DNA of 64,000 nt. It comes from Minisyncoccota bacterium (GTDB lineage: Bacteria > Patescibacteriota > Minisyncoccia > Phycocordibacterales > PALSA-1337). The stretch lies in NCBI GenBank assembly GCA_041666915.1, contig JBAYFZ010000002.1:14771-78770 (forward strand), in the 5' to 3' direction. The notes under the pieces were generated by a model. The model searched no databases. It was not told the origin of the DNA and worked only from the letters and a program-made list of their open reading frames with translations. Shown here piece by piece: positions 1 to 64,000 of the stretch. Position 1 is the first letter of the stretch. Every line of letters starts with the position of its first letter. The position numbers and the translations under genes are program-made.

Positions 1-1173
1 GTTACAACCCCTGCCCCCACCGTCTTACCTCCTTCACGAACGGCAAACCTCTGCTTGTCTTCTAGAGCGACTGGAGCAACGAGTTTGACTTTGAAAGTAA
101 TAGTATCTCCTGGCATAACCATCTCTACCTTCTCAGGAAGAGTTACTTCACCAGTGACGTCTGTTGTACGGATATAGAACTGAGGCTTGTATCCTGTGAA
201 GAATGGAGTGTGGCGACCACCTTCTTCTTTCTTCAAAACGTAAACTTCAGACTCAAATTCTGTATGAGGCTTGACTGAACCTGGCTTGGCCAAAACTTGT
301 CCACGAGAAACACCATCCTTGGCGGTTCCACGGAGAAGAAGACCTGCATTATCTCCTGCCATACCTTCTTTGAGAGATTTGTTGAACATTTCAATACCAG
401 TAATAACGGTCTTACTTGTATCTTTGAAACCAACAATCTCAACTTCTTCACCAACTTTGATCATTCCGCGCTCTATACGACCTGTAACCACAGTTCCACG
501 GCCTTCAATGGAGAAGATATCTTCAATTGGCATAAGGAAAGGCTTGTCTACTTCACGAACAGGAGTAGGAATATATGAATCCAAAGCGGCCATAAGTTCA
601 TCAATCTTTGTTGACCATGTAGCATCACCGTTCAAAGCGTTTGATGCAGAACCACGGATAACTGGAGTGTTTTTACCATCAAACTTATTTTTGGTGAGAA
701 GTTCACGCACTTCTTCTTCAACAAGGTCAATAAGATCTTGTTCTGGTACTAGGTCGCACTTGTTCAAGAATACAACGATCTTTGGAACACCAACTTGGTA
801 AGCCAAAAGAACGTGTTCACGTGTCTGTGGCATAACACCATCAGTAGCTGAAACAACGAGGATAGCACCGTCCATTTGAGCGGCACCTGTAATCATGTTC
901 TTGATAAAGTCGGCGTGTCCTGGACAGTCAATGTGAGCATAGTGACGAGTAGCTGACTCGTACTCAACGTGCGACAAAGAAATTGTAACTGTCTTTGTTG
1001 CATCACGAACTGTACCTCCCTTTGTAATATCTGCGTAAGCTTTGACGTTAGCTAGACCCTTTTTGGACTGAACTGCCAAAAGAGCGGCTGTCAAAGTAGA
1101 CTTGCCGTGGTCAATGTGGCCGATTGTACCGACATTGATGTGTGGCTTCGTACGATTGAATTCTGCTGCCATA
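1..1173 (-). CDS. tuf: elongation factor Tu; C-terminus cut by the window edge, N-terminal Met at 1171-1173
   Basis: Minus-strand translation gives [31 protein letters not shown]...[23 protein letters not shown], the classic EF-Tu G-domain. The two plus-strand ORFs 271..801 and 297..578 are antisense artefacts. Confidence 0.95.
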
Positions 1174-1322
1174 TGATTATTGATTTAGTGCTTTAGCTCG
1201 CATTGCATGGGCGTGTGCCATACAGCGAGAGCCAAAGATAAATTATTACTAGTTATTAAAACGCCCTAAGGCGCGTACCAAATAAGATAACATAATGGTG
1301 ATAATTTCGCAAATTCCAACAC

Positions 1323-1592
1323 CTATCCATACAACTGACTATGTGTCCCTATTTCTATAAAAATAGCGAAAAAACCTTCCATTTTATATACAGCCCTTAT
1401 GTTACCTGTAATATTTATACTTCTATGCCTTACCCACTTACCCTGAAGAGAATGGTTATTCAACAAATGGTGTTGCTGGTCTATTAAAAGCAAATTTCTC
1501 CTTTCAATAAAAGCTTTTTTAACCTCAATATTTTGCCTAGGATAGGATTTCTCAAAATTCTTATGCAAAATGAATCCAACAATTTTCTTCAT
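1323..1592 (-). CDS. putative RelE/ParE-family type II toxin
   Basis: 89 aa; the C-terminal KWVRHRSINITGNIRAVYKMEGFFAIFIEIGTHSQLY resembles the RelE/ParE C-terminal motif (YRIIYxxxxxVYILRIGHR). Lies immediately downstream of a RelB/DinJ-like ORF. A hairpin followed by a T-run lies downstream at about 1265-1285 on the minus strand. Confidence 0.5.
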   Translation of the reverse strand: MKKIVGFILHKNFEKSYPRQNIEVKKAFIERRNLLLIDQQHHLLNNHSLQGKWVRHRSINITGNIRAVYKMEGFFAIFIEIGTHSQLYG

Positions 1593-1618
1593 GAGAATAA
1601 TGATGGATTCTTAATAAT

Positions 1619-1894
1619 CTATAAATTAGCCAAATAGCGATCCATTTTGTCCATATCAGTAAAAAGTGGTGAGAGGTTTTTACCATTTTTCAAATCTTTT
1701 TCTGATTGTTTGATGATTTTCTGTAGATTTTTAGAAGGTTTTGAAGGAACGTTGAAAGTTACACTTTGATCAGCGATAAATTTCTTCAAGAAAGCGTTTA
1801 CAACCGTACTCAAGGGCAGACCCATTAGTCCAGCTATCTTCACAGCCTCTTCCTTGACCTCTTTATCAGCTTTTATATTTATAACCGTTTTCAT
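1619..1894 (-). CDS. RelB/DinJ-family antitoxin (ribbon-helix-helix)
   Basis: 91 aa; VKEEAVKIAGLMGLPLSTVVNAFLKKFIADQSVTF resembles the DinJ/RelB N-terminal RHH. Positioned 5' of the toxin-like ORF with a 27-nt gap. Confidence 0.6.
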   Translation of the reverse strand: MKTVINIKADKEVKEEAVKIAGLMGLPLSTVVNAFLKKFIADQSVTFNVPSKPSKNLQKIIKQSEKDLKNGKNLSPLFTDMDKMDRYLANL

Positions 1895-1930
1895 ATCTAA
1901 AGTATATACAACGGTTAGAGATAGTCAATA

Positions 1931-4075
1931 CTATTTCCTCTTCTCCTTGATCTCCTCAGCAACATTGGCTGGTACAACATCATAGTGATCAAATTCCATC
2001 ATTGCACTACCTTGTCCAGAAGTCATAGAACGGAGTTGGGTGGTATAACCGAACATTTCTGAAAGTGGAACTTTGGCATGAATGGCCAATGCTTGACCCT
2101 TTGGCTCAGAACCTTCAATAGTACCGCGCTTGGAAGCGATAGAACCGTTGATGTCTCCCATGTATTTTTCTGGGGCAACAACTTCAAGTCTCATAATAGG
2201 TTCTAGAATAACAGGCTTGGCTCTCTTGGCAGCATCTTGGAAAGCTTGAGAAGCGGCGATTTTGTAAGCAATTTCTGATGAGTCCACATCGTGATATGAA
2301 CCGAATGTTAATTCACAAGAGACGTTGACCATCTTGTAACCAGCCAAAATACCGCGATCCATAGCTTCATGGACACCCTTTTCTACTGCTGGAATGAACT
2401 CATTTGGAATAACACCTCCCTTGATAGAGTTGATAAATTCAAAATCATCATAACGATGAACAGTCTTTGGAATTTTCTCCCCTTCTGGCCATGGTTCCAT
2501 AGGTTTCAAAGTTAGACGGACGTGTCCATATTGACCCTTACCTCCAGTCTGCTTGATATATTTGTTTTCAGCTTCTGCAGTGTTCAAGATTGTCTCTCTG
2601 TAAGCTACTTGAGGCTCACCGACATTGGCTTCAACACTAAATTCACGCTTCATACGGTCAACCATGATTTCCAAATGCAATTCACCCATTCCTGAAATAA
2701 TAGTTTCGCCAGTTTCCTGATTTGAAGAAACTCTAAAAGTAGGGTCTTCGTTACCAAGTTTACGTAATGCCATACCCATCTTTTCTTGGTCAGCTTTGGT
2801 CTTTGGTTCAATACGTAGAGAAACCACAGGTTCCATGAATTTGATAACTTCAAGAACAATAGGATTGTTTTCGTCGCAGAAAGTATGAGATGTCAAAGCA
2901 TCTTTGAGACCTACAGCTGCAGCAATCTCACCCGCAAAGACTTTCTTTACTTCTTCACGCTGATCGGCTTGCAAGCGAACGATACGACCGAGGCGTTCTT
3001 TTTTACCAGTTGTAGAGTTGTAAATATAAGTACCGGACTCAATAGTTCCTGAATAGACACGGAAGAATGTAAGCTGACCAACGAAAGGATCGTTCTGGAG
3101 TTTGAAAGCTAGAGCTGAGAAAGGTTCACTATCATCTGCATGACGGAAAATCTCCCCTCCTGTATTAGGATCTATACCCTTTATAGAAGGAATATCCAAA
3201 GGTGATGGTAGATAATCAACAACAGCATCTAGAACTAGTTGAACACCGACGTTCTTCAAAGCTGAGCCAGTAAATACTGGGAAAATCTTATTGGCGATGA
3301 CAGCAATACGTGTAATCCTCTTCAATTCATCAATAGAAATCTCTTTTCCTTCAAGATACTGTTGCATAGCAGTATCATCATTCTCAACAATCTTTTCAAT
3401 CATTTCTGCACGATATTTCTTTGCATCTTCTAGCATATCTGCAGGAATTTCCTTTTCAATAATATCAATACCTTTTTCTCCTTCAAAATAGAAAGCCTTC
3501 ATACGCATAAGGTCAACGACTCCGTTATGTTCTCCTTCTAGACCGATAGGAAGTTGGAAACGGATAGCGTGTTTATTCAATCTTTCTACAATAGACTTGA
3601 AAGACCTTTCAAATGAAGCACCCATACGGTCCATCTTATTGATGAAACAAAGACGAGGAACTTTTCCATCGTCAGCGTAACGCCAGTTTGTTTCAGATTG
3701 TGGTTCTACTCCAGCCACTCCGTCAAAGACAACAACAGCGCCATCTAGTACGCGTAGAGAACGCTTTACTTCTACAGTAAAGTCAATGTGTCCTGGTGTA
3801 TCAATAACGTTGAAACGAACCTTCTTGGAAAGATCCGTCTTTGGCATGTATGTAGGATTCCAAAAACAAGTGATGGCAGCCGCTGTAATAGTAATACCGC
3901 GCTCCCTTTCTTGTTCCATCCAGTCTGTGGTTGTCTCACCATCGTGAACTTCACCGATCTTGTGGATCATTCCCGTGTAATACAAGATACGTTCTGAAGT
4001 CGTGGTCTTACCGGCATCAATGTGAGCAATGATACCGAAGTTGCGCATACGCTCAAGAGGATAGTCGCGGTTCAT
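1931..4075 (-). CDS. fusA: elongation factor G
   Basis: 714 aa; AHIDAGKTTTSERIL, DTPGHIDF, NKMDR G-domain motifs with full-length EF-G architecture. Confidence 0.97.
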   Translation of the reverse strand: MNRDYPLERMRNFGIIAHIDAGKTTTSERILYYTGMIHKIGEVHDGETTTDWMEQERERGITITAAAITCFWNPTYMPKTDLSKKVRFNVIDTPGHIDFTVEVKRSLRVLDGAVVVFDGVAGVEPQSETNWRYADDGKVPRLCFINKMDRMGASFERSFKSIVERLNKHAIRFQLPIGLEGEHNGVVDLMRMKAFYFEGEKGIDIIEKEIPADMLEDAKKYRAEMIEKIVENDDTAMQQYLEGKEISIDELKRITRIAVIANKIFPVFTGSALKNVGVQLVLDAVVDYLPSPLDIPSIKGIDPNTGGEIFRHADDSEPFSALAFKLQNDPFVGQLTFFRVYSGTIESGTYIYNSTTGKKERLGRIVRLQADQREEVKKVFAGEIAAAVGLKDALTSHTFCDENNPIVLEVIKFMEPVVSLRIEPKTKADQEKMGMALRKLGNEDPTFRVSSNQETGETIISGMGELHLEIMVDRMKREFSVEANVGEPQVAYRETILNTAEAENKYIKQTGGKGQYGHVRLTLKPMEPWPEGEKIPKTVHRYDDFEFINSIKGGVIPNEFIPAVEKGVHEAMDRGILAGYKMVNVSCELTFGSYHDVDSSEIAYKIAASQAFQDAAKRAKPVILEPIMRLEVVAPEKYMGDINGSIASKRGTIEGSEPKGQALAIHAKVPLSEMFGYTTQLRSMTSGQGSAMMEFDHYDVVPANVAEEIKEKRK

Positions 4076-4183
4076 AAAGGTTTGGGCTTATAAATAAATA
4101 ATAATCTATGGTAAACAAAAAAGCAGGAACTGCTTATTGCCCCATACAATACAGTAAACGGGAGAAATAATCAACGCTTAAAG

Positions 4184-4966
4184 CTATATCATCCCAAGTA
4201 AAGTATCCTTCCAACCCTTCTTCTCTGGTGTACTCAAAAAGAACTCCGATGGACAAGTCGTTTTTGGATTGATTTCTCTATGACCAAAGATTCTATCTTT
4301 TGAGACATTAGAGTATTTCTTACGGATCAATCCTGCGATAGCTTCAAGCTCAATCTGGCTTGGTACACCATTTTCATGATCATCATCCAAACAAATAGCC
4401 GTACTTCTACAGTTGATATCCCAATTCCCCGCTTGCCAACCTATCTCATCATCATTCAACAACCTCTCGCACTTTCCATCTTTACGAACAATCCAATGAT
4501 ATGGCCAAAAAACTTGTAAACCATTTCTAAAATGTCCTGAATAAATAAAATTATCTTTTATTTCTTTGTTAGCATCATAAGTAGGACCTTTCCCTGCATA
4601 CTGTGGAGCATATAGACGAACAAGTTCTATAGCTGACAAACGTTCTTTGGTCAAACCAGGGAAAGAACTCGTATGATGAATAATTATAGTATCAATAGGT
4701 TTTCTTTCTTCATCAAAATTCTTACCTTCTTTACCCAAGGCCACATTTCCAAGTATCAACTGCTCCTCAAAGAAATCGTACACTCTTTCTTTTTGCTTTT
4801 CGTAAGCGGGACGATCCATATCATGTAAACGACTCAAATCCTTCAAGACTTGAGGAATCTCTTTATACCAGTGAGGATTCTTTATCTTTATTTTCCATTC
4901 AGAAATGTTGAAGGTGAACATAACTAAGATAAATAAGCATTTTCCCAACAACTGTAACATACCCAA
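4184..4966 (-). CDS. N-acetylmuramoyl-L-alanine amidase (Amidase_2/PGRP-like) with N-terminal signal anchor
   Basis: DTIIIHHTSS...GWQAGNWDINCRSTAICL...GHREINPKTTCP matches the amidase_2 zinc-amidase signature. Hydrophobic N-terminus. Confidence 0.75.
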   Translation of the reverse strand: MGMLQLLGKCLFILVMFTFNISEWKIKIKNPHWYKEIPQVLKDLSRLHDMDRPAYEKQKERVYDFFEEQLILGNVALGKEGKNFDEERKPIDTIIIHHTSSFPGLTKERLSAIELVRLYAPQYAGKGPTYDANKEIKDNFIYSGHFRNGLQVFWPYHWIVRKDGKCERLLNDDEIGWQAGNWDINCRSTAICLDDDHENGVPSQIELEAIAGLIRKKYSNVSKDRIFGHREINPKTTCPSEFFLSTPEKKGWKDTLLGMI

Positions 4967-5131
4967 CCAAATTTATCTTGGATTGTAACCGGAGTAAGAC
5001 CAAAATAATGCGCACCATACCAAGCCCCGTCACTTGATATTGTGACAAAAATCAAGCTGTGACATTCCACACAAAAAACGATTGCCCGTTGTTTCTGTGT
5101 AAGAATTATTGATTCTTGGATTGTATTCATA

Positions 5132-5380
5132 TTATTTTTTGTAATGATTTGTAATCTGAAAAACTTCAATCACGTCCCCTTTCACGAAAAATAAGGCTCT
5201 GTATTTACGATCAACCCTAAACGAGTAAATTCCATGCCATTTCGGTTCCAGTAATTCTGTGTTTAAAGAAGGATGTTTAATATTCGAAACAAGCAACACG
5301 GTAATCTTTTTCCACTTTGAAGTCAGCTTATGTATTGCCAAATATTCCAATAAATCTGAACGAAGAGGTAAAATCTTCAT
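5132..5380 (-). CDS. putative RelE/ParE-like toxin (second pair)
   Basis: 82 aa; KWHGIYSFRVDRKYRALFFVKGDVIEVFQITNHY resembles the RelE/ParE C-terminal signature. Preceded by a small ORF 11 nt upstream. Confidence 0.45.
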   Translation of the reverse strand: MKILPLRSDLLEYLAIHKLTSKWKKITVLLVSNIKHPSLNTELLEPKWHGIYSFRVDRKYRALFFVKGDVIEVFQITNHYKK

Positions 5381-5391
5381 AGATCAGATAT

Positions 5392-5601
5392 TTACTTTGA
5401 ATAAGAAGATTTTTGGAGACCGCTTTCTAGGTCGGAAATGAATTCTTTTGTATAGAGTTTTGAAGCACGAAAATCTTCGACAATATTCTTGACTGGATCT
5501 TTTATAAGCAATTCAAGTAAGCGTGTAGCCACATTACGATAGGCTTTTGACTCCTTCTTCAGCTTGCTATATTCAGTTTTTGAGATAGTAATTCGATTCA
5601 T
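5392..5601 (-). CDS. putative antitoxin partner of the 5132..5380 toxin
   Basis: 69-aa ORF immediately upstream of the toxin-like gene on the same strand. No strong family signature seen. Confidence 0.35.
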   Translation of the reverse strand: MNRITISKTEYSKLKKESKAYRNVATRLLELLIKDPVKNIVEDFRASKLYTKEFISDLESGLQKSSYSK

Positions 5602-5616
5602 AGAATAATGATAGCA

Positions 5617-5660
5617 AACAAAAACATCCAGTCAATATTGACCGGATGTTTTTGTTATTT
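5617..5660. terminator. bidirectional hairpin terminator between the TA pair and rpsG
   Basis: catccagtcaatattgaccggatg hairpin flanked by an A-run on the left and a T-run on the right. Confidence 0.5.
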
Positions 5661-5685
5661 CTTGAAATGACTCCTTTCGTAAAAA

Positions 5686-6156
5686 TTACCAAGCAAAGTG
5701 AGCAAAAGCTTTGTTAGCTTCGGCCATCTTGTGAACGTTTTCACGCTTTTTGACAGCTTCACCTTCATTCTTGGAAGCAGAGATGATCTCATCGGCCAAC
5801 TTCAAATGAATAGGAGCACCTTTCTTGGAACGAGCAGCTTCAATGATCCATTTCATTGAAAGAGCCATCTTACGTTCTGGGCGAACTTCGCGAGGAACCT
5901 GATAGTTGGCACCACCGACTCGGCGAGAACGAACTTCCATAGCTGGAGAAGTATTCTTGAGAGCAGCTTCAAAGACCTCTAGAGGATTTTCAACTTTGGC
6001 TTTCTCTTTGATAGCAGTCATACAATCAGCAACAATGCCTCGGGCAATGTTTTTCTTTCCTGATTCCATAACGTAGTTGGTAAATTTGGACAATTTCAAA
6101 GAAGCATAATTCGCATCAGGCTTCAATTCACGTTTTATATTGAGTTTACGTCGCAT
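5686..6156 (-). CDS. rpsG: 30S ribosomal protein S7
   Basis: 156 aa; [14 protein letters not shown]...[22 protein letters not shown] is the S7 signature. Confidence 0.97.
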
Positions 6157-6216
6157 GTTAGTTAAATTAAAATTGAAAAATCAAAATGACAATTCAAAAT
6201 AAAAAATTATGAATTA

Positions 6217-6636
6217 TTAAACCTTAGCTGCTTTTGGTCTTTTATTACCATATTGGCTACGACCTTTTCTTCGAGCTTCTACACCTGCACAGTCTAGAAC
6301 ACCTCGGACTACAGAATAACGCAAACCTACATCCTTTACGCGACCTCCCTTTAGAAGAACCACTGCGTGTTCCTGCAAGTTATGACCCATTCCTGGGATA
6401 TAAGCAGTAACTTCAAGACCATTAGTAAGACGTACGCGGGCAATCTTACGAATAGCTGAGTTAGGCTTCTTCGGAGTCTTGGTAGTAACTTTCACGCAAA
6501 CACCTCTCTTGAAAGGAGCTGGGAAGAAACTTGGTCGGTTCTTGATCGTATTGAAAGTACGAGTCAAAGCGACAGATTTTGATTTCTGCTTGAAACGCTT
6601 CCTTGACGACTTGGTCAACTGATTTATTGTTGGCAT
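6217..6636 (-). CDS. rpsL: 30S ribosomal protein S12
   Basis: 139 aa; MPTINQL...[52 protein letters not shown] is the S12 signature. Confidence 0.97.
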
Positions 6637-6842
6637 AATTAAGTGACAGAACTTCCATATTCGGAAGCTCTTTGATCCGCTTTTTTATAGCGAAATTATA
6701 ATTTTGTAGCAAACTGAATTTTTCACCAAAGATGATATGAGAAACACCATCCCCGATTACTCATTTTGCTTGATAATGTACCGATCTCCATCGACGGAGA
6801 CAGTGGGGATACATTAGCATGAGAATATGAATCGGGCAAATG

Positions 6843-7892
6843 TTACAGCAATGATTTTATGGATTCAGCGTTTAAGGTGTAGGCTCGAACAAAAGAATCG
6901 TCCACATGAGCATATAAAATTCCTTCACCTAGTTTTGTCTCTACGAACTGACTAGCAAACGTAATAGTTACCGCTTCAGTATCTTGGATAAACGGCTCAG
7001 GGGAAACCCAATCAATTTTTCCATTTTCGTAATCATAAATAAATAACCCCACTGAGAACATTCCGTATTTTATTTTGTCGCCCATTTTTTGGTTAGCTTC
7101 TCGTCCGTTCATTATACCCAATAACTTTCCTTCACCGACATCAATAAAGTTCTTTGGCAACAAAGGTCCAGGTGAGGCGTGGCCACCAATCCAAGCAATA
7201 TTATGTTCTTTAGGATGAAATACTGTCTCTCCATACCTCCACAGTTTGCTCATATCTTCTGCAATAGCAACTTTAACAATAGAATAAGTTGTATCAGTCT
7301 GACGATCTCGAGATTCAATAAGGTTATACCTGAAACCTTTAGAGTTAAGCGGAGCTATAGAAACTTCCTTTGCACTTAATTGTACTGTGTCCATAAGTAC
7401 AGGCATTGTCATTTCTAGAGAATCTAAATCTTTTCCAACAGCATGCCCAAGATGTATCTTCATTTTTTCTCCTTCATCATTCATCTTTTTTGATGGCCCT
7501 ATTGGAATTGTGAAATACAGATGTATTAAACCAGTAGTTTCATCTATCCAAATATCTGGATCCTCCAATCCAATAAAATCCCAGTCTTTAGGAGTCAAAC
7601 TGTCTATAATTTCTTTTTCGTTTCTAATTATTATACGATCACCAATTTCAAAATACTCCAGCGAATTTCCTCGTATTGTATGTAATTCACTTCTATCAAT
7701 ATATCCTTTTACCGTTACATCTCCCTCTCTACTTGTAATACATCTAATTATCCCTTCCTTATATTGAACTCTTGGGTCAAGAGCAATCGCCATAACGTGC
7801 GTAAACTTTTTATCTGTATTTATTACTCTACCCTCATGCTGAACATATAATTTTGACATAGATTTATTACTATAATTCTTTTTAATATTCAT
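6843..7892 (-). CDS. hypothetical protein, possible beta-propeller glycosidase-like (GH43/GH130-like); function uncertain
   Basis: 349-aa uninterrupted ORF; GLEDPDIWID resembles the EDPR-type motif of five-bladed propeller glycosidases. Weak evidence. Confidence 0.3.
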   Translation of the reverse strand: MNIKKNYSNKSMSKLYVQHEGRVINTDKKFTHVMAIALDPRVQYKEGIIRCITSREGDVTVKGYIDRSELHTIRGNSLEYFEIGDRIIIRNEKEIIDSLTPKDWDFIGLEDPDIWIDETTGLIHLYFTIPIGPSKKMNDEGEKMKIHLGHAVGKDLDSLEMTMPVLMDTVQLSAKEVSIAPLNSKGFRYNLIESRDRQTDTTYSIVKVAIAEDMSKLWRYGETVFHPKEHNIAWIGGHASPGPLLPKNFIDVGEGKLLGIMNGREANQKMGDKIKYGMFSVGLFIYDYENGKIDWVSPEPFIQDTEAVTITFASQFVETKLGEGILYAHVDDSFVRAYTLNAESIKSLL

Positions 7893-7920
7893 ATTCTATA
7901 AAAGAAACTGAAAAACAAAA

Positions 7921-8529
7921 TCAAAGTCCCACACCAGTAATCAGCTTAAAAGCCCAAGGGATTATCGGAGAAACAAATCTCCAGAGAAAGAAAACGACAA
8001 TGAGGACAAAAATAGGGGCATAGGTCTCCATCATCATCCTTATTTGTCCATATTGATTTGGTAACCAAGCGAACAATAACTTTGAACCATCTAATGGTGG
8101 TAAAGGAATAAGATTGAATATTGCTAAAACCAAGTTGATAATGACTATATATGAACAAATCTCTATAAAAGGAGCGCTAAAAGTTGCTCCACTGATTGCA
8201 AAACGAATGATCGTACCGAATACAAGAGCTAATAAGAGATTGGAAATAGGGCCAGCAATAGCAATGAGGAATTCCCCTTGTCTCTTATTCTTTAAATTAT
8301 AAGGGTTGTACTCTACAGGTTTTGCCCAGCCGAAAGTGAAACCCGACAGAGATGTGATGAGTGGAAAAAGAATAGAACCAACAGGATCTATATGTTTCAA
8401 AGGATTCAAAGTCAATCTTCCCTGCAATCTAGGGGTAGGATCACCCAACCTATCAGCCATAAAACCGTGAGAGATCTCGTGGATAATGATTGAGAAGATT
8501 AAAATGATTATGGAGAGAATTGTTAACAT
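7921..8529 (-). CDS. site-2 protease family (M50) zinc metalloprotease
   Basis: HEISH zinc motif in the first TM helix, multiple TM segments, NLIPLPPLDG motif. Confidence 0.8.
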   Translation of the reverse strand: MLTILSIIILIFSIIIHEISHGFMADRLGDPTPRLQGRLTLNPLKHIDPVGSILFPLITSLSGFTFGWAKPVEYNPYNLKNKRQGEFLIAIAGPISNLLLALVFGTIIRFAISGATFSAPFIEICSYIVIINLVLAIFNLIPLPPLDGSKLLFAWLPNQYGQIRMMMETYAPIFVLIVVFFLWRFVSPIIPWAFKLITGVGL

Positions 8530-8580
8530 GGGGTTGAATATCTATAAGCTCTATGTTAGCATATCACTCTAATCAACTTT

Positions 8581-8823
8581 ATGTCCAAAGTCTGTGCAAT
8601 AACTAAAAGAGGTTCAGTAATGGGAGGTCGTTATTCCAACGCCACTCGTGCTACCCAATTCAACCCTTGTGGAAAAATCCGCAAATATCCAAATCTTCAA
8701 AAGAAGCGTATTTATGTTCCTGAACTAAAGAAATCCTTTGTTTTGAATATCTCTACACGTGCACTTCGTACTATTGAAAAGAACGGTGCTTTCGTTACAT
8801 TGAAAAAGGCAGGTGTTATATAA
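8581..8823 (+). CDS. rpmB: 50S ribosomal protein L28
   Basis: 80 aa; MSKVCAITKRGSVMGGRYSNATRATQ...YVPELKKSFVL matches the L28 pattern. Confidence 0.9.
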   Translation: MSKVCAITKRGSVMGGRYSNATRATQFNPCGKIRKYPNLQKKRIYVPELKKSFVLNISTRALRTIEKNGAFVTLKKAGVI

Positions 8824-9004
8824 GACAGTTGATTAATCTTGATAGTATTTATTAGATTTGATATGCTTCTATTAGAAGTATGCAATAATAACTTATGAGG
8901 CGCTTTGGTGTTCCCTTAGAATATCTAGGGCTTGAGCTAAAGATAACCACCTTGTGAGACGCTACTTCTAACAAAGAACCCGCTAAGGCGGATTTTTTGT
9001 TAGA

Positions 9005-9655
9005 TTATTCTTTAAAAAGTTCCCTGCCCTCATCAATAATATTCCTTTGTAAAATCTTAAAAAATTCTTCCCCAAAATATCCACCTTCTAAATATCTAGC
9101 CAATGCGCCGACAACCCAATCAGCAATTTGGACATTAGCCATAGAAATAGAATCGACCATTTCAATTTGTAAAACCACATCTTTAGAAAGACTCAATAAG
9201 AGATAAGCTCTGAGAGATTCTTTAAATTCAGACTCTGACATTCCACCTAATCTTCTTCGATCACAAAATATCCTAAATTCCTTATCATCTGTTGGTAAAT
9301 ATGAGGCAAGTAATTCACCAACAATATTTGTATACAAGAGACCACTTCGTAATTTATTCTTATGGATATAATCTTTAGGAATATTCTTATTAAACACATA
9401 AACAAATCGTATATGTATATCGAGTCTAGAGAGTTCCCTCAACATTTTTAAACGTAAATCATCAGAGATTCCCGTATTTGACCATTTTATTTCATTCAAA
9501 TCACGCATCTTTACAGGAAAATGACTTCTGCACCATGCACGAAATCTTTTTGCTGTAATTTTTGGTTCTTCAATTGAAACAGATGCTATTACAAAATAAT
9601 TTTTATTATCACGTTTTGTAAATTGACCACTTTCATCCAGAAAAATATAAACCAT
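9005..9655 (-). CDS. DUF3800-family protein
   Basis: 216 aa starting MVYIFLDESGQF, the IDESG hallmark of DUF3800. Confidence 0.6.
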   Translation of the reverse strand: MVYIFLDESGQFTKRDNKNYFVIASVSIEEPKITAKRFRAWCRSHFPVKMRDLNEIKWSNTGISDDLRLKMLRELSRLDIHIRFVYVFNKNIPKDYIHKNKLRSGLLYTNIVGELLASYLPTDDKEFRIFCDRRRLGGMSESEFKESLRAYLLLSLSKDVVLQIEMVDSISMANVQIADWVVGALARYLEGGYFGEEFFKILQRNIIDEGRELFKE

Positions 9656-9674
9656 ATTCCTATATGATTAAAAA

Positions 9675-10583
9675 CTATTCCCAATTCACAACCTTAACTG
9701 TCTTTCCGTCAGAAGTTATCTTAACCGTTCCCTTCTCTTTCAAATTGAACTTCTTATCATCTTTAATATAAGCCAGAGGATCTATAACCTCTTTCTTTGC
9801 CTTCGCCCTTAAAACCGTAGACTTATTTGTAACCTTGCGTGAATACACCAAGTACTCTGGCTTAATTTCATTTATCAATTGTGAATAGATATTTTCCGGC
9901 AAAGCACTATGTGAAACTACTAGAACATCTGCATCGCCCAAAGTAGAAGATGGTGAAAAAACTATAGCCCTTTGGGTTTTATTAGAGGCACTACCCAAGA
10001 AGGTAATATTTGTTGAACCAAAAGAGATATTAAATAAAACCTCTGGTGAACTTGTCTTAGAATAAGTAAAATCACTATCTTTGATTGGAAATATGGATTT
10101 TATAGAAACTTTTCCATCTAAAACAATATTATCATCTGCCAAAACTTTGTCTGTTTTTATATTTTCAATATTTAAAGTATCAATAAAAGTAGAATAAATC
10201 TGATCCGTAGAACTAGCCAGACCAACAGTCTCTAATGTAACAGCAGGTACGAAGGCTTGATTGACTTTGTAACGCTCCACCACATCTATGAGGCCCGAGA
10301 CATTTTTACCATCGGTATTGGTAGCCATGATCATATCTATATAATGCGAATAAAAAGGAATAATCTTAGTCAATTCTCTTATAATCTCAGAATTTGGACC
10401 ACCATCAATAAGTATCCTTTTATCTTCTGGAGTACGTATGAACATGGAGCGTCCATTACTTAGAGAAAAAATGTATATCTCTAAAATAGGTGGCCTACTA
10501 GATTCTTTCCAAACGTAACCACCTAGACCACTAGCCAAGGCAGTAGAAGCTACAGCTATAACCAAAGGTTTTGATATATTCAT
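9675..10583 (-). CDS. metallo-beta-lactamase-fold protein resembling the C-terminal domain of ComEC/Rec2; N-terminal signal/TM
   Basis: 302 aa; IYIFSLSNGRSMFIRTPEDKRILIDGG resembles the ComEC MBL-domain opening motif. The separately encoded comEC at 11557..13392 lacks this domain. Shares an upstream box with comEC and comM. Confidence 0.55.
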   Translation of the reverse strand: MNISKPLVIAVASTALASGLGGYVWKESSRPPILEIYIFSLSNGRSMFIRTPEDKRILIDGGPNSEIIRELTKIIPFYSHYIDMIMATNTDGKNVSGLIDVVERYKVNQAFVPAVTLETVGLASSTDQIYSTFIDTLNIENIKTDKVLADDNIVLDGKVSIKSIFPIKDSDFTYSKTSSPEVLFNISFGSTNITFLGSASNKTQRAIVFSPSSTLGDADVLVVSHSALPENIYSQLINEIKPEYLVYSRKVTNKSTVLRAKAKKEVIDPLAYIKDDKKFNLKEKGTVKITSDGKTVKVVNWE

Positions 10584-10585
10584 AC

Positions 10586-10650
10586 CGTAATCATATAGAT
10601 ACGAGTTAAAATCCTGATTAAGAAAGGTTAAAGAAATGATGAAGATTTTT
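10586..10650 (-). promoter_or_regulatory. conserved upstream box (copy 1 of 3) preceding the MBL/ComEC-C gene
   Basis: Minus strand reads cttcatcatttctttaacctttcttaatcaggattttaactcgtatctatatgattacgg, then ATG. Near-identical to the box upstream of comM at 55012..55064 and similar to the one upstream of comEC at 13393..13450. Confidence 0.6.
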
Positions 10651-10757
10651 TGATGATTTTAACTAGGTATTACCTCATTAAAATCATTTACCGTAAACAA
10701 AAAAGGTCTTTTGGCGTATAATCAAGGTCTATTCTCAATAATAAATCTCAAAATAAT

Positions 10758-11372
10758 ATGAAACAATTCACCCTAAAAACATTCACCATTCCGGCTCTAA
10801 AAGGAATTTCTGCAAAAAATATTGAGGAGCATTTGAAGCTATACGCTGGCTATGTCAAAAACACCAATCTGATCCTTACGAAGATTGAGGAACTAAAAAA
10901 AGATACTGACTCATCAACCCCCTCAGGACAAGGTAATGCATATATCGTCGGAGAGATAAACAGACGTTTCGGTTTTGAATACAATGGTATGCGCAATCAT
11001 GAAATATATTTTTCTTCATTAGAAGGCGCAACCCCTCTTAGCGATAAAAGTTCCCTCAAAAAAACGATTTCTGAGACTTGGGGATCCTTTGATGCTTGGC
11101 TGGCAGAATTCAAACTTATTGGACTTACTCGTGGCATTGGTTGGGCTATTCTATATTATGATAATAAAGATGGTCGTCTCCTCAATGCTTGGATTGACGA
11201 ACAACATTTGGGACAACTTCAAGGTTGCTCCCCTATTCTCGCTATGGATATGTGGGAACATTCCTATGTAGCCGATTACCAGCCTTCTGGAAAGAAAAAC
11301 TATATTGAAGACTTTTTTGCAAATTTAAATTGGGAGGTTATTGAAGGAAATTTCAAAAAAGCGGTTAGGTAA
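10758..11372 (+). CDS. sod: Fe/Mn-family superoxide dismutase
   Basis: 204 aa; NHEIYF and DMWEHSYVADYQ match the NHxxYW and DxWEHAYY ligand motifs. The first ligand His is conserved (IEEH). Confidence 0.85.
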   Translation: MKQFTLKTFTIPALKGISAKNIEEHLKLYAGYVKNTNLILTKIEELKKDTDSSTPSGQGNAYIVGEINRRFGFEYNGMRNHEIYFSSLEGATPLSDKSSLKKTISETWGSFDAWLAEFKLIGLTRGIGWAILYYDNKDGRLLNAWIDEQHLGQLQGCSPILAMDMWEHSYVADYQPSGKKNYIEDFFANLNWEVIEGNFKKAVR

Positions 11373-11460
11373 TACAATTGCGAAATAAATCTATTATGTA
11401 AAGAAAAGGTGTGTTCAATTTCTTGACACCGCTCCTTATTTGGAATAAACTCCTACCAGT

Positions 11461-11557
11461 GAAATACTTTGAGATTTTTGAGATTCTCTAAGAGCGGAAA
11501 ATCCGGGTCGGCCGCCAGCGTTCGCTTCGGCGAATATGCAGTATGGAGGGATCGCTT
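11461..11557. other. GC-rich structured element immediately 3' of comEC, closed by a 10-bp inverted repeat; possible small ncRNA or complex terminator
   Basis: gagattctct ... agagaatctc encloses about 75 nt that is much more GC-rich than the surroundings and contains a gcttcggc UUCG-type hairpin. Confidence 0.3.
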
Positions 11558-13392
11558 CATGAAAATGAGGTGCCCGTCCTCCAGAGAATCTCAAAGTTCT
11601 TGAGGTATTTTTTATCGGTGACAAAAGAGGTGATAATGATTATCTCATCATTTACAGATTCAAAAACGATTACATGTGGTTCTCCTTCATTATCAGGAAA
11701 GAATTTAGTAATCAATAAACGATTATTCTTTCCCTTAAGAATAATATCTGGGTTCTTGAAAATTATCACCATCATTTCAAGTAAGTTTTTACCTTCCATA
11801 TCTTTCTCTGCAAGATGCTTAAAAGTCCTTCTAGAAAAATGTATCGATTTAAATTTTGTATTTAACAATTGAGATACAACAACCGTATTAAAATTAGTCA
11901 AAATCTTATCATCAGGATTATCAATCAAAACATTTTTTGGTAACTTCTGAAATTCTTTAAACAACAAAAGTAATGTATTTGAATCTGATCTTGATCTAAA
12001 AAGTTTAAAGCGGGTAAAAATCTTTCTTCTTAAGTAAACCCCCGCAAACACCACATAAAATCCAACGACCCACCAAAAGGAAAATGCTTCAACTTGTAAT
12101 GAAGCAAACGGGAATCTGGCGAAATTGTTGACCATAAAAAGTTCATAGGAAAGCAAGAGATGACTTGCCCAACCAAAAACTTGAGCCAGTGGTAACCAAA
12201 ACATTCCTACAATCCCAGTAATAAAAACAAAAAGCATGGTTACAGGAATAAAAGGTAGAACCAAAATATTGACCAACATTCCAATTATTGAAATCTGTCC
12301 CATCATATACAAGATGTAAGGTGAAACAAATATTTGTGTAGCTATAGTTGAAGCAACAATACCTCGTATACCAAATCTCTCCGTAATAAATGTCAGGCGC
12401 TTTTCTATTGGACCAGCAAGAATGATAAGTCCTAGAGTTGCCAAAAATGAAAGCTGGAAAGAAGGGTCATGCAAAAGTATCATCGGATTTTGAACGAGCA
12501 TGAGAAGACCAGCAAACATGAGCGCATGAATAACACTATAATCACGTCGGATAATGTCAGCGAAAAGAGCAATACTCGCCATCAGACAAGAACGAACAAC
12601 CGTGGCACCACCGCCAACCAAAATTCCAAACAAAGCGATACCAATACCACCAACTGATATTCCCCAAACTCTAGGCAAAAATGAAAGTAGGCGACGCATA
12701 GCGTCTGCAACAATAGTGATGTTGTATCCAGAAAGTACAACGATATGTATAAGTCCAACTTTTCTAAAATCATCTAACAGATCATTCCCCAGAGCAGACT
12801 TCTCCCCCACCACCAGACCAGATGCCAGAGCAGAGTGTGGTTCCCCTAAAGTTTTCTTCAAATTATTTACGAAATTTCTTTTCAGAGAAAATAATTGTGA
12901 AGAGAGTTTAGAAAAAAATGATTGAATTCCAAACCAAGATGAATTATTTTGTTGAACAATTTTCGTCAATGAAACAACCGCACTTTTCATCTCAAAATAA
13001 ATATCATCTTTTGCCAGATAATTTTTGTAATCAAAGATGCGACCCGAACCACTGTCAAAATTTGTCGGCTGTAATAATTTTCCTTTGAAAGAAACTTTAT
13101 CTCCAAAAGAAAATCGTGGATAAAGTTTGGTTTTCAAGCGAATGAGAAATTCTGTATTACAATATTTTGACGTACTCACTACCGAAAGATCCAAAACTGA
13201 GACAACAAAGACTTGTCCGTTTTCTTTTCGTTCTGGTTCATTCTCAATAATCCCAACTCCTTGAACATTCTGTTTCACACAATCACCTATATCTGGTGGC
13301 TCTATACCAAAAGATTGCCAGATACGAAAAATGGCAGTAGCTATGAATATACTCCAAAAAATAAAAACACCTCTCTTCATGAGAAGCATCAT
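11557..13392 (-). CDS. comEC: competence protein ComEC/Rec2 (DUF4131 plus Competence domain, no MBL domain) with an uncharacterised ~150-aa C-terminal extension
   Basis: 611 aa; N-terminal OB-like region, polytopic membrane core with GLIHIVVLSGYNITIV. The C-terminal MBL domain is missing and appears to be encoded separately at 9675..10583. Confidence 0.8.
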   Translation of the reverse strand: MMLLMKRGVFIFWSIFIATAIFRIWQSFGIEPPDIGDCVKQNVQGVGIIENEPERKENGQVFVVSVLDLSVVSTSKYCNTEFLIRLKTKLYPRFSFGDKVSFKGKLLQPTNFDSGSGRIFDYKNYLAKDDIYFEMKSAVVSLTKIVQQNNSSWFGIQSFFSKLSSQLFSLKRNFVNNLKKTLGEPHSALASGLVVGEKSALGNDLLDDFRKVGLIHIVVLSGYNITIVADAMRRLLSFLPRVWGISVGGIGIALFGILVGGGATVVRSCLMASIALFADIIRRDYSVIHALMFAGLLMLVQNPMILLHDPSFQLSFLATLGLIILAGPIEKRLTFITERFGIRGIVASTIATQIFVSPYILYMMGQISIIGMLVNILVLPFIPVTMLFVFITGIVGMFWLPLAQVFGWASHLLLSYELFMVNNFARFPFASLQVEAFSFWWVVGFYVVFAGVYLRRKIFTRFKLFRSRSDSNTLLLLFKEFQKLPKNVLIDNPDDKILTNFNTVVVSQLLNTKFKSIHFSRRTFKHLAEKDMEGKNLLEMMVIIFKNPDIILKGKNNRLLITKFFPDNEGEPHVIVFESVNDEIIIITSFVTDKKYLKNFEILWRTGTSFS

Positions 13393-13450
13393 ACAAGCGC
13401 GAGTTTAAATCCTGATTAAGAAAGGTTAAAAAAATGATGAAGAAAACTTA
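13393..13450 (-). promoter_or_regulatory. conserved upstream box (copy 2 of 3) preceding comEC
   Basis: Minus strand reads gttttcttcatcatttttttaacctttcttaatcaggatttaaactcgcgcttgtatgatg overlapping the ATG. Confidence 0.55.
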
Positions 13451-13470
13451 GCCAAGGCCTATCTCGTCAA

Positions 13471-14196
13471 TCAAATCAAATACGCCTCATATTCTTCTAT
13501 TATTTTATTTTCATCTTCTACACTAATAGCTTTTTTATATCTTGCACCTCTTGCACCCTTTACTCTTTTTTCACATTCAGACCATGAACGATGAGTCTCT
13601 ATGACACCACCAACAGAACTTACATATGAATATGCTTTGGTTTTGGAATGAGATGATGAAGATTTCTTATCGTCTTTCTTCTCTTCATTATGTGAAACAT
13701 CCAAAATATTTTGTAAAGCATATTTAGAAAGAGGACCTTTGTATAACCTGATTTCTTGACCATCTGCAAAGGCAGTAGCTATCTCATCACATCTCTCGTT
13801 GCCGACAATACCGATATGACCACCGACATATTTCCAACTAACAGTTTTACTTTCTACTTGTAGAGAAAGTTTCATCCACAAATCTTTATTTGAAACATCC
13901 TCTTTTGTCTTTGTCTTCCAGCCATTTTTTTTCCAACCTTTTATCCATTTTGTAATGCCATTTATTACATAAGAAGAATCCGTATTGACAGTACAAGCTG
14001 AACCATCTGATGTATGAGAAAGCCCCTCTATTGTCGCCATCAACTCCATCTTATTATTTGTTGTAAATTTTTCACCACCACCAAGCTCTAAAACTTCTGA
14101 TTTATCAGAATCAAGTCTTGATACCACAACAGCACCCCAACCACCGGGACCAGGATTACCTCGCGAAGATCCATCTGTAAAAATTATATTTTCCAT
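13471..14196 (-). CDS. rnhA: ribonuclease HI with C-terminal hybrid-binding (Cauli_VI-like) domain
   Basis: 241 aa; IFTDGSSRGNPGPGGWGAV RNase H core. The C-terminus KAYSYVSSVGGVIETHRSWSECEKRVKGARGARYKKAISVEDENKIIEEY resembles the eukaryotic RNase H1 HBD, here at the C-terminus. Confidence 0.85.
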   Translation of the reverse strand: MENIIFTDGSSRGNPGPGGWGAVVVSRLDSDKSEVLELGGGEKFTTNNKMELMATIEGLSHTSDGSACTVNTDSSYVINGITKWIKGWKKNGWKTKTKEDVSNKDLWMKLSLQVESKTVSWKYVGGHIGIVGNERCDEIATAFADGQEIRLYKGPLSKYALQNILDVSHNEEKKDDKKSSSSHSKTKAYSYVSSVGGVIETHRSWSECEKRVKGARGARYKKAISVEDENKIIEEYEAYLI

Positions 14197-14219
14197 ATTA
14201 TTAAAATCAGTATAGCAAA

Positions 14220-15986
14220 TTATTTGACAATGACATCTATTATCCTCAACCTCAATTCACTCCTTCCTCTGTACATAGATTTTTCCAAAGAAGCTACGAG
14301 ATCAATCGTTTTATTAGCTATAACTTTACTTGCCCAACTTTCTTTCGCCCCAAAAAATGATATGGCTGAGACTTTTTCTCCACTCTTTTTCTTGAATGAA
14401 AGCTCAACATGTTCTTTACCCTTTCCAAAAATTTTAACCTCAACAGGAACAACATCTCTAAAAAGAAAAACTGGTTTTGGATTACCGATACCAAACGGAG
14501 CTAACTTATTTATCTCATTATACAATCTAGAATCAATCATTTCTAAAGAAAGTTCCATATCTATAACTGAGTCAGATTTATTTTCAATACTATCAACCTC
14601 CAAATCAAAATCGCCAGTTTTTTTGATATTTTTATTTAGAGCTTTCTTCATATCACCAACCGCTTTGTTTAACCTTTGCTCCAAAAAGTGTACGTCATCA
14701 TTGGAAACAGCGAAACCGCCAGAATGGTGATGCCCACCAAATTGTAAAAATGTTTCTATTGGAGTAGCTCGCATAAGTTCTACTACATTGGTTTGCCCTT
14801 CAGAACGACAAGAGCCCTTTATGATATCGTCCCCATCTCTCCCCCAAAAGAAAGCTGGTCTATCAAATTCCTCTGCACAAGAGTTTGCAACCAAACCAAG
14901 GAGCGATGGTCGCCACAGAGGATTACCCAAAACTATTACGTCTGGCAAAGAATCTTGATATCTTTCATGTAAAATTTTCTTAACCTCTTTGACTAGAGAA
15001 GCGACGACCCCTTTTCTTTCATTATTTATCTTATCCAAATGATCTGCAAAAAAATGAGCATCTTCATCAGTGTCTGCAGAAAGAAGCTTGAAAGCGTCCA
15101 TAGGTTTCCCCATGCGTGAAGCCGCATTGATCCTAGGGGTGATCATAAAAGCAATATCATCTTCAGTTAGAAATCTTTGATTTATATTCAATTTACGCAA
15201 AAGTTGCATCAAGCCTTTCCTAGGACTCTTACGCAAAACTGCCAAACCAAAATGCGCAAAGATGCGATTTTCTCCAGTTAGACTGACCATATCTGAAAGT
15301 GTAGCAATACCGACCATATCCAATAACCATTTCTCGTGCCCTTCTTTCAAACCAAAACGATTCTTTTTTAGAATTGCTTGAATGAGTTTATAAGCAACAC
15401 CAGAACCGCATAGATTTTTATCAGGATAAGGACAATCTTTTTGTTTATGATCAACAATAGCAAAAGCTGGCGGTAAAGGAGTTGGTGGTTCATGATGATC
15501 TGTAATAATCACATCCATACCCAATTTTTTCGCACGAGTGACTGGCATAACATCAGTAACACCACAATCTACAGTTATGAGTAGCTTCACCCCTTCCCCA
15601 GCCAATTGTTCAACAGCTTCTACATTCAAACCAAAACCTTCATCATGACGATGTGGAATATATATAGAAAAATTACTGAAACCAATTCTTTTGAACAAAT
15701 CATTGAAAATGACAGATCCAGGGATACCGTCAGCATCATAATCGGCATATATAGCGATACGTTCATTATTATTTATTGCTTGAACGATACGATCGGCTGA
15801 TTTTTCGGCGTCTTTGAGAAGAAAAGGGTCATGAATATCTTTCTCATAATCTGGAGCCAGAAACTTTTCTGCGATTTTATTGTCCAAAATACCACGATGA
15901 AAGAGAAGGTGCGCAGTAATATCTGGCACACTATTCAATACAGCTCGCTCCTTATCATTTAATTGCCTACGGATATTGTATGACAC
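14220..15986 (-). CDS. recJ: single-stranded-DNA-specific exonuclease RecJ; 5' end uncertain (probably GTG/TTG near 15929-15986, not the 16133 codon in the ORF track)
   Basis: DHH motifs (DYDADGI, ITDHHEPP) and DHHA1 region. The long ORF to 16133 would overlap the plus-strand HIT gene start at 16035. Confidence 0.85.
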   Translation of the reverse strand: MSYNIRRQLNDKERAVLNSVPDITAHLLFHRGILDNKIAEKFLAPDYEKDIHDPFLLKDAEKSADRIVQAINNNERIAIYADYDADGIPGSVIFNDLFKRIGFSNFSIYIPHRHDEGFGLNVEAVEQLAGEGVKLLITVDCGVTDVMPVTRAKKLGMDVIITDHHEPPTPLPPAFAIVDHKQKDCPYPDKNLCGSGVAYKLIQAILKKNRFGLKEGHEKWLLDMVGIATLSDMVSLTGENRIFAHFGLAVLRKSPRKGLMQLLRKLNINQRFLTEDDIAFMITPRINAASRMGKPMDAFKLLSADTDEDAHFFADHLDKINNERKGVVASLVKEVKKILHERYQDSLPDVIVLGNPLWRPSLLGLVANSCAEEFDRPAFFWGRDGDDIIKGSCRSEGQTNVVELMRATPIETFLQFGGHHHSGGFAVSNDDVHFLEQRLNKAVGDMKKALNKNIKKTGDFDLEVDSIENKSDSVIDMELSLEMIDSRLYNEINKLAPFGIGNPKPVFLFRDVVPVEVKIFGKGKEHVELSFKKKSGEKVSAISFFGAKESWASKVIANKTIDLVASLEKSMYRGRSELRLRIIDVIVK

Positions 15987-16034
15987 AGAACGAGTATAAC
16001 ATGCGCAACCGCTTGCTTGTGGTAAAATAGAAAC

Positions 16035-16400
16035 ATGGATAATAACTGTATCTTTTGTAAAATTGTAAACAAAGAAATTCCTGCCAATATTGTCTATGAG
16101 GATAAAAACTTTTTGGCTTTTCTTGATATACATCCAAAATCACCTGGTCACACCCTAGTTATTCCAAAGAAACACTATAGATGGGTTTGGGACGTTCCAA
16201 ATCTTACAGAATATTTCAACGCAACAGGAAAAGTAGCCTTAGCTATTCGCAAAGCCTTTGGCCAAGAAATGATCCTTTCCAAGATTGTCGGTGAAGAGAT
16301 ACACCATGCACATATCTGGTTGTACCCATCAGATGCTACAAAAGGCGATAAAAACGATTTTACAGAAAATGCTATGAAAATTTCAAAATCTTTACTTTAA
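16035..16400 (+). CDS. HIT-family (histidine triad) protein
   Basis: 121 aa; [21 protein letters not shown] and the histidine triad [12 protein letters not shown]. Confidence 0.85.
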
Positions 16401-16569
16401 GGTACGAGACTTATGGTATAATAGTTAAAATTATGAAACCAAAAATTCAAGTTCAATTACCACTCTCTACTCGTATAATCCTATACGCCACTTTTGTATC
16501 AAACGTTATAGTTACCGCAATGATAATCATGCAGTATTTCAATTATGTAGCATTAGCCTCTGCTATCAA

Positions 16570-17697
16570 CTAACTGTTATTTAACACCTCAATTCCGGGT
16601 AAGGTTCCTTTTGCTAGAAATTCCAACATTGCTCCACCTCCAGTAGAAACAAAGGTGAATTTGCCTTGATCACCGTTTTCTGCAATAGCTGCCAAAGTAT
16701 CTCCCCCACCGACTATGGTCTCTGTACCATTGGAAGTAGCTTCGGCAATCATCTTTGCCAATTTCAAAGTATTATCTTTAAAACCCTTTTCATATACCCC
16801 CAAAGGACCGTTCCAAAGGATAAACTTCGCTCCTGAAACTTTCTGTTTCAATAATTCTAATGTTTCAGGACCAGAATCCATAGATTGATCTTCCTTATTC
16901 AAACCATTTACAGGCTTAATTTCACGATTTTGATTTGATAGATCCAAGGGTAATAATAATTTTGGATTATTTGCAAAACGAAGTAAATCAAAATCACCCT
17001 TTGATACCAAAGATTTTCCAATCTCATAACCCTTCTCCTTGAATATATCCGTAGCCAAGGCACCTCCTACAAAGACAAAATCTGCAATGTCCATAAATTT
17101 TTCTAGCAACGGCAACTTGGTTTCAAATTTTGCACCACCAAGAATGAATAGAAATGGATGAGCAGGATTAAAAACTTTGGAAAGATTGCCTATTTCCTTT
17201 TCCAACTGCAAACCAGCATAGCTTGATAAATATTTCGTAACTCCAACGACTGAAGCATGCGCTCTATGAGAAACAGAGAAGGCATCGTTTACATAAATAT
17301 CAGCCAAAGAAGCCAATTCTTTGGAAAACTTCGTATCATTTGCTTTTTCACCATCAAAATAACGAAGGTTTTCCAATAAGACGCAACCACCATCTTTCAT
17401 CTCATTTTCAATAATGTTATTGGCATTTTTCCAATTTTCAATAAAAACAACTTCTTGACCCAATTTCTTTAATTGTTTTGCAACAGGACTAAGTGAGCCA
17501 TTAGAACCATCACTTGCTTCTAAATGACTAATCAAAATAACTTTTGCCCCTTTTTCTCTCAAAAAATTTATAGTTGGTAAAGTCGCTTGAATGCGATAAT
17601 CATCAACTACAACATCATTTTTAACAGGCACATTGAAATCTGCACGCACCAAAACTTTAACCCCTTTCAATAATTGAATATCTTTAATTGTTTTCAT
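16570..17697 (-). CDS. pgk: phosphoglycerate kinase
   Basis: 375 aa; VRADFNVPV and SHLEASDG N-terminal PGK motifs, GGGA C-terminal motif. Confidence 0.95.
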   Translation of the reverse strand: MKTIKDIQLLKGVKVLVRADFNVPVKNDVVVDDYRIQATLPTINFLREKGAKVILISHLEASDGSNGSLSPVAKQLKKLGQEVVFIENWKNANNIIENEMKDGGCVLLENLRYFDGEKANDTKFSKELASLADIYVNDAFSVSHRAHASVVGVTKYLSSYAGLQLEKEIGNLSKVFNPAHPFLFILGGAKFETKLPLLEKFMDIADFVFVGGALATDIFKEKGYEIGKSLVSKGDFDLLRFANNPKLLLPLDLSNQNREIKPVNGLNKEDQSMDSGPETLELLKQKVSGAKFILWNGPLGVYEKGFKDNTLKLAKMIAEATSNGTETIVGGGDTLAAIAENGDQGKFTFVSTGGGAMLEFLAKGTLPGIEVLNNS

Positions 17698-17705
17698 TGT
17701 TTTAT

Positions 17706-18476
17706 TTAAGAAATTGTATCAACCACCTTCAAAAGTTCACTGAAACCTGTAATATTGACACTTTCTCTTCCAACCAAAAGACCGTCAACTTTACCAGTTG
17801 TAATAATATCAAAAGCATTTCTAAAATTTACCGATCCTCCATAGAGAACCACGGCTTTCATAGCTAAACTAGCATCAAAAATATCAGAAAGAACTTTTCT
17901 AATAAAAATAGTCATCTCGTATATTTGATCCGAACTCATAGGCTCACTTACGCCAATAGCCCATACAGGTTCATAAGCCAAGACTATATCTTTTGCATAT
18001 TTCTTTGGAACATCAGCGAAAGTTTCTTTGATCTGTTGTTTCAAAAACTCAAAATGAGAGCCGTTTTCCGTATCTCTTGCTTTTTCACCAACACAAACCA
18101 CCGGCTTCATCCCTGCATCAAGAATAATCTTTATTTTCTTTGATACAATCTCATTTGTATCACCACGCTCACGTTCTTCCGAATGACCAACTATGACATA
18201 CTCAACTCCCATATTTACCAAGATTTTTGCACCAACTTCCCCAGTATGAGGACCTTCTTCATCTTTAGAAACTGACTGGGCTCCCATATGAAAATTACTT
18301 ATCCTGTCTTTCGGTGAACATACCTGAATAAAAACAAATGGCGGACAAATCACGGTCTCCGTCTTTTTTAATTCTGGGCTCAAATGTTGTACCTTTTTCG
18401 CAATCTGTTTTGCCTCATCAATTGTTACAGGATTCATCTTCCAATTACCGATAATGAGTTTTTTGTTCATGGTCAC
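17706..18476 (-). CDS. tpiA: triosephosphate isomerase
   Basis: 256 aa; IIGNWKMN, AYEPVWAIG, YGGSV. Confidence 0.95.
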   Translation of the reverse strand: MTMNKKLIIGNWKMNPVTIDEAKQIAKKVQHLSPELKKTETVICPPFVFIQVCSPKDRISNFHMGAQSVSKDEEGPHTGEVGAKILVNMGVEYVIVGHSEERERGDTNEIVSKKIKIILDAGMKPVVCVGEKARDTENGSHFEFLKQQIKETFADVPKKYAKDIVLAYEPVWAIGVSEPMSSDQIYEMTIFIRKVLSDIFDASLAMKAVVLYGGSVNFRNAFDIITTGKVDGLLVGRESVNITGFSELLKVVDTIS

Positions 18477-18518
18477 ATTATACCTAAAAATTGATCACTT
18501 AAACAACACAAAACACAT

Positions 18519-18653
18519 AAATTTGGATGCGATTCTACCCAGTAGGCGATCCTGCTGGATCGGGAGCAAGCGAGGCTTGTGACTAGGCTGTATGAATAAT
18601 ACTGCCTAGTCACAAACGAGTGAAGCGACAACGAAGCGCGCCAAATTTACGCG
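18519..18653. repeat. intergenic repeat element, copy A (hairpin core ttgtgactaggc...gcctagtcacaa); carries a 25-nt insert relative to copy B
   Basis: About 110 nt near-identical to 36718..36824. Both copies lie directly 3' of a minus-strand gene stop. Copy A has the extra cccagtaggcgatcctgctggatcg. Confidence 0.7.
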
Positions 18654-18659
18654 TTTTGA

Positions 18660-20141
18660 CTAATCCAATTGTTGCCAAGAAATAACCTGATACTGATTGG
18701 TTGCTTGAGGAAAAGATGGCGGTGGACCATACATTAGATTTCCATCGTAAATAATGTCTCGGACATCATAACCTGTACCATCTGTATAACTAAAACCGTA
18801 TCGCAAAAATGTTGCGATCATGCCATATAAAGTGAGAGAACTTCTAGCATAACTCGTACAATTTGAATTATAATAAAATCTACCAACACGACCCTTCTCA
18901 GCCACCAAAGCGGCATCTATACGTAAAGTATTCGCACTAAGCATTCCAACATTTATATTACCTTGTGCAATAAGACCGATACTATCCACTCCGTCATAAT
19001 TCGTATACTTTAAATTTTCATTAACTGTTATATTTGCATTTTTAAGTGGATCAGTATTACCGATAATACCGGCCGCTACCGTTACTCGTGTATTGTTTAT
19101 CTGACCATCAACCCAAAGATGATCGTCAACAAAGATAACTCCATTAGTTGGAATAGGATAATTACCTAAAAGAGTTTGATTTGACGAAATAGGTGTCTTT
19201 ATACTCCATGTCCCCCACTGATAATACTTTGGACCATTGACTTGAGACCGTGCCGTAGCATCTGCCCCACAATCTGGAGAACCAGCAGTAGGAGGGGCTT
19301 GTAGAGCATTAACCTTGTACATATCGTAACTAGTTACACCTCCAGTAACCTTAAACACCATATGGTATCCAGACTTACCAGAAGACGTCCATTCTTTACC
19401 TCCGGCAGACGGTTGAGCCAATGCCTGTAATTGCGTCAAACCCAAAGTTAAACCTGTAAAATCTGAACTAGGAACAGGAAACTGTCTACCTGCGATAAAA
19501 ACATCTGGACGATTTAATACTGGAGTGTTAGGACGAGGGTCATCTGTACCAACTGTTGTATAAACTCCCCACTGAGTTAAACCTGTATCAGGATCTGTAT
19601 AAGTAGTTCTCGCACTAGAGATAAGGTTATGCGCCACACCATCAAACCTTATTCCCCCATTAGAATGGATTGGTCCAAAAACTTCTGTACCTTCTCCAAA
19701 ACGCATATTATCATTTGCAACGACAGCATATTTTGCGAGCGATGGTATAGCTAAAGTTTTTTCAATAGTTCTAGATATTGTAGAAGAAGCCAACGTCCCT
19801 TTAGAAACTATCTTCACAATCGTTGAACCAGTGATCGGCGGAGTGATAGTTAACGAAAATGTTCCTAAAATACTTCCATTTTTGTCTACAAAATCATGTA
19901 CGTAAGGACCAGAAGTAGCTGTTCCGTCTTTATAATCATTTGGTGATTGAGCCAAATGCCACTGATAATAATCGGCACCAGCTTCCGCTATTTGAAAAGC
20001 TTGTTCGCGTTGTGCAACGTTACGGATACTAGCCAACAATGTAGCTCCCCAATTGGTAAGACCAATGATGATAGTTATAGCGACAGACGCAAAGATTATC
20101 ACCGAGAGAATAATATCGCCACGATTATTGGAAATTTTCAT
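18660..20141 (-). CDS. large type IV pilus minor pilin / PilX-like protein (N-terminal TM helix)
   Basis: 493 aa; single N-terminal hydrophobic helix then a large Gly/Thr/Asn-rich extracellular region. Last gene of the pilB-pilC-pilin operon. Confidence 0.5.
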   Translation of the reverse strand: MKISNNRGDIILSVIIFASVAITIIIGLTNWGATLLASIRNVAQREQAFQIAEAGADYYQWHLAQSPNDYKDGTATSGPYVHDFVDKNGSILGTFSLTITPPITGSTIVKIVSKGTLASSTISRTIEKTLAIPSLAKYAVVANDNMRFGEGTEVFGPIHSNGGIRFDGVAHNLISSARTTYTDPDTGLTQWGVYTTVGTDDPRPNTPVLNRPDVFIAGRQFPVPSSDFTGLTLGLTQLQALAQPSAGGKEWTSSGKSGYHMVFKVTGGVTSYDMYKVNALQAPPTAGSPDCGADATARSQVNGPKYYQWGTWSIKTPISSNQTLLGNYPIPTNGVIFVDDHLWVDGQINNTRVTVAAGIIGNTDPLKNANITVNENLKYTNYDGVDSIGLIAQGNINVGMLSANTLRIDAALVAEKGRVGRFYYNSNCTSYARSSLTLYGMIATFLRYGFSYTDGTGYDVRDIIYDGNLMYGPPPSFPQATNQYQVISWQQLD

Positions 20142-20758
20142 AGGTTTGTCTTTAGGTTACGAAGACTTGCTTGTACACTATACAATATTGGTAAAGGAGA
20201 ATGAATCGGATCAACATCAATTTGTTGGTTTATCTTGATCAACCTGACAGCATAAGCCGAAACTGGTTGCACCAACGGAGAGCTGGTACCTGTATAGTTG
20301 GTATCATAATACTGAAATGATGGAAGTGCATTACCATTCATAACATTGGTAATCAAAGTTGTCGTTGATTGATTAGCTATCGGATATGTAGGAGGTGAAC
20401 CAGTTGGATTGATCACTGCGCGATACAAAGTGGTTCCGATAAGAGAATAAGTTATCTGCTCCGTCTTAGTATCGTTGTTTACATCAGAAAAGAAAGACAG
20501 TGTCGTACTACCAGTCCTCACCAAAGGATAAGCTCCGTTTGCACCAGGAGCTATTTCCCTCAATTCTTTCAACATTGTCCTTAAAATAGTCTGAGAATTT
20601 TGTGCAGCTGAAAATGAACTTGAGATTGAACTATTATAAGAAAAAATATTTGCAGAAAAAGTTCCAACCGCCATCATTATTATTGCAAAGATAGCCACAG
20701 CAACCATGACCTCGGCCAAAGTCATACCCCTTATTTTTAAATCTTTGTTATTTATCAT
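20138..20758 (-). CDS. prepilin-type N-terminal cleavage/methylation domain protein (type IV pilin / pseudopilin)
   Basis: 206 aa; KIRGMTLAEVMVAVAIFAII is a class III signal (G/FTLxE-like) plus hydrophobic helix. Confidence 0.7.
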   Translation of the reverse strand: MINNKDLKIRGMTLAEVMVAVAIFAIIMMAVGTFSANIFSYNSSISSSFSAAQNSQTILRTMLKELREIAPGANGAYPLVRTGSTTLSFFSDVNNDTKTEQITYSLIGTTLYRAVINPTGSPPTYPIANQSTTTLITNVMNGNALPSFQYYDTNYTGTSSPLVQPVSAYAVRLIKINQQIDVDPIHSPLPILYSVQASLRNLKTNL

Positions 20759-20777
20759 ATGAATGAATATTTTCTCG

Positions 20778-22547
20778 TTATAGACTCATCAAAATCGTCT
20801 GTTTCTGCCAACCGCTTCCAATAGTTACAAATTTAGATTGTGTAGCATATCCAGATTTTGTAACGGTCAAAGTGTATTCATCACCCAAAAGACCTTGGAA
20901 GATAACCTGCCCCGGTGGTAAACAAGCCGAAGTGTAAGAAAAGAAGACATCTGAAACTTTTGGAGTTACAGTAGCCGTTTCTGTCGTTAAATAAGTCTTG
21001 TAACGTACATATTCGTCACCATTATGAACAATATTTATCGGAGACCCAGGAACAGTGTAGTAAGTCCCTGATGTTCCATCTGGACCAAAATAATTCCAAG
21101 CTGATCCAGATGAACTTGCATTGGTTGCAAATTGCATCTTCACACTTGTTTCTCCAGACAAGATAGGCTGACTATTTGGATTCCAAGAAATAGTATAAAA
21201 ATTACTTGTAGTTCCTGTATCAAATATAGAAGATTCCAATGTACCCGTAGCGTTCACATCATAAGAACCAAAAAGATCTTTCAAGAGGATGTCTCCTGAG
21301 GAAGTGGCAGTATCAACCAAATTATTATCTGTGAAATATCTTCCGTCAGTAACATACATGTCTTGACCGCTTCCGCCAGACCAATCTGATTGGCTAAGAT
21401 AACCTTCACCTGTAACTTTAGCTTTGTAATAACCAGTCTTAGAAAGTTCAACAACAGCACCAGAGATCGGTAGATTCGTTGCACTATCCAAAACAGAGAC
21501 CATCAAACTATTGGAATCCTTTGGTACGACTACAATCTGTACATTCTGAGAATTGTCAGGATTCAAGGAAAATGGACTATCTGGATTTATACCAGCAACA
21601 TCATAAGAACCATCTGTAGGTGTAATAGTATATGTATCCCATTCCATAGAACTGAGATTCAAAAGACCAGATGCGTTGGTAGAAAGATTTTGTGAATATT
21701 TTGGTATTCCAGCACCAATTTCTTTTGCCCCAACCATTGAAAAGTCTACATTCCCAACAGGAACACAAAGTGGTGTAACACTAGAAAAGTGTAATGAGCT
21801 CAATTTATCTATGGAAAAACTTATCGGACTAACTTCCTGATTTAAAACAGTAACATTTGGCTTCGTAGGGTTGCTTACTTCTGCCAATGAATAAGTTTCT
21901 TCAGTAGAATAACCTTCTTTTGTTACAATGATTTTGTACATATCCTCGCCAGGGGGAACACCGATGATATTCAATATCCCAGAATTATTTGTTATATCAA
22001 CGTTAGTGACAGATGAAGTTGCAACACTTTGAACACTGACGGTTGCGCCTTGAACAGGTTCCCCATTACCATTGAATACTTGAACGACCAAAGCTCCCCC
22101 ATTTCCTGCAGATTGAAGATTGGCAGGAGAAATCAAACCCGTAAGAGATACCTGTCTAAAATTTTTACAATTTGAACAATCAACGTTTATTTCAACCAAC
22201 TTACTACTAGCTTGAACGGACGAGGTTGAAAGATTTATGTTACGGATAGTCAGACCGACATCAAAAGTCATACCTCCACGAGTCAATGTTTGCGTTTGAG
22301 GCAAAACTCCCAAAGGAATACCTGTCGTAAGACCAACGTTTACATATGGCATATTACGAATGATCTCAAATTGCTCTGCCACCAATTGAGTAGCCAAAGT
22401 CCTAGCCTGACTTCCACTAGCCAATTGAAGCAAGCTTACAAATGAGCCGTAAACAGCCATTGCTACAATTAGAAAAATTGCCGAGCCTACAAGCACTTCA
22501 ACGAGAGAGAAGCCTCTTTGTAATTTTTTAATTTTAAGACAAAACAT
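20778..22547 (-). CDS. large prepilin-type N-terminal domain protein (pilin-like)
   Basis: 589 aa; LQRGFSLVEVLVGSAIFLIVAMAV prepilin leader/helix followed by a long Ser/Thr/Asn-rich beta-like region. Confidence 0.65.
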   Translation of the reverse strand: MFCLKIKKLQRGFSLVEVLVGSAIFLIVAMAVYGSFVSLLQLASGSQARTLATQLVAEQFEIIRNMPYVNVGLTTGIPLGVLPQTQTLTRGGMTFDVGLTIRNINLSTSSVQASSKLVEINVDCSNCKNFRQVSLTGLISPANLQSAGNGGALVVQVFNGNGEPVQGATVSVQSVATSSVTNVDITNNSGILNIIGVPPGEDMYKIIVTKEGYSTEETYSLAEVSNPTKPNVTVLNQEVSPISFSIDKLSSLHFSSVTPLCVPVGNVDFSMVGAKEIGAGIPKYSQNLSTNASGLLNLSSMEWDTYTITPTDGSYDVAGINPDSPFSLNPDNSQNVQIVVVPKDSNSLMVSVLDSATNLPISGAVVELSKTGYYKAKVTGEGYLSQSDWSGGSGQDMYVTDGRYFTDNNLVDTATSSGDILLKDLFGSYDVNATGTLESSIFDTGTTSNFYTISWNPNSQPILSGETSVKMQFATNASSSGSAWNYFGPDGTSGTYYTVPGSPINIVHNGDEYVRYKTYLTTETATVTPKVSDVFFSYTSACLPPGQVIFQGLLGDEYTLTVTKSGYATQSKFVTIGSGWQKQTILMSL

Positions 22548-22557
22548 TTTTTTGATC

Positions 22558-23775
22558 CTACATTACATCTACCAACGAATACATAGGTTGAATCATAGAA
22601 ATTGCAAAGAAACCTACGGCCCCTCCTATAACCAATATGAGTATCGGCTCTATTATCGTAGACATGTCTTTGGTTTTCTGATTAACATCATTTTCATAAT
22701 ATTGAGCTACACCCATAAGCATCTCCCCTGTTTTACCGGTCTCTTCACCAACGCTCATCATTTCAATAAAAAAGACTGGGTAATATTTACCAAACTGACC
22801 GAAAGTCTTTGACATCAATTCTCCATTCTTTATTGAAAGAGAAGCTTTTTGTAAAATTCTTTGAAAATGAACATTCTGAACAACGTCTGCAGTAATATTT
22901 ATAGATTCAACAACATCAACCCCAGAACCCAACAATGAAGACATCGTCCTTGCTGTTCTAGCAGTATTAACTTCTTGAACGAGTTCTCCTATAACAGGAA
23001 TCTTAAGAATGGCAGAATGAAATATCTTTTTTCCAGAAGCTTTTTTTGACCACCAGACTAAAGAGCCGATAAGGATCAAAACAAGACCAAAGACGATCAC
23101 TCCTTGATCCCTGATGAGATTGCTTATATTCAAGACTACTTGGGTTGTCATAGGTAACGGAACATTGAGATCTGTAAAAGTCTTGAGCAAAGTAGGAATT
23201 ATAAAGATAAACATCAATACAGCGATAATTATCATTGCTGAAAAAATAACTGCAGGATACATGAGAGCACCACGGATTCTCTTATCCAAGGAATACGAAC
23301 TATCCATCTGACTGGAGACAATCTTCAGAGAATCAGCCAATGTTCCAGACTGTTCTCCGGCATGAACCATTGCGACGAATATCTTTGGAAAAACCTTTGG
23401 GTGTTTACTAAGCGCGTCAGCAAAAGTTATACCTTGATCAATATTCTTCACAAGATCAGCTACGACTTTCTTGAGAGATGCGTTGCGTGTTTGTTTCTCA
23501 AGGACTGCCAAAGCTCTAGAAAGAGCTAGACCAGCTTCCAACATTGCCCCCAAATTACGTGCGAAATTTATTTTCTCAATAGTCTTGACCCTATCAAAAA
23601 TAGATAGAGAAATATTCATATGCAGTCCTCTAGATTCACGCTTTTCTTTGAATTCAACTACTTCATCACCACCTTCTCGTAGAAGTTTGTACAATTCGTA
23701 ACGATCTACAGCATCTCTTTCGCTGTTATATATCTCTCCTGTAGATTTTTTTGCTTTGAAAGTGAAATGGGGCAT
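22558..23775 (-). CDS. pilC: type IV pilus assembly platform protein PilC (GspF family)
   Basis: 405 aa; two T2SS-F repeats and three TM segments. Confidence 0.9.
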   Translation of the reverse strand: MPHFTFKAKKSTGEIYNSERDAVDRYELYKLLREGGDEVVEFKEKRESRGLHMNISLSIFDRVKTIEKINFARNLGAMLEAGLALSRALAVLEKQTRNASLKKVVADLVKNIDQGITFADALSKHPKVFPKIFVAMVHAGEQSGTLADSLKIVSSQMDSSYSLDKRIRGALMYPAVIFSAMIIIAVLMFIFIIPTLLKTFTDLNVPLPMTTQVVLNISNLIRDQGVIVFGLVLILIGSLVWWSKKASGKKIFHSAILKIPVIGELVQEVNTARTARTMSSLLGSGVDVVESINITADVVQNVHFQRILQKASLSIKNGELMSKTFGQFGKYYPVFFIEMMSVGEETGKTGEMLMGVAQYYENDVNQKTKDMSTIIEPILILVIGGAVGFFAISMIQPMYSLVDVM

Positions 23776-23782
23776 TATAGTT

Positions 23783-23820
23783 TAGTGCAAAATTAAAAGT
23801 GCAAAATGAAAAGTGCAAAG
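23783..23820. repeat. tandem AGTGCAAA motifs (three copies) in the pilB-pilC intergenic region
   Basis: tagtgcaaaattaaaagtgcaaaatgaaaagtgcaaag. The same motif forms the arms of the palindrome at 26468..26601 and recurs at about 42745..42775. Confidence 0.5.
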
Positions 23821-23823
23821 TTA

Positions 23824-25572
23824 TTACTCTGAAACGACACGGAGCACTTCTTCAATCGTTGTCATTCCCTGTACACACTTGAATATACCGTCTTCTAACA
23901 TTGTGAGCATTCCTTCTTTCTTGGCCTGAATTTCAATATCATTTGAAGTAGCATTTTTCATTATAAGATCTTTGATAGATTGAGTCATAACCAAGACTTC
24001 GTGGATACCAACACGACTCTTGAAACCATCGTCATCTCCAGCTGGTACAGCTTTCCAGAAATTGATCTTATCCCAAGTGTCGGACGATTTTACTATTTTT
24101 TCTGTCTTCAAATAACCAAGGACTCTGTCTAGATCAACAACTTTTGCCAATTGATTGAATTCATCCTTGGATAACTTGTATTCCTGTTTTGAATCAGTAA
24201 GTTTACGAACCAAACGCTGACCGATAACAATATCCAAAGTAGAAACCAACAAAAATGGCTCAACACCCATATCCAAAAGACGAGGCATCGCTCCTGCTGC
24301 CGAGTTGGTATGCAAAGTAGAAAGAACCAAGTGACCAGTCAAAGCGGCATTGACTCCAAGTGCTGCGGTTTCACCGTCACGGATTTCTCCAACCATGATA
24401 ATATCTGGATCTTGACGGACCAAAGTTCTGATACCTTGTGGAAATGAGAAACCGATCTCTGGACGAACTTGAGTTTGATTGATACGAGCCATCTGGTATT
24501 CAATAGGGTCTTCAATAGTTGAAATATTCACATCTGGAGTATTCAAAATATCCAACATGGTATACAAAGTCGTAGTTTTTCCAGATCCAGTGGGACCTGT
24601 CATGAGTATCATTCCCGTCGTCTTATTCAAAGTTTTATGAATCGCTTCCAAGCCTTCGCCGTGGAAATTCAAATATTCCAAAGTGAATCCGGATATACTT
24701 TCTCTAAGTAAACGCATAACGATCTTTTCACCATAATATGTTGGCAAAATAGAGACACGGAATGAAACTTTTTCTTCATTCATGTCAACTTTGAAACGAC
24801 CGTCTTGAGGTAAACGTTTTTCATCCAATTTTAGATTGGCCAAAACTTTGATACGAGCAGATACCGAAGGACCGGCCTGTTTTGGAAGTACCATCGCATC
24901 ATGTAAAAGTCCATCTATACGATAACGAACCAAGACTTGTTCCTCCATTGGTTCTATATGGATATCGGAAGAATTTTGCAAGATAGCGTGTTTTATCAAA
25001 GTATCAACAATACGCACAACCGGCATATCTTCTGCGATCTTTTTTAAATCAGCTTCTGAGGCAGTATCCCCTTCTTCTTCTGAAATCATCTTGAGTGAAG
25101 CGGTCTCTTTTTGGATCAAATCACCAAATTCAGCCTTGAGACTCTTTTGATACTGAACCAATGCTTCTTTAATAGAATCCGAATCAGTCAAACGAGGTAA
25201 TATTTTCAAATTGACTTTCTTTTTAATGAAATCAATAGCGGGCAAATCGTTGACATCCAACATCGCAACTTCCAAAGCGACATCTGTCTTTTTAAAAGCG
25301 ACAATGTTATGAGCACGAGCAATCGGTTCTGGAATAAGAGAGAGGGTCTCAAAAGGTAATTTTTTACCTTTAAGGTCTACGAAAGGAATACCAAAGACAT
25401 AAGCTTGCATTCTACGGAGATTGTCTGCACTGATCTTGCCTGACGAAATCAATACATCGCCTAAATGCTTTTTCTTTTTCTCGCTTTCTTTCTTTGCATC
25501 TTCAAGGTCATCCTTGGTTACAAGACCAGAATCAAGAATAAATTTATATAATTGGGTATCTTCAACGAACAT
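23824..25572 (-). CDS. pilB: type IV pilus assembly ATPase PilB (GspE family); start placed at the MFVEDTQ Met
   Basis: N-terminal GspE-N region, Walker A TGPTGSGKTTTLY, Asp/His boxes. The longer ORF to 25644 would run into an upstream terminator hairpin. Confidence 0.9.
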   Translation of the reverse strand: MFVEDTQLYKFILDSGLVTKDDLEDAKKESEKKKKHLGDVLISSGKISADNLRRMQAYVFGIPFVDLKGKKLPFETLSLIPEPIARAHNIVAFKKTDVALEVAMLDVNDLPAIDFIKKKVNLKILPRLTDSDSIKEALVQYQKSLKAEFGDLIQKETASLKMISEEEGDTASEADLKKIAEDMPVVRIVDTLIKHAILQNSSDIHIEPMEEQVLVRYRIDGLLHDAMVLPKQAGPSVSARIKVLANLKLDEKRLPQDGRFKVDMNEEKVSFRVSILPTYYGEKIVMRLLRESISGFTLEYLNFHGEGLEAIHKTLNKTTGMILMTGPTGSGKTTTLYTMLDILNTPDVNISTIEDPIEYQMARINQTQVRPEIGFSFPQGIRTLVRQDPDIIMVGEIRDGETAALGVNAALTGHLVLSTLHTNSAAGAMPRLLDMGVEPFLLVSTLDIVIGQRLVRKLTDSKQEYKLSKDEFNQLAKVVDLDRVLGYLKTEKIVKSSDTWDKINFWKAVPAGDDDGFKSRVGIHEVLVMTQSIKDLIMKNATSNDIEIQAKKEGMLTMLEDGIFKCVQGMTTIEEVLRVVSE

Positions 25573-25624
25573 TAGGTAAATTATATCAGATATAAGAGAT
25601 GACTGCTTATGCACAGCTTTGAAT

Positions 25625-25660
25625 AAACGAAAACCCGCAACCATATTTCAGATTGCGGGG
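25625..25660 (-). terminator. rho-independent terminator (cccgcaa-N12-ttgcggg plus T-run on the minus strand) for the 25708..26217 gene
   Basis: Minus strand: ccccgcaatctgaaatatggttgcgggttttcgttt. Identical stem-loop to the terminator at 26618..26654. Confidence 0.7.
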
Positions 25661-25707
25661 AAATTTTGAGTGGTGTTTTCAGGTAACCACTTCATTACCT
25701 TATTATG

Positions 25708-26217
25708 CTAGACCCTAGCCCAGTCAGGAAGATAGAGATCCGGGACAGGACCGTCTTGACCACCTTTTGCAACTCTTGCTTTGATATAATCCTCCAAAGC
25801 ATTAGCTTGAAGCAAATCAAACGCAGTTGCGACGATAACCGTCGTCGCAAGCCACTCAAGAGCTAGGCCACCTGAGATATCAATCTCAAGCGGAGTGCCA
25901 TACCACGCATCCCCCATTGAAGTTCGGCGTAGCGGTATAGACTCAGAAGCAGAGGTTTCACCACTACCAAGTCCGTAGGCAATAATCTTTCCAAGCGTGG
26001 TCGAATTCCGCCTCCCGATAAGATGGAGCACGTTTTGAAAAACGTGTTTAGAGAAATCCTTTACGCAAGAATGTTTTTTTAAATCATCATTAGTGATTTG
26101 GAGCTCACCCATGATGTTCTTCGTCACATTGACGATGTACTCCTGATCCAACCACTTCTGTTGACGGATTCGAGTCGCGTAAAGTGGTAAGGACTTTGTT
26201 TCTGTTAATGTTCTCAT
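25708..26217 (-). CDS. hypothetical protein of unknown function (GC-rich, likely horizontally acquired)
   Basis: 169-aa ORF clearly GC-richer than its neighbours. No family recognised by eye. Flanked by identical terminators. Confidence 0.5.
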   Translation of the reverse strand: MRTLTETKSLPLYATRIRQQKWLDQEYIVNVTKNIMGELQITNDDLKKHSCVKDFSKHVFQNVLHLIGRRNSTTLGKIIAYGLGSGETSASESIPLRRTSMGDAWYGTPLEIDISGGLALEWLATTVIVATAFDLLQANALEDYIKARVAKGGQDGPVPDLYLPDWARV

Positions 26218-26376
26218 ATTTATCTCCTTTCGAGAGATTTCCCATTACCTTTATGGATCATGCTTCCGATTCAATTGTCGATGGACATATTATACTCCTA
26301 TTTAATGACGATGTCAAGCGTTTGTATACGGCTCTACTAAGCCATTAACATAAATAACACGGAAAATTCCTACTCT

Positions 26377-26460
26377 AAATTGCCTCAAATTGACACCTAT
26401 GCTATACTGTTGTCGTTACGTATCTGTTCGCCCACCGGCGAACTTATTTGTTAAAAGGGG
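26377..26460 (+). promoter_or_regulatory. promoter plus short leader hairpin, copy 1 (sigma70-like TTGCCT-17-TATACT followed by gttcgcc-cacc-ggcgaac and a T-rich tract)
   Basis: 84 nt near-identical to 28408..28491 (upstream of nusA). -35 at 26380..26385, -10 at 26403..26408. Confidence 0.55.
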
Positions 26461-26467
26461 CGATGTT

Positions 26468-26601
26468 TAGTGCAAAGTGAAAAGTGCAAAATGCAAAATT
26501 TTAGTTAATGGTTAATAGTTATTATATTCAAATACTATCTAACTCAAAAACTCAATAACTTTTCACTACAACTTTGCATTTTGCACTTTTCACTTTGCAC
26601 T
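26468..26601. repeat. long perfect inverted repeat: 29-nt arms (agtgcaaagtgaaaagtgcaaaatgcaaa) separated by about 75 AT-rich nt
   Basis: Left arm 26468..26497, right arm 26573..26601 as exact reverse complement. Arms are built from AGTGCAAA-type units. Confidence 0.7.
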
Positions 26602-26617
26602 TACAATACAATTTAAT

Positions 26618-26654
26618 AAAAACAAAAACCCGCAACCATATTTCAGATTGCGGG
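26618..26654 (-). terminator. rho-independent terminator for the 26681..27097 gene; identical stem-loop to 25625..25660
   Basis: Minus strand: ccccgcaatctgaaatatggttgcgggtttttgttttt. Confidence 0.7.
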
Positions 26655-26680
26655 GTGTGAAAGCTTGAACTTCCAGTAAG

Positions 26681-27097
26681 TCAGAGTGTGTAAACAACAA
26701 GTTTCTTCTTTGATTGTTCAATTCCCCCAAGGATAGCTTCCACGTCTGCACCTTGCATCCTACCGAAGAATCCGGAACCCATCAGTACGACAGCAATTTC
26801 CTCATCGTCGGGCGCCTCGATTTTATCGAGACATTCCCGAGCGACGCGTGGTGTGTCGTTCCAACCACCCTTATCAAGCGAATGGCAAACCAGAGCATAG
26901 TAAGTCTTCTCACCATCCTTACGTATGAGCACTTCGCCGAGTTGATTTCCACCAGTACGAATAAGTTCCGACCATTTTATTCGCAAAGATACCTGTTCTG
27001 CAAACCCATCGTCATTATCACCCTGAGTGTTGATTGCAAAAGCGATATGCTTTTGTGGCGCCAAGAATATGTCTCCTTTAACTCTATTTACAATCAT
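26681..27097 (-). CDS. macro-domain-like protein (putative ADP-ribose binding/processing); GC-rich
   Basis: 138 aa; VKGDIFLAPQKHIAFAINTQG and VLMGSGFFG loosely match macro-domain GDI...NAAN and G-x-G-x-x-G loops. The plus-strand ORF 26714..27133 is its antisense artefact. Confidence 0.3.
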   Translation of the reverse strand: MIVNRVKGDIFLAPQKHIAFAINTQGDNDDGFAEQVSLRIKWSELIRTGGNQLGEVLIRKDGEKTYYALVCHSLDKGGWNDTPRVARECLDKIEAPDDEEIAVVLMGSGFFGRMQGADVEAILGGIEQSKKKLVVYTL

Positions 27098-27329
27098 TCA
27101 TTTACCCGTCCTTTCTTTTTTATTATAGTTTGACTATAAGAGTAACTCTAAAAGCATGTTTTTATGCCATTAGAACCACTTCTAACAAGCCTCTCAATGA
27201 ACTCATTATTTTTCATAACATATCATCCTACTTCAAACTTGTCGAGTATTTTGTACTAGATGAGTACATGCAATTGATTGTTGAACTCGGGAGAACTGAA
27301 TTCAATAAGTATATTATAAATTAAGACCC

Positions 27330-28307
27330 TTACACTTCACTAATAACTTCAAAACCACTAAAGCTTCCAGTTATAGCGAGACCAATTACAGTATCTGCTA
27401 TATTTTGACTTTTTATTTTTCTGGCCGTTTCATTCAAAGTAGCGCCAGATCCCAGAGCATCGTCTATGAGCAAAATGGTTTTGAACTTCCTAGACTCATC
27501 TAGAATGATTGTGGACTTAGCATTCTCAATACGATCCTCTAGTTTAGTAAGAGTCTTCTGTGGAACAGATATTTCTTTTTTCACCTTTACCAATGAAATG
27601 ACCGGAACAGAAAGATTGAGTTGTCTTTCTATCTCTTTCATAAGCTGTAACTCTCTTTTAACAGTCGGAGGAATATAGCCAATAGCATCTACTGACCATT
27701 TTTTTATGAAAGATTCAATACGTGGCTTTATCTCACTTATCAATTCACGAATAAGTTCCTTGCTCTGACTTTGTTTTGCATAAAGCAAAATTTGACCGAG
27801 TTTTGTCTTACCAAACCTTTCTATACTATAAAAATCCAAATAAAAAACTTCGTCAAGGAATACTTCTTTGAATGTATGTTTAATTTTATATTTACCATCT
27901 ATAAAACCATCTTTTCTATACTCGGAGAATTTCTTGTACGACTGGACGTAATCATTGGCTGTTTTTATAGGATTCTCATTTCTCTTATTGCACCATTCTA
28001 TAAAACCTATAATTCCTTCTTTCCTTTCTCCGCTTGGGGATATGAGAAGAAAATTTTCATTTATAATCTTCTCTGTTTTCTTATCAAAGATGATTTCGGA
28101 AATAACATCCTTTTTTATGTCATTAATAAAATAGTACACTTTTGGAGGTGTACCTCTTTTGTGCACAAGATTTTGTTCCAACAAATTAAAAAGTTGTTTT
28201 CTAACTGCTCTAGTTGTAATACCAAGAAAATCAGCCAGCTCATTACCTGACGCTTGACCTTTATCTTTTATATAATTAATAATTTTTTCTGATGTCTTCT
28301 GGTCCAT
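27330..28307 (-). CDS. winged-HTH plus phosphoribosyltransferase-domain protein (PurR/ComF-like architecture)
   Basis: 325 aa; N-terminal GNELADFLGITTRAVRKQL wHTH. C-terminal ILLIDDALGSGATLNE is a PRTase PRPP-binding motif. Confidence 0.6.
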   Translation of the reverse strand: MDQKTSEKIINYIKDKGQASGNELADFLGITTRAVRKQLFNLLEQNLVHKRGTPPKVYYFINDIKKDVISEIIFDKKTEKIINENFLLISPSGERKEGIIGFIEWCNKRNENPIKTANDYVQSYKKFSEYRKDGFIDGKYKIKHTFKEVFLDEVFYLDFYSIERFGKTKLGQILLYAKQSQSKELIRELISEIKPRIESFIKKWSVDAIGYIPPTVKRELQLMKEIERQLNLSVPVISLVKVKKEISVPQKTLTKLEDRIENAKSTIILDESRKFKTILLIDDALGSGATLNETARKIKSQNIADTVIGLAITGSFSGFEVISEV

Positions 28308-28327
28308 GGAACAAGTATAGCATAAAA

Positions 28328-28356
28328 AGTTCCTAGTTCCTAGTATACTAGGAACT
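28328..28356. promoter_or_regulatory. perfect 22-nt palindrome agttcctagtatactaggaact with an extra tandem half-site, upstream of the HTH-PRTase gene; candidate operator
   Basis: aagttcctagttcctagtatactaggaactt, about 20-50 nt upstream of the minus-strand start at 28307. Confidence 0.45.
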
Positions 28357-28407
28357 TTATGATTCTAAATATACAGAAGATTTTCAAGCCTACACACCAA
28401 GCCGGCA

Positions 28408-28491
28408 AAAATTGCCTCAAATTGACACCTATGCTATACTGTTGTCGTTACGTATCTGTTCGCCCACCGGCGAACTTATTTGTTAAAAGGG
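28408..28491 (+). promoter_or_regulatory. promoter plus leader hairpin, copy 2, directly upstream of nusA
   Basis: Same 84-nt sequence as 26377..26460; nusA ATG at 28523. Confidence 0.6.
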
Positions 28492-28522
28492 TAAAAATTT
28501 AATAAAAACTAAATATAACAAC

Positions 28523-29689
28523 ATGTTTGATCTAAAAGTAATAAACTCCGTAGTACAGCAATTGGAAGAAGAGCGTGGTATTCCCCGCGAAAAGACTCTT
28601 GAAGCCATCTCTATGGCCTTCGCAACAGCCTACAAAAAGGAATACGGCAAAAAAGGACAGATAGTTCGCGCTTCATTTGACCAAAATTCTGGAAGTGTAG
28701 AATTCTGGCAGGTTAAAATTGTAGTTGACCGCAACCAAGTCATCATGGAGGGTGATGAGGAACATCAGGAAAATCTCAAAGATACAGCCTTGGAAGACAT
28801 CAAAATCCGTTTCAATCCAGAACAACACATGTTCATTGAAGACGCTCGCAAAATAAAGAGAGACGTTGTTATTGGTGATGAATTGGTATTTCCTCTAGAA
28901 ACCAAGGCTGACTTCGGCCGTATTGCCGCTCAAACAGCAAAGCAGATTATAATCCAAAAGATTCGTGAGGCTGAAAAAGTCTCTGTTATGAGTGAATATG
29001 GTAAAAAAGAGGGTGACATTGTCGCTGGTATAGTAGAACGCGTAGAACGTGGCGTTGTATATATAGACATGGGACGTGCTGTCGGTATTATTCCTTACGA
29101 GGAGCAGATTCCTAGTGAACGCTGGAAAACTGGAGATCGTATCCGTGCTTATTTGTACGCCGTAGAAGAAACACCAAAAGGCATTGTTTTGAAACTCTCA
29201 CGTGCTCATCCAAAATTCTTGGCAAAACTTTTTGAAACAGAGACTCCTGAAATCGCTAGTGGTGTAGTAGAAATAAAAACTATTGCCCGCGAAGCTGGTT
29301 CACGTTCCAAGGTTGCTGTCATCTCTCATGATGCCCATATAGATCCTATTGGTTCTATGGTTGGACAAAGAGGTGTTCGTGTTACAACCGTTACTAGTGA
29401 ACTCTCTGGTGAAAAAATAGATATCGTAGAATGGAATGAGGATCCTGCTCTGTTTATTGAAGAATCTTTATCTCCTGCTGAGGTTGTCTCTCTTGAACTA
29501 GATGAAAAAGAACATCGTGCAATAGTCACCGTAACTGAAGATGAACAATCTCTAGCTATCGGTAAGGGTGGTCAAAACGTTCGTCTAGCCGCAAAGCTTA
29601 CTGGTTGGAAAATTGATATCAAATCAATTGGTGGAATTGAAGATTTGAAAGTTGGCGGTGAGGACGAAGAAGAGGCTGAAAAGAAATAA
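28523..29689 (+). CDS. nusA: transcription termination/antitermination factor NusA
   Basis: 388 aa; N-terminal NusA domain, S1 and tandem KH domains (KIDIV...GKGGQNVRLAAKLTGWKIDI). Confidence 0.93.
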   Translation: MFDLKVINSVVQQLEEERGIPREKTLEAISMAFATAYKKEYGKKGQIVRASFDQNSGSVEFWQVKIVVDRNQVIMEGDEEHQENLKDTALEDIKIRFNPEQHMFIEDARKIKRDVVIGDELVFPLETKADFGRIAAQTAKQIIIQKIREAEKVSVMSEYGKKEGDIVAGIVERVERGVVYIDMGRAVGIIPYEEQIPSERWKTGDRIRAYLYAVEETPKGIVLKLSRAHPKFLAKLFETETPEIASGVVEIKTIAREAGSRSKVAVISHDAHIDPIGSMVGQRGVRVTTVTSELSGEKIDIVEWNEDPALFIEESLSPAEVVSLELDEKEHRAIVTVTEDEQSLAIGKGGQNVRLAAKLTGWKIDIKSIGGIEDLKVGGEDEEEAEKK

Positions 29690-29749
29690 TTGGATTAAAA
29701 TTTATAAGACAAAAAAGAGGCAGTGAGCCTCTTTTTTGTTTGTGTATAA

Positions 29750-30103
29750 TTATTTTCTTAAATAATTACTAACCCACTCCTTTAATTCCTCAAATCTTTT
29801 TTCATCAACTTTTGTTTTCTCAATATTTTGAACATATTCAAGAGTTATTTTCATATTCTCATCAAATTTATCCATCATGGCACCGTTTTGAACTCTTACA
29901 TCTTCTTTGAATTGATCGAAGTTACGGTTTAAAGCGAGGAGTTGTCTATCTATACTGTCAAAACGCTTATCGTAAGCAATCAACCTTGTCTCTGTTACCT
30001 CTCTAAAATCTCTCATATCTGCTACAAAATCGTTAAATTCCCTCTTGGAAACATAATCCAAGAGCTGATGTTTTGGAACCAATGCTGTATCGGTTTTTAT
30101 CAT
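29750..30103 (-). CDS. hypothetical coiled-coil protein
   Basis: 117-aa ORF, charged and heptad-like; no family recognised. Confidence 0.4.
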   Translation of the reverse strand: MIKTDTALVPKHQLLDYVSKREFNDFVADMRDFREVTETRLIAYDKRFDSIDRQLLALNRNFDQFKEDVRVQNGAMMDKFDENMKITLEYVQNIEKTKVDEKRFEELKEWVSNYLRK

Positions 30104-30282
30104 TTTGAAATCTTTAAATTAATTCTGATAATGTAGGCAGGTACGTGAATTATACCACCTCAAAACTTTTTGCAATCTATTCAAAATAATTTTTTTGTTT
30201 GGTAATGGAGAAAATGTGACGAAAAATCCGTCACATTTTCTTTTTACTTTAGAGACACATCTCGCGCGTACACATTTGTAAG

Positions 30283-30326
30283 CCAAATAAAACTGCCCGA
30301 CAAATCAGTAACGATTCGTCGGGCAG
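30283..30326 (-). terminator. rho-independent terminator (ctgcccgac...gtcgggcag plus T-run on the minus strand) downstream of the 30350..30838 gene
   Basis: 9-bp GC-rich stem then ttttatttgg on the minus strand. Confidence 0.6.
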
Positions 30327-30349
30327 ATAAGTAAAGCACTCCTTTCCAA

Positions 30350-30838
30350 TTATTGATCGTTTCCAATCAGTGACATTCCTCGGTACCAATGAAAACCGAG
30401 GCACTGCTCGTTTAAATCTAACACATGTTCCTCACCTGCGAAGTTGGCGAAGTCATTGCGTTCAATCTTGTTTACGTAAGTGAAACGTTCACCTCGAACA
30501 AACACTGGTCCGCGACCGCCGTAAAAACGACGCTCAGTGACATATGCTCTATGTAAACATGATTTCAGGAAGGGTATCGCAACATTTGTGTACCAGCCTC
30601 CGTAGTGCATAGTCCAGACAGGATCTTCTTTGTACCAAATTGTCGTAAGACCAGAACTTAGATTTGAAGATGGCGTCACAAGATAGATATCAAGTACACG
30701 GAAATCTCCAAAAACAAATGGAATTGCTTTGGAACCTGGAAACTCCGAAACCTCAATCTCTTGAACGTTTTGCGCCCAACCTACTGCCATAGCATTTAAA
30801 AAAACACCATGGACAAACTTTAATGATATTGGTTGCAT
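30350..30838 (-). CDS. hypothetical protein (GC-rich orphan)
   Basis: 162-aa ORF, noticeably GC-richer than neighbours, Trp/Tyr-rich; no family recognised. Confidence 0.45.
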   Translation of the reverse strand: MQPISLKFVHGVFLNAMAVGWAQNVQEIEVSEFPGSKAIPFVFGDFRVLDIYLVTPSSNLSSGLTTIWYKEDPVWTMHYGGWYTNVAIPFLKSCLHRAYVTERRFYGGRGPVFVRGERFTYVNKIERNDFANFAGEEHVLDLNEQCLGFHWYRGMSLIGNDQ

Positions 30839-31003
30839 AATAACCTCTTTTCTATGTTAATTTTTATGTGTCAAAAAACTACTTACTCTCTATCTTATAT
30901 CACAAATAACTCACATGTCAAGAAGCAAATCATTCAAATATCTGCTAGAATCTCGCGTATTGCTACAAATTAGCAGCAAATATTAATAATCACTATAAAT
31001 AAC

Positions 31004-32989
31004 ATGCATTCGTCCGAAATATTCGCCCTCGTTGCTTCAATCGTCGCCATCGTCTACGGCCTATCATTGGCCGCTTCAATCATGAAGAAGCCAGCCGGTA
31101 ACGACAAGATGAAAGAGATTGCTTCCGCTATTCAAGCCGGGGCAAAAGCTTATTTAAATAGACAATACCGCACAATCACTATGATCGCTGTCGTATTGTT
31201 TATCGTCCTCTGGATTTTCCTCGGTATCCAGATTGCTCTAGGATTCGTAGTTGGTGCCGTATTATCTGCTTTGGCAGGTTATATCGGTATGAACGTCTCT
31301 GTTCGTGCAAACATCCGTACAGCCGAAGCTGCACGCAGTGGCTTGGCATCAGCCCTATCTTTGGCTTTCAAAGGTGGTGCCGTTACTGGATTACTAGTAG
31401 TTGGTCTTGCTCTTCTCGGAGTAACTGGCTTCTATGTTATTACAGGAAGTGTCGCTTCTCTCATCGGTCTAGCTTTCGGTTCAAGTTTGATTTCAGTCTT
31501 CGCCCGTTTGGGTGGAGGTATATTCACCAAAGCCGCTGACGTAGGTACAGACCTCGTTGGTAAAGTTGAAGCTGGTATTCCAGAAGATGATCCAAGAAAT
31601 CCTGGAGTTATCGCCGATAACGTAGGAGATAACGTCGGTGACTGTGCAGGTATGGCAGCTGACCTCTTTGAAACTTACGCTGTTACTACTATTGCTGTCA
31701 TGATGCTCGGTGCAACTCTATTCCAAGGTTTCAACGGTGCTCTCATGTATCCTCTTGCTATCGGTGGAGTCGCAATCTTCGCTTCTATCATCGGAACATG
31801 GTTCGTCAAACTAGGTAAATCTGGAAACATCATGGGTGCTATGTACAAAGGCCTAGTCGTTGCCGGAGTTTTGTCTGCTATTGCTTTCTACCCTGTTACA
31901 AACGTCATCATGAAGGGTAACGGTTCTTATAGTGTTCTCAATCTATTCGGCGCAACTATCATCGGTCTCTTGGTTACAGGTTTCCTCGTAGTTATCACTG
32001 AATATTACACATCAACAAAGTACAAACCTGTACAATCCATCGCCAATGCTTCTGCTTCTGGTCATGGAACAAACATCATCCAAGGTCTAGCTATCTCAAT
32101 GAAATCCACAGCTTGGCCTCTCATCACCATCGTTGCTGGTATTCTAGCTGCTTACTACTTCGCTGGACTATACGGTATCGCTGTTGCTGCTATGAGTATG
32201 CTTTCTATGGCAGGTATCATCGTTGCTATTGATGCTTACGGTCCTATCACAGACAATGCTGGAGGTATCGCTGAAATGGCAAATCTTCCACAAGCAGTTC
32301 GTGATGTTACAGATCCTCTAGATGCAGTCGGAAACACCACCAAAGCTGTCACAAAGGGCTATGCTATCGGTTCTGCTGGTCTAGCTGCTCTAGTTCTATT
32401 CGCCTCATACACAGAGGCTACCGGCGGTAATTTCGCCTTTAGTTTGAGTGATCCAAAAGTTATCGTCGGTCTCTTTATCGGAGGACTTCTACCTTACTAC
32501 TTCGCCGCTCTATGTATGGAAGCTGTAGGTAAGGCTGCTGGTAAAGTCGTTGATGAAGTTCGTCGTCAATTCCGTGAGATCCAGGGTATTATGCAAGGCA
32601 CAGCAAAGCCTGATTATGCAAAATGTGTTGACATCGTCACATCTGCAGCTATCAAGGAAATGATCGTACCAGCTCTCATCCCTGTTCTCGCTCCTATCTT
32701 GGTTGGATTTATCCTCGGACCGGTCGCTCTCGGAGGTTTGCTCGTAGGTTCTATCGTTACAGGACTATTCGTAGCCATCTCTATGACATCAGGAGGAGGT
32801 GCTTGGGATAATGCAAAGAAACATATTGAACAAGGTAATCATGGAGGAAAAGGTTCTGACGCTCACAAGGCAGCAGTTACCGGTGATACTGTCGGCGATC
32901 CTTACAAGGATACAGCTGGTCCAGCTATCAACCCAATGATCAAGATCTTGAACATTGTCGCTCTATTGATCGTCGCTTTCTTGATGTAA
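31004..32989 (+). CDS. hppA: membrane-bound proton/sodium-translocating pyrophosphatase
   Basis: 661 aa polytopic; [56 protein letters not shown] are the H+-PPase signatures. Confidence 0.95.
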
Positions 32990-33114
32990 TCTTACTTACA
33001 ACTAGAATTAACAAAAAACTGTATGCACAGCGCATGCAGTTTTTTGTTTTCAACCATGGTAGAATAGTTCTCATCGTTAACAATTGTAATTACAATAATA
33101 TATACAAATATAAT

Positions 33115-33936
33115 ATGAAAAAAGATCCCATTTATTCAAAAACCCTCAAAACAGTAACTATCCTAACTATTGCGATTTTCACAGTTTTATTGATCAACAA
33201 TCATGCAACGAAGGCTCAAACTATCGTTGATACAACTTCCGCAACAAGTATTGGTAATACCCTAAATGGTGTCCCAGCCACTAATACAGCGAATATCAGA
33301 GAGAAGCTCCGTGCTGATCTTGAGTCAAAAGCTCAAAACCTCAAAATCAATCAGGAAACCAGAAATATCTTGACAGAGAAACGTATTTCAGCGACAACCT
33401 CATCTGTTTCCAATAATTCTACTTCACCACGAATCGTAAATACGATAAATAAGCCACCTCAAAATCCAGCAGAATTAAAAGCTCGTCTAGAAAACGAGAG
33501 ACGTCTAGGGGCTTCTACAACACCTATGATGCGTCGCGATGGTCAAGAAGATGAACGAACTACTATTCGTCAAAAGAAGGAGAATGTTGCCAAGCAACTT
33601 GAAGTTGCTGTCAAAAATCTAACAGAATTACGTAAACGCATTGGTTCTAGAATAGAAAAAGACCAACAAAGTGGTAGAGATATGACAAAAGCAAAACAAC
33701 TTTTAGGTATTGCTGATACAAAGTTGATTCAATTAAAAACTTCAATGGATACTTTAAAAGCTTACTCTACAGCTTCAACAACAGATTCCACCAACTTGGA
33801 TTCAGCACGAAAACTTATAAATGATGTTCAAAAGACTATAAAATACACTCATCAATCTTTAAATGATGTAGTTGTTGCGATTGCTCAGGCAATGGGATTG
33901 AAAAATGGCACGGCTTCTTCTACAACAGCACAATAA
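33115..33936 (+). CDS. hypothetical secreted protein (signal peptide, coiled-coil); start at MKKDPIY
   Basis: The ORF-track frame extends upstream to 33034, but a signal-peptide-like start is at 33115. Confidence 0.45.
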   Translation: MKKDPIYSKTLKTVTILTIAIFTVLLINNHATKAQTIVDTTSATSIGNTLNGVPATNTANIREKLRADLESKAQNLKINQETRNILTEKRISATTSSVSNNSTSPRIVNTINKPPQNPAELKARLENERRLGASTTPMMRRDGQEDERTTIRQKKENVAKQLEVAVKNLTELRKRIGSRIEKDQQSGRDMTKAKQLLGIADTKLIQLKTSMDTLKAYSTASTTDSTNLDSARKLINDVQKTIKYTHQSLNDVVVAIAQAMGLKNGTASSTTAQ

Positions 33937-33973
33937 TTAATAACCCACATAATTAACAATTTTTAATAAAAAC

Positions 33974-34465
33974 ATGGAACCAATACAAAAACAGTACGTA
34001 CCAAGTCAACCAGCTCCAACGCCAACACCAGCACCAGTACCAGCTCCAACACCAGTTCAGCCCTCAACCCCAGTCCAACCATTTACAGCCCCAGCACCAA
34101 TCCGACCTTCAACTCCGATTCAACAGCCTACTCCAACAAATACCGTTCCACCTATTTACACTGCAAATAATGGAAATGTAGTAAAAAATACCCCAAAGAA
34201 AGTTGGACCTATTGTTGCCGGACTTGTGGTCATTATCATTTTGATAGTTGTTGCTTTGTATATACTAGCTTCAAGAGTAAATCAGCAATCTACACCAGTA
34301 GATAATACAACAGCAATAAACGACCTCATTTCAACAGATACAACACCTGTAGTCACCGAGACTCCAGCGGAAATCAAGCCTGTAACAGGAACATCAGACG
34401 ATCTCCAATCTCTCCAAGCAGATCTAGACACTTCCATTGAAGGTGTTGACGCTCAAAGTATTTAA
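33974..34465 (+). CDS. hypothetical Pro/Thr-rich membrane-anchored protein
   Basis: 163 aa; PAPTPTPAPVPAPTPVQP repeats, one TM helix. A terminator hairpin follows at about 34487..34523. Confidence 0.45.
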   Translation: MEPIQKQYVPSQPAPTPTPAPVPAPTPVQPSTPVQPFTAPAPIRPSTPIQQPTPTNTVPPIYTANNGNVVKNTPKKVGPIVAGLVVIIILIVVALYILASRVNQQSTPVDNTTAINDLISTDTTPVVTETPAEIKPVTGTSDDLQSLQADLDTSIEGVDAQSI

Positions 34466-34523
34466 CAACCTTACTCTCTCGTTACCGTTAAAAAATCCTT
34501 TGCAAGTTTGCAAGGGATTTTTT

Positions 34524-34723
34524 AGTGCCACAATCGCAAGAACATTCCTTTTGAAAACCTGCGAGACTCGCTCCGTTTATTTTCTAAGTAAAATGCTCAG
34601 GAATTACGGAGGACTAATCGTCCTCTCGTAATTCCAAGGACATTCGCATTTTACTAAGAAACTAAAACTGCGCTCAGACAGGTTCTCGGTTTTCAAGAGG
34701 AATGTTCTTGCGATTGTGGCACT
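34524..34723. mobile_element. MITE-like palindromic element, copy 1 (about 170-nt core shared with 58101..58308; locus-specific 25-nt terminal inverted repeats)
   Basis: Outer inverted repeats agtgccacaatcgcaagaacattcc / ggaatgttcttgcgattgtggcact. Core gaaaacctgcgagactcgctccgttta...ggaggactaatcgtcctctcg...ggttttc is itself an imperfect palindrome and near-identical to the 58-kb copy. Confidence 0.6.
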
Positions 34724-34771
34724 ACCATCAACACCTTGCCAACTTGTCCCCTATTCGTTAGACTGGCTTTC

Positions 34772-35887
34772 ATGACAAATAAATCTTCAACCCCAAAAGA
34801 AGCGGTGAAATCATATAGCACCGCTGTTACAAAGAGTTTGGCCAAATCTCAAATTGAGATAAGTGCTTCCATACCTACCGAGGTTTGGGAAAAATTCCGT
34901 AAGCAAGCATTAAAAAATATAAATGAATCTGTCACTGTAGATGGATTTCGTAAGGGTATGGTTCCAGAAAACGTACTTGTTTCCAAAGTCGGTGAATCAG
35001 CTGTGAACGAAGAAATGGCAGAACTTGCCCTTTCAAAAGCTTATATTGAAATTCTGATTGATAATAAAATAGACGCTATCGGTAGACCTCAAGTTCAGAT
35101 TACCAAACTAGCAAAAGGTAACCCTATAGAATTCAAAGCTATCACTGCCATCGTCCCAGTCGTCACATTACCTGATTACAAAAAGATTGCTGAGAAAGAA
35201 GTAAAGAAGGACTCCAAGAATGAAATCAAAGTTGAAGAAAAAGATATTGAAGATGCTATCTTGAAAGTTAGAAAGTCTCACGCTTCTCATGAAGGTCATG
35301 ATCACAAGAAAATGTCTCCAGAGGAACACGAAAAAGCTATTATGGATTCCCTACCAGAATTCAATGATGAATTTGTAAGATCTTTGGGAGAATTCAAAGA
35401 CATAGCTGAATTCAAAGAAAAAATCCGTGAGATGATCGGTTTAAATAAAAAAGATGAAGCTCGTGAAAAACTTCGCATTCGTATAGCTGATGCTCTATCA
35501 GATGCAACAACTATTGAAATACCTGACATCATGATCGAAACCGAACTCAATCGTACTCAAGGTCAATTTGAAGATGACATAGAACGCATGGGTGTAAAAC
35601 TAGAAGATTATTTGAAGCATGCAAAAAAGACCATAGAAGAAATAAGAAAAGAATGGTTACCTCATGCCGAGAAGAAAGCAAAACTACAACTTATCTTGAA
35701 TGCCATTTCAGATGCCGAGAAAATAAAACCTGATCAAAAAGAGATTGAGGCCGAAGTTGCTCATATAGTAGAACACTACAAAGATGCTGATAAAGAAAGA
35801 GCTGCTGTATACGCAGATACAGTTCTAACAAATGAAAAAGTCTTTCAGATGTTAGAAAAATCTGGGGAAAAAGAAAGCAAGAAATAA
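34772..35887 (+). CDS. tig: trigger factor
   Basis: ISASIPTEVWEKFRKQALKNINESVTVDGFRKGMVPENVL is the N-terminal ribosome-binding domain. Start taken at the MTNKSS Met inside the longer ORF. Confidence 0.85.
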   Translation: MTNKSSTPKEAVKSYSTAVTKSLAKSQIEISASIPTEVWEKFRKQALKNINESVTVDGFRKGMVPENVLVSKVGESAVNEEMAELALSKAYIEILIDNKIDAIGRPQVQITKLAKGNPIEFKAITAIVPVVTLPDYKKIAEKEVKKDSKNEIKVEEKDIEDAILKVRKSHASHEGHDHKKMSPEEHEKAIMDSLPEFNDEFVRSLGEFKDIAEFKEKIREMIGLNKKDEAREKLRIRIADALSDATTIEIPDIMIETELNRTQGQFEDDIERMGVKLEDYLKHAKKTIEEIRKEWLPHAEKKAKLQLILNAISDAEKIKPDQKEIEAEVAHIVEHYKDADKERAAVYADTVLTNEKVFQMLEKSGEKESKK

Positions 35888-35958
35888 TAAATACAAAAAA
35901 ACACCCTGAACTTGTCAGGGTGTTTTTTTGTGAAACTTACTACCTGATGAAATTACTA

Positions 35959-36681
35959 TTACTCAAGCACTACCCTGGAAAGGGCAGCAATGACAGCGGT
36001 TTCTGATCGTAGAACTTGATTACCTAGACAGACTATGTCCATATTATTTTTGTGAAACAGCTCAATTTCCTTTTCAGACCAACCTCCTTCTGGACCAATG
36101 AAAATTCCAACTAAACTAGTCTTTACGGCATTATTCGTTAACTGGTAAGTCGCAAAATTCAAACCTTCTGTATGAAAAACCAAACGCTTTAAATTCACAG
36201 TACCAGACGTCGCAAGAATCACATCTTCCAACTTCATAATTTGACCAATTGTTGGGACATCACTTCTACCACTTTGTTCACTAGCTTCAATTGCAATTTT
36301 TTTCAAACGTTCTTCATTCAAAGATTTCTTCTCACTACGTTCTGCCATAACAGGAATAATATGAGTTACACCCAACTCTGTAGCTTTCTCAACAATCCAT
36401 TCAAAATTATCTTTCTTAACGAGAGCCTGATAAAGATAAACTTCTCTCTTTGGTACAAAGCGACTTGGTTCTGATTTTATAACTTTCAAAGCAACGGCTT
36501 CTTTCTCTAGACCAACAATCTCACATTCAAAATCAAGACCAGATCCGTCAAAGGTAATTACCATATCACCTTTCTTCAAACGAAAAACTCGCTGAATCTG
36601 ATTTACCAATTCAACAGAGTTTACCGTGATTTCGGTTTTGACACCGATTTTTTCTGAAATGTAAAAACGATGGAGTCTCAT
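35959..36681 (-). CDS. rsmE: 16S rRNA (uracil1498-N3)-methyltransferase RsmE
   Basis: 240 aa starting MRLHRFYI, PUA-like N-terminus plus SPOUT C-terminus. Confidence 0.85.
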   Translation of the reverse strand: MRLHRFYISEKIGVKTEITVNSVELVNQIQRVFRLKKGDMVITFDGSGLDFECEIVGLEKEAVALKVIKSEPSRFVPKREVYLYQALVKKDNFEWIVEKATELGVTHIIPVMAERSEKKSLNEERLKKIAIEASEQSGRSDVPTIGQIMKLEDVILATSGTVNLKRLVFHTEGLNFATYQLTNNAVKTSLVGIFIGPEGGWSEKEIELFHKNNMDIVCLGNQVLRSETAVIAALSRVVLE

Positions 36682-36717
36682 GATTTCAATATTTCAATTA
36701 TAACTGTAAAGACTTGG

Positions 36718-36824
36718 AAATTTGAATGCGATTCTAGGAGCAAGCGAGGCTTGTGACTAGGCTGTATGAATAATACTGCCTAGTCACAAACGAGTGAAGC
36801 GACAACGAAGCGCGTCAAATTTAC
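36718..36824. repeat. intergenic repeat element, copy B (same family as 18519..18653)
   Basis: ggagcaagcgaggcttgtgactaggctgtatgaataatactgcctagtcacaaacgagtgaagcgacaacgaagcgcg is shared. Lies directly 3' of the clpP stop. Confidence 0.7.
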
Positions 36825-36829
36825 AAGTC

Positions 36830-37411
36830 TTACTTCTTGACTGATGTAACCTGATCGACTAACCCATACTTCTTAGCTTCTTCTGCGTCCATGAAGAAAT
36901 CGCGATCAACATCCTTTTCAATCTTCGCCAAAGTCTGACCTGTATTTTTTGCAAGAATCTTATTCAACATCAAGCGAGTCTTCAAAATATGTTTTGCACT
37001 GATCTCAATATCAGAAGCCTGACCTTCTGCACCACCCAAAGGCTGGTGAATCATAACTTCAGAATTTGGTAAGGCTATACGCTTTCCTTTTGTACCAGCA
37101 GAGAGAACTAAGGCTGCACCCGATGCCGCAAGGCCAACACAAACTGTAGAAATATCATTTTTAATATGTTGCATCGTATCTATGATAGCCAAAGTCGCTG
37201 TTACAGAACCGCCAGGAGAATTTACATAAAGAGAAATCTCTTTCTTTGGATCTTCGGATTGTAAGAATAGAAGCTGAGCAATTACCAAGTTGGCAGTATG
37301 GTCATCTATAGGCCCGCCAAGAAAAATGATGCTATCTTTTAGCAAACGAGAATATATATCATAAGCGCGCTCTCCAAAACTTGATTTTTCTATTACTGTT
37401 GGTATTAACAT
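36830..37411 (-). CDS. clpP: ATP-dependent Clp protease proteolytic subunit
   Basis: 193 aa; [10 protein letters not shown] (catalytic Ser), MIHQP (His). Confidence 0.95.
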
Positions 37412-37681
37412 GGTTTTATATGGTTACTATATGATTCTGTATAATTATTTGGCTTTATTGACATACGATACATCATGTGACATCTTTTTTCAAGTACGAA
37501 AAACTAGACAACTGCCCTCCTCTGTTATAAGATACAATTGTTACTAAATTTTAATTTTGATACCGTTTTTTCCGAACTTGGCGTGACGTTCAAACTTATG
37601 AAACAACTTACAATTCAGATCCAGCTAAAAACTCATATGTTACTTTCACAATAGTTCGCAAAAGGCGGATCCAATCCGTAT

Positions 37682-39211
37682 ATGTCACTCAAACTAGTCG
37701 CACTTTACCTCTCCATCGCCGGAGTTGTCGGTGTGGCTGTCGGATATTATCTACGACTGATCATCTCATTGGGCAAAAAGGGTTCTATGGAACTTGAGAT
37801 CAAGGAAATGCTCCTTGCTGCCAAAGAGGAAGCAAAAAAGATCACCGCTGATACCGAAGCCAAAGCCGCCAAAATTCACGACGATGCAAAGATAGAGATC
37901 AAAGAGAAAGAAGATAAGATTCATCAAACCGAAGATCGTCTCGTAAAACGAGAGGATTTATTGGACAAACGTCAGTCAGATCTAGACAAAGAAGTAGAAA
38001 TGATCAAGCAACGCGTGGCTGAAATAAAGGCTATTCGTGAAAAAGCCGACAAAATGGAAGAAGATCGTAAGTCTGCTCTAGAGAAAATAGCAAAATTAAC
38101 GTCAGAAGAAGCCAAAGAACAACTCATCAAGCTCGTAGAAAAACAATCCGAAGAAGACTTGCTTGTTCGTATGAATAAGTTAGATACTCATGGCGAAGAA
38201 ATGTTAGATCAAAAAGCTCGAGATATTTTGGCTATATCTATCCAACGTCTTGCTTCATCAGTTGCTCAAGATGTCATGTCTACTTCCGTAGAGATTCCTA
38301 GTGATGATGTCAAAGGTAAAATCATCGGTAAAGAAGGTCGTAATATCAAAGCTTTTGAACGTATCACCGGTGTTGAAGTCATGGTTGATGATACTCCAGG
38401 AGCTATTACTATTTCATCATTTGATCCAGTTCGCCGTCATATCGCAAGAATAGCTCTTTCAGAACTCATCAAAGATGGTCGTATTCAACCAGCCAAGATT
38501 GAACAGGTTGTAGAAAAAGCCAAACAAGATATCAATAAAACCATAAAGGAAAAGGGTGAACAAGCTGCTTATGATTGCGGTATTATAGGATTAGACCCTA
38601 GAATTCTCCTTATTCTAGGCCGTCTCCATTTCCGTACTAGTTACGGTCAAAATGTCTTGCAACACTCCATAGAAATGGCACACATCGCAGGTATGATAGC
38701 CGAAGAACTAGGTGCCAATGTTCAAGTTGCAAAGGCTGGTGCTCTTCTACACGATCTAGGTAAAGCTCTAGACCATGAAGTTGCTGGTACTCACGTAGAC
38801 ATTGGTCGTCGTATCTTGCAAAAGTTTGGTGCATCAGAAGAGATCATCAAAGCTATGCAAGCTCATCATGAGGAATATCCTTACGAAACAGTTGAATCTC
38901 GTATCGTCCAAACTGCCGATGCAATTTCCGGAGCTCGTCCCGGTGCTCGTCGTGATAACATTGAAAATTATTTGAAGAGACTCGGCGATCTAGAAGCTCT
39001 AGCTAATTCATTCCCTGGTATTGAAAAATCTTACGCTCTACAAGCTGGCCGTGAAATAAGAATATTCGTTAAGCCAGAAGAGATCAATGATGTCGCAGCC
39101 AAGGAATTAGCTCGCAATATAGCCCTCAAAATAGAAAAAGACTTGAAATATCCTGGTGAAATCAAAGTTACTATCATCAGAGAAACAAGGACTATTGAGT
39201 TCGCTAGGTAA
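37682..39211 (+). CDS. rny: ribonuclease Y
   Basis: 509 aa; N-terminal TM, coiled-coil, KH (IIGKEGRNIK) and HD (LHDLGK) domains. Confidence 0.93.
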   Translation: MSLKLVALYLSIAGVVGVAVGYYLRLIISLGKKGSMELEIKEMLLAAKEEAKKITADTEAKAAKIHDDAKIEIKEKEDKIHQTEDRLVKREDLLDKRQSDLDKEVEMIKQRVAEIKAIREKADKMEEDRKSALEKIAKLTSEEAKEQLIKLVEKQSEEDLLVRMNKLDTHGEEMLDQKARDILAISIQRLASSVAQDVMSTSVEIPSDDVKGKIIGKEGRNIKAFERITGVEVMVDDTPGAITISSFDPVRRHIARIALSELIKDGRIQPAKIEQVVEKAKQDINKTIKEKGEQAAYDCGIIGLDPRILLILGRLHFRTSYGQNVLQHSIEMAHIAGMIAEELGANVQVAKAGALLHDLGKALDHEVAGTHVDIGRRILQKFGASEEIIKAMQAHHEEYPYETVESRIVQTADAISGARPGARRDNIENYLKRLGDLEALANSFPGIEKSYALQAGREIRIFVKPEEINDVAAKELARNIALKIEKDLKYPGEIKVTIIRETRTIEFAR

Positions 39212-39271
39212 AAAACGAGGTCCGACCTCACAGAAAAATACCCCTAGAAAATCATTCTTCGGGTATTTTTT

Positions 39272-39493
39272 GTGAAAAAATGGTATAATATAGCAATGAA
39301 TAAGCATTGGTCAGTTGATGAAAAAGAACTTGTCAAGAATCCAGAGGCACATACCATCTGGAAGCTTGAGCAACGTATAAACTGGGGTATCGGTGAGAAA
39401 ATCATGAGTAAAGTTGATTTACTTAAATTCTGGGATCGCCTAGATATAGATCCTTGGAAACGCAAGGCTCTCGCTCTTGCATTATTTGCATAA
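39272..39493 (+). CDS. small hypothetical ORF upstream of the AbiEii-like gene (possible truncated antitoxin partner)
   Basis: 73-aa ORF ending 18 nt before the 39512 start; no family recognised. Confidence 0.3.
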   Translation: MKKWYNIAMNKHWSVDEKELVKNPEAHTIWKLEQRINWGIGEKIMSKVDLLKFWDRLDIDPWKRKALALALFA

Positions 39494-39511
39494 TTTCTAG
39501 CTTACATAAAC

Positions 39512-40171
39512 ATGCAGTCAATTCTCTCCAAGAATCAACAGAATTTGCTTTCAATTCTTGCCAAAGAAAGCCTGATAACCGACAATTTCTATTTAACTGG
39601 CGGTACCGCTTTGACAGAATTTTATCTCCACCATCGCCTATCTGAAGACTTGGATTTCTTTTCCGAAAATGAATTTGATCCACAAGCTATTTCTACACTA
39701 TTTAAGAAAATCCAGAAAAGTGCTGGTATTAAAAAAGTCTCCTATGAGCAAAGCTTTAATAGAAACCTATTCTTTTTAGAATTGGAAAATGACTCTATAA
39801 AGACAGAATTCACCTATTTCCCTTTTGCAAGAATTGACCTCAAGCAAAAACTGGATGATTTATCAGTTGATAGTTTACTAGATATTGCCGTAAATAAGGT
39901 TTTTACCATATACCAAAAACCTCGTTCTCGTGATTTCATTGATTTATACTGCATATTGCAAGAGAAAAAGGACTGGACGATTGATGATCTAGCCAAAAAG
40001 GCTCAAGTAAAATTTGATAATTTCATTGATCCCCTACAGCTTGCCGCGCAATTCGTCAAATGCCAAGAATTGAAAGATTACCCTACGATGATTAAAAAGA
40101 TTGATGAAAAAGACTGGCAATCATTTTTTATGAATGAAGCCAAAAGACTTTCAAGTGGTGAGGTAAGGTAG
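39512..40171 (+). CDS. AbiEii/DUF1814-family nucleotidyltransferase (type IV TA toxin-like)
   Basis: 219 aa; YLTGGTALTEFYLHHRLSEDLDFF is the AbiEii/DUF1814 N-terminal motif. Confidence 0.6.
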   Translation: MQSILSKNQQNLLSILAKESLITDNFYLTGGTALTEFYLHHRLSEDLDFFSENEFDPQAISTLFKKIQKSAGIKKVSYEQSFNRNLFFLELENDSIKTEFTYFPFARIDLKQKLDDLSVDSLLDIAVNKVFTIYQKPRSRDFIDLYCILQEKKDWTIDDLAKKAQVKFDNFIDPLQLAAQFVKCQELKDYPTMIKKIDEKDWQSFFMNEAKRLSSGEVR

Positions 40172-40374
40172 GTACTAATATTTTACTTTTTAAATTTAAT
40201 TCAAAAAAATTCAAGAACAAATTGGCTATATATGTCAATAGTATAACTCCTGTTGCTTATAATACGGCTTACTATATAATTATAGCCACGGTTCGAGACT
40301 CGTCCCGCTCTCCTCTCGGAGATAGTGGTGCGGGGCGGGACCAGTTAGTAATTTATTAAGTAATAAAAACAACT

Positions 40375-40647
40375 ATGAACAAAGCAGGTATTGTAGATGC
40401 AGTTCACGCAATCCTCGGAGGAACCAAGGTTCAAGCCGAGCAAGCAGTCGAGACAGCCATTAATAGCATCATTGATTCACTCAAGAAGGGTGATGAAGTA
40501 TCTATCGCAGGTCTCGGTATCTTCTCAGTAAAACAGCGTGCAGCTCGCGAAGCTCGCAATCCTCGCACGGGTGAGGCCATCAAGGTCCCAGCTATGAAGG
40601 TTCCAAAGTTCCGCGCCGCAAAGGCCCTCAAGGACGCAGTTAAATAG
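40375..40647 (+). CDS. hup: DNA-binding protein HU
   Basis: 90 aa; GLGIFSVKQRAAREARNPRTGEAIKVPAMKVPKFRA is the HU arm signature. Confidence 0.93.
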   Translation: MNKAGIVDAVHAILGGTKVQAEQAVETAINSIIDSLKKGDEVSIAGLGIFSVKQRAAREARNPRTGEAIKVPAMKVPKFRAAKALKDAVK

Positions 40648-40717
40648 TAGCTCTGTAAGGCTATTACAAACAAACTCAATAGGATCACCAAAAGTCTTCT
40701 TATTGTTATCGAACAAA

Positions 40718-40746
40718 AGACCGCCTTAACAGCGGTTTTTTGTTTG
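40718..40746 (+). terminator. rho-independent terminator after hup
   Basis: accgccttaacagcggt hairpin followed by ttttttgtttg. Confidence 0.6.
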
Positions 40747-40814
40747 TACAGTTGACTTTACGGATACAATCGTATACAAACGAATATAAGCAATAAATCA
40801 AAACGTAATTTTCC

Positions 40815-41892
40815 CTATTGGGTTTTGATTGTTAGATTCCTAATCACGGCTTCCAACTTTTTACTATTACCATGACTTATCAACCCTAAATAGGACTGCA
40901 CTGTAGCTGATTTACCGTTACATGATTGTAATTTTCGAAACATTCTCCTTTTAGCACTTGTCCGCAGAACACGGTGGTCAGGAAAATTGATCCACCCAAG
41001 ATAATCGTTACCGGAAGCAATCGTACGTATAGAGACTTTTTTTGGATGTAGCTGGAGTATTAATCTATTCTTCAGAAAATCAGTGATCTTTTGAATAATT
41101 TGGTATAGCCAAGTTCGGTCAGGTGACAAAATTACAAAATCATCAGCATAACGGATATAATATTTCGCTTTTATTTTATGTTTCATATACTGATCAAATT
41201 CATTCATATATATGTTCACCAGCAACTGCGAAGTAAGATTGCCAAGTGGTAGACCGACACCTTTTCCAGTTGAAGAAAAACTATGCACGATTTCTGAGAT
41301 AAGAGCAACGATATCCTTATCTGGAATATACGTTTCAAGAATCTGAAGCAAGTTTCGCTGATCAATCGAGGCAAAGAATTTACGTATGTCGCATTTGAGC
41401 ACCCAAGCAGTTCGAGTATGGTTATGAGTGACTTTATTGGAGAAAACCATAAATCTATTGACGGCTTTATGTGTCCCCTTTCTCAACCGGCAAGAGTATG
41501 AGTCAGATATGAATGTCTTATCAAAAAATGTGTAAAGTATTCGATAGATGGCATGATGTAATAGTCTGTCACGAACAGTGGCTTTGTGTATGTCTCTCGG
41601 CTTGGGATCATTGATTTTAAATGCTTCATATGGCGAATGCTTGTAATTCCTATTTGTAAGATCCAGATGCAATGAAATCACATTACTCATCAAGTCACGT
41701 TCAAATTCCTGAACATCTTTTCTTGATTGCTTACCTTTCTTAAATTCTTTCCAAGCCAAAAGAAGATTTTCGATAGAAATGATATCATCATAGGTATGAT
41801 TAGATCTGATTCGTCGCAAACTATGAAAGCCCCCCCCAACCGGATTTTGCCGGTCTTGAATAATGTCAAAAATGCTTATTTGTTGTGGCATA
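40815..41892 (-). CDS. diversity-generating retroelement (DGR) reverse transcriptase; ATG at 41892 or, more likely, TTG at 41819
   Basis: RT motifs incl. YIRYADDFVI, and LPLGNLTSQLLVNIY with SQ in place of the QGxxxSP seen in other RTs, which is the DGR-RT hallmark. Overall collinear with Bordetella-phage-type DGR RTs. Confidence 0.85.
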
Positions 41893-42233
41893 GTTATTAT
41901 CAAGATTTACCAAAATTTAATCGGAACTCCTTCGGGTACCGCATCGATTCATTGTTTGTTGAAACAATTGAAGCTATTGTCACCGCCAGTTTCTTGTCAC
42001 AGCAAGAAAAGCATCCGTATATCCGACTTGCTATACGAAAACTTGATACACTCAAGATATTGCTCATGATCCTATGGGAAACTAAATCACTCAACGACAA
42101 GAAATACATCGCACTATCAGTAAAACTCGATGAAATCGGTCGCAACCTAGGTGGTTGGAGTGGACAACTTGCAAAATCTCTCGACAATACTCGAGATAAA
42201 CAAAACTCCCCCATGAAGACGAGGGAGAAATGA
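41823..42233 (+). CDS. avd: DGR accessory variability determinant (Avd-like four-helix-bundle protein), encoded on the strand opposite to the RT
   Basis: LDEIGRNLGGWSGQLAKS matches the Avd C-terminal motif (IAEVGRILGSWIARV-type). Belongs to the 23S-IVS/four-helix-bundle family. Confidence 0.7.
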   Translation: MKAPPNRILPVLNNVKNAYLLWHSYYQDLPKFNRNSFGYRIDSLFVETIEAIVTASFLSQQEKHPYIRLAIRKLDTLKILLMILWETKSLNDKKYIALSVKLDEIGRNLGGWSGQLAKSLDNTRDKQNSPMKTREK

Positions 42234-42238
42234 AGAGA

Positions 42239-42367
42239 GTTGCGTGACGGAGAGCCGGATTGTTACCGTTCCAATTGTTGTCGAGCCAGTTCCAATTGAG
42301 AATCACCTTGTCGCCGTTCTCGTAGAGATACGGGACATTGAGGTTACCGTTGCGGTTCCGCACGTAT
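42239..42367 (-). repeat. DGR template repeat (TR)
   Basis: About 128 nt, roughly 85% identical to 42791..42917. On the coding (minus) strand the mismatches sit almost exclusively at TR adenines (AAC/AAT codons). Shares an identical GC-rich 18-nt 3' end (cggctctccgtcacgcaa) with the VR. Confidence 0.85.
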
Positions 42368-42433
42368 ATGCAAAATGCCTCCCATACCACCACCCTTTGA
42401 ATACTCTCAAGGTTGAATCGAATTCGGCATCTC

Positions 42434-42630
42434 ATTCAGCAGAATGACCTACTGAGCTAATGCCATAGCATTTTACACCAAGTATCTTCAATTTTTGAAG
42501 TGTCTACATAAACCCTCCGAGAGAAGCCTGATTCAGCAGAATCACCTACTGGGTTGACCGCTCTCGTTCTCAGCTTATGGATACTGGATTCGGCCGCTGG
42601 AAGCCTTGACCGCCAGCAGATTCGCCTACT
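42434..42630. repeat. three degenerate direct repeats (cagcagaat[g/c]acctactg, cagcagattcgcctact) in the TR-VR spacer
   Basis: Copies at 42434..42456, 42531..42553, 42612..42630. Related to the 25-nt insert cccagtaggcgatcctgctggatc at 18541..18565, in inverse orientation. Confidence 0.5.
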
Positions 42631-42778
42631 ACCAGATATAAGTTTACCATATGCAGAAAACCCACACGATTTCATCATGTGGGTTTTGAATGTCAGCGGC
42701 TCATTCCATGCCGAGTGGTTAGACCACCAAATTTTTAGGACAAAGGTCAAAGTGCAGAAAGTGCAAAGTGACCAAGGT

Positions 42779-43414
42779 CTAAGTGCTAACTTGCGTGACG
42801 GAGAGCCGAAGAGTCCCGTACCAATCGTTGCCGAGCCAGTCCCAATTGAGAATCACCTTGTCGCCGCACCCGTAGAGATACGGGACAGAGAGGCTACCGA
42901 GGCGGTCCCGCACGACTGATGCCCAGCCGAAGACTGCCTTATCTTTAAAGTATTTCCTGAAAAAGACAATACCTTTCTTCTGGATTTCTTCAAGGTCTCG
43001 AAGACCAAGACAAGTCTTCAACGTGTCGGTTTCCCTGAGATGAGTGTAGATTTTGTTTCCCCCGATACACCCATCCTTCTGACCATCATGTAACCATTGC
43101 TCCACCTTGGTGATGTCATATTCCGTAGGACCGACATTCTCCAATTTCGGATGCATCACTTCCTTCACCCAATCTGGATATGAAGGACGAATGGAGCGAT
43201 CTACGCGGATAACAGGGTCAATCGCCAGTTCTGGTTCAAGGATGGGTTTGGGCTTGATGATTAATTCCGCTTCGCCACTAGCGAGCCGAATGACCGACTT
43301 AAGGTTATCACCAGTAGAAAGCCAATCCAAAACGGCTGTACTACCGCCGTTGCGTTGGAAAGCGAATTCCAATTTCTGACCCGCACCTTGACTCATTGTG
43401 AACGTGCTATTCAT
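42779..43414 (-). CDS. DGR target protein carrying the variable repeat at its 3' end (VR 42791..42917)
   Basis: 211 aa. The C-terminus ...VPYLYGCGDKVILNWDWLGNDWYGTLRLSVTQVST corresponds to the TR-encoded ...VPYLYENGDKVILNWNWLDNNWNGNNPALRH. Confidence 0.75.
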   Translation of the reverse strand: MNSTFTMSQGAGQKLEFAFQRNGGSTAVLDWLSTGDNLKSVIRLASGEAELIIKPKPILEPELAIDPVIRVDRSIRPSYPDWVKEVMHPKLENVGPTEYDITKVEQWLHDGQKDGCIGGNKIYTHLRETDTLKTCLGLRDLEEIQKKGIVFFRKYFKDKAVFGWASVVRDRLGSLSVPYLYGCGDKVILNWDWLGNDWYGTLRLSVTQVST

Positions 43415-43658
43415 AATAGCTTGTCCTTTCTTTATTGTGAGCGAGCCTTATTAAGGCATGCTCTGGTTTATTATGCTGGGCTCTTCGCCACAGCACTCAA
43501 AGCCCTAAAGTAAGGCGCTAAATGCTGTGGCGAACGCAAATTAGAGTATCAAAGAACTTATGTTATGATAAGTATTATATCATAACTGTTTTATAAGTCA
43601 AGTCAATGAAATAATGACTCTATTTAGGTATATATTTGTGTCACCCTATTCTACTTTG

Positions 43659-43729
43659 TGCGGGATGGGAGAATCGAACTCCCGACCGATGATTGGAAAT
43701 CAGCTGTTATACCATTTAACTAATCCCGC
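43659..43729 (-). tRNA. tRNA-Gly (anticodon UCC)
   Basis: GCGGGAT acceptor stem; D-arm GTTA/TAAC; anticodon arm GCTGA-TTTCCAA-TCATC (one C-U mismatch); T-arm GGGAG-TTCGATT-CTCCC; discriminator A. No encoded CCA. Confidence 0.7.
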
Positions 43730-43812
43730 ATATGTTGATTGAGAACAAAATCTATACTAGCAATAATATCCACCCGTAACAAGATGTAATGCTATATTTG
43801 TATTTTAAAAAC

Positions 43813-44247
43813 TTATTTACTTACTGACTTATCTTCAGGAGAGACTGCTTCTTTGATCTCATCAACTTCTTTCTTGATCTCTTTTATAGTCGCTTGAATC
43901 TGATGTATCTCTGCTTCCTCTTCTTGAACCTCCCTTTCAGTCTTGTCCGTAGCTTTCTTTTCTTTTTTGAGACCACTCATCACAATACTTTGTCCAATAA
44001 AAGAAGAAACAAAAAGACCTGTTGCAAGAAGTATTATTGTAACGATGATCGCGTTCACTGGTTCATAGAATAACCAGCCCAACCATCCTCCCCTAGCCTG
44101 CAAAATGTCTGCTGTATGCCATACACCGCGCCAGAAAAGCACAATGGCCGTACCTCCGATGAGAGTATAAACTATCGGATACCTGCTCAAATGACCACGT
44201 ACATTATCTTCAAATTTATCAAAGAAATTAACTATTTTTTTTATCAT
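43813..44247 (-). CDS. hypothetical membrane protein; start at MIKKIV
   Basis: Two TM helices. The longer ORF (to 44289) would run through the tRNA-Pro gene. Confidence 0.5.
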   Translation of the reverse strand: MIKKIVNFFDKFEDNVRGHLSRYPIVYTLIGGTAIVLFWRGVWHTADILQARGGWLGWLFYEPVNAIIVTIILLATGLFVSSFIGQSIVMSGLKKEKKATDKTEREVQEEEAEIHQIQATIKEIKKEVDEIKEAVSPEDKSVSK

Positions 44248-44248
44248 G

Positions 44249-44321
44249 TCGGAGCGCCGGGATTCGAACCCGGAGTCGCCTCTTCCCAAAAGAGGAATGT
44301 TAGCCGTTACACCACGCTCCG
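44249..44321 (-). tRNA. tRNA-Pro (anticodon UGG)
   Basis: CGGAGCG acceptor; anticodon arm CCTCT-TTTGGGA-AGAGG; T-arm CCGGG-TTCGAAT-CCCGG. Confidence 0.8.
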
Positions 44322-44343
44322 ATAACTAAACTATCCTAACATA

Positions 44344-44754
44344 TTATAAAATAATATTCTCTATCATTCTTAATTTCGCCATACGATTGGCCATATTCAA
44401 ATAGACGCATATAACGTGAAAACGAAATTCTATTTCAAGTCCTATATGGTTTTCATCCAAATAGGTTTCTACCATACGCCTAATATGCCTAATTTTCAAG
44501 CCATGAACATTATCTTCTGGACGACGAGTATCATTACCAAGATCGTGAAAAGATTGAACGGTAACACTTTTGACTTCAAAAAAATGTAGAATATTGTCTT
44601 TTTGAGCAATAATGTCTATTTCTCCCCAAACCTTTCTATAATTACGATCAACGATAATAAACCCTTTATTTACAAGGAATTTACAGGAAATGTCTTCGCC
44701 CTTATTCCCTGTCAACTTGTTATTAGACTTCCTATTTTGACGTATATTAGCCAT
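44344..44754 (-). CDS. YraN/UPF0102-family endonuclease-like protein
   Basis: 136 aa; KGEDISCKFLVNKGFIIVDRNYRKVWGEIDIIAQKDNILHFFEVKS is the YraN pattern. Confidence 0.65.
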   Translation of the reverse strand: MANIRQNRKSNNKLTGNKGEDISCKFLVNKGFIIVDRNYRKVWGEIDIIAQKDNILHFFEVKSVTVQSFHDLGNDTRRPEDNVHGLKIRHIRRMVETYLDENHIGLEIEFRFHVICVYLNMANRMAKLRMIENIIL

Positions 44755-44938
44755 AAAACCTGTCTTTTATACACCAAATCCACAGGGTTATCCCCAGTTG
44801 TCCATTACTTTTACGATTTTTAGCCGTATTCTTTAGGACTTAGTCTCATATAAGTCCTATGCAAAATTAGATGCGCAATAAAAACGCCTAAAAATATAAG
44901 TTAATTAGAGACAACAATATTTAATAACCTCTTCCCTG

Positions 44939-45009
44939 TGCGGGTAGGGAGAATCGAACTCCCAACTTATCGTTGGCAACGATACGTTTTACCACTAAAC
45001 TATACCCGC
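44939..45009 (-). tRNA. tRNA-Gly (anticodon GCC)
   Basis: GCGGGTA acceptor; anticodon arm TATCG-TTGCCAA-CGATA; T-arm GGGAG-TTCGATT-CTCCC. Confidence 0.8.
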
Positions 45010-45113
45010 TTTGATTACAAACAAGAGTATAACTGTATTAAGTCTTTTTTACAAATTATATCTATACTGTGCTTGCACTACGAAGCAATTGGCTATTAGC
45101 CAATTGCGAAGTA

Positions 45114-45186
45114 GTGCGCTCGGTAGGACTCGAACCTACAACCCCTTGGTCCGAAGCCAAGTGCTCTATCCATTGAGCCACGAGCG
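45114..45186 (-). tRNA. tRNA-Arg (anticodon UCG)
   Basis: GCGCTCG acceptor; D-arm GCTCAATGGATAGAGC; anticodon arm CTTGG-CTTCGGA-CCAAG; T-arm GTAGG-TTCGAGT-CCTAC. Confidence 0.8.
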
Positions 45187-45858
45187 CGTATCTCCATAAT
45201 ACTGTATTAATAGCTTTTGCCAAGCTCTCATAAGTCTGAAGACATAGACATCTGTTATATAAAGACACATACAACCCTTATAATCAGGGTTTTTCTTTAT
45301 AATACGCTTGGTTGGCTTATAAATTGTTCTGTGAAACAAGCTTGGATTTACACCCAATTTACCAGCCCAAAACATTTCTATATTTTCATATCCAGGAACT
45401 CTATGTATAAAAAGACGACATTTTATCCTATCGCTATCAACCTTTAGATATTTCTGAATCCAGTTATACATAAAAACAACCATGTCTGGATCAGAATTCA
45501 CAAATTGAAAATTATTGTGTCTTTTGGCACCTTCAGCCCAATATAAAGTAATCCCAATCAAAAACCGATGATCGGTCTGCATTTCCTTAAAAATCTTTTT
45601 TGCATCTTCAAAAGCCACTATTTCCCTATTGAGTCTTGACTGCCGATTGGTCGCGGCCGACTTCAACATACCCTTTCCTCTCCTATCAACTAACCTTTTA
45701 GCAATACCCTCTTTTTCTTCTCTAGAAAATTCCAAATCTTTGAACCAATATGACAATAATCCCCTTGATACGGGTACTATTTGTGTTATTTCAGAGTAAG
45801 TCATACCCTGTTTTCGTAGCTCTATTGCTTTATTTTTTTCTATTAATCTTGCTGTCAT
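45166..45858 (-). CDS. HTH plus possible LAGLIDADG-like endonuclease-domain protein; 3' end overlaps tRNA-Arg by about 20 nt
   Basis: 230 aa; N-terminal ELRKQGMTYSEITQ HTH. LIGITLYWAEGAKRHNNFQFVNSD is reminiscent of a LAGLIDADG block. Weak. Confidence 0.4.
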   Translation of the reverse strand: MTARLIEKNKAIELRKQGMTYSEITQIVPVSRGLLSYWFKDLEFSREEKEGIAKRLVDRRGKGMLKSAATNRQSRLNREIVAFEDAKKIFKEMQTDHRFLIGITLYWAEGAKRHNNFQFVNSDPDMVVFMYNWIQKYLKVDSDRIKCRLFIHRVPGYENIEMFWAGKLGVNPSLFHRTIYKPTKRIIKKNPDYKGCMCLYITDVYVFRLMRAWQKLLIQYYGDTRSWLNG

Positions 45859-45964
45859 GTTACATAACTATAATACACTGTTCAATTTTTGAATACAAGC
45901 ATGGATTTATCAACCGCAAACAACCTGATTGGAGAAAACCCCAAACTATTGTAGAATCAATGTC

Positions 45965-47449
45965 ATGAAAAACAAGGATGAAACAATCCCAAAGGAAGTT
46001 GCAGATACCCTTAGAACCCTAGAAAATGCCAAATTTGAGGCGTATCTAGTAGGGGGCTGTGTTCGTGACATCTTCTTAGGAAGAAAGCCTAGGGACTGGG
46101 ATATAACCACCAATGCCAAACCAGACCAGATTCAAGCTTTGTTTCCAAAAACCGTCTATGAAAATACCTTCGGTACAGTTGCTGTCATAAATGAACAAAC
46201 TGAAGACTTAACTCTAAAGAATATAGAGATAACGCCTTACCGAACCGAAACTGGTTATAGCGACCGCAGACACCCAAACGAGGTAACTTTCAGTACAAAG
46301 ATAGAGGACGATCTCAAAAGACGTGACTTTACCGTAAACGCCATAGCTATAAACTTGTCCAATGGAGCCATAAAAGACACTATTGATCTTTATGGTGGAC
46401 TAAAAGACATTCAGGATAAGACTATAAGGACAGTCGGGGAAGCCAAGGACCGCTTCAATGAAGACGCTTTGCGTATGATTAGAGCCGTTCGTTTGGCTGT
46501 GGAATTAGGTTTCACGTGTAACTCCGAAACTTTCAAGGCTATACAGAGCCATAATTCACTAATAAAAGAAGTATCCTTGGAAAGGGTTAGGGATGAGTTT
46601 ACCAAGATAATGATGTCAGAAAGTCCAAAGAAAGGTATTGAATTACTTCACGAATCAGGATTGCTTCAATACATTATCCCTGAATTAGAACAGGGAATTG
46701 GTGTAAAACAACCGCAAGCACACCTTTACGATGTTTGGGAACACTTGCTTAGGACCGTTCAACATTCAGCAGACAAGGGTTACGACTTGGATATGCGCCT
46801 ATCGGCTTTATTCCACGATATAGGTAAACCAAAGACCAAAGACTTTTCACGTGAGACAAATCAGCCTACTTTCTATGGTCATGACGTAGTTGGTTCACGT
46901 GAAACACGTAGAATACTAGAGAAATTGAAGTTTTCACGTGCAACAATAGAAAAAGTGACTAAATTGGTACGTTGGCACATGTTTTTTGCTGATCCTGAGC
47001 AAATAAGCCTTTCTGCAGTAAGAAGGATGGTTGTTAACGTCGGACCAGATAATATCTGGAACCTTATGAATCTACGTATGTGCGACCGTATTGGTACAGG
47101 AAGACCAAAAGAAGACCCTTACAGGCTTAGAAAGTATAAATCAATGATAGAAGAAGCTGTAAGAGCTCCTGTTTCTGTGAAAATGCTCAAAATTGATGGA
47201 AAGAGGATAATGGAGATTGCCAACATTCCACCAAGTCCAAAAGTTGGTATGGTTTTGAATGCTCTCATGGAAGAGGTTTTGGATGATCCAAAATTAAATA
47301 CAAAAGATTATCTTGAAGAAAAAACTCAAAAACTTATTGCATTATCCGAAGAAGAATTGAATAATCTTGCAACAAAAGGGAAAGAAAAGAAAGCAGAAGC
47401 CGAAGAAAAAGAAATAGAAGAGATTAGAAACAAGCACAGTGTTAGATAA
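45965..47449 (+). CDS. cca: CCA-adding tRNA nucleotidyltransferase with HD domain
   Basis: AYLVGGCVRD, RRDFTVNA, HD-domain LFHDIGK. Start may instead be at 45929. Confidence 0.9.
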   Translation: MKNKDETIPKEVADTLRTLENAKFEAYLVGGCVRDIFLGRKPRDWDITTNAKPDQIQALFPKTVYENTFGTVAVINEQTEDLTLKNIEITPYRTETGYSDRRHPNEVTFSTKIEDDLKRRDFTVNAIAINLSNGAIKDTIDLYGGLKDIQDKTIRTVGEAKDRFNEDALRMIRAVRLAVELGFTCNSETFKAIQSHNSLIKEVSLERVRDEFTKIMMSESPKKGIELLHESGLLQYIIPELEQGIGVKQPQAHLYDVWEHLLRTVQHSADKGYDLDMRLSALFHDIGKPKTKDFSRETNQPTFYGHDVVGSRETRRILEKLKFSRATIEKVTKLVRWHMFFADPEQISLSAVRRMVVNVGPDNIWNLMNLRMCDRIGTGRPKEDPYRLRKYKSMIEEAVRAPVSVKMLKIDGKRIMEIANIPPSPKVGMVLNALMEEVLDDPKLNTKDYLEEKTQKLIALSEEELNNLATKGKEKKAEAEEKEIEEIRNKHSVR

Positions 47450-47454
47450 AGGAC

Positions 47455-47880
47455 ATAATTATAGAGTTATCCACAGTTTGTCCTTTACACTCTATTGTAA
47501 AGGACATAGAATAGTACCAGACCAGTTTGTTGTCCGAGACGATCGCAGAATAATGTACACGAAAAAAATAGAGGTTAGAAAAAATTTCGCTGATATTATT
47601 CTGTGATCGTAACAAGCAATGTTCTTTTATAAAGGGAAAGGTAGGCTTCTACTCCTAGTTTGAAGTCTCTCTCAAAAACTTTTAAATCCATCCTTCCGTT
47701 GCTAAGGAAGAATGACGATGTATGACTCTCAAATATATTTATGCCTCCCTACGGGAGAGCAATTTCAAAAAGAGACTGCACATCGCCACCTTTAAGGAAC
47801 TGTCTGGATGAATTAGGTTCGACTTTTGAACCTAAGGGTCATGTGACCCACTTGTTCTTTCTTATTTTGAGAGGAACTTA
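47455..47880 (+). other. about 425-nt ORF-free, hairpin-dense intergenic region ending in a strong terminator; candidate structured ncRNA of unknown class
   Basis: No ORF of 60 aa or more on either strand. Alternative hairpins right after the cca stop (aaggaca/tgtcctt/tgtaaaggaca), a 14-bp stem at about 47548..47617, and a ctccctacgggag hairpin. Confidence 0.3.
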
Positions 47881-47885
47881 AAAAC

Positions 47886-47940
47886 CGCACACTTGCGCTC
47901 ATTCTGATCGCATATCTGTGCGGTTTTATTTTGTTCGTTT
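47886..47940. terminator. bidirectional rho-independent terminator (ccgcaca...tgtgcgg with T-runs on both strands) between the structured region and xth
   Basis: aaaaccgcacacttgcgctcattctgatcgcatatctgtgcggttttattttg. Confidence 0.6.
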
Positions 47941-47950
47941 TTTATGCTAA

Positions 47951-48745
47951 TCACCTAATCACCAACTCAATAGGGCAGTGATCTGAACCTATGACACTAT
48001 CTCGTATTTTGGTCTTTTCTATCTTCTTCAAAATCCCAGAAGTAACAAAGAAATAATCTATACGCCAACCAACATTCCTTTCTCTTGCAAAGGTTTTCAT
48101 ATCCCAATATGTATATTTACCAATCTCATTTGGATAAAAATGACGAAAAACATCCGTATAGCCGGCGTTTACAACTTCATCCAACCACGCACGTTCAACC
48201 GGAAGAAAACCTGTATTATCAACATTTTCTTTTGGTCTAGCTAGATCAATCTCTGTATGAGCAGTATTAATATCACCACAAAAGACTACTTCATAACCAT
48301 TTTTCTTCAATCCATTTATATATTTCAAAAACTCATCATAATATTTCAACTTGAATTCAAGTCTCTCTGGACCACCACCTCCGTTGGGGAAATAGACATT
48401 GAGTAAAACAAATTTACCCAACTTATTACCAAAAGCATTTTCTTCATAAAATAAAGCTAGAAAACGTCCTTCTTGATCAAATTCTGGGATTCCCATTCCA
48501 TATTCAACTTTCGTAGGTTTAACTTTGGAATATACGGCTACACCGCTATAGCCTTTGCGTCCTTTTGAATGATCAAAGTATGAAAAATAACCAACAGGAT
48601 TCCTTACACCAGCTTCTAGCTGTTCTGCTTCAGCTTTTACTTCTTGAATACAGTAAATATCAGGAGATTCGCTCAAAAACCAATCAAAACCACCTTTTTT
48701 GACGTTGGCACGATAACCATTTACGTTCCAAGAAATGATACGCAT
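47951..48745 (-). CDS. xth: exodeoxyribonuclease III (AP endonuclease)
   Basis: 264 aa starting MRIISWNVNG; ExoIII/APE fold motifs. Confidence 0.93.
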   Translation of the reverse strand: MRIISWNVNGYRANVKKGGFDWFLSESPDIYCIQEVKAEAEQLEAGVRNPVGYFSYFDHSKGRKGYSGVAVYSKVKPTKVEYGMGIPEFDQEGRFLALFYEENAFGNKLGKFVLLNVYFPNGGGGPERLEFKLKYYDEFLKYINGLKKNGYEVVFCGDINTAHTEIDLARPKENVDNTGFLPVERAWLDEVVNAGYTDVFRHFYPNEIGKYTYWDMKTFARERNVGWRIDYFFVTSGILKKIEKTKIRDSVIGSDHCPIELVIR

Positions 48746-48775
48746 AGGACAATGATAACATTATCTATATAATTT

Positions 48776-49693
48776 TTACTTCCTCTTATTATGAAACTGT
48801 TTATGAACTCTTTTTAATTCCGAATCCGTAACGTGAGTATAGATTTGGGTTGTACTTATATTGGAATGCCCCAAAAGCATTTGAACTGAACGTAGATCGG
48901 CACCATTGGAAAGTAAATCTGTGGCAAAGACATGTCGAATGACGTGGGGCGTAACTTTCTTTGATATACCAGCTTTTATGGCGCATTGCTTCACAATACG
49001 CTCAACAGAACGTGTATCAAGTCGCAAATCACCACCTCTAGCATTTTCACGACCTAGACGAACAAAGAGGGCATCGTCTATATCTGCACGCTTATCCAAA
49101 TACTTTTTGATGGCACTTTTTGCTTCAGAAGAAAGGAAAACTACACGGATTTTCTCTCCTTTACCTCTTATGGAAAACTCATCAGCACTAAGATCTATAT
49201 CTCTTGAAATGGAACAGAGCTCAGAGACACGAAGACCGGTAGAGAATAGGAGCTCTAATATGGCTTTATCACGTAATGATTTCAAATCATCACCATTGGA
49301 CGAATCTAGAAGTCTTTTCAATTCTTCAGAAGTTATGAGGTCTAGTGGACGTTCTCCAACCTTTGCTAACTCTATATGTTCAGGAGATAAAGACTTCACA
49401 CCACGCTTTGCCAAGAATTTCAGGAAAGAACGTAGGGCAATGAGATAATAGTTCTGAGTTTTCTTCTTCAGAGTCTCTTTTTCAGCCTTTCTATTGCTTG
49501 ATTGACGATTGAGCCACAAATGAAACTCCCTAACTATCTTTTCTGTAATGTCTTCACCCTTCTTTATTTTGGAATATTCTATGAAACGAGAGATGTAATG
49601 ATCATAATTCTCAACAGTTTTGAGAGAACGACCCTTTTCTATCTCAACATATTCCAAAAACTGCTGTTTGAGCTCATTGATATTTTGCGACAT
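48776..49693 (-). CDS. tyrosine site-specific recombinase, XerC/XerD family
   Basis: 305 aa; HVIRHVFAT, LLGHSNISTTQIYTHV (R-H-R-Y catalytic set) and N-terminal SAM-like domain. Confidence 0.85.
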   Translation of the reverse strand: MSQNINELKQQFLEYVEIEKGRSLKTVENYDHYISRFIEYSKIKKGEDITEKIVREFHLWLNRQSSNRKAEKETLKKKTQNYYLIALRSFLKFLAKRGVKSLSPEHIELAKVGERPLDLITSEELKRLLDSSNGDDLKSLRDKAILELLFSTGLRVSELCSISRDIDLSADEFSIRGKGEKIRVVFLSSEAKSAIKKYLDKRADIDDALFVRLGRENARGGDLRLDTRSVERIVKQCAIKAGISKKVTPHVIRHVFATDLLSNGADLRSVQMLLGHSNISTTQIYTHVTDSELKRVHKQFHNKRK

Positions 49694-49756
49694 AGGTACA
49701 TTGTAGTCTTAAAGCCGTCCTTGCGCCAATATTCCATTCATGCTATGATAATCGCC

Positions 49757-50023
49757 ATGTTAACACCGAGACAAAAGACCAAGATAATCAAAGAAACCGG
49801 CATCCACGAAAAGGATAGCGGTTCTCCGGAAGTACAAGTCGCTCTTTTAACAAAAAGAATCGACGAACTAACAGGTCATCTACGCAAACATCGCAAGGAC
49901 AATCACTCAAGACGTGGTCTCCTAGGCATGGTTGCAGATCGTCAGACTCACCTCAATTACCTCAAGAAGAACTATCCAAGACGTTATTCAGCTATCATAA
50001 AGAAGTTGGAACTCAAGAAATAG
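49757..50023 (+). CDS. rpsO: 30S ribosomal protein S15
   Basis: MLTPRQK...GSPEVQVALLTKRIDELTGHLRKHRKDNHSRRGLLGMV. The long upstream part of ORF 49502.. is antisense to the recombinase gene and is not counted. Confidence 0.9.
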   Translation: MLTPRQKTKIIKETGIHEKDSGSPEVQVALLTKRIDELTGHLRKHRKDNHSRRGLLGMVADRQTHLNYLKKNYPRRYSAIIKKLELKK

Positions 50024-50122
50024 TCTTTTCTCTTTCTCTCATATTTAACTACTTATACCCTCATTAGGGTATAATTGTATTAGTAAGACTTTTTAATAAG
50101 AAATAATTTATAAAACATTTTC

Positions 50123-50647
50123 ATGTCAATAATCAAACACAAAGAACAGCGCGTTGGTATTTTCATAGACGCACAAAATCTATATCATAGTGGTAAAAAT
50201 CTATATCACTCCAAAGTCAATTTTGGTCAAATAGTCAAAGACGCAATGGACGGACGCAAACTCGTTCGAGCCGTAGCTTACGTTATCGCTACAGAATCAG
50301 GTGAAGAAAACGCCTTTTTCGAGGCACTTACAAAGATGGGTATAGAAACCAAGGTCAAAGATCTCCAAGTCTTTAGTTCTGGAGCCAAGAAGGCCGACTG
50401 GGACGTTGGGCTTGCTATAGATGCAGTCAAACTATCACCAAAACTAGACTCAGTTATCCTTGTAACTGGTGACGGTGACTTCGTACCGCTCGTTGAATAC
50501 TTGCAAATGAACCAAGGTTGCCAAGTTGAAGTCGCTTCATTCGGTAAATCTACTTCTGCTAAGCTTATAGAAGCAGCAGATAACTTCATGGACCTAGATC
50601 AAGCTCCGAATAAGTATTTGCTAAGATCAGGAGGGAAGGGGAAATAA
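50123..50647 (+). CDS. NYN-domain (LabA/DUF88-like, PIN-fold) protein
   Basis: 174 aa; VGIFIDAQNLYHS...VILVTGDGDFVPLVEYL is the NYN/LabA signature. Confidence 0.7.
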   Translation: MSIIKHKEQRVGIFIDAQNLYHSGKNLYHSKVNFGQIVKDAMDGRKLVRAVAYVIATESGEENAFFEALTKMGIETKVKDLQVFSSGAKKADWDVGLAIDAVKLSPKLDSVILVTGDGDFVPLVEYLQMNQGCQVEVASFGKSTSAKLIEAADNFMDLDQAPNKYLLRSGGKGK

Positions 50648-50857
50648 TAAGATAAAAAATAAAACCTTACTTGTTGAACACAAGCCGACCGTGTTACATT
50701 TGATGTGTCCGAAGTACCTTTATTAATTATTACTGATCCCTAGATACACAGGTTTTCACGCAAGCAAAAATGCCTTGCAATCTGTAATCTAGGGGTGAGT
50801 CCTCTCGATGTTTCAAACATCCGCCAATTGGTGGAGCAGACACCGGGAACAAAACTT

Positions 50858-52999
50858 ATGAATAAAAAAGAATATTCTCTAGAGATCGGAGGAAAAACTC
50901 TCACAGCAGAGTTCAATGATCTTACTGACCAGACCAACGGGGCAGTTATGTTGCGTTACGGTAACACCGTAGTCTTGGCAACCGCTGTAATGGGTAAAAA
51001 TGCAAAAGATAGTGACTTCTTTCCATTGACAGTTGATTACGAGGAACGTTTTTACGCTACAGGCAAAATTCTAGGATCTAGATTTGTACGCAGAGAGGGA
51101 AGACCTTCTACAGAAGCTATCCTTTCCGGAAGAATCGTAGACCGCACTATCCGACCATTGTTTGACCAAAGAATGCGTCATGAAATCCAAGTTGTACTCA
51201 CAACTCTTTCAATAGACAAGGAAGATCCTGATGTAATATCAGTTATCGCCGCTTCTTTGGCTCTAAGCACCTCCAATATTCCATGGAATGGCCCTGCTTC
51301 TGCTGTAAGAATTAATAAGAAAAGCGATTTCATAATCAATCCAAATACCGAAGACCGTGAAAACCCTGAGGTTACTTTGGACATGATCGCTTGTGGTAAA
51401 GATGGAATGATCAATATGATAGAAGTTGGAAGTAAAGAAGTTAGTGAAGATACATTAAATAAAGGACTTACTCTAGCTTCAGCAGAAATTGAGAAGATTC
51501 AGGCTTGGCAGAAAAAGATAGCGTCTGAAATTGGAAAAAAGAAAACTGTAGTTGAATTGGCAGTTCCAACCGAAGGAACTCAGGAACTTTTTGATACTGA
51601 AATTGCTCCACTTTTGAAAAAATTCGTCTTCAGTGGCGAACCTGGAAAAGAAAAGATAGAGGAAATCACAAAGAAGTGGTTAACTCTATTTGCAGAAAAA
51701 TTCCCAGAAGGAAATGAGCCTATGGCATATGAAATATTTGAAGAAGCAGTCAACGACTTGCTACATTCCGAAGCAATTGATAACGACAAGCGTCCAGACG
51801 GTAGAACAATGGATGAAATCCGCCCATTATTGGCCAAAGCCGGTGGTATTTCCCCAATACTTCATGGAACAGGAACATTTTACCGAGGTGGTACACACGT
51901 CCTCTCTATTTTGACACTAGGTTCACCTGGTGACGCTCAAGTCATGGATAGCTTGGTTCCTCAGGAAAATAAAAGATTCATGCACCATTACAATTTCCCA
52001 CCATTTTCAACTGGTGAAGTAGGACGCATGGGTGGAACAAATAGGAGAATGATCGGTCACGGCGCTCTCGCAGAAAAAGCTTTGTCTGCAGTTATACCAG
52101 ATAAGGATAAGTTTCCTTATACTATCAGACTAGTGTCCGAAGCACTCGCTTCAAATGGTTCAACATCAATGGGTTCAGTTTGCGGATCTACAATAGCCCT
52201 CATGGATGGTGGTGTTCCTATCAAAGCTCCGGTTGCTGGTATCGCTTCAGGACTTATGATGCGTAGTCCAAAGGAATATAAGGTTTTGACTGATATCCAA
52301 GGACCAGAAGATCATCATGGTGATATGGATTTCAAAGTTGCTGGTACTAGAAATGGAGTTACAGCAGTACAAATGGATGTAAAGGTAGGTGGTATTCCTT
52401 TGAAAATACTTGCTGAAGCCTTTGAAAAAGCCAAGACCGCACGTTTCCAAATCCTTGATGTTATAGAAAAAGAAATTTCAACACCAAGAGCCAAGATTTC
52501 ACCAAACGCTCCCGAGATCATTGTTATGAAGATTAGACCAGATCAAATCGGACTAGTGATCGGTTCTGGCGGTAAAACTATCAACGAAATTCGTGACACT
52601 ACACTCGTAGAAGATATTACTATTGAAGATGACGGATCTATCTTTATCACAGGTAAAAATGAAACTGCTCAAAAAGCAAAAGATATCATATACGGCATGA
52701 CTCGTGAATATCTAGCCGGTGAAAAATTTGAAGGTGAAGTCGTTCGCCTTATGGACTTCGGCGCTTTCGTAAAGATTGGTCCTAATGCAGAAGGTCTGGT
52801 TCACGTTTCAGAAATAGCACCATTCCGAGTAGAAAGAGTTGAAACTTATCTCAAAGAAGGGGACAAAGTTCCTGTAGCGGTGAAAGAAGTAGATGAAAAA
52901 GGAAGAATCAATCTATCAATCAAAACTGCAAATCCAACATTCTTCACAAAAAAAGAAGAAGTCCCTAAACCAAAGACGGAATTTAAGAAAAGGTACTAG
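50858..52999 (+). CDS. pnp: polynucleotide phosphorylase
   Basis: Two RNase PH domains, KH and C-terminal S1. Start taken at MNKKEYSLEIGGKTLT. Confidence 0.95.
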   Translation: MNKKEYSLEIGGKTLTAEFNDLTDQTNGAVMLRYGNTVVLATAVMGKNAKDSDFFPLTVDYEERFYATGKILGSRFVRREGRPSTEAILSGRIVDRTIRPLFDQRMRHEIQVVLTTLSIDKEDPDVISVIAASLALSTSNIPWNGPASAVRINKKSDFIINPNTEDRENPEVTLDMIACGKDGMINMIEVGSKEVSEDTLNKGLTLASAEIEKIQAWQKKIASEIGKKKTVVELAVPTEGTQELFDTEIAPLLKKFVFSGEPGKEKIEEITKKWLTLFAEKFPEGNEPMAYEIFEEAVNDLLHSEAIDNDKRPDGRTMDEIRPLLAKAGGISPILHGTGTFYRGGTHVLSILTLGSPGDAQVMDSLVPQENKRFMHHYNFPPFSTGEVGRMGGTNRRMIGHGALAEKALSAVIPDKDKFPYTIRLVSEALASNGSTSMGSVCGSTIALMDGGVPIKAPVAGIASGLMMRSPKEYKVLTDIQGPEDHHGDMDFKVAGTRNGVTAVQMDVKVGGIPLKILAEAFEKAKTARFQILDVIEKEISTPRAKISPNAPEIIVMKIRPDQIGLVIGSGGKTINEIRDTTLVEDITIEDDGSIFITGKNETAQKAKDIIYGMTREYLAGEKFEGEVVRLMDFGAFVKIGPNAEGLVHVSEIAPFRVERVETYLKEGDKVPVAVKEVDEKGRINLSIKTANPTFFTKKEEVPKPKTEFKKRY

Positions 53000-53049
53000 T
53001 CAGATTTGTGAGGATTAGAGTTTCTCATAACTCTTGCTATAATAGAGAG

Positions 53050-54597
53050 ATGGATGATGATCTAATCAAACCAGCTCCTGTTCAAAATGTTCCAAATACT
53101 AGTCCTGCCGTAGAAGAACGTGAGGATGAAGCTACGAACGTACAAATGTTTGATATAACAGCGGACCTAAACATCTCACCCGCCAAAGATGATGTTGAAA
53201 ATCCTGCCCCCATATCACCACAGACAATTTCAGCGATCTCCACAGCTTCAATAAATACAGCCCGACCAATAAAAACAGAGATTCCAAAACCTATTCCAAT
53301 AAATATCCCAATAAGCACACCAAAGGTAGATCTAAAAAAGACGACTCTGGAAGAAGCTGTTTCAAAGATAACAATCCCAGGTACAAATCCTCCAACACCT
53401 GTAAGACCTGAACTTACCCCAAAACCACAGGCAACAACTTCTCAATACGGACCAGCAAACCCTCCTGCAAAGACTATAGGGTCTACAACTTTTTCCTTCA
53501 AACCAGTTGATCAAACAAAAAACATTCCTGCAAGACCAACTTCTTTACAAGAGGCGGTTTCATCTATAAGTCAATCAAATGAAGGTAAGACCATACCCAG
53601 TAAACCTGTAGAAATAAAAAATGGTCCGAATGTAAAACCAATACGAACATACGAGACTGATTTTGCTGAAGCAATGTCCAAGAGAAATCTATCAAAGGCT
53701 TCTTTTGCCATAGCTGAAGACAAAAAAGAAGAGGCTATAAAAAATGAAGTTGTAAGAAATGAGACAATCAAAGAAGACGATATAATCTCCAATGAAAATA
53801 TAGCGATTGCAGACCGTGTAAGGATGGTTGAACAAAAAGAACCATCCCATCTAATCAAAAACCTAATCCTAAGTATATTGAGTCTGATTTTGGTAGGAGG
53901 TGGAGCATATACTGCTTATTACTTTTATTCCAAGAGTCAATTATCTCTTGTAACTCCTCCTGTACCTGTAGCACAACCTCAATATTCCAGATCAATTATT
54001 AAATCTGACAGTCAAAGTATTATAAATATAGACAATCTGACTCAAGATCAGATAATATCTCGCATAAAAAAGGAAATAGACAAAACTCAAAAAGAAAATA
54101 GTATAAAAGAAATCCTCCTTACAAAAACACTAAACGATATAACCGAGAAAACTTCGGCCAAAAAGATACTTGAAATAGCAAGATTAACACCTCCAGATAT
54201 CTTCAGTAGATCACTTGGCACAGACTGGATGCTTGGTGTATACGCCAGCACTAATGGACAAAAAAATACTTTTGTAATAACGACAAACAACTTCTTCCAA
54301 AACACTTTCGCTGGAATAATTCAGTGGGAAAAGACTATGCCCGAAGATTTGGGACAATATCTATATCCAACATTTCCCAATAACGCTTCGTCTTCCGAAT
54401 TATCAAAGATAACATTACGTGGACAATACAAAGATCGTATTATAAAGAATAAAGATGTCCGTGAATATATAGCTGAAAATGGACACATTATCTTTCTATA
54501 TTCGTTCATAGACAACAATAAACTAGTCATAACGGATAGTGAAGAGACTTTACAAGAAATAATCTCAAGGCTTGAAAAAACAACACTTATAAGATAA
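53050..54597 (+). CDS. hypothetical membrane-anchored protein with Pro/Thr-rich N-terminal region
   Basis: About 515 aa; one TM helix (LILSILSLILVGGGAYTAYYFY). No family recognised. Confidence 0.45.
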   Translation: MDDDLIKPAPVQNVPNTSPAVEEREDEATNVQMFDITADLNISPAKDDVENPAPISPQTISAISTASINTARPIKTEIPKPIPINIPISTPKVDLKKTTLEEAVSKITIPGTNPPTPVRPELTPKPQATTSQYGPANPPAKTIGSTTFSFKPVDQTKNIPARPTSLQEAVSSISQSNEGKTIPSKPVEIKNGPNVKPIRTYETDFAEAMSKRNLSKASFAIAEDKKEEAIKNEVVRNETIKEDDIISNENIAIADRVRMVEQKEPSHLIKNLILSILSLILVGGGAYTAYYFYSKSQLSLVTPPVPVAQPQYSRSIIKSDSQSIINIDNLTQDQIISRIKKEIDKTQKENSIKEILLTKTLNDITEKTSAKKILEIARLTPPDIFSRSLGTDWMLGVYASTNGQKNTFVITTNNFFQNTFAGIIQWEKTMPEDLGQYLYPTFPNNASSSELSKITLRGQYKDRIIKNKDVREYIAENGHIIFLYSFIDNNKLVITDSEETLQEIISRLEKTTLIR

Positions 54598-54606
54598 TAT
54601 GAGGTT

Positions 54607-54969
54607 ATGAACAAAAGAGACTTGGAGCATTTCAAAACTAAATTATTAGAGGAAAAAAAGGATCTTGAAACCGAGCTTGGTGAAGTTGCCCAAAAAAATC
54701 CATCTTTAGCACAAGGTTGGGAAGCCACTTCAGGCAATATGGACGTTGACCCAGCCGATGAAAACGAGGTTGCAGACAAGTTTGAAGAATATGAAGGCAA
54801 CAAAGGTGTCATGGAAAAGCTAGAAAAACAGTTAAATGAAGTAAATTCTGCTTTAGAGAGGATTAACAATGGTAATTACGGTATATGTGAGGTTTGCAAA
54901 GAGCCCATAGAAAAAGAACGTCTAGAAGCAAACCCTTCTTCAAAAATTTCAATAAAACACAAGCACTAA
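54607..54969 (+). CDS. DksA/TraR-family C4 zinc-finger protein
   Basis: 120 aa; coiled-coil then GNYGICEVCKEPIEKERLEANP (the DksA/TraR Cys-x2-Cys half visible). Confidence 0.7.
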   Translation: MNKRDLEHFKTKLLEEKKDLETELGEVAQKNPSLAQGWEATSGNMDVDPADENEVADKFEEYEGNKGVMEKLEKQLNEVNSALERINNGNYGICEVCKEPIEKERLEANPSSKISIKHKH

Positions 54970-54978
54970 CAGAAAAAT

Positions 54979-55004
54979 CCCGAGATATTGTCTCGGGATT
55001 TTTC
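54979..55004 (+). terminator. rho-independent terminator after the DksA-like gene
   Basis: cccgagatattgtctcggg hairpin plus atttttc. Confidence 0.6.
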
Positions 55005-55011
55005 TTAATCA

Positions 55012-55064
55012 TTTCTTTAACCTTTCTTAATCAGGATTTTAACTCGTATCTGTATGATTATTAG
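55012..55064 (+). promoter_or_regulatory. conserved upstream box (copy 3 of 3) preceding comM
   Basis: atttctttaacctttcttaatcaggattttaactcgtatctgtatgattattag then ATG. One mismatch over about 50 nt to the box upstream of the MBL/ComEC-C gene. Confidence 0.6.
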
Positions 55065-56588
55065 ATGAGCTTAGCAAAAACATACAGCGCACAACTAATA
55101 GGACTCATGTCAGAAGTTGTGACAATAGAAGTAGACATTTCAAACGGTCTTCATTCATTTTCCGTAGTTGGACTCGGCGATAGGTCCGTAGAAGAATCAA
55201 AAGATCGTATATCTGCAGCTATAAAAAATAGCAACTTCAAATCTCCAAAGCAGAAAAACCAGAAAGTAGTCATATCACTAGCTCCAGCAGATATACACAA
55301 AGAAGGGCCTTCTTTTGATCTCGGCATGGCGATAGCTTATCTATCTGCATCAAAAGAGATAGATTTTTCTCCAGAAAATAAACTATTTTTAGGAGAATTA
55401 TCACTTGAAGGAAACTTGAGAAAAATCAGTGGTATATTACCGATTCTTTGCCAAGCAAAAGCCCAAGGTTTCACCGAAGCTTTCATTCCAAAAGACAATT
55501 CCGAAGAATCATCCTTGGCCCAAGGCATAACCACATATCCCGCCTCCACCTTAAATCAAATCATTGAACATCTTACTGGTATAAAAAATATAAAACCGAA
55601 TGAAACCATTTATTCAAATCCAGAAACATCTTCATCTTTTGGAACAAATATGAACAATGTTCGCGGTAACGAAACAGCCAAACGTGGTTTAGAAATAGCT
55701 GCAGCCGGTGCACACAATATCATCATGTGCGGTCCTCCAGGGACTGGCAAAACCATGCTTGCTCAATGTTTCACTTCAATATTACCGGATCTTTCGTACG
55801 AACAAGCAATAGAAGTCACTGGCATACACTCTACCGCTAGGACACTAGAACGAGGTTTGATATTCCGTCCACCATTTAGGTCGCCCCATCATACAGCCTC
55901 ATACCCATCTATTGTTGGTGGGGGAGGATTTCCAAAACCCGGCGAAATAACCTTAGCCCACAGAGGTGTATTATTTTTAGATGAATTTCCAGAATTTGAC
56001 CGCAGTGTCATAGAAGCTTTACGTCAACCATTGGAAGATAGGATGATAACCATTTCTAGAGCCAGAGGAGTAGTCACTTTCCCAGCACAATGTATCCTCA
56101 TTGCATCTATGAATCCTTGTCCTTGTGGAAAAGGTAGGCGCAATGGTTGTACCTGTACCCTAAAAGCCCTTGAAGCTTACAATAGAAAAATGTCCGGACC
56201 TATCATAGACCGACTAGATATATGGCTAAACGTTAGTAAAGTAGATTACAAACAACTTGGTGCCAAAGATTCGTCAGGAGAAAGTTCAGAAACTATAAAA
56301 GACCGAGTTATTGGAGCAAGAAAAATTCAAGAACAAAGATTTGCGTCCCACGGAATTCAAAAAGTCTTCAATGCCGAGATGAATGCTTTGGATATAGAAA
56401 AAATTGTTATTCTAGACGATGACGCTCGTATATTACTTACTTCATCAGCAGAAAAATTGGAACTTTCTGGTAGGGCTTTTCATAGGGTTATAAAGGTGGC
56501 ACAGACCATTGCTGATTTAGAAAAGAGCAGTTCAGTTAAAAAGCATCATATTTTGGAGGCACTGCAGTATAGGCAGAAAGTGGGGTGA
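55065..56588 (+). CDS. comM: Mg-chelatase-like AAA+ protein ComM/YifB
   Basis: 507 aa; N-terminal Lon-protease-like S5 fold, Walker A GPPGTGKTMLA, C-terminal ChlI-like. Confidence 0.9.
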   Translation: MSLAKTYSAQLIGLMSEVVTIEVDISNGLHSFSVVGLGDRSVEESKDRISAAIKNSNFKSPKQKNQKVVISLAPADIHKEGPSFDLGMAIAYLSASKEIDFSPENKLFLGELSLEGNLRKISGILPILCQAKAQGFTEAFIPKDNSEESSLAQGITTYPASTLNQIIEHLTGIKNIKPNETIYSNPETSSSFGTNMNNVRGNETAKRGLEIAAAGAHNIIMCGPPGTGKTMLAQCFTSILPDLSYEQAIEVTGIHSTARTLERGLIFRPPFRSPHHTASYPSIVGGGGFPKPGEITLAHRGVLFLDEFPEFDRSVIEALRQPLEDRMITISRARGVVTFPAQCILIASMNPCPCGKGRRNGCTCTLKALEAYNRKMSGPIIDRLDIWLNVSKVDYKQLGAKDSSGESSETIKDRVIGARKIQEQRFASHGIQKVFNAEMNALDIEKIVILDDDARILLTSSAEKLELSGRAFHRVIKVAQTIADLEKSSSVKKHHILEALQYRQKVG

Positions 56589-56766
56589 TTCCTGACAAGA
56601 CAGAATTGTCTTTTACAAACCCTGCGTATCCCGAGGAACTCCTCGCTCCTGCATTTCTCCTTACAATTTTTTTCGTGGCGCTTAATTATCTCTGGAAATG
56701 CTAGTTGCTCGTCGCTCGGGAGAAATACTCGGGTTTGAAAAAGACAATTCTGTCTTGTCAGGAATC
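56587..56766. mobile_element. MITE-like element with perfect 28-nt terminal inverted repeats (gattcctgacaagacagaattgtctttt), filling the comM / M23-peptidase intergenic space
   Basis: Left end overlaps the comM stop. The ends loosely resemble those of the 34.5-kb and 58.1-kb elements (gaaaacctgcg, caaaaagaatgtt). Confidence 0.5.
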
Positions 56767-56787
56767 ACTAACAATGATTAGAAATTT

Positions 56788-57891
56788 TTAATTACATCTT
56801 CCGTCAACAAAAGGGTTCTTGGCACCACGGATTTCAAAGTGTAGATGAGGTCCAGTAGAAAAACCTGTATTACCACTATAACCAATGATTTGACCCTTTG
56901 AGACTTGCTCACCAGGACCAATAGGACTTCTAAGCATGTGGGAATACAAAGTCTGAGTTCCATTAGAATGAGAAATGACTATATAGTTTCCATAACCACC
57001 GTTCCAAGCACCATTTGATTTACTGATTATGACCGTACCAGCAGCAGAAGCACGCAAAGGTGTCCCTATAGGCGTAGCCATATCTACAGCATTACGTCCA
57101 TGCAACTCCTGACTCAATCTTCCACCAATAAGTGGGCAACTATAATATCCAGGATATGAAGGTAAGTTACTGACATTTCCTATGACTGGCTCATAAATAA
57201 GTTTTTGATTGATTGTTTTTGAAACAGTTGCAGACAATCCCATTTCAGCATCAGGAATAATTAAATTTTGACCAATAACAAGCTTGGATGACGCATCTAG
57301 ATCATTGTAACTATATATTTCACCAGCATCTGCATGATATTTATTTGCAATACCCAAGACAGTATCGTTCCTTTGAACCGTATACTTGATACCAGTAACA
57401 GGGAGGATTATGAGTATTTGACCAACTTTAAGAACAGATTTGCTTGTTAGATTATTTGCCCAAAGTATTGTATTGACCGAAACATTAAACATTTTTGCTA
57501 TTCCAGAATATGTATCGCCAGATCTAACATTATAAATACTTATTTTTGTAGAAGTATCCGTTGAAACACCATTTGTACTGGCTATATCCGCAACCAGAGT
57601 CTCTCCACCGACAACTGGTACCGTATCAAAAGATTTGTCTGGATTTGGATCAAAATTAACAGCAACAATAGGTAATGGCATGTTCTGTGAATTTACCGAT
57701 ACGTTTTTGGAGATTTTTGCAGAAGCTTCTTCACTTCCAAACATTGAACCTATAAAAGAAACGAGACCTGCATGGGCGGTCTCTGAGAAAGTAATGGTTA
57801 TAATAAATATAGAAACACAAATAGCAATCCAGTTTGCTAGACGCTTAAAAGTAAGGTTATATTTAGTTTGTTTGTGAGTATTTAATTTCAT
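56788..57891 (-). CDS. M23-family peptidoglycan metallo-endopeptidase with two LysM repeats and signal peptide
   Basis: C-terminal AVDMATPIGTPL...GYSGNTGFSTGPHLHFEIR (M23); LysM motifs YNVRSGDTYSGIAKMF and YTVQRNDTVLGIANKY. Confidence 0.85.
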   Translation of the reverse strand: MKLNTHKQTKYNLTFKRLANWIAICVSIFIITITFSETAHAGLVSFIGSMFGSEEASAKISKNVSVNSQNMPLPIVAVNFDPNPDKSFDTVPVVGGETLVADIASTNGVSTDTSTKISIYNVRSGDTYSGIAKMFNVSVNTILWANNLTSKSVLKVGQILIILPVTGIKYTVQRNDTVLGIANKYHADAGEIYSYNDLDASSKLVIGQNLIIPDAEMGLSATVSKTINQKLIYEPVIGNVSNLPSYPGYYSCPLIGGRLSQELHGRNAVDMATPIGTPLRASAAGTVIISKSNGAWNGGYGNYIVISHSNGTQTLYSHMLRSPIGPGEQVSKGQIIGYSGNTGFSTGPHLHFEIRGAKNPFVDGRCN

Positions 57892-58100
57892 AACATATAG
57901 TTCGCGCTGGCAATAGTCCGTAAAGGTCTTTCTTTCGTTCGGTGTTGGTAACTTATATATTTATATGGCTCTACTTAGCCATAATTATTAAATCAAATTT
58001 CAAGTGACCTATCTAGACTAGCAAGAAGGAATTTATTGTCAATGATAGCTATACACAGTCATTTTAATTGATTAGGTGTCAAATAATGTGGTCGGAATCA

Positions 58101-58350
58101 GGTCAGAAAATAACAAAACATTCTTTTTGAAAACCTGCGAGACTCGCTCCGTTTACTTTCTAAGTAAAATGCTCAGGAATTACGGAGGACTAATCGTCCT
58201 CTCGTAATTCCAAGGACATTCGCATTTTACTAAGAAACTAAAACTGCGCTCAGACAAGTTCTCGGTTTTCAAAAAGAATGTTTTGTTATTTTCTGACCCG
58301 ACTCCTCTCTAAAAGAGTGGTTTTCGCAGGTTTTCAAAAAGAATGTTCTG
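58101..58350. mobile_element. MITE-like palindromic element, copy 2 (58101..58308), plus an adjacent partial inverted end fragment (58321..58350)
   Basis: Core near-identical to 34524..34723. Outer inverted repeats here are ggtcagaaaataacaaaacattc / gaatgttttgttattttctgacc. Confidence 0.6.
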
Positions 58351-58386
58351 CCAGTTTTCAATCATCTCTGTGTTAAACTAACCTCC

Positions 58387-60321
58387 ATGTCATCATTAAA
58401 CGAAGCACAACAGAGAGCGGTGGATACAACCGATGGTCCTGTCCTTATTATCGCTGGAGCAGGTACAGGTAAAACCAAGGCTATAACCCACAGGATTTTA
58501 AACTTAATCAAAAAAGGTACTGCTCCACATTCTATACTTGCAATAACTTTCACCAATAAAGCGGCGACGGAAATGCGAGAAAGGGTGGGTATGCTTTTGA
58601 AAGAAGATTCCGGTCTAAACATCCCCGTTTCTATGAATGAACGCCCTTTTATTAGTACTTTTCACGCTCTTGGAGTACACATCATTCGAGAAAATGCTTC
58701 ATTACTGGGTTTGACTAGGCATTTCACAATATTTGATCGTAGCGATTCAAAGAGAGCTATCAAAGAATCCATGGAGCAAGTCTCCATTGATCCAAAGAAA
58801 TTTGACCCGGGAACAATATTGAACCTCATCTCCAGAGCCAAAGGAGAGGGGATAGGATATTTGGAATACTTGGATCATTCAAAAGATTTCATGGAAGAAA
58901 CTGTCGCTAGTATCTGGGAGAAATATGACGCTATTTTGGCCAAAGAAAAAGCTTTGGATTTTGATGACCTCCTCTTGAAGACTTCTTACTTGTTAGGAAA
59001 ATACGAGGCTGTACGCAAACACTATAGTTCTATCTGGAAATACATCCACGTTGACGAATATCAGGATACAAACCGTGTTCAATACAAAATAGTTAGACAT
59101 CTAGCTGAAGAACATCATAATCTTTGTGTCGTTGGTGATGCTGACCAAAATATTTACAGTTGGCGCGGTGCAACTATTGAAAATATTCTTAATTTTGAAA
59201 AAGATTATCCAGAATCTACAGTTATTACACTAGAAAAAAATTATCGTTCAACAAAAACTATTCTTTTGGCAGCAAATAACGTCATTGAAAAAAATCGTTT
59301 ACGTAAAAAGAAAACTCTATACACAGACAATGATTCTGGTGAGAAAATTTCTCTTTCAGTTTCATATACAGAAAATGATGAGGCTAGAAATATTGCCGAC
59401 ACAACAAGGTCACTCATAGAAGCCGGCACTCAGGCTCGTGATATTGCTGTACTTTATAGAACAAATTTCCAATCACGAGTATTGGAAGAATCATTTATAA
59501 AGAAAAATCTTCCTTACCAACTTATCGGCGTGCGATTTTTTGAGAGAAAAGAAATAAAAGATGTTCTTTCTTACATCAAAGCTTCTTTGAATAGAAGCAG
59601 TTGGAGCGATATAGGTAGGATCATCAACGTTCCTGTACGAGGCATAGGTAAAGCCACCGTAGCCAAAATCATGTCTGAAAGAGAAGATCTTTTGCCACCA
59701 GCCATGAAAATTAAAATTGCTAATTTTTGGAAACTCCTAGAAGATATCAAGCGCGAAATTATAGAAAAGAAACCTTCTGAATCAGTGAAATTTGTAATAC
59801 AAGAAACTGGTATAGAACGTTCACTTCGTGAAGGTGATGCCGAAGATGAAGAAAGACTTTTGAACATTAGAGAATTGGTAACAGTAGCTTCTAGCTACGA
59901 CCATTTACCTCCAGAGGAAGGAATAGAAGCGTTTCTAGCTAACGTTGCTCTAGCTACAGATCAGGATGAACTACAAAAAGATAACGATGCAGTAAAACTC
60001 ATGACGGTTCATGCTTCAAAAGGTTTGGAATTCAAATATGTTTTCATTGCAGGAATGGAACAAGAACTATTTCCTTTCAAACACCTAAAGGAAGAAAATA
60101 TTGACGAAGCCGAAGAGGAAGAAGAGAGGAGACTCTTTTATGTAGCTCTGACTAGAGCAAAAATGAAAGTGTATTTGAGTTATGCTATTATCCGAAGCAT
60201 ATATGGAGCTCAAAAAGTGAATACTCCATCAGAATTCATAGATGATATAGAAAAAAGTTTGATAGAAGAACAAACGGCAGAAAAACCAAGTGGTGCAAAA
60301 GCTTTATTTATTGATTTCTAA
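58387..60321 (+). CDS. UvrD/PcrA-family ATP-dependent DNA helicase
   Basis: 644 aa; LNEAQQRAV, AGAGTGKTKAITHRI (Walker A), DEYQDTN, VGDADQNIYSWRGA, and C-terminal motifs V and VI. Confidence 0.9.
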   Translation: MSSLNEAQQRAVDTTDGPVLIIAGAGTGKTKAITHRILNLIKKGTAPHSILAITFTNKAATEMRERVGMLLKEDSGLNIPVSMNERPFISTFHALGVHIIRENASLLGLTRHFTIFDRSDSKRAIKESMEQVSIDPKKFDPGTILNLISRAKGEGIGYLEYLDHSKDFMEETVASIWEKYDAILAKEKALDFDDLLLKTSYLLGKYEAVRKHYSSIWKYIHVDEYQDTNRVQYKIVRHLAEEHHNLCVVGDADQNIYSWRGATIENILNFEKDYPESTVITLEKNYRSTKTILLAANNVIEKNRLRKKKTLYTDNDSGEKISLSVSYTENDEARNIADTTRSLIEAGTQARDIAVLYRTNFQSRVLEESFIKKNLPYQLIGVRFFERKEIKDVLSYIKASLNRSSWSDIGRIINVPVRGIGKATVAKIMSEREDLLPPAMKIKIANFWKLLEDIKREIIEKKPSESVKFVIQETGIERSLREGDAEDEERLLNIRELVTVASSYDHLPPEEGIEAFLANVALATDQDELQKDNDAVKLMTVHASKGLEFKYVFIAGMEQELFPFKHLKEENIDEAEEEEERRLFYVALTRAKMKVYLSYAIIRSIYGAQKVNTPSEFIDDIEKSLIEEQTAEKPSGAKALFIDF

Positions 60322-60323
60322 TT

Positions 60324-61124
60324 ATGTTTTTATTTGCAAAAAAATCATTAGGGCAACATTTTCTCAATTCCAAACATGTTTTGGAACAGATTATTGAATC
60401 TGCCAACATAAAAAAGGGGGAATTGGTATTAGAAATAGGTCCAGGCACAGGTATTTTGACGGAAGCACTTTTGAATACAGGAGCAAAAGTCATAACGGTT
60501 GAAAAAGATGATAGAGCAATAGAATTGCTAAGATCCAAATTCCAAACATCAATAACCAAACAACAACTAACATTAATTCATGGTGACGTGCTAGAAGATT
60601 CCTCAAACTGCATACCAAATGAGCCATATCTGATAGTTGCCAACATTCCTTACTACATCACTGGTGCAATCTTAGAAAAATTCCTAGAAAATGATCGTAA
60701 ACCAAATAGAATGATTCTCTTGGTACAAAAAGAAGTTGCCGACAGGATTACAACCAAAGATGATAAAGAAAGTATATTATCTATATCAGTCAAAGCCTTT
60801 GGTACACCAAAAATAGTCGCAAAAGTGCCTCGTGGAGCCTTCACACCACCACCAAATGTTGATTCAGCAATTCTCGCAATAGAAAATATTTCCGATAAAC
60901 TATTCAAAGAAAATAACGTCCAAATATCTAGCTTTTTTGCAGTTGTGAAGGCTGGATTTGCCCATAAACGCAAATATACTATAAGCAATTTGGGAGAAAT
61001 CATGGACAAAAATAAGCTTGCAGAGATTTGGAACACCTTAAAGATTGACCCGAAAATTAGATCCGAGAAAATGACACTAGAAAATTGGATCAATATCTCC
61101 AAACACCTCAACAGGCCTAACTAG
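60324..61124 (+). CDS. rsmA: 16S rRNA (adenine1518/1519-N6)-dimethyltransferase
   Basis: 266 aa; KKSLGQHFL, LEIGPGTGILTE, ANIPYYIT. Confidence 0.93.
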   Translation: MFLFAKKSLGQHFLNSKHVLEQIIESANIKKGELVLEIGPGTGILTEALLNTGAKVITVEKDDRAIELLRSKFQTSITKQQLTLIHGDVLEDSSNCIPNEPYLIVANIPYYITGAILEKFLENDRKPNRMILLVQKEVADRITTKDDKESILSISVKAFGTPKIVAKVPRGAFTPPPNVDSAILAIENISDKLFKENNVQISSFFAVVKAGFAHKRKYTISNLGEIMDKNKLAEIWNTLKIDPKIRSEKMTLENWINISKHLNRPN

Positions 61125-62164
61125 TTTGGTGATGAGCCAACGGTTGGAGTTATATGGCCTTCTGAAGGTAAACTTCCGCAAGTCTCTCCAGTATTTACCA
61201 AACATTGACCAGTAAGTTTTGTATAATCTCCCAAAAGCCAACTTGTTTTAGGAATATTATAAGAAAGATGAGCTTGCGAACCTACCGTATATGTTAAAAG
61301 AGTTACCATTGTAGGAGGCAAAGGTCCAATAGTGAGAAGCCAACTAGCACTACAATCACAATAAAATGAATAAATGAGTGGTCCGCCAAATGGTGTACCG
61401 ACACCAGCAAAGGCTTCTTTAGGAACAAAAGAATCTTTTAGAAGCTCAAAAACCTCGTTAAAGGCGGTTTTTATAGGAAATTGCCCGTCTATTTCGTTAT
61501 TTTTAGAGATATTTTTGTCATTTTCTACCAATTTCATAAATTCTTTCTTTAGATCTGTTGATGTAGCAACATCTTTTAAAATTTTATCTTTAAGAAAAGC
61601 AATTCTTTCATTGGATAAGCCTTGTTTTTTTGAAACCTTCTCAAAAGAATCAATAAAGGTACTGAGATTGTTAAGATTTGGATTTGCTGGAACTTTCGGA
61701 ACTGTTACGGTAGTAGAAATAGGTACAATTGTGGGATTTGTAGGAATATTTATATTTGTAGCTGTAGAATTGGTAGGTATAACTGTAGTAGAAACTGTTG
61801 CCGAGCCCTGAAATAGCAAAGAAAGTACCTTGAGAGTACTTGGACCAACGATACCTGTGCCAAAAGACAGGCCATTTGGTGTCAAAATCTCATTTTTATA
61901 CTTTTCTTGAAGGCGAATGACTGCATTACGTGTTAAAGCACCGAAATATGTTGATTCTTGACCGGAAGACCCGATACCAACACTAGATATTCTCGTAGTA
62001 GAGTCTTGATTGAGTATTTTTTGTAAAACTTTCACATCTTCTCCAGACATTCCAACTTTTAACGTTCTTGAAATAGGGAATTGCACGGCTTGTGCAAGAT
62101 TTCCTGAAGACAATAAAAATATTGACGTGACTATTATAAAAAATGTGTAATTCTTTTTAATCAT
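61121..62164 (-). CDS. secreted protein with N-terminal peptidoglycan-binding (PG_binding_1-like) domain and Cys-rich C-terminal domain
   Basis: GMSGEDVKVLQKILN...YFGALTRNAVIRLQEKY is the PGBD motif. The C-terminus has several Cys. Convergent 4-nt overlap with rsmA. Confidence 0.55.
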   Translation of the reverse strand: MIKKNYTFFIIVTSIFLLSSGNLAQAVQFPISRTLKVGMSGEDVKVLQKILNQDSTTRISSVGIGSSGQESTYFGALTRNAVIRLQEKYKNEILTPNGLSFGTGIVGPSTLKVLSLLFQGSATVSTTVIPTNSTATNINIPTNPTIVPISTTVTVPKVPANPNLNNLSTFIDSFEKVSKKQGLSNERIAFLKDKILKDVATSTDLKKEFMKLVENDKNISKNNEIDGQFPIKTAFNEVFELLKDSFVPKEAFAGVGTPFGGPLIYSFYCDCSASWLLTIGPLPPTMVTLLTYTVGSQAHLSYNIPKTSWLLGDYTKLTGQCLVNTGETCGSLPSEGHITPTVGSSPN

Positions 62165-62308
62165 TAAGAATAATTATACCACTTAACTTAAAAAAGTATC
62201 ATTTTTATAACACCTGATTGTTGTCCGACAAATTACCTTCATAAAATCAACACTATCCCCACATTTTCATGATAAAAACCTGTCTTTTAAGCTATAATTG
62301 TGATTAGT

Positions 62309-63205
62309 ATGGCTAAATACTACCCACATAAACAGACGGTGCTTATTGCCATTATATGTACATTAATCGTAATCTGTACATTGGTATATATTCGCCCTCA
62401 AATTTTGATTAAAAATAATAGTCTTTCAAATGTAGAGATAAAAGCCGTCAATGAAGAGCAAAAAAATACAATATCCGATGTATCCAACACCGATTGGAGA
62501 AAAGCTTTTCTGACAACATCCAGCACAACTTCTGTATCTACAAAAACTTCAAACGGTTCCACAAAAAATACTACTGAAGAAAAATTAACTCTGACCGATC
62601 AACTCAGCAGGGATTTTTTCACCCGTTACGTAGAATTGAAGAAAAACAATCTATCAGAAGATAATGAATCCGTACAAAAGATTGTTGACCAAACTTTGAA
62701 CACCACTATAAATTCTGCTTCGCAACCAAAAATATACAACCTCTCTCATCTGACAATAATAGAAGACACTAGTTCCAATACTACCCATAGTTACGGAAAT
62801 AATATAGGAACGGTCTTTTCAAAAGACGGTCCTCGAGCAGATCCTGTCATGATAGTAAGTGACGCTTTAGAAAAAGGGGATATGAATTTACTAAAAAACA
62901 TAAAACCTATAATAACTTCTTACGATAAGATGATAAGAGCTGTCATAGCTACTCCAGTACCACGACCACTCGCAAATTACCATCTCAATCTCGTTAACTC
63001 TTTGAGCTCCATGCTTTTTGTTACACAAGGCCTAGAAAAAGTTTCTACCGATCCAGTACAGAGTATGCTGGCTATCAAACTTTATACCCCTACACAAGAG
63101 GCTATAAGGTTAGCACTCCTCAGTATGAATAGTTATTTCAATACAAATCGTGTCTATTTTACTAACAATGAACCAGGAATATTATTCGTAACTGTTCCAC
63201 AATAA
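62309..63205 (+). CDS. hypothetical membrane-anchored protein
   Basis: About 298 aa; N-terminal TM (LIAIICTLIVICTLVYI). A tataat -10 lies just upstream at 62293..62298. Confidence 0.45.
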   Translation: MAKYYPHKQTVLIAIICTLIVICTLVYIRPQILIKNNSLSNVEIKAVNEEQKNTISDVSNTDWRKAFLTTSSTTSVSTKTSNGSTKNTTEEKLTLTDQLSRDFFTRYVELKKNNLSEDNESVQKIVDQTLNTTINSASQPKIYNLSHLTIIEDTSSNTTHSYGNNIGTVFSKDGPRADPVMIVSDALEKGDMNLLKNIKPIITSYDKMIRAVIATPVPRPLANYHLNLVNSLSSMLFVTQGLEKVSTDPVQSMLAIKLYTPTQEAIRLALLSMNSYFNTNRVYFTNNEPGILFVTVPQ

Positions 63206-63212
63206 CAATTGT

Positions 63213-64000
63213 ATGTTTACAAAAAACAAAATAAAAAAGTTCGTTTCAGGAGTTTGTGTAATAGCAATTGTCTTCGTGTCATCCGTATATCCTTTGATAC
63301 AAACTGCACAAGCACAAGCACCAGCACCATCGCTAGGTGTTCCTATATCAACTGGTCAAGATTTTCAGAGTGTCATGAACTATCAAAAGAATTTCACTCT
63401 AGACAAGATCGCTACAATGATAGCAAAGCAAATACTTCACCAGATGACAGCTAGTGTAGTGAACTGGATAAACTCTGGTTTCAAAGGTAGTCCTGCATTT
63501 CTCACCAATCCAGAAGCTTTCTTTCTTGACGTTGGAGACCAGATAACTGGAGCATTCCTAGCCGGTAATGGACCTCTTTCATCTCTTTGTTCTCCATTTG
63601 TCATAGACCTTTCATTATCTCTAGCCCTAGGTCAGACCTCTATGGCGGACCAGAGATATACTTGTACATTGGGCAGGATTATTGAGGCACAGAAAAATGG
63701 ACCCGAGATCATCGTCAACGGAAGGTCAGTTCGTTCATCTTCTGGTTCAATGAACGGCTTCTTGGGTGGAGATTTCAATCAAGGTGGTTGGCCAGCATTC
63801 ATAGCACTCACAACAGAACAACAAAACAATCCTTACGGAGCAACCTTAGCTGCACAAAGTGATTTACGTTCAAGGATAAGTGCAAGACAAAATGTTATCA
63901 AAGCCGATATACAACTGGGAAGTGGTTTCATGTCATGGCAAAGTTGCAAAGATATCCCAGGGGCTTCAAATGTTGATCCCGAAGATCAGGTATCTGAAGT
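63213..64000 (+). CDS. hypothetical secreted/membrane protein, 3' end beyond the window
   Basis: Open frame from ATG 63213 to the window end: MFTKNKIKKFVSGVCVIAIVFVSS... It is not in the supplied ORF track because it has no stop in the window; the listed 63209..63454 ORF is a different frame. Confidence 0.5.
   Translation, partial: MFTKNKIKKFVSGVCVIAIVFVSSVYPLIQTAQAQAPAPSLGVPISTGQDFQSVMNYQKNFTLDKIATMIAKQILHQMTASVVNWINSGFKGSPAFLTNPEAFFLDVGDQITGAFLAGNGPLSSLCSPFVIDLSLSLALGQTSMADQRYTCTLGRIIEAQKNGPEIIVNGRSVRSSSGSMNGFLGGDFNQGGWPAFIALTTEQQNNPYGATLAAQSDLRSRISARQNVIKADIQLGSGFMSWQSCKDIPGASNVDPEDQVSE

What the first reader, a model, noticed from the sequence alone, without database searches (positions are those of the whole stretch)
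25625..27100. GC-rich two-gene cassette bracketed by identical terminators: unknown protein plus macro-domain-like protein
Genes 25708..26217 and 26681..27097 (both minus) are visibly GC-richer than the flanking pil and nusA regions. Each is followed by the same terminator (cccgcaaccatatttcagattgcggg plus T-run). Between them lie a duplicated nusA-type promoter/leader and a 134-nt perfect palindrome. The 138-aa protein looks macro-domain-like (GDI...AINTQG...VLMGSGFFG). This may be an ADP-ribosylation-related toxin/antitoxin or defence pair (DarT/DarG-like logic), but the 169-aa partner shows no recognisable family.
Basis: inference. Interest (0 to 1): 0.6.

Follow-up and report, generated by a model that had tools for sequence, protein, structure and literature searches.

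The report
Orphan macrodomain gene in recombination hotspot
Between the pilus gene pilB and nusA of a Patescibacteria genome lies a strain-specific patch of three unrelated single genes: a small ADP-ribose-type "macro" protein, an unknown helical protein with a structured RNA leader, and a phosphoribosyltransferase; the two flagged genes are not a toxin-antitoxin pair.

Summary
The sequence features are mostly real. Two minus-strand genes (169 aa, 138 aa) are about 2 SD GC-richer than the window. Each is followed by the same 26-nt terminator hairpin. Between them lie an exact 83-nt copy of the nusA promoter/leader and a long hairpin, which is imperfect, not perfect.

The 138-aa protein is confidently a macrodomain (pLDDT 95; top PDB matches TARG1, Poa1p, viral macrodomains and DarG). 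It belongs to an unannotated family seen only in Patescibacteria, with an invariant Cys next to His near the TARG1/DarG catalytic Lys position.

The DarT/DarG-like pairing is not supported:
- The 169-aa protein is predicted all-helical, with no known relatives.
- Each gene has its own promoter-like site and terminator.
- In 13 other genomic contexts the two families never co-occur.

The closest relative has pilB directly next to nusA. This gap is a recurrent insertion hotspot. The repeat pattern T-g169-L-T-macro/PRTase-L-nusA is a recombination scar.

New here: the 169-aa family carries a conserved 5' leader of about 125 nt with strong covariation and a hairpin over the ribosome-binding site; it has no Rfam match.

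An adjacent wHTH-PRTase (PsyrT/ShosT-like) is the only plausible functional partner for the macro gene. That link is untested.

The parts
23824..25572 (-). pilB (type IV pilus ATPase), left boundary of the variable patch. The true start is MFVEDTQLYKF at 25572, not the upstream ATG at 25644.
   Evidence: PilB of relatives L012 and L013 starts at the equivalent Met, with 82-83% identity over 582 aa.
25625..25660 (-). T1: intrinsic terminator of the 169-aa gene (hairpin 25634-25659 plus T-run). It is the left copy of the 36-nt direct repeat.
25708..26217 (-). g169: 169-aa protein of unknown function. It is predicted helical and belongs to a rare family found in Patescibacteria.
26215..26356 (-). 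Structured 5' leader RNA of g169, ending in a hairpin (ATCTCTCGAAAGGAGAT) that occludes the Shine-Dalgarno sequence. In the window copy the P1 loop is expanded and P3 is degenerate.
   Evidence: The covariance model R1, built only from other loci, hits here at 50.9 bits, E 9e-12. Covariation is shown. No Rfam match.
26289..26317 (-). Perfect TTGACA-17-TATAAT promoter-like site inside the leader region of g169.
   Evidence: 12/12 match. Whether this site or a weaker site further upstream is used is not known.
26377..26459 (+). L1: exact 83-nt copy of the nusA promoter plus leader hairpin (GTTCGCCCACCGGCGAAC followed by a T-rich tract). It points towards the macro gene in antisense.
26469..26601 (.). 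Imperfect 133-nt palindrome: 29-nt perfect outer arms built of AGTGCAAA units with a 14-nt period. It is inserted in the copied leader.
26610..26623 (+). Tail of the copied nusA leader (AATTTAATAAAAAC). It abuts T2, and this is the novel recombination joint.
   Evidence: (repeat family D4); read directly from the sequence
26620..26655 (-). T2: second copy of the terminator (hairpin 26629-26654). It is the first terminator downstream of both the PRTase and macro genes.
26681..27097 (-). 138-aa stand-alone macrodomain protein.
27098..27329 (-). AT-rich (31% GC) spacer with a weak promoter-like site at 27245-27217. No terminator was detected in it.
27330..28307 (-). 325-aa winged-helix plus phosphoribosyltransferase protein (PsyrT C-terminal-like, ShosT-like). 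The PRPP loop ILLIDDALGSGAT is intact.
28335..28356 (.). Perfect 22-bp palindrome AGTTCCTAGTATACTAGGAACT overlapping the PRTase promoter-like -10 box. It is a candidate operator for the protein's own wHTH domain.
   Evidence: the operator role is inference
28409..28522 (+). L2: native nusA promoter and leader with the attenuator-like hairpin at 28458-28475.
   Evidence: The hairpin is conserved in L012 and L013.
28523..29689 (+). nusA, right boundary of the variable patch.

Best explanation
The interval between pilB (start 25572) and nusA (start 28523) is a strain-specific patch of accessory genes about 2.95 kb long. It sits in a conserved, recurrently used insertion hotspot between two divergent housekeeping genes of a Candidatus Paceibacterota (Patescibacteria) genome. 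It holds three functionally independent genes, all on the minus strand.

1. g169. An uncharacterised helical protein. Its expression is governed by its own structured leader RNA, which ends in a hairpin over the ribosome-binding site.

2. The 138-aa macrodomain. It stands alone and keeps the three ADP-ribose-binding signatures of the fold: GD(I/V)F, AVNxxGxNxxGFAG, and LMGSGxxG. It most likely binds an ADP-ribose-type ligand and acts alone as an eraser or hydrolase of ADP-ribosyl, or related ribose-phosphate, adducts or metabolites. The binding and catalysis steps are inferred, not shown.

3. A wHTH-PRTase related to the toxin modules of PsyrTA, ShosTA and type III retrons.

The repeat pattern T1-g169-L1-T2-macro-PRTase-L2-nusA contains exactly one novel joint: the end of the leader fused to the start of the terminator, at the microhomology AATAAA(A)AC. 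This is the scar expected if two alternative cargo alleles of the same hotspot were joined in tandem. Routes include a tandem duplication followed by replacement of one copy, or Campbell-type or unequal recombination. The identical terminators and the duplicated nusA promoter are therefore by-products of recombination, not signs of a functional pair.
For: Hotspot:
- The closest relative L012 (NusA 92% identical) has pilB and nusA 214 bp apart, with no terminator T and none of the three genes.
- L013 (89%) has a different gene there, of the Bro-N family.
- Across 13 relatives the gap is 100-270 bp in 6 and 0.57-5.2 kb in 7.

Independence of the genes:
- There is no co-occurrence in 13 other contexts.
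- Each gene has its own promoter-like site and terminator.
- Compositions differ: GC 0.46, 0.46 and 0.33.

Macrodomain:
- pLDDT 95.
- Macrodomains dominate the Foldseek hits against the PDB.
- The family profile aligns end to end with alphavirus nsP3 macrodomain motifs.
- The family has at least 369 clusters, all about 137 aa, with no Pfam annotation, and every cluster that carries a source name is from Patescibacteria.

g169 leader:
- 34 pairs, 17 of them with compensatory changes among 6 sequences. Shuffled controls give 8.1 +/- 1.7 and slid controls give 1-4.
- The covariance model finds the window copy at E 9e-12 and nothing else in the window or in 561 kb of relatives.
- The last 55 nt of the leader are 69-89% identical where the CDS is 56-67%.

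Repeats:
-.
- The joint is confirmed by an independent contig.

PRTase:
- PADLOC PsyrT 6.9e-17 and ShosT 2e-8; Pfam HTH_24 and Pribosyltran.
Against: - No biochemical function was tested. The macro family fails the Pfam Macro HMM, and sequence-only matches to solved macrodomains are not significant (E 0.4-1.3).
- Catalytic residues cannot be assigned.
- No terminator lies between the PRTase and macro genes. They could be co-transcribed, so their independence is not proven from the PRTase side.
- The order of the recombination events cannot be reconstructed from one genome.
- Macro-family genes in L096 and L001 are also flanked by long direct repeats. A dedicated mobility mechanism has therefore not been excluded.
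Confidence: 0.62

Rival explanations
1. One reading: g169 and the macro protein are a DarT/DarG-like ADP-ribosylation toxin-antitoxin or defence pair.
For: - The genes are adjacent, on the same strand, and have similar elevated GC.
- The macro fold is confirmed, and DarG macrodomains are among the structural hits (5m3i, 5m3e).
Against: - g169 is predicted all-helical, with no beta-rich ART core.
- It has no hit to DUF4433 or any Pfam, PADLOC or PDB entry.
- The genes are 463 bp apart, with a terminator after each and an unrelated duplicated promoter and hairpin between them.
- There is no co-occurrence in 13 other contexts.
- The macro protein has no DarG C-terminal domain.
Confidence: 0.03
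2. The real pair is the wHTH-PRTase (toxin, as in ShosT/PsyrT) plus the macro gene downstream of it. The macro protein would act as an antidote that hydrolyses or sequesters the ribose-phosphate product or adduct made by the PRTase. This would be a new toxin-antitoxin or defence architecture.
For: - The gene order is toxin first, then partner, as the T-then-A naming of ShosTA and PsyrTA suggests (my own recollection; not checked).
- No terminator lies between the two genes; T2 ends both.
- Both lie in the same repeat-bounded block and stay together on the independent contig L092.
- PADLOC gives PsyrT 6.9e-17 and ShosT 2e-8, and the PRPP loop is intact.
- PRTase domains of ShosTA and PsyrTA are toxic effectors (PMC12961424).
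Against: - None of the 5 other macro contexts has a wHTH-PRTase neighbour. L094/L095 only have a ComF-like PRTase 1.8 kb away, with other genes between.
- Composition is very different: GC 0.456 against 0.328, GC3 0.41 against 0.28.
- A 232-bp spacer with its own promoter-like site separates the genes.
- The macro protein matches no PADLOC model.
- The known antitoxins of these systems are DprA-like, not macrodomains.
Confidence: 0.15
3. The genes are cassettes of a dedicated site-specific mobile system (integron-like or hairpin-targeting). The repeated terminator hairpin or the 133-nt palindrome would be the recombination site.
For: - Macro genes elsewhere are also bracketed by long repeats of a terminator hairpin: L096 has 54 nt perfect plus 43 nt.
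- L001 has 19-21-nt inverted repeats and a 95-nt duplicated target; L094 has a duplicated tRNA 3' end nearby.
- Both families are solitary genes in unrelated contexts.
Against: - No recombinase or transposase gene lies in the patch.
- The repeats are locus-specific: T is absent from all other loci.
- The second repeat is simply the local nusA leader.
- The 95-nt repeat in L001 is only 72% identical. That fits homology-assisted recombination between diverged genomes better than a target-site duplication.
- The palindrome is single-copy, and its ends lack the integron GTTRRRY core (read directly from the sequence).
Confidence: 0.07
4. The tandem arrangement is a metagenome assembly chimera of two strain variants of the hotspot.
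For: - The pattern T-A-L-T-B-L is what mis-joining of two alleles would look like.
- The Logan contig L092 breaks at both repeats.
Against: - The L-to-T joint shares only about 4-8 nt of microhomology, too little for a k-mer assembler to bridge.
- An independent JGI contig (L093) reads through macro, T2 and into the palindrome at 100% identity.
Confidence: 0.03

Closest known systems
TARG1/OARD1 (C6orf130) and yeast Poa1p, compact stand-alone macrodomain hydrolases
   Same: - Size (138 aa against about 150-170 aa) and single-domain architecture.
- They are among the best structural matches (E about 5e-7 to 3e-6, TM up to 0.76).
- The layout GD(I/L)F ... GEV ... YY.L ... G.G ...
   Different: - About 20% identity, and no Pfam Macro hit.
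- TARG1's catalytic Lys84 region reads Val-Cys71-His72 here (Cys invariant, His at least 90%).
- Asp125 is not conserved.
- The family was seen only in Patescibacteria.
DarG macrodomain of the DarTG toxin-antitoxin system
   Same: Macro fold; 5m3e and 5m3i are among the hits (TM 0.60-0.75).
   Different: - No C-terminal DarT-binding domain.
- No DarT (DUF4433) neighbour.
- The neighbour g169 is all-helical and is not linked to the macro family in other genomes.
Viral MacroD-type macrodomains (alphavirus nsP3, coronavirus X domain)
   Same: - The best Foldseek hit is the HCoV-229E X domain.
- The family profile aligns VRGDI / AFAVNTxGxNxxGFAG / LMGSG with VRGDI / VNAANxxGxxGGGVCG / LLSTG of nsP3.
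   Different: - The sequence match is not significant on its own (E 0.4-1.3).
- The Gly-rich GGG loop is replaced by N-D/S-G-F-A.
- It is a cellular, stand-alone protein.
ShosTA and PsyrTA (PRTase toxin plus DprA-like antitoxin), and retron type III PRTase effectors
   Same: The neighbouring 325-aa protein matches PADLOC PsyrT (6.9e-17, over profile positions 364-682 of 689), ShosT (2e-8) and PRTase_III-A. The PRTase toxin role is described in PMC12961424.
   Different: - No RecQ-like helicase half.
- No DprA-like partner.
- No reverse transcriptase or msr/msd RNA.
- The downstream gene is a macrodomain that matches none of the partner models.
Riboswitch-like or autoregulatory 5' leaders that occlude the Shine-Dalgarno sequence
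   Same: The g169 leader has a multi-helix junction supported by covariation, followed by a hairpin that pairs the SD sequence (GGAG) with ATCTC.
   Different: - No match to any of the 4227 Rfam 15 families.
- The ligand or binding factor is unknown.
- It is associated with only one uncharacterised protein family.
Tandem-duplication or homology-facilitated illegitimate recombination scars at intergenic hotspots
   Same: - Two interleaved repeat families with a single novel joint at a short microhomology.
- The insertion is absent from the nearest relative.
   Different: - The two repeat-bounded units carry different cargo, so at least two events are needed.
- The mechanism is inferred only.

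Membership tests
Macrodomain superfamily | Three-layer alpha/beta/alpha macro fold | tested here: met
   AlphaFold2 pLDDT 95.1, pTM 0.89. Foldseek against the PDB gives 114 hits at E <= 0.001; macrodomains dominate the listed hits, with probability 1.0 and TM 0.6-0.76.
Macrodomain superfamily | Match to the curated sequence model (Pfam PF01661 Macro or related models) | tested here: not met
   No Macro hit at E <= 1 in Pfam or NCBIfam. None of the listed family members carries a Pfam annotation.
Macrodomain superfamily | Conserved ADP-ribose-binding loops: an N-terminal Asp, the Asn-containing strand with a Gly-rich loop, and the G-x-G phosphate loop | tested here: inconclusive
   G8, D9, F11, N23, G31-F32-A33-G34 and G107-S108-G109 are invariant or at least 90% conserved. 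They align with the corresponding nsP3 motifs. The alignment is not statistically significant, and no ligand docking or binding was done.
Macrodomain superfamily | ADP-ribose binding or hydrolase activity | not testable with these tools
   Needs biochemistry.
DarTG toxin-antitoxin system | Adjacent DarT (DUF4433, ART fold) toxin gene | tested here: not met
   g169 has no Pfam or PADLOC hit, is predicted all-helical, and has no fold match.
DarTG toxin-antitoxin system | DarG architecture: macrodomain plus a C-terminal DarT-binding domain | tested here: not met
   The protein is 138 aa, a single domain.
DarTG toxin-antitoxin system | Conserved co-occurrence and operon organisation of the two genes | tested here: not met
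   No co-occurrence in 5 other macro contexts and 8 other g169 contexts. In the window, each gene has its own terminator and promoter-like site.
ShosTA / PsyrTA | PRTase-domain toxin | tested here: met
   The 325-aa neighbour matches PADLOC PsyrT 6.9e-17 and ShosT 2e-8, and Pfam Pribosyltran 3.2e-6. Its PRPP loop is intact.
ShosTA / PsyrTA | DprA-like (ShosA/PsyrA) partner. For PsyrT, also an N-terminal RecQ-like helicase. | tested here: not met
   The macro and g169 proteins match no PADLOC model. The macro fold is macro, not DprA. The 325-aa protein covers only profile positions 364-682 of PsyrT.
Integron gene cassette | attC site after each cassette and a linked IntI integrase | tested here: not met
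   No recombinase ORF lies in 25573-28522. The 36-nt repeat is too short for attC. The 133-nt palindrome is single-copy and lacks the GTTRRRY cores.
Known RNA families (Rfam 15) | Covariance-model match of the g169 leader, the palindrome or the nusA leader | tested here: not met
   Nothing at gathering score. Only chance-level hits at E <= 10.

The most novel reading that the evidence does not exclude
The leader of about 125-140 nt upstream of the g169 family (window 26215-26356, minus strand) is a new class of riboswitch-like or protein-sensing regulatory RNA. So far it has been seen only in Patescibacteria. It would control translation of an uncharacterised helical protein through a hairpin that sequesters the Shine-Dalgarno sequence. 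A separate possibility is that the Cys-His macrodomain is the antidote of the adjacent PRTase, which would define a new toxin-antitoxin chemistry (probability about 0.15).
Probability: 0.35. Interest if true: 0.65.

Novelty: new member of a known kind. Interest (0 to 1): 0.42.

Why it matters
- It removes a tempting but wrong annotation (a DarTG-like defence pair). The features that suggested a unit, namely identical terminators and a duplicated promoter, turn out to be recombination scars at a conserved pilB|nusA insertion hotspot. This is a caution for cassette-style inference from repeats.
- It identifies an unannotated, compact macrodomain family seen only in Patescibacteria. The family has an invariant Cys next to His close to where TARG1 and DarG place their catalytic Lys. 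This is a concrete target for asking what ADP-ribose signalling or detoxification does in ultra-small episymbiotic bacteria.
- It turns up a covariation-supported structured leader RNA with no Rfam counterpart, tied to one orphan protein family. This gives a testable handle on the function of both the RNA and the protein.

Tried and rejected
- g169 gave nothing in Pfam, NCBIfam, PADLOC or PHROGs. A deep HMM search of 1.84 billion representatives found 56 relatives. A Pfam scan of 47 aligned family members gave nothing, nor did a PDB profile search or fold searches.
- I suspected a conserved small ORF of about 75 aa upstream of both families, because several loci have a 228-nt ORF call. The translations are unrelated, so this was rejected.
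- I looked for conserved non-coding sequence around macro genes and found none across loci.
- Neither family, nor the PRTase, was found in IMG/VR viral contigs. The macro protein was also absent from the phage and plasmid collections, and the PRTase from the plasmid collection.
- The terminator T is absent from all fetched loci, so it is not a shared mobile-element end.
- The metagenome scan for g169 relatives returned only 4 loci, which limits the RNA alignment to 6-7 distinct sequences.
This leaves the PRTase-macro rival open.
- The retron idea was rejected because there is no RT gene in the inserted block.
Full report
**Source and layout.** The exact proteins of the window are annotated in NCBI as consecutive hypothetical or wHTH proteins of a Candidatus Paceibacterota MAG, on a 184,762-bp contig. 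In order, the region reads:
- pilC 22558-23775 (-) and pilB 23824-25572 (-);
- terminator T1, 25634-25659;
- g169, 25708-26217 (-), with its 5' leader at 26215-26356 (-);
- a copy of the nusA promoter/leader (L1), 26377-26459 (+);
- a long imperfect palindrome, 26469-26601;
- the tail of the leader copy, 26610-26623;
- terminator T2, 26629-26654;
- the macro gene, 26681-27097 (-);
- a 232-bp AT-rich spacer;
- a wHTH-PRTase gene, 27330-28307 (-);
- the native nusA promoter/leader (L2), 28409-28522 (+);
- nusA, 28523-29689 (+).

**Checking the observation.** Both ORFs exist and have conserved homologues.

Their GC is 0.461 and 0.456. The mean for ORFs of at least 150 aa in the window is 0.381 (sd 0.036). 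About 4% of 450-nt windows are as GC-rich. GC3 is 0.435 and 0.41, against 0.27-0.34 for the neighbours. The deviation is real but moderate. Homologues in other genomes are also GC-richer than their own loci (0.575 vs 0.522, 0.594 vs 0.492, 0.492 vs 0.445). The bias is therefore partly a property of these gene families.

The 26-nt hairpin occurs exactly twice, where none is expected by chance, and each copy has a T-run on the gene strand. The nusA promoter/leader is duplicated exactly over 83 nt.

The "134-nt perfect palindrome" is overstated. Of 133 positions, 102 are self-complementary, with 29-nt perfect outer arms. The fold is still far better than shuffles (z = -9.6).

Independent assemblies support the arrangement. 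L093 (JGI) is 100% identical to 27498-26479 and crosses T2 into the palindrome. L092 (Logan) is 100% identical to 28438-26626 and ends exactly in the two repeats.

**The 138-aa protein.** Sequence libraries give nothing. With a 30-sequence alignment, AlphaFold2 gives pLDDT 95.1 and pTM 0.89.

Foldseek against the PDB returns 114 hits at E <= 0.001. Macrodomains dominate the 50 best listed: HCoV-229E X domain, TARG1, VEEV, CHIKV and Getah nsP3, Poa1p and DarG. TM is 0.6-0.76 and probability 1.0. The macro fold is therefore confirmed.

The family profile aligns end to end with alphavirus nsP3 macrodomains. It matches VRGDI, the Asn strand plus Gly-rich loop (AFAVNTxGxNxxGFAG against VNAANxxGxxGGGVCG), and the phosphate loop (LMGSG against LLSTG). 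The sequence E-values alone are not significant.

It puts the invariant Cys71 and near-invariant His72 at the position of the catalytic Lys84.

A profile search finds at least 369 clusters. All are about 135-144 aa, none has a Pfam annotation, and every named one comes from Patescibacteria.

**The 169-aa protein.**
- Its twelve close homologues are all from metagenomes or named Patescibacteria MAGs.
- A full HMM scan of 1.84 billion representatives finds only 56 relatives, all 105-200 aa apart from one 980-aa repeat-type outlier.
- A Pfam scan of 47 aligned family members gave no domain, and there are no PDB sequence relatives.
- The model (pLDDT 71) is all-helical, and it has no fold match in the PDB or BFVD.
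- It is therefore not a DarT or ART-type protein.

**Are the two genes a pair?** No.
- Homologues of the macro gene sit in five unrelated neighbourhoods (L001, L005, L094, L096, L097).
- Homologues of g169 sit in eight others (L008, L098-L101, L103, L105, L106).
- tblastn of all three window proteins against every fetched locus shows no co-occurrence.
- In the window the genes are 463 bp apart. Each has a promoter-like site and its own terminator, and unrelated DNA lies between them.
- Neither family was found in IMG/VR viral contigs; the macro protein was also absent from the phage and plasmid collections.

**What the repeats mean.** NusA-based synteny shows that the closest relative, L012 (92% NusA, 83% PilB identity), has pilB and nusA only 214 bp apart. 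It has no T hairpin and none of the three genes. L013 (89%) has a Bro-N gene there. Across 13 relatives the gap is 100-270 bp in six and 0.57-5.2 kb in seven, with varied cargo. The gap is a recurrent insertion hotspot.

The native nusA leader hairpin (GTTCGCCC.ACCGGCG.AC followed by a T-rich tract) is conserved in L012 and L013. L2 is therefore the original and L1 the copy.

The order T1-g169-L1-T2-macro-PRTase-L2 contains one novel joint: leader tail ...TTAATAAAAAC fused to AAAAACCCGC... Compare ...TGAATAAACGAAAACCCGC upstream of T1. This is a microhomology joint of the kind left by a tandem duplication or a Campbell-type or unequal exchange. Because the two repeat-bounded units carry different cargo, I infer that two alternative alleles of the hotspot were joined, or that one copy of a duplication was later replaced. 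This step is inference.

Macro genes elsewhere also sit between long repeats of local sequence. L096 has 54 nt perfect plus 43 nt. L001 has a 95-nt, 72%-identical duplicate of the 5' end of the downstream aminotransferase gene. This fits acquisition by recombination. It does not exclude a dedicated mechanism.

**A structured leader RNA for g169 (found in passing, followed up).** The 50-odd nt before the g169 start codon are more conserved than the CDS (69-89% against 56-67% identity). In six other loci a leader of about 125 nt follows a good sigma-70-type promoter.

RNAalifold predicts the following:
- a P1 hairpin;
- a long-range helix (TCATTA/TAATGG, with TCGTCA/TGACGA and TCCTTA/TAAGGA variants) that encloses two hairpins;
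- a terminal hairpin that pairs ATCTC with the GGAG Shine-Dalgarno sequence.

In total there are 34 pairs, 17 of them with compensatory changes.

In the controls, 96.5% of cells are paired, against 84% when shuffled and 37-47% when slid. Seventeen pairs co-vary, against 8.1 +/- 1.7 (shuffled) and 1-4 (slid). The structure was derived from the same six sequences, so these numbers are optimistic.

A covariance model built without the window hits 26215-26356 (-) at 50.9 bits, E 9e-12. It finds nothing else in the window or in 561 kb of related genomes, and elsewhere it hits only upstream of g169 homologues. There is no Rfam match.

The window copy has an expanded P1 and a degenerate P3. A perfect TTGACA-17-TATAAT lies inside it. 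On its own it does not fold better than shuffles, so it may be a partly decayed or re-wired version.

**The third gene.** The 325-aa protein has an N-terminal winged helix and a C-terminal PRTase with an intact PRPP loop. It matches PADLOC PsyrT (6.9e-17, C-terminal half of the profile), ShosT (2e-8) and the retron type III-A PRTase. PRTase domains are the toxic effectors of ShosTA and PsyrTA (PMC12961424).

No terminator is detected between this gene and the macro gene. T2 is the first terminator after both. A PRTase-macro operon, with the macro protein as antidote, therefore cannot be excluded.

Against this:
- none of the five other macro contexts has such a neighbour;
- the two genes differ strongly in composition;
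- the macro protein matches no partner model;
- there is no helicase, DprA-like or RT gene in the patch.

I rate this rival at about 0.15.

**Verdict.** The DarTG-like pairing is not supported.

The best-supported picture is a recombination-built patch of independent accessory genes at a conserved hotspot. The macro protein most likely acts alone as a binder or hydrolase of ADP-ribose-type adducts; this is inferred from the fold and motifs, and its substrate is unknown.

Novelty is at the level of new members of known kinds: an unannotated macrodomain family from Patescibacteria, and a candidate new cis-regulatory RNA.

Noticed in passing
window 26215-26356 (-); L008 5875-6003, L098 3873-4003, L099 3888-4003, L101 114-239, L103 160-287, L105 1527-1652: A conserved structured 5' leader RNA specific to the g169 gene family: a multi-helix junction plus a hairpin over the Shine-Dalgarno sequence. 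It has 17 covarying pairs among 6 sequences and no Rfam match. It is a candidate new cis-regulatory RNA.
   Followed up: yes
window 28458-28475 (and its copy at 26426-26443); L012 about 8893-8911; L013 about 8954-8971: A terminator-like hairpin (GTTCGCCCACCGGCGAAC followed by a T-rich tract) in the nusA leader, conserved in the two closest relatives. It looks like a transcription attenuator, possibly for NusA autoregulation.
   Followed up: partly
window 23784-23819 and 26469-26497 / 26573-26601: The motif AGTGCAAA repeats with a 14-nt period: three tandem copies just upstream of pilC, and two in each arm of the palindrome. There are 10 copies in the window against 3.1 expected. It may be a regulator binding site or a repeated -35-like element.
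   Followed up: partly
window 28335-28356: A perfect 22-bp palindrome AGTTCCTAGTATACTAGGAACT overlaps the promoter-like -10 box of the wHTH-PRTase gene. It is a candidate operator for autoregulation by the protein's own winged-helix domain.
   Followed up: no
window 26377-26459 (+): The duplicated nusA promoter points into the macro gene in antisense. It could produce an antisense transcript if the copied attenuator and the palindrome are read through.
   Followed up: no
L096 3344-3438 and 4476-4571; L001 5623-5717 and 6706-6800; L094 3552-3638 and 3730-3816: Macro-family genes in other genomes also sit between, or next to, long direct repeats of local sequence: a 54-nt perfect terminator repeat plus 43 nt (L096), a 72%-identical copy of the 5' end of the downstream gene (L001), and a duplicated tRNA 3' end (L094).
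   Followed up: partly
L012-L051, pilB to nusA interval: The divergent pilB|nusA arrangement is conserved in this clade. The gap varies from 100 bp to 5.2 kb, with cargo that includes pilin-like proteins, a Bro-N protein (L013) and, judged from its sequence only, a tyrosine-recombinase-like ORF (L029).
   Followed up: yes
L098 4040-4454: The g169 homologue there is split into two reading frames (probably a frameshift or pseudogene), yet its leader RNA is intact (125 bits).
   Followed up: no
window 8874-8969 (+): A full-length match to the Rfam family DUF3800-V RNA (RF02964): 76 bits against a gathering score of 37.
   Followed up: no
window 43659-45187 (-): A cluster of four tRNA genes.
   Followed up: no

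What the first reader, a model, noticed from the sequence alone, without database searches (positions are those of the whole stretch)
34524..34723. Novel MITE-like palindromic element family (two near-identical ~200-nt copies plus one related element)
Copies at 34524..34723 and 58101..58308 share a ~170-nt core that is itself an imperfect palindrome centred on ggaggactaatcgtcctctcg. Each copy has different, locus-specific ~25-nt perfect outer inverted repeats. The 58-kb locus also carries an extra inverted end fragment (58321..58350). A third element (56587..56766) has perfect 28-nt terminal inverted repeats and similar end motifs. All are intergenic and abut gene ends. This is consistent with non-autonomous transposable elements, or alternatively long-hairpin RNAs.
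Basis: seen in the sequence. Interest (0 to 1): 0.6.

Follow-up and report, generated by a model that had tools for sequence, protein, structure and literature searches.

The report
Hairpin repeat elements with copy-specific stems
A candidate-phylum bacterium (Paceibacterota) carries small non-coding DNA insertions that fold into about 200-nt hairpins; they look like miniature transposons, but each copy has its own perfectly paired outer stem and none has the usual target-site duplication.

Summary
Elements c1 (34523-34724) and c2 (58094-58305) share a 166-nt core with 5 differences. An inverted left-end fragment lies at 58315-58357. Element c3 (56585-56768) shares only the end motifs. All three fold into long hairpins (z -12 to -16).

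The host is a Candidatus Paceibacterota metagenome-assembled genome. Related genomes with conserved gene order lack the elements at all three sites, so these are lineage-specific insertions.

They are not textbook MITEs:
- There is no direct target-site duplication.
- No transposase is in the window.
- Public genome, metagenome, viral, plasmid, phage and Rfam searches found no other copies.

Outside a family-conserved inner inverted repeat of about 20 nt, every copy has a copy-specific stem (perfect run of 16-18 bp). Where the orthologous empty sites can be read, these stems are absent. A second hairpin family, here called D3 (18509-18658, 36709-36831, plus a copy in a related species), has the same layout.

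My best reading is a mobile hairpin element whose basal stem is made or renewed by self-templated (fold-back or template-switch) synthesis. That mechanism is inferred, not shown. This is a new variant of a known kind, of moderate interest.

The parts
34523..34724 (+). Element c1, whole hairpin (202 nt). It lies between the terminator of the 163-aa gene (34489-34524) and the conserved tig promoter (34736-34764).
   Evidence: absent from L008, L010, L014, L024, L025
34523..34540 (+). c1 copy-specific outer arm, left (TAGTGCCACAATCGCAAG). It pairs perfectly with 34707-34724.
   Evidence: 18 perfect pairs outside the c1/c2 shared core; no other match in the window at up to 3 mismatches
34541..34706 (+). 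c1 core, shared with c2 (166 nt, 97%). It has an inner inverted repeat AACATTCYTTTTGAAAACC / GGTTTTCAARAGGAATGTT, a 3-nt TGC bulge on the 5' side, an asymmetric interior and an apical hairpin GGAGGAC-TAATC-GTCCTC.
   Evidence: (D1)
34707..34724 (+). c1 copy-specific outer arm, right
58094..58305 (+). Element c2, whole hairpin (212 nt). It lies between the conserved block upstream of uvrD/pcrA and the uvrD start codon, and is divergent from the M23/LysM peptidase gene.
   Evidence: the L017 alignment breaks at window 58093/58094, and L018 lacks the element
58094..58116 (+). c2 copy-specific outer arm, left (GGAATCAGGTCAGAAAATAACAA). The inner 16 pairs are perfect; the outer 7 contain 2 mismatches. 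It pairs with 58283-58305.
58117..58282 (+). c2 core (5 differences from c1, including one compensatory pair)
58283..58305 (+). c2 copy-specific outer arm, right
58315..58357 (-). Solo left-end fragment of the c1/c2 family in inverted orientation (GAACATTCTTTTTGAAAACCTGCGA...), 9 nt to the right of c2
   Evidence: (I6)
56585..56768 (+). Element c3 (184 nt), a related subfamily with the same end architecture and a different interior. It lies between the convergent comM/yifB-like and M23 peptidase genes, and its left arm contains the comM stop codon.
   Evidence: in L017 the two stop codons are 2 nt apart, in L018 23 nt
56585..56600 (+). c3 copy-specific outer arm, left (GTGATTCCTGACAAGA). It pairs perfectly with 56753-56768.
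56753..56768 (+). c3 copy-specific outer arm, right
18509..18658 (-). D3a, a copy of a second hairpin family with the same layout: a copy-specific outer stem (10 bp, 2 mismatches), then a conserved AAATTTG inner IR. It carries an extra 27-nt mini-hairpin insert.
   Evidence: (D3)
36709..36831 (-). D3b, the second copy of that family, between the clpP stop and the rsmE start. It is absent from relatives; in L008 the two genes overlap as TAATG.

Best explanation
These are copies of a small family of non-coding, non-autonomous, hairpin-forming insertion elements. They entered intergenic spacers in the lineage of this Candidatus Paceibacterota genome.

Each copy has two layers:
- a conserved core: an inner inverted repeat of about 20 nt, a conserved TGC bulge, an asymmetric interior and an apical hairpin;
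- a copy-specific, perfectly paired outer stem.

I propose that the perfectly paired basal zone (outer stem plus inner repeat, 37-42 bp) is written or renewed by self-templated DNA synthesis. In that process one arm of the folded single strand serves as template for the other, by fold-back priming or intramolecular template switching, at or soon after insertion. This would explain three things: the base of the stem is flawless while the interior keeps fixed mismatches; changes in the inner repeat appear on both arms; and an inverted partial copy of the left end sits beside c2.

Once inserted, the element places a very stable hairpin into UTRs or intercistronic RNA, where it could act as an RNase III substrate, a terminator or an insulator.

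Shown: repetition, hairpin structure, insertion relative to relatives, absence of a TSD, and copy-specific arms.
Inferred: mobility in trans, the fold-back origin of the arms, and any RNA-level effect.
For: Repeat and structure:
- 166-nt core at 97% identity in two unrelated loci, plus a solo end and a related element.
- Hairpins far more stable than shuffled sequence.
- No ORF and no Rfam family.

Empty orthologous sites in syntenic relatives:
- c1 site in L008, L010, L014, L024 and L025: terminator, then 2-16 nt, then the conserved tig promoter.
- c3 site: 2 nt between the stop codons in L017 (comM 88% aa identity) and 23 nt in L018.
- c2 site: L017 is collinear up to the base before the outer arm, and L018 has about 25 nt in its place.

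Arms:
- Where the empty site can be read, both outer arms lie inside the inserted DNA. The arm sequences have only chance-level matches elsewhere.
- The window has no unoccupied non-terminator perfect hairpin of 12 bp or more. This argues against pre-existing hairpin targets.
- Pairing runs without interruption from the arms into the inner repeat in c1, c2 and c3.

Complementarity is maintained: of the 5 c1/c2 differences, 34548 and 34699 form a compensatory C-G to T-A change (p about 0.016-0.045 by simulation).

Other support:
- The same layout occurs in the second family D3, including a copy in another species inserted in the PPase 5' leader.
- Template switching as a way of perfecting inverted repeats is established (PMC5941160).
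Against: - Only two full copies, one fragment and one relative were seen. No other copies were found in GTDB representative genomes, JGI metagenomes, IMG/VR, plasmids or phages, so family size and activity are unknown.
- No transposase or other mobilising enzyme is in the window. The only recombinase is Xer-like, and the only reverse transcriptase belongs to a DGR.
- Simple fold-back copying of a flank predicts that one arm is ancestral flank. Neither arm is visible in the relatives' empty sites. The closest relative is only 88% aa identical and spacer lengths vary among relatives, so this is not decisive in either direction.
- One compensatory pair is weak statistics.
- Selection on an RNA or DNA hairpin would also preserve complementarity.
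Confidence: 0.45

Rival explanations
1. Structure-targeted insertion. The 166-nt core is the whole mobile unit, and it inserts precisely at the centre of pre-existing, locus-specific palindromes or hairpins (for example terminator-like stems). The flanks therefore look like copy-specific inverted repeats.
For: - Insertion sequences that target palindromic units are known; ISKpn1 is listed in the references of PMC3184786, and IS1397 and the IS1111 group are from my own knowledge.
- Long unique hairpins do occur in intergenic spacers of this clade: L018 992-1052 has a 29-bp stem absent from the window's orthologous 8-nt spacer, and L024 1474-1588 is another.
- The arms of c3, D3a and D3b begin within -4 to +1 nt of the upstream stop codon, where terminator hairpins sit.
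- The c1 and c2 arms both end in CAA|...|TTG.
- Some relatives have a hairpin in the clpP-rsmE spacer.
Against: - No residual loop bases or mismatch occur at the arm/core junction in c1, c2 or c3.
- The only perfect hairpins of 12 bp or more in the window are 4 A-run/T-run terminators. The arms are not of that type, and no unoccupied arm-like palindrome exists in 64 kb.
- The readable empty sites of c1 and c3 in relatives show no hairpin at the insertion point.
- The model needs two lineage-specific events at every locus.
Confidence: 0.2
2. Functional structured RNA (or DNA) modules rather than selfish mobile DNA. The hairpins would be regulatory or processing elements, such as RNase III sites, terminators or insulators, or an undescribed ncRNA class. 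Their closing stem would be free to covary while internal loops are conserved by selection.
For: - Conserved unpaired blocks with variable paired stems occur in the D3 family across two species; 12 of 45 predicted pairs show changes on both sides.
- The TGC bulge and sub-terminal motifs are conserved between c1/c2 and c3 despite different interiors.
- There is a compensatory change in the inner repeat.
- Placement in 5' leaders, 3' ends and intercistronic spacers means the elements are probably transcribed.
Against: - They are absent from orthologous sites in all relatives examined, so they are not conserved parts of these operons.
- 97% identity between copies at unrelated loci, with an abrupt loss of similarity at the arms, points to copying rather than ancient paralogy.
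- There is no Rfam match.
- Both strands fold equally well, and no promoter-like site lies inside the elements.
- With 3 sequences, covariation statistics are weak.
Confidence: 0.12
3. Ordinary DDE-transposase MITEs. Their target-site duplications would be too short, palindromic or eroded to see, and their outer inverted repeats would be chance or secondary.
For: - Small size, no ORF, shared inner terminal inverted repeats, ability to fold, intergenic position and insertion polymorphism all match the MITE definition (PMC3184786).
- Possible 2-nt direct repeats flank c2 (TC) and the L024 D3 copy (AC).
Against: - No consistent direct repeat flanks c1, c3, D3a or D3b.
- Copy-specific complementary extensions of 9-23 nt in 6 of 6 elements cannot be chance; a perfect 8-nt extension alone has probability of about 1.5e-5 per element.
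- No IS with these ends is in the window or in the scanned collections.
Confidence: 0.08
4. Assembly artefact: palindromic chimeras created by the metagenome assembler.
For: - Short-read assemblers can create inverted duplications, mostly at contig ends; L018 1-80 may be one.
- Contigs of the same population break inside c1 and c2.
Against: - c1 is spanned intact by a JGI contig.
- c3 is spanned intact by both a JGI and a Logan contig, at 100% identity.
- 188 nt of c2 are present in L006.
- The elements are internal to a 184,762-bp contig and have fixed imperfect interiors.
Confidence: 0.01

Closest known systems
Bacterial MITEs that fold into long hairpins (Correia/CREE in Neisseria, ERIC in Enterobacteriaceae, RUP in Streptococcus pneumoniae)
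   Same: - 100-200 nt and non-coding.
- Terminal inverted repeats around a core, with long stem-loops predicted at RNA level.
- Intergenic and often co-transcribed with neighbouring genes.
- Presence or absence varies between related genomes (definition in PMC3184786).
   Different: - Those families have family-wide terminal repeats at the very ends and direct target duplications (TA for ERIC-type and Correia).
- Here there is no TSD. The outermost 16-23 bp of the stem differ in every copy, and the conserved repeat lies inside them.
REP/REPIN elements mobilised by RAYT (IS200-like Y1) transposases
   Same: - Hairpin-forming intergenic repeats without TSDs.
- Thought to move as folded single strands, a mechanism in which structure rather than end sequence matters (PMC3337134, seen).
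   Different: - REPINs are pairs of short GC-rich REP units with family-wide sequence, usually in tens to hundreds of copies and with a RAYT gene.
- Here the core is AT-rich and about 166 nt, few copies were seen, no RAYT is in the window, and the outer arms are copy-specific.
Insertion sequences that target palindromes (ISKpn1/IS1397 in palindromic units; IS1111-group in REP or attC)
   Same: An element sitting at the centre of a palindrome is flanked by inverted, not direct, repeats.
   Different: - Those targets are themselves repeated families, and unoccupied copies are abundant.
- Here every pair of arms is unique, and no unoccupied counterpart was found.
Quasipalindrome correction and fold-back (template-switch) synthesis
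   Same: A known replication or repair route that makes inverted repeats perfect and can copy one arm, or its flank, onto the other (PMC5941160; fold-back priming in PMC10622511, listed). It fits the flawless basal stem, the compensatory change and the inverted left-end fragment next to c2.
   Different: It is described as a mutational process acting on existing repeats. It has not been described as a regular step that equips each copy of a mobile element with 16-23 bp of new stem, and the source of the arm sequence is unexplained here.
Retron msr-msd non-coding RNA (a1/a2 outer inverted repeats around a conserved fold)
   Same: Variable outer inverted repeats close a structure that contains a long hairpin.
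   Different: A retron needs an adjacent retron-type reverse transcriptase. The only RT in the window belongs to a DGR several kb from the nearest element, and retron RNAs are not dispersed repeats.

Membership tests
MITE (definition as in PMC3184786) | Small (under about 400 bp) and without a transposase gene | tested here: met
   The elements are 184-212 nt and all six frames are broken by stops. A protein-database search with the six-frame peptides found nothing.
MITE (definition as in PMC3184786) | Terminal inverted repeats shared by family members | tested here: inconclusive
   A shared inverted repeat exists (AACATTCYTTTTGAAAACC / GGTTTTCAARAGGAATGTT, with a related form in c3). It is not terminal: 16-23 bp of copy-specific stem lie outside it.
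MITE (definition as in PMC3184786) | Flanking direct target-site duplication | tested here: not met
   No consistent direct repeat occurs at the arm ends or the core ends of c1, c2 or c3. Comparison with empty sites shows none.
MITE (definition as in PMC3184786) | Multiple dispersed copies in the genome | tested here: inconclusive
   Two full copies, one end fragment and one related element lie in 64 kb.
MITE (definition as in PMC3184786) | Evidence of mobility: presence or absence at orthologous sites | tested here: met
   Empty sites were found in L008, L010, L014, L017, L018, L024 and L025. These are other species (at most 88% aa identity), not strains.
MITE (definition as in PMC3184786) | Cognate autonomous IS with the same ends | tested here: inconclusive
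   No further end sequences and no transposase are in the window. The 21-nt end pattern gave only chance hits in 185,579 species genomes. The source genome itself could not be searched.
ERIC/Correia-type MITEs | TA dinucleotide target duplication flanking both termini | tested here: not met
   Flanks are TTTTT/CCATC (c1), GGTC/TCTC (c2) and GGGG/TAAC (c3).
REP/REPIN-RAYT | Inverted pair of short GC-rich REP units, with a RAYT gene in the genome | tested here: not met
   The core is AT-rich with a conserved asymmetric interior. No Y1/HUH transposase was found among the window ORFs I scanned or read. A genome-wide RAYT search was not possible.
Palindrome-targeting insertion (ISKpn1/IS1397-like behaviour) | Target palindromes also exist unoccupied | tested here: not met
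   The window has only 4 perfect hairpins of 12 bp or more, all A-run/T-run terminators. Arm sequences are unique. The readable empty sites of c1 and c3 lack a hairpin at the insertion point.
Any Rfam RNA family | Score at or above the family's gathering threshold | tested here: not met
   Nothing at the elements reached gathering thresholds. Permissive searches gave only sub-threshold matches to plant miRNA-precursor hairpins.
Retron msr-msd | Adjacent retron-type reverse transcriptase | tested here: not met
   The only RT (40815-41903) sits next to a TR/VR pair whose 13 differences all fall at TR adenines, so it is a DGR. It is 6 kb from c1 and more than 14 kb from c2 and c3.

The most novel reading that the evidence does not exclude
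Paceibacterota may carry a previously undescribed kind of mobile hairpin element. Its insertion would write a new, copy-specific, perfectly paired outer stem of 9-23 bp that is derived neither from the target nor from sister copies, by hairpin-primed synthesis or an unknown enzyme. At least two sequence-unrelated families (c1-c3 and D3) would use the mechanism, and one of them persists across species.
Probability: 0.2. Interest if true: 0.7.

Novelty: new variant of a known kind. Interest (0 to 1): 0.45.

Why it matters
- I found no description of repeat or mobile-element families in candidate-phyla-radiation bacteria (one literature search).
- These elements show that even very small, compact genomes acquire hairpin insertions in spacers that were 0-25 nt long. 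The spacers include a 5' leader, a junction of convergent genes, and a formerly overlapping stop/start.
- If the copy-specific outer stems are written by the insertion process, that would be a transposition outcome (an inverted flank signature instead of a direct one) with no described counterpart.
- If the stems are only template-switch products, the elements still provide a natural record of palindrome growth in organisms with reduced DNA-repair sets.
- In practice they break short-read assemblies of these genomes, and they place 37-42-bp perfect duplexes into transcripts.

Tried and rejected
Searches for further copies:
- Left-end 21-mer against one genome per GTDB species: 2 hits, both coding-sequence chance matches.
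- Central 20-mer against JGI metagenome contigs and IMG/VR: 0 hits.
- A degenerate two-anchor pattern that captures c1, c2 and c3: 4 metagenome hits, none a hairpin, and 0 viral hits.
- blastn of c1 and c3 against plasmids and phages: nothing.
- Concatenated six-frame peptides of the core against the 5.8-billion-protein set, to find spuriously called ORFs on other copies: no hit.
- The collections evidently lack the short contigs of the source population, because L004 contains the 20-mer yet was not found.

Outer arms as guides or antisense sequences: only chance-level near matches, for example in relatives' RNase Y genes but not in the window's own copy. Rejected.

Arms as copies of the ancestral flank: not visible in the empty sites. 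Neither confirmed nor excluded, because spacer lengths vary among relatives.

Other checks:
- Homology between the c family and the D3 family: by-eye comparison showed only short shared motifs (TGCG, CGAG, TCGCT). Not claimed.
- Link to the DGR reverse transcriptase: no sequence similarity between the elements and the DGR region, apart from a mini-hairpin motif shared by D3a and the VR-TR spacer.
- Strand preference from G-U pairs: c1 favours the + strand, but the outer c2 mismatches favour the - strand. Uninformative.
- Extending beyond the window through an edge gene failed, because the protein is not on record with that start.
- Relatives' 8-21-kb syntenic loci contain no c-type element.

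Full report
**What is there**

The window holds a 166-nt direct repeat, 34541-34706 and 58117-58282, at 97% identity. The five differences are listed. Each copy is the inner part of a longer imperfect palindrome: c1 = 34523-34724 and c2 = 58094-58305.
- c1 folds at -110 kcal/mol (z -15.5) as + strand RNA, at -109 kcal/mol as - strand RNA, and with z -16 as DNA.
- c2 folds at -101 kcal/mol (z -15.0).
- A third element, c3 = 56585-56768, has a 38-nt basal inverted repeat at 97% and z -12.4.
- c3 shares with c1/c2 only the end architecture. A joint pattern, TTTTRMAAACC(N)TGCG ... CTCGGKTTT, matches exactly these three places, with 0.00 expected by chance.
- An inverted copy of the left end lies 9 nt to the right of c2 (58315-58357, best part 58324-58350).

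Rfam has no family for any of them, and all reading frames are broken.

**Anatomy**

From the outside in, each element has these parts:
- A copy-specific outer stem: 18 perfect bp in c1; 16 perfect bp (23 with two mismatches) in c2; 16 perfect bp in c3.
- A family-conserved, AT-rich inner inverted repeat (AACATTCYTTTTGAAAACC).
- A three-base TGC bulge on the 5' side, present in c1/c2 and, at the equivalent place, in c3.
- An asymmetric interior whose mismatches are identical in c1 and c2.
- An apical hairpin.

Pairing runs without interruption from the outer stem into the inner repeat. The basal 37-42 bp are therefore essentially perfect, while the interior is not.

**Source organism and reality of the sequence**

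The trigger factor and the YifB/ComM-like protein of the window are identical to proteins of a 'Candidatus Paceibacterota bacterium' MAG on a 184,762-bp contig. Short contigs from JGI 3300037810 and Logan SRR6484324 belong to the same population.
- They carry c1 (L004) and c3 (L006, L007) at 100% identity, and 188 nt of c2 (L006).
- Other contigs stop inside c1 or c2, as expected for repeats.
- These are separate assemblies, though possibly of overlapping read sets.

**Are they insertions?**

Gene order around all three sites is conserved in relatives, and the elements are missing there.
- c1 site: five relatives have the upstream terminator, then 2-16 nt, then the conserved tig promoter TTGCCA-17-TAGACT. 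The window has c1 plus 11-12 further bases in that position.
- c3 site: the closest relative found (L017, ComM 88% aa) has the two convergent stop codons 2 nt apart, and L018 has them 23 nt apart. The window has 199 nt.
- c2 site: L017 is about 95% identical in the upstream block and stops being alignable at window 58093/58094, which is the first base of the 23-nt outer arm. L018 has about 25 nt between the conserved block and the uvrD start.

The elements are therefore lineage-specific insertions. At the c1 and c3 sites, where the empty site can be read on both sides, both outer arms lie within the inserted DNA. At the c2 site the L017 alignment breaks at the first base of the left arm.

**What they are not**

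- No direct target-site duplication flanks the arms or the cores.
- The window has no transposase. It has one Xer-like tyrosine recombinase and one reverse transcriptase that belongs to a diversity-generating retroelement.
- No further end sequences occur in the window.
- The arms are not guides. Their only near matches are at chance level.
- Scans of species-representative genomes, JGI metagenomes, IMG/VR, plasmids and phages found no copies. A protein-space trick also failed.

The textbook MITE definition (terminal inverted repeats, direct target duplications, no transposase; PMC3184786) is therefore only partly met.

**The copy-specific arms**

Three observations bear on their origin.
1. 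The window contains only four perfect hairpins of 12 bp or more with short loops. All four are A-run/T-run terminators, and none resembles the arms. Pre-existing arm-like palindromes are therefore not seen unoccupied.
2. Two of the five c1/c2 differences are the two sides of one base pair of the inner repeat (34548 C/T with 34699 G/A). Simulation gives p of about 0.016, or 0.045 if only transitions are allowed.
3. A second, sequence-unrelated hairpin family (D3: 18509-18658 and 36709-36831) has the same layout, with 9-10-bp copy-specific arms outside a conserved AAATTTG repeat.
   - D3b sits between clpP and rsmE, which overlap (TAATG) in relative L008.
   - A diverged D3 copy with yet another pair of arms is inserted in the pyrophosphatase 5' leader of a different species (L024) and is absent from the window's orthologous leader.

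Six of six elements thus carry private complementary extensions, which chance cannot give.

**Most likely mechanism**

I favour mobile, non-autonomous hairpin elements whose basal stem is produced or renewed by self-templated synthesis. The folded single strand would prime on itself and copy its 5' part, or replication would switch template within the palindrome.
- Template switching is an accepted route to perfect inverted repeats (PMC5941160).
- It explains the perfect base against the fixed imperfect interior, the two-sided change, and the stray inverted left end beside c2.
- Its weak point is that simple copying of a flank predicts one ancestral arm, which I could not see in the empty sites.
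- Spacer lengths differ among relatives (2, 16 and 23 nt), and the nearest relative is a different species. The test is therefore not decisive.

**Rival explanations**

- Insertion into pre-existing unique hairpins: plausible by precedent and by the position of several arms right at stop codons, but disfavoured.
- Selected structured RNAs: compatible with the D3 conservation pattern, but at odds with absence from orthologous sites.
- Ordinary MITEs with cryptic TSDs.
- Assembly artefact: excluded by the independent contigs.

**Consequences of insertion (inferred)**

- c2 lies between the conserved upstream block and the start codon of uvrD/pcrA.
- c3 lies at the shared 3' end of two convergent genes and supplies the comM stop codon.
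- c1 separates a terminator from the tig promoter.
- D3b uncouples clpP from rsmE.

If transcribed, the 37-42-bp perfect duplexes should be RNase III substrates, as is known for Correia elements (my own knowledge). They could also act as terminators or stabilisers, as reviewed for ERIC (PMC3184786).

**Verdict**

I file this as a new variant of the hairpin-forming intergenic repeat (MITE-like) kind, not as a member of any named family. The unusual feature, and the one worth following up, is the copy-specific outer stem shared by two families. The evidence base is small (two copies, a fragment and a relative) because the rest of the genome and close relatives could not be searched.

Noticed in passing
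window 40815-43414 (- strand): A complete diversity-generating retroelement.
- RT ORF at 40815-41903 (RVT_1, with an LGNLTSQ motif).
- A bAvd-like ORF at 41727-42233 on the opposite strand, below the Pfam cut-off.
- Template repeat at 42266-42364 and variable repeat at 42816-42914, at the 3' end of target gene 42779-43414.
- All 13 TR/VR differences fall at TR adenines.
- A homologous DGR is in relative L024 (RT 46% identical; TR 4823-4946, VR 5242-5365).
   Followed up: yes
window 18509-18658 and 36709-36831; L024 6292-6417: Second hairpin repeat family (D3). The two window copies have 96-99% identical cores, and the copy in another species is much more diverged. The outer stem is copy-specific, the unpaired blocks are conserved and the apical stem varies. 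The family is inserted at different loci in the two species, and there is no Rfam match.
   Followed up: partly
window 42437-42453, 42534-42550, 42614-42630 (- strand) and 18541-18557 (+ strand): Mini-hairpin motif AGTAGGnnAWTCTGCTG. Three copies are spaced 80-97 nt apart in the DGR spacer between VR and TR. One copy lies inside the 27-nt extra insert of D3a. Six matches at up to 2 mismatches against 0.16 expected. None was found in the relatives' loci.
   Followed up: partly
window 10569-10645, 13388-13446, 55000-55079: A 56-77-nt sequence (87-88% identical) lies immediately upstream of three genes, apparently in the same orientation relative to each: ComEC (11557-13392), the 302-aa ORF 9675-10583 and ComM/YifB (55065-56588). 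It may be a shared promoter or leader of competence-related genes.
   Followed up: no
window 23780-23826 and 26465-26601; L010 4138-4258 and 14376-14458; the end of L017: Arrays of AGTGCAAA(A/G)TG-type repeats arranged as inverted blocks. They are conserved in relatives upstream of nusA and downstream of the RNase Y gene, and may be a regulator-binding array or another repeat family.
   Followed up: no
window 26377-26493 and 28409-28525: A 117-nt direct repeat (87%) that includes a TTGACA/TATACT promoter-like pair and a leader hairpin. One copy lies directly upstream of nusA, the other 2 kb upstream of it.
   Followed up: no
window 11462-11610: Another 149-nt element with 28-nt inverted ends (82%) around a GC-rich interior, downstream of ORF 10758-11372 and overlapping the 3' end of the ComEC ORF. 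It has no other copy in the window or in the fetched loci, and no Rfam match.
   Followed up: no
window 8874-8969: DUF3800-V RNA motif (Rfam RF02964, 76 bits) next to the DUF3800 protein gene 9005-9655, as expected for that motif.
   Followed up: yes
L018 992-1052; L024 1474-1588 and 1647-1871: Relatives carry their own unique long hairpins in intergenic spacers: a 29-bp perfect stem in L018, and 42-nt and 25-nt arms in L024. The L018 hairpin lies where the window has an 8-nt spacer between the PNPase gene and the next gene. Gain of private hairpins seems common in this clade.
   Followed up: partly
window 25625-25660 and 26620-26655: A 36-nt terminator-like sequence (AAAC[G/A]AAAACCCGCAACCATATTTCAGATTGCGGGG) is repeated at 97% identity, 1 kb apart.
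   Followed up: no

What the first reader, a model, noticed from the sequence alone, without database searches (positions are those of the whole stretch)
40815..43414. Complete diversity-generating retroelement with adenine-specific TR/VR divergence and an inverted avd
Three observations together define a DGR.

- An RT at 40815..41892 (-) carries LGNLTSQ, the SQ-for-QGxxxSP swap diagnostic of DGR reverse transcriptases.
- An Avd-like four-helix-bundle gene at 41823..42233 (+) has the LDEIGRNLGGWSGQL motif.
- Two ~128-nt repeats (42239..42367 and 42791..42917) are about 85% identical. Their differences fall almost exclusively where the template has A on the coding (minus) strand. The template-encoded peptide is Asn-rich (NWNWLDNNWNGNN) while the variable copy encodes NWDWLGNDWYGTL. 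Both repeats end with the same GC-rich 18-mer (cggctctccgtcacgcaa), consistent with an initiation-of-mutagenic-homing boundary.

The variable repeat is the 3' end of a 211-aa target gene. Unusually, avd is on the opposite strand and abuts or overlaps the RT 5' end.
Basis: partly seen in the sequence, partly recalled or inferred. Interest (0 to 1): 0.9.

Follow-up and report, generated by a model that had tools for sequence, protein, structure and literature searches.

The report
Typical CPR-bacterial diversity-generating retroelement
This is a genuine, complete diversity-generating retroelement (a reverse-transcriptase system that rewrites the tip of one protein) with the gene layout already known to be standard in ultra-small CPR bacteria, so it is ordinary as such; comparing it with about 70 relatives did reveal a conserved, structured RNA in front of the template that is absent from Rfam and from the papers I could read.

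Summary
A 125-nt template repeat (TR, 42364-42240, minus strand) and a variable repeat (VR, 42914-42791) differ by 17 substitutions. Sixteen of these fall at TR adenines, all at codon positions 1 or 2. The RT is closest to Bordetella phage Brt, and an Avd gene is present. The VR forms the last 41 codons of a 211-aa target gene.

The "unusual" inverted avd is not unusual. It is architecture B3, TR-(avd)-RT, reported for 90% of CPR DGRs, and it occurs in 77 of 77 related Patescibacteria loci examined here.

It frameshifts the target's conserved C-terminus (PALRHAS).

Comparison of the related loci added four findings:
- A leader of about 230 nt directly 5' of the TR, with 46 predicted pairs, 42 of them covarying. 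It has no Rfam match and follows an extended -10 box.
- A covarying hairpin plus U-tract 12 nt 3' of the TR, lying antisense inside the avd tail.
- An array of CTTNG motifs just after the VR.
- One sister pair of loci with identical TR and RT whose VRs differ at 19 sites, all 19 at TR adenines.

Verdict: a new member of a known kind. The RNA features deserve follow-up.

The parts
42779..43414 (-). Target gene (211 aa; an alternative start at M7 gives 205 aa). It belongs to a Patescibacteria-only family of about 200-aa hypothetical proteins.
42791..42914 (-). Variable repeat (VR), covering the last 41 codons of the target. It carries a 1-nt deletion at about 42808-42815 that frameshifts the conserved PALRHAS C-terminus to LRLSVTQVST.
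   Evidence: The identical allele occurs in NCBI MAG protein MFA6554415.1 and in a Logan assembly of SRR6484324.
42741..42783 (-). Array of five CTT[ATG]G motifs spaced 7-8 nt apart, immediately 3' of the VR. It overlaps the target stop codon. Its function is unknown.
   Evidence: mean 3.0 motifs per 70 nt after the VR in 70 loci versus 0.20 in 2034 control windows. Four or more copies occur in 37% of loci versus 0% of controls. The array is absent after the TR.
42657..42687 (-). Hairpin with 14-nt arms followed by a T-run. It is the probable intrinsic terminator of the target gene.
   Evidence: Inverted repeat I12. Equivalent hairpins with T-runs precede the TR-RNA promoter box in the related loci.
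42641..42649 (-). Extended -10-like box TGGTAAACT, the putative promoter of the TR-containing non-coding RNA.
   Evidence: A TGnTAnAnT box sits 5-7 nt upstream of the conserved leader start in the loci listed. Coordinates. Transcription itself was not shown.
42365..42635 (-). Conserved structured leader directly 5' of the TR (271 nt here; median 231 nt).
- H1: 42616-42597.
- H2: 42579-42572 / 42514-42507.
- H3: 42566-42556 / 42528-42518.
- H4 (long-range, ending about 6 nt before the TR): 42476-42467 / 42379-42370.
- H5: 42463-42460 / 42430-42427.
- H7: 42413-42406 / 42399-42392.
- Two mini-hairpin inserts of about 24 nt sit on the apices of H3 and H5.
   Evidence: - RNAalifold: 46 pairs, 42 with compensatory changes.
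- 96.4% of cells paired versus 72.6% in shuffles and 38-51% when slid; 576 double changes versus 152 +/- 17; 0/500 shuffles reach the observed value.
- A profile built without the window hits 42634-42365(-) at E = 3.5e-46, and hits all 74 loci that have upstream DNA.
- No Rfam match.
42240..42364 (-). Template repeat (TR): 125 nt with 35 adenines and 20 variable codons (8 AAC, 4 AAT), giving a theoretical repertoire of about 10^19 proteins. The last 18 nt are identical to the VR, which is the IMH-like boundary.
42196..42227 (-). Hairpin (9 bp, 4-nt loop; 42227-42206) followed by the U-tract TTTTGTTTAT, starting 12 nt 3' of the TR and lying antisense inside the avd C-terminal codons. It is a probable terminator of the TR RNA and/or the counterpart of the BPP-1 Avd-binding stem-loop.
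   Evidence: - Flagged by the terminator scan.
- Present in 70/70 loci. Under strict criteria, 54/70 versus 22/1318 control windows.
- All 7 stem pairs covary; 0/500 shuffles reach the observed value.
- Read in three different avd frames, with the avd stop before, inside or after the hairpin.
41796..42233 (+). avd (accessory variability determinant). It is 136 aa from the ATG at 41823, or 145 aa from the ATG at 41796. It is convergent with the TR and divergent from the RT.
   Evidence: NCBIfam DivGenRetAVD 4.8e-13, Pfam bAvd 1.2e-7, PHROG 3206 'Avd protein of DGR' 9.5e-13. The same position and orientation occur in 77/77 related loci.
40815..41903 (-). DGR reverse transcriptase. The ORF runs to 41903; the likely start is the TTG at 41819, giving 334 aa. 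Motifs LGNLTSQ and YADD are present.
40720..40736 (-). Terminator-like hairpin after the RT stop, shared with the convergent HU gene.
   Evidence: The HU gene is identified.

Best explanation
This is a structurally complete, chromosomal diversity-generating retroelement. It belongs to the type standard in Patescibacteria (CPR): architecture B3, with target/VR, TR, inverted avd and RT in that order. The host is a Candidatus Paceibacterota bacterium.

Proposed mechanism. Steps 1-4 are inferred from the anatomy and from the Bordetella phage paradigm.
1. A stand-alone non-coding RNA of about 400-440 nt is transcribed on the minus strand from an extended -10 promoter (42649-42641). It consists of a structured leader (42635-42365), the TR (42364-42240) and a 3' hairpin with U-tract (42227-42196). 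The hairpin ends the transcript and/or binds Avd.
2. The RT and Avd are expressed from back-to-back divergent genes. They assemble on this RNA. The long-range helix H4 abuts the 5' end of the TR, where a duplex that stops cDNA synthesis would be expected.
3. The RT copies the TR into cDNA and misincorporates opposite adenines.
4. The cDNA replaces the VR up to the shared GC-rich 18-mer. This recodes up to 20 codons (about 10^19 variants) at the C-terminus of a 211-aa protein of unknown function, probably a binding protein with a C-type-lectin-like fold.

The current VR allele carries a 1-nt deletion next to an AAC codon, a known by-product of DGR homing. The deletion destroys the conserved C-terminal strand. 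The next homing event would restore the frame from the TR.

Shown here: the components, the adenine-restricted differences, conservation of the layout, covariation in the RNA, and activity in a sister element. Inferred: the transcript ends, protein-RNA binding, priming, homing in this particular genome, and the role of the target.
For: - TR/VR: 13 of 13 core mismatches at TR adenines (P = 6e-9), all at codon positions 1 or 2. Overall 16 of 17 substitutions at A. The TR is rich in AAY codons.
- RT: best solved relative is 8ub7, which is BPP-1 Brt, at 1.9e-43. That score is twice that of group II RTs. The SQ motif is present. PHROG 1423 matches at 2.8e-101.
- Avd: three independent profile libraries match.
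- Layout: 77/77 related loci have avd inverted and abutting the RT. In 69 loci the TR ends a median of 7.5 nt from the avd stop, the VR lies a median of 340 nt upstream, and mismatches are adenine-biased. This matches published architecture B3 (PMC5758913) and the CPR clade 2 (PMC8144416).
- Activity in the clade: L026 and L027 have identical TR, RT and target upstream sequence, yet their VRs differ at 19 of 19 TR-adenine positions.
- RNA: leader covariation, a promoter-like box, and a 3' hairpin with U-tract that covaries and is independent of the avd reading frame.
- Handa et al. (bioRxiv 10.1101/2023.10.23.563531) describe an Avd-binding stem-loop just 3' of the TR and a stop duplex at the 5' end of the TR in BPP-1.
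Against: - There is no evidence of VR variation for this locus. The only other copies found are identical, and a metagenome scan found nothing.
- The VR is frameshifted at its 3' end, so the present allele may be non-functional, or the element may no longer be homing.
- The Avd scores are below the curated cut-offs of Pfam and NCBIfam.
- The 18-mer boundary is identical in TR and VR, so whatever distinguishes donor from acceptor must lie outside it.
- No transcript data exist. A search for a BPP-1-like duplex between sequence upstream and downstream of the TR was inconclusive.
Confidence: 0.93

Rival explanations
1. This is a DGR that is no longer homing, and the VR is a frozen product of past activity that is now decaying.
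For: A 1-nt deletion and a C-to-T change in the VR destroy a nearly invariant C-terminal motif. The same allele appears in three assemblies with no variants. No variants were recovered from metagenome contigs.
Against: The RT, avd, TR, leader, promoter box and hairpin are all intact and score like those of relatives. All other TR/VR differences are canonical. Indels next to AAC are a documented by-product of active homing (PMC5758913). A sister element is demonstrably active. The three assemblies may derive from the same sample.
Confidence: 0.15
2. The hairpin with U-tract after the TR is only a transcription terminator (for the TR RNA, or shared with avd), and the leader is only a 5' UTR-like or regulatory element. 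Neither is part of the reverse-transcription machinery.
For: The hairpin has classic intrinsic-terminator anatomy: a GC-rich stem of 7-13 bp followed at once by TTTTGTTTT. No conserved tetraloop sequence is seen. The upstream/downstream duplex test was inconclusive.
Against: In BPP-1 a stem-loop at exactly this position binds Avd, and similar stem-loops were predicted in 207 of 278 Avd-containing DGRs, CPR ones included. The leader has five or more covarying helices over about 230 nt, is fused directly to the TR, and is found in all 74 loci that could be tested. That is far more than a terminator or simple UTR needs. The two roles do not exclude each other.
Confidence: 0.2
3. This is not a DGR. 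The repeats are an ordinary partial gene duplication lying next to a group II intron or retron-type RT.
For: The best NCBIfam hit of the RT is the group II intron RT/maturase model (1.6e-42, far below its cut-off). That library has no DGR RT model among the hits.
Against: Mismatches are restricted to adenines (P = 6e-9). The RT is much closer to Brt than to group II RTs. Avd is present. No group II intron or retron RNA match was found in Rfam. The whole cassette is conserved in about 70 loci with the same bias.
Confidence: 0.01
4. The conservation between VR and TR reflects a small protein-coding gene (for example the 97-aa ORF at 42457..42750 on the minus strand), not an RNA.
For: An ORF of 97 aa overlaps this stretch in the window.
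Against: Paired columns covary as Watson-Crick and G-U pairs (96.4% paired). Length variation occurs as insertions at helix apices, not in multiples of three. The stretch begins right after a terminator and a promoter-like box and runs into the TR without a stop-codon pattern.
Confidence: 0.02

Closest known systems
CPR/Patescibacteria DGRs: architecture B3, TR-(avd)-RT (Wu et al. 2018, PMC5758913), which is DGR clade 2 of Roux et al. 2021 (PMC8144416)
   Same: Same order and orientation of target/VR, TR, inverted avd and RT. The host is a Patescibacteria bacterium. The element is cellular, not viral. The target has no recognisable domain or transmembrane segment. An occasional indel occurs next to an AAC codon. 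The closest RTs (53-69% identity) are all in Patescibacteria assemblies.
   Different: Nothing essential differs. This copy has a frameshifted VR tail and two small inserts in the leader RNA. The leader, the 3' hairpin within avd and the CTTNG array are properties of the whole clade. I did not find them described in the papers I could read.
Bordetella phage BPP-1 DGR (mtd-avd-TR-brt), the prototype
   Same: The RT is a homologue of Brt (152 bits). Avd is present. Mutagenesis is adenine-specific, at AAY codons. The VR is at the 3' end of the target. A GC-rich TR/VR boundary is present. A stem-loop lies just 3' of the TR, and a duplex abuts the 5' end of the TR.
   Different: In BPP-1, avd lies upstream on the same strand, and a structured spacer of about 140 nt between TR and brt carries the primer and the RT- and Avd-binding elements. 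Here that position is taken by antisense avd. Only one hairpin with a U-tract follows the TR, and about 230 nt of structured RNA lies upstream of the TR. The hairpin after the VR is 100 nt away, not adjacent. The element is chromosomal, not phage-borne. The target is not a tail fibre.
RT-10 and other 'RT' RNA motifs (Weinberg et al. 2017, PMC5737381) and the BPP-1 spacer RNA elements (Handa et al., bioRxiv 10.1101/2023.10.23.563531)
   Same: These are structured non-coding RNAs physically linked to a DGR template and presumed to serve reverse transcription.
   Different: [quoted passage not shown] The leader here is 5' of the TR. It matches no Rfam 15 family at E <= 10.
C-type-lectin-fold DGR variable proteins (Mtd 1yu0, TvpA 2y3c, Legionella Lcl-type 8q4e)

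Membership tests
Diversity-generating retroelement (DGR) | Reverse transcriptase of the DGR lineage, with [LIV]GxxxSQ in place of QGxxxSP and a YxDD catalytic motif | tested here: met
   LPLGNLTSQ and YADD are present. The best PDB relative is BPP-1 Brt at 1.9e-43, against 3e-21 or weaker for group II/retron-type RTs. PHROG 1423 matches at 2.8e-101. No phylogenetic tree was built.
Diversity-generating retroelement (DGR) | A TR/VR pair of near-repeats whose differences fall at template adenines | tested here: met
   13 of 13 in the core and 16 of 17 overall; P = 6e-9; codon positions 1 and 2 only.
Diversity-generating retroelement (DGR) | VR inside a protein-coding target; TR non-coding and close to the RT | tested here: met
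   The VR covers codons 168-208 of the 211-aa target. The TR lies in the non-coding RNA unit 421 nt from the RT start. The 114-aa ORF over the TR is only its copy of the target frame.
Diversity-generating retroelement (DGR) | Accessory protein Avd | tested here: met
   DivGenRetAVD 4.8e-13 (49 bits, cut-off 80); Pfam bAvd 1.2e-7 (32.7 bits, cut-off 40); PHROG 'Avd protein of DGR' 9.5e-13. The matches are significant but below the curated cut-offs. No structure was predicted.
Diversity-generating retroelement (DGR) | IMH/IMH*-type 3' boundary: a GC-rich segment shared by TR and VR, followed by divergent sequence | tested here: inconclusive
   An identical 18-mer ends both repeats, and the flanks then diverge completely. 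No internal IMH versus IMH* differences are seen. A CTTNG array specific to the VR side could supply the discrimination, but that is untested.
Diversity-generating retroelement (DGR) | Ongoing mutagenic homing (VR variation between individuals carrying the same TR) | not testable with these tools
   The only other copies of this locus are identical, the metagenome scan was empty, and no reads are available. Within the clade the feature is met: L026 versus L027, 19 of 19 VR differences at TR adenines.
Diversity-generating retroelement (DGR) | Variable residues displayed on a C-type-lectin (or Ig) fold | tested here: inconclusive
DGR architecture B3 (Wu et al. 2018) / CPR DGR clade | Order TR, avd on the reverse strand, RT; host in the CPR | tested here: met
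   Window coordinates. 77/77 related loci are in Patescibacteria assemblies. The definition of B3 was read. An identical protein is annotated as Candidatus Paceibacterota.
BPP-1-type Avd-binding stem-loop (Handa et al.) | A stem of about 9-11 bp capped by a small loop, just downstream of the TR | tested here: met
   A 9-bp stem with a 4-nt loop lies 12 nt after the TR. It is conserved with covariation in 70/70 loci. Binding to Avd is not testable here, and no conserved UNCG or GNRA loop is present.
Rho-independent terminator | GC-rich hairpin immediately followed by a U-tract | tested here: met
   The U-tract is conserved in three different avd reading frames. Termination itself is not testable here.
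Any Rfam 15 RNA family (including RT-n motifs, group II intron, retron msr) | Covariance-model match to the leader or the TR flanks | tested here: not met
   There was no match at E <= 1 in window 39000-46000, apart from tRNAs and two sub-threshold Plastid-ycf2 matches lying over the tRNA genes on the opposite strand. There was no match at E <= 10 in L008 3900-5100, apart from chance-level miRNA hits elsewhere in the stretch.

The most novel reading that the evidence does not exclude
In the B3 DGRs that dominate CPR bacteria, the RNA scaffold serving reverse transcription may be arranged differently from the Bordetella paradigm, in three respects.
- The scaffold is a multi-helix leader of about 230 nt placed 5' of the template, whereas in BPP-1 it is a spacer 3' of it. 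The leader has twin stem-loops with a shared apical motif and a long-range helix that abuts the 5' end of the TR.
- The whole RNA is an autonomous unit running from its own promoter to its own terminator. Its 3' hairpin and U-tract are written antisense into the avd stop region.
- A CTTNG array marks the VR as the acceptor site.

Neither the leader nor the array matches an Rfam family or is mentioned in the papers I could read, so they may be undescribed RNA and DNA elements of a very abundant class of retroelements.
Probability: 0.45. Interest if true: 0.7.

Novelty: new member of a known kind. Interest (0 to 1): 0.45.

Why it matters
As a DGR, this locus adds one more example to tens of thousands and does not change understanding. 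In particular, the inverted avd that prompted the high first-stage score is the norm in CPR bacteria.

The value lies in what the comparison exposes. CPR DGRs are among the most numerous cellular DGRs, yet their mechanism has never been reconstituted. With avd inverted, there is no room for the spacer RNA on which the Bordetella mechanism depends. The comparison yields concrete constructs for in vitro reconstitution:
- a covarying leader fused to the template;
- a hairpin with U-tract shared with the avd coding end;
- a repeat array specific to the VR side.

Together these give a testable hypothesis for how priming, termination and acceptor choice work in these elements.

The frameshifted VR allele also illustrates the cost of mutagenic homing, and the way it can correct itself at the next round.

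Tried and rejected
- The first self-BLAST used an unsupported scoring scheme and returned nothing. It was repeated with valid parameters.
- RNAalifold on a plain MAFFT alignment of the region downstream of the TR gave 0 pairs, because the stems were out of register. I replaced this with a scan in each locus and a register-anchored, loop-trimmed alignment. The register was chosen by maximising pairing, so only the diversity of pair types is informative there.
- I looked for a BPP-1-like duplex between the 60 nt upstream and the 160 nt downstream of the TR using RNAduplex against shuffles. The median z was -0.67, which is inconclusive.
- I considered that the conserved apical loops of H1 and H3 pair with the CTTNG array. 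Own-locus duplex energy (-7.57) is no better than cross-locus energy (-7.79), p = 0.63, so the idea is rejected.
- A metagenome scan with the adenine-masked TR gave 0 hits. I did not use the second scan because the source contig is evidently not in that collection.
- Foldseek against the PDB found nothing for the target. The afdb50 library was unavailable. Phmmer and profile searches of the target against the PDB, and a Pfam scan of 65 family members, gave only chance-level hits. Avd has no sequence match in the PDB.
- I considered that the KQNSP tail of Avd is conserved as protein. This is rejected, because the same nucleotides are read in three frames and the stop position varies.
- Paul et al. 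2017 (PMC5436926), the main paper on CPR DGRs, is not held. Prior description of the leader therefore cannot be excluded.
- I did not build a covariance model of the leader.
Full report
**What is in the window**

The minus strand carries, in order, the following features:
- a 211-aa ORF (43414-42779);
- a gap of 426 nt;
- a 125-nt repeat of the end of that ORF (42364-42240);
- a 136-aa ORF on the plus strand (41823-42233);
- a 362-aa ORF, again on the minus strand (41903-40815).

The two repeat copies share a 99-nt ungapped core at 87% identity and an identical 18-mer at their 3' ends.

**The substitution pattern**

On the coding (minus) strand, all 13 core mismatches fall where the 42.3-kb copy has A. 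The core has 28 A in 99 nt, giving a hypergeometric P of 6e-9. All 13 fall at codon positions 1 or 2 of the target frame. This fixes the 42.3-kb copy as the template (TR) and the 42.9-kb copy as the variable repeat (VR).

Between the core and the 18-mer lie three more A-to-N changes, one C-to-T change and a 1-nt deletion (TR GGTAACAATCCGGC versus VR GG-GACTCTTCGGC). The overall count is 16 of 17 substitutions at adenines plus one indel.

The TR has 35 adenines and 20 codons that can vary, including 8 AAC and 4 AAT. That gives a theoretical repertoire of about 10^19 proteins. No other sequence in the 64-kb window matches the TR at its non-adenine positions.

**The proteins**

The RT has LPLGNLTSQ and YADD and matches Pfam RVT_1.
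- Its best solved relative is 8ub7 chain A (1.9e-43, 152 bits). Group II intron and "retron-type" RTs score 79 bits or less.
- The aligned part of 8ub7 is 100% identical to brt of Bordetella phage BPP-1, the prototype DGR RT.
- PHROG 1423 matches at 2.8e-101.
- NCBIfam returned only non-DGR RT models, all far below their cut-offs.

The plus-strand ORF matches three independent Avd profiles: NCBIfam DivGenRetAVD at 4.8e-13, Pfam bAvd at 1.2e-7, and PHROG 3206 "Avd protein of DGR" at 9.5e-13. The first two are below their curated cut-offs.

The identification as a DGR is therefore secure.

**Is the inverted avd unusual? No.**

A scan of one genome per species returned 80 loci with related RTs (53-69% identity). 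Nearly all are titled as Patescibacteria or CPR assemblies, and two short contigs are binned as Bacteroidota and Nitrospira.
- In all 77 loci that retain DNA upstream of the RT, avd lies on the opposite strand, abutting or overlapping the 5' end of the RT.
- In 69 loci a TR on the RT strand ends a median of 7.5 nt from the avd stop codon. The VR lies on the same strand a median of 340 nt upstream, and the mismatches are overwhelmingly at adenines.
- Wu et al. (PMC5758913) define this layout as architecture B3, "TR-(avd)-RT". [quoted passage not shown]
- Roux et al. (PMC8144416) place Patescibacteria DGRs in a cellular clade 2 whose targets lack recognisable domains.

The window's neighbours are RNase Y, HU, the CCA-adding enzyme, YraN, four tRNAs and an AbiEii toxin. 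This is a chromosomal context. An identical target protein is annotated in a Candidatus Paceibacterota MAG.

**Gene starts**

In most homologues the first ATG of the RT frame aligns with window residue 29-30, which is a TTG at 41819-41817. In several loci the avd ATG lies 8-12 codons upstream of the position equivalent to 41823, and the window has an in-frame ATG at 41796. The two genes are therefore back-to-back. They are separated by 3 nt, or they overlap by about 24 nt at their 5' ends. The longer overlap implied by the maximal ORFs is probably not real.

**The target**

The target has 224 homologues, all hypothetical proteins of about 200 aa with no Pfam domain. No phmmer or profile match to the PDB rises above chance.

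The family ends in a nearly invariant P-A-L-R-[HL]-A-S, which is exactly what the window's TR encodes (NNPALRHAT). The window's own VR has lost one base, so the protein ends GTLRLSVTQVST. The deleted base is adjacent to an AAC codon. Wu et al. report indels in 7% of DGRs, 74% of them next to AAC.

The same allele is present in an NCBI MAG and in a Logan assembly of SRR6484324. A one-off assembly error is therefore unlikely, although the assemblies may share a sample.

**Activity**

No variant VRs could be found for this locus. Within the clade, loci L026 and L027 have 100% identical TR, RT and 400 nt of target upstream sequence. Their VRs differ at 19 positions, all 19 at TR adenines. Elements of this type therefore do home in nature.

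**RNA elements found by comparison: the 3' hairpin**

Twelve nucleotides after the TR there is a 9-bp hairpin followed by TTTTGTTTAT (42227-42196).
- The terminator scan flags it independently.
- A hairpin with a T-tract occurs at this position in 70 of 70 loci. Under strict criteria the count is 54/70, against 22/1318 random windows.
- On a register-anchored alignment, all 7 stem pairs show compensatory changes: 90 double-change cells against 19 +/- 3.6 in shuffles.
- The element lies antisense within the last codons of avd. Across loci the same nucleotides are read in three different avd frames (KQNSP in 43 loci, NKTP in 18, another frame in 4). The avd stop falls before, inside or after the hairpin. 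The constraint therefore acts on the nucleic acid.

Handa et al. (bioRxiv 10.1101/2023.10.23.563531) show that in BPP-1 the first element 3' of the TR is an Avd-binding stem-loop. They predict similar stem-loops in 207 of 278 Avd-containing DGRs, including CPR ones. This hairpin is probably its counterpart. The U-tract suggests that it also terminates the transcript.

**RNA elements found by comparison: the leader**

The gap between VR and TR is alignable in all loci. From the VR towards the TR it consists of:
- the target terminator hairpin (42687-42657);
- an extended -10-like box, TGnTAnAnT (window TGGTAAACT, 42649-42641);
- about 230 nt of conserved sequence running straight into the TR.

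On a sequence-only MAFFT alignment of 50 leaders, RNAalifold predicts 46 pairs, 42 of which show compensatory changes. The controls are clear:
- 96.4% of cells are paired, against 72.6% in shuffles and 38-51% when partners are slid;
- there are 576 double-change cells, against 152 +/- 17 in shuffles;
- 0 of 500 shuffles reach the observed values.

The structural features are as follows:
- Two stem-loops (H1, H3) share the apical motif G-R-Y-Y-A-M-G-G-Y-T-T.
- A 10-bp long-range helix (H4) ends about 6 nt before the TR.
- Length variation is confined to helix apices. In the window this includes two copies of a mini-hairpin of about 24 nt, on H3 and H5.

A profile built without the window finds one hit in the window (42634-42365, minus strand, E = 3.5e-46). 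It also finds one hit in each of the 74 loci that retain upstream DNA, always on the RT strand.

Rfam 15 has no match. [quoted passage not shown] Handa et al. analysed only 40 nt upstream of the TR.

**RNA and DNA elements found by comparison: the CTTNG array**

The 70 nt after the VR carry on average 3.0 CTT[ATG]G motifs, with five in the window. Random windows carry 0.20. The preferred spacing is 7-8 nt, and no such array follows the TR. Pairing of this array with the leader loops was tested and rejected.

**How it most likely works**

An autonomous non-coding RNA (leader, TR, hairpin with U-tract) is made convergently with avd. RT and Avd assemble on it, with the 3' hairpin as the likely Avd site and H4 as the likely block at the 5' end of the TR. 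cDNA is made with misincorporation opposite adenines and replaces the VR up to the shared 18-mer. The array on the VR side may help to distinguish acceptor from donor.

Only the anatomy, conservation, covariation and adenine bias are shown here. Transcription, binding, priming and homing are inferred from the Bordetella paradigm.

**Verdict**

The finding is real and correctly interpreted, but it is a new member of a well-known kind. The feature that seemed unusual is the published norm for its lineage. The follow-up observations on the RNA are the interesting part. They concern the whole clade, not this locus alone.

Noticed in passing
window 42808-42815 (VR), target codons 200-211: A 1-nt deletion in the VR relative to the TR frameshifts the target's last 10 codons. 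The family's nearly invariant C-terminus PALR[HL]AS is replaced by LRLSVTQVST. The same allele is present in an NCBI MAG protein and a Logan assembly.
   Followed up: yes
window 42365-42635 (-); loci L002-L079 at about 4250-4560: A conserved leader RNA of about 230 nt with strong covariation lies directly 5' of the TR in all related DGR loci. It is preceded by an extended -10-like box (window 42641-42649) and has no Rfam match.
   Followed up: yes
window 42196-42227 (-), overlapping avd codons 42196-42233 (+): A covarying hairpin with a U-tract lies 12 nt after the TR and is written antisense into the avd C-terminal tail. Across loci the same nucleotides are read in three avd frames, and the avd stop position varies.
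   Followed up: yes
window 42741-42783 (-): A tandem array of CTT[ATG]G motifs spaced 7-8 nt apart lies right after the VR and target stop. It is about 15-fold enriched over background in all related loci and is absent after the TR. Its function is unknown.
   Followed up: partly
window 42431-42454 and 42528-42551 (direct repeat D6, 92% identical): Two copies of a mini-hairpin of about 24 nt are inserted at the apical loops of leader helices H5 and H3. Other loci lack them. This may be a small mobile or duplicated hairpin.
   Followed up: partly
leader helices H1 (window 42616-42597) and H3 (42566-42518): The two stem-loops share a conserved apical motif, G-R-Y-Y-A-M-G-G-Y-T-T (for example CGGTCACGGCTT). 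They look like a duplicated module, possibly a repeated protein-binding site.
   Followed up: no
L026 4084-4209 versus L027 1237-1362: Two assemblies have identical TR, RT and target upstream sequence, but their VRs differ at 19 sites, all at TR adenines. This is natural evidence of ongoing homing in the clade.
   Followed up: yes
L053 (VR 3872-3996 on the opposite strand, downstream of the RT): One related locus has its VR downstream of the RT in inverted orientation, a variant of the usual layout.
   Followed up: no
L022 (titled Bacteroidota) and L027 (titled Nitrospira sp.): Short contigs (3.5-3.9 kb) carrying this CPR-type DGR are binned into non-CPR MAGs. This is probably mis-binning and not horizontal transfer. 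L027 is identical to a CPR contig apart from its VR.
   Followed up: no
window 39272-40171 (+): An AbiEii-family nucleotidyltransferase toxin gene (Pfam 4.6e-21) follows a 73-aa ORF that might be its antitoxin. It lies about 650 nt from the 3' end of the RT gene, with the HU gene between them.
   Followed up: no
window 40720-40736: A single hairpin flanked by T-runs on both strands lies between the convergent HU gene (40375-40647, +) and the RT gene. It looks like a bidirectional terminator.
   Followed up: no
window 43658-45187 (-): A cluster of four tRNA genes (Gly-TCC, Pro-TGG, Gly-GCC, Arg-TCG) is interleaved with small protein genes immediately upstream of the target gene. A strong promoter-like site (TTGACT-16-TATAAT with TG) at 43601-43574 (-) precedes the target.
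   Followed up: no
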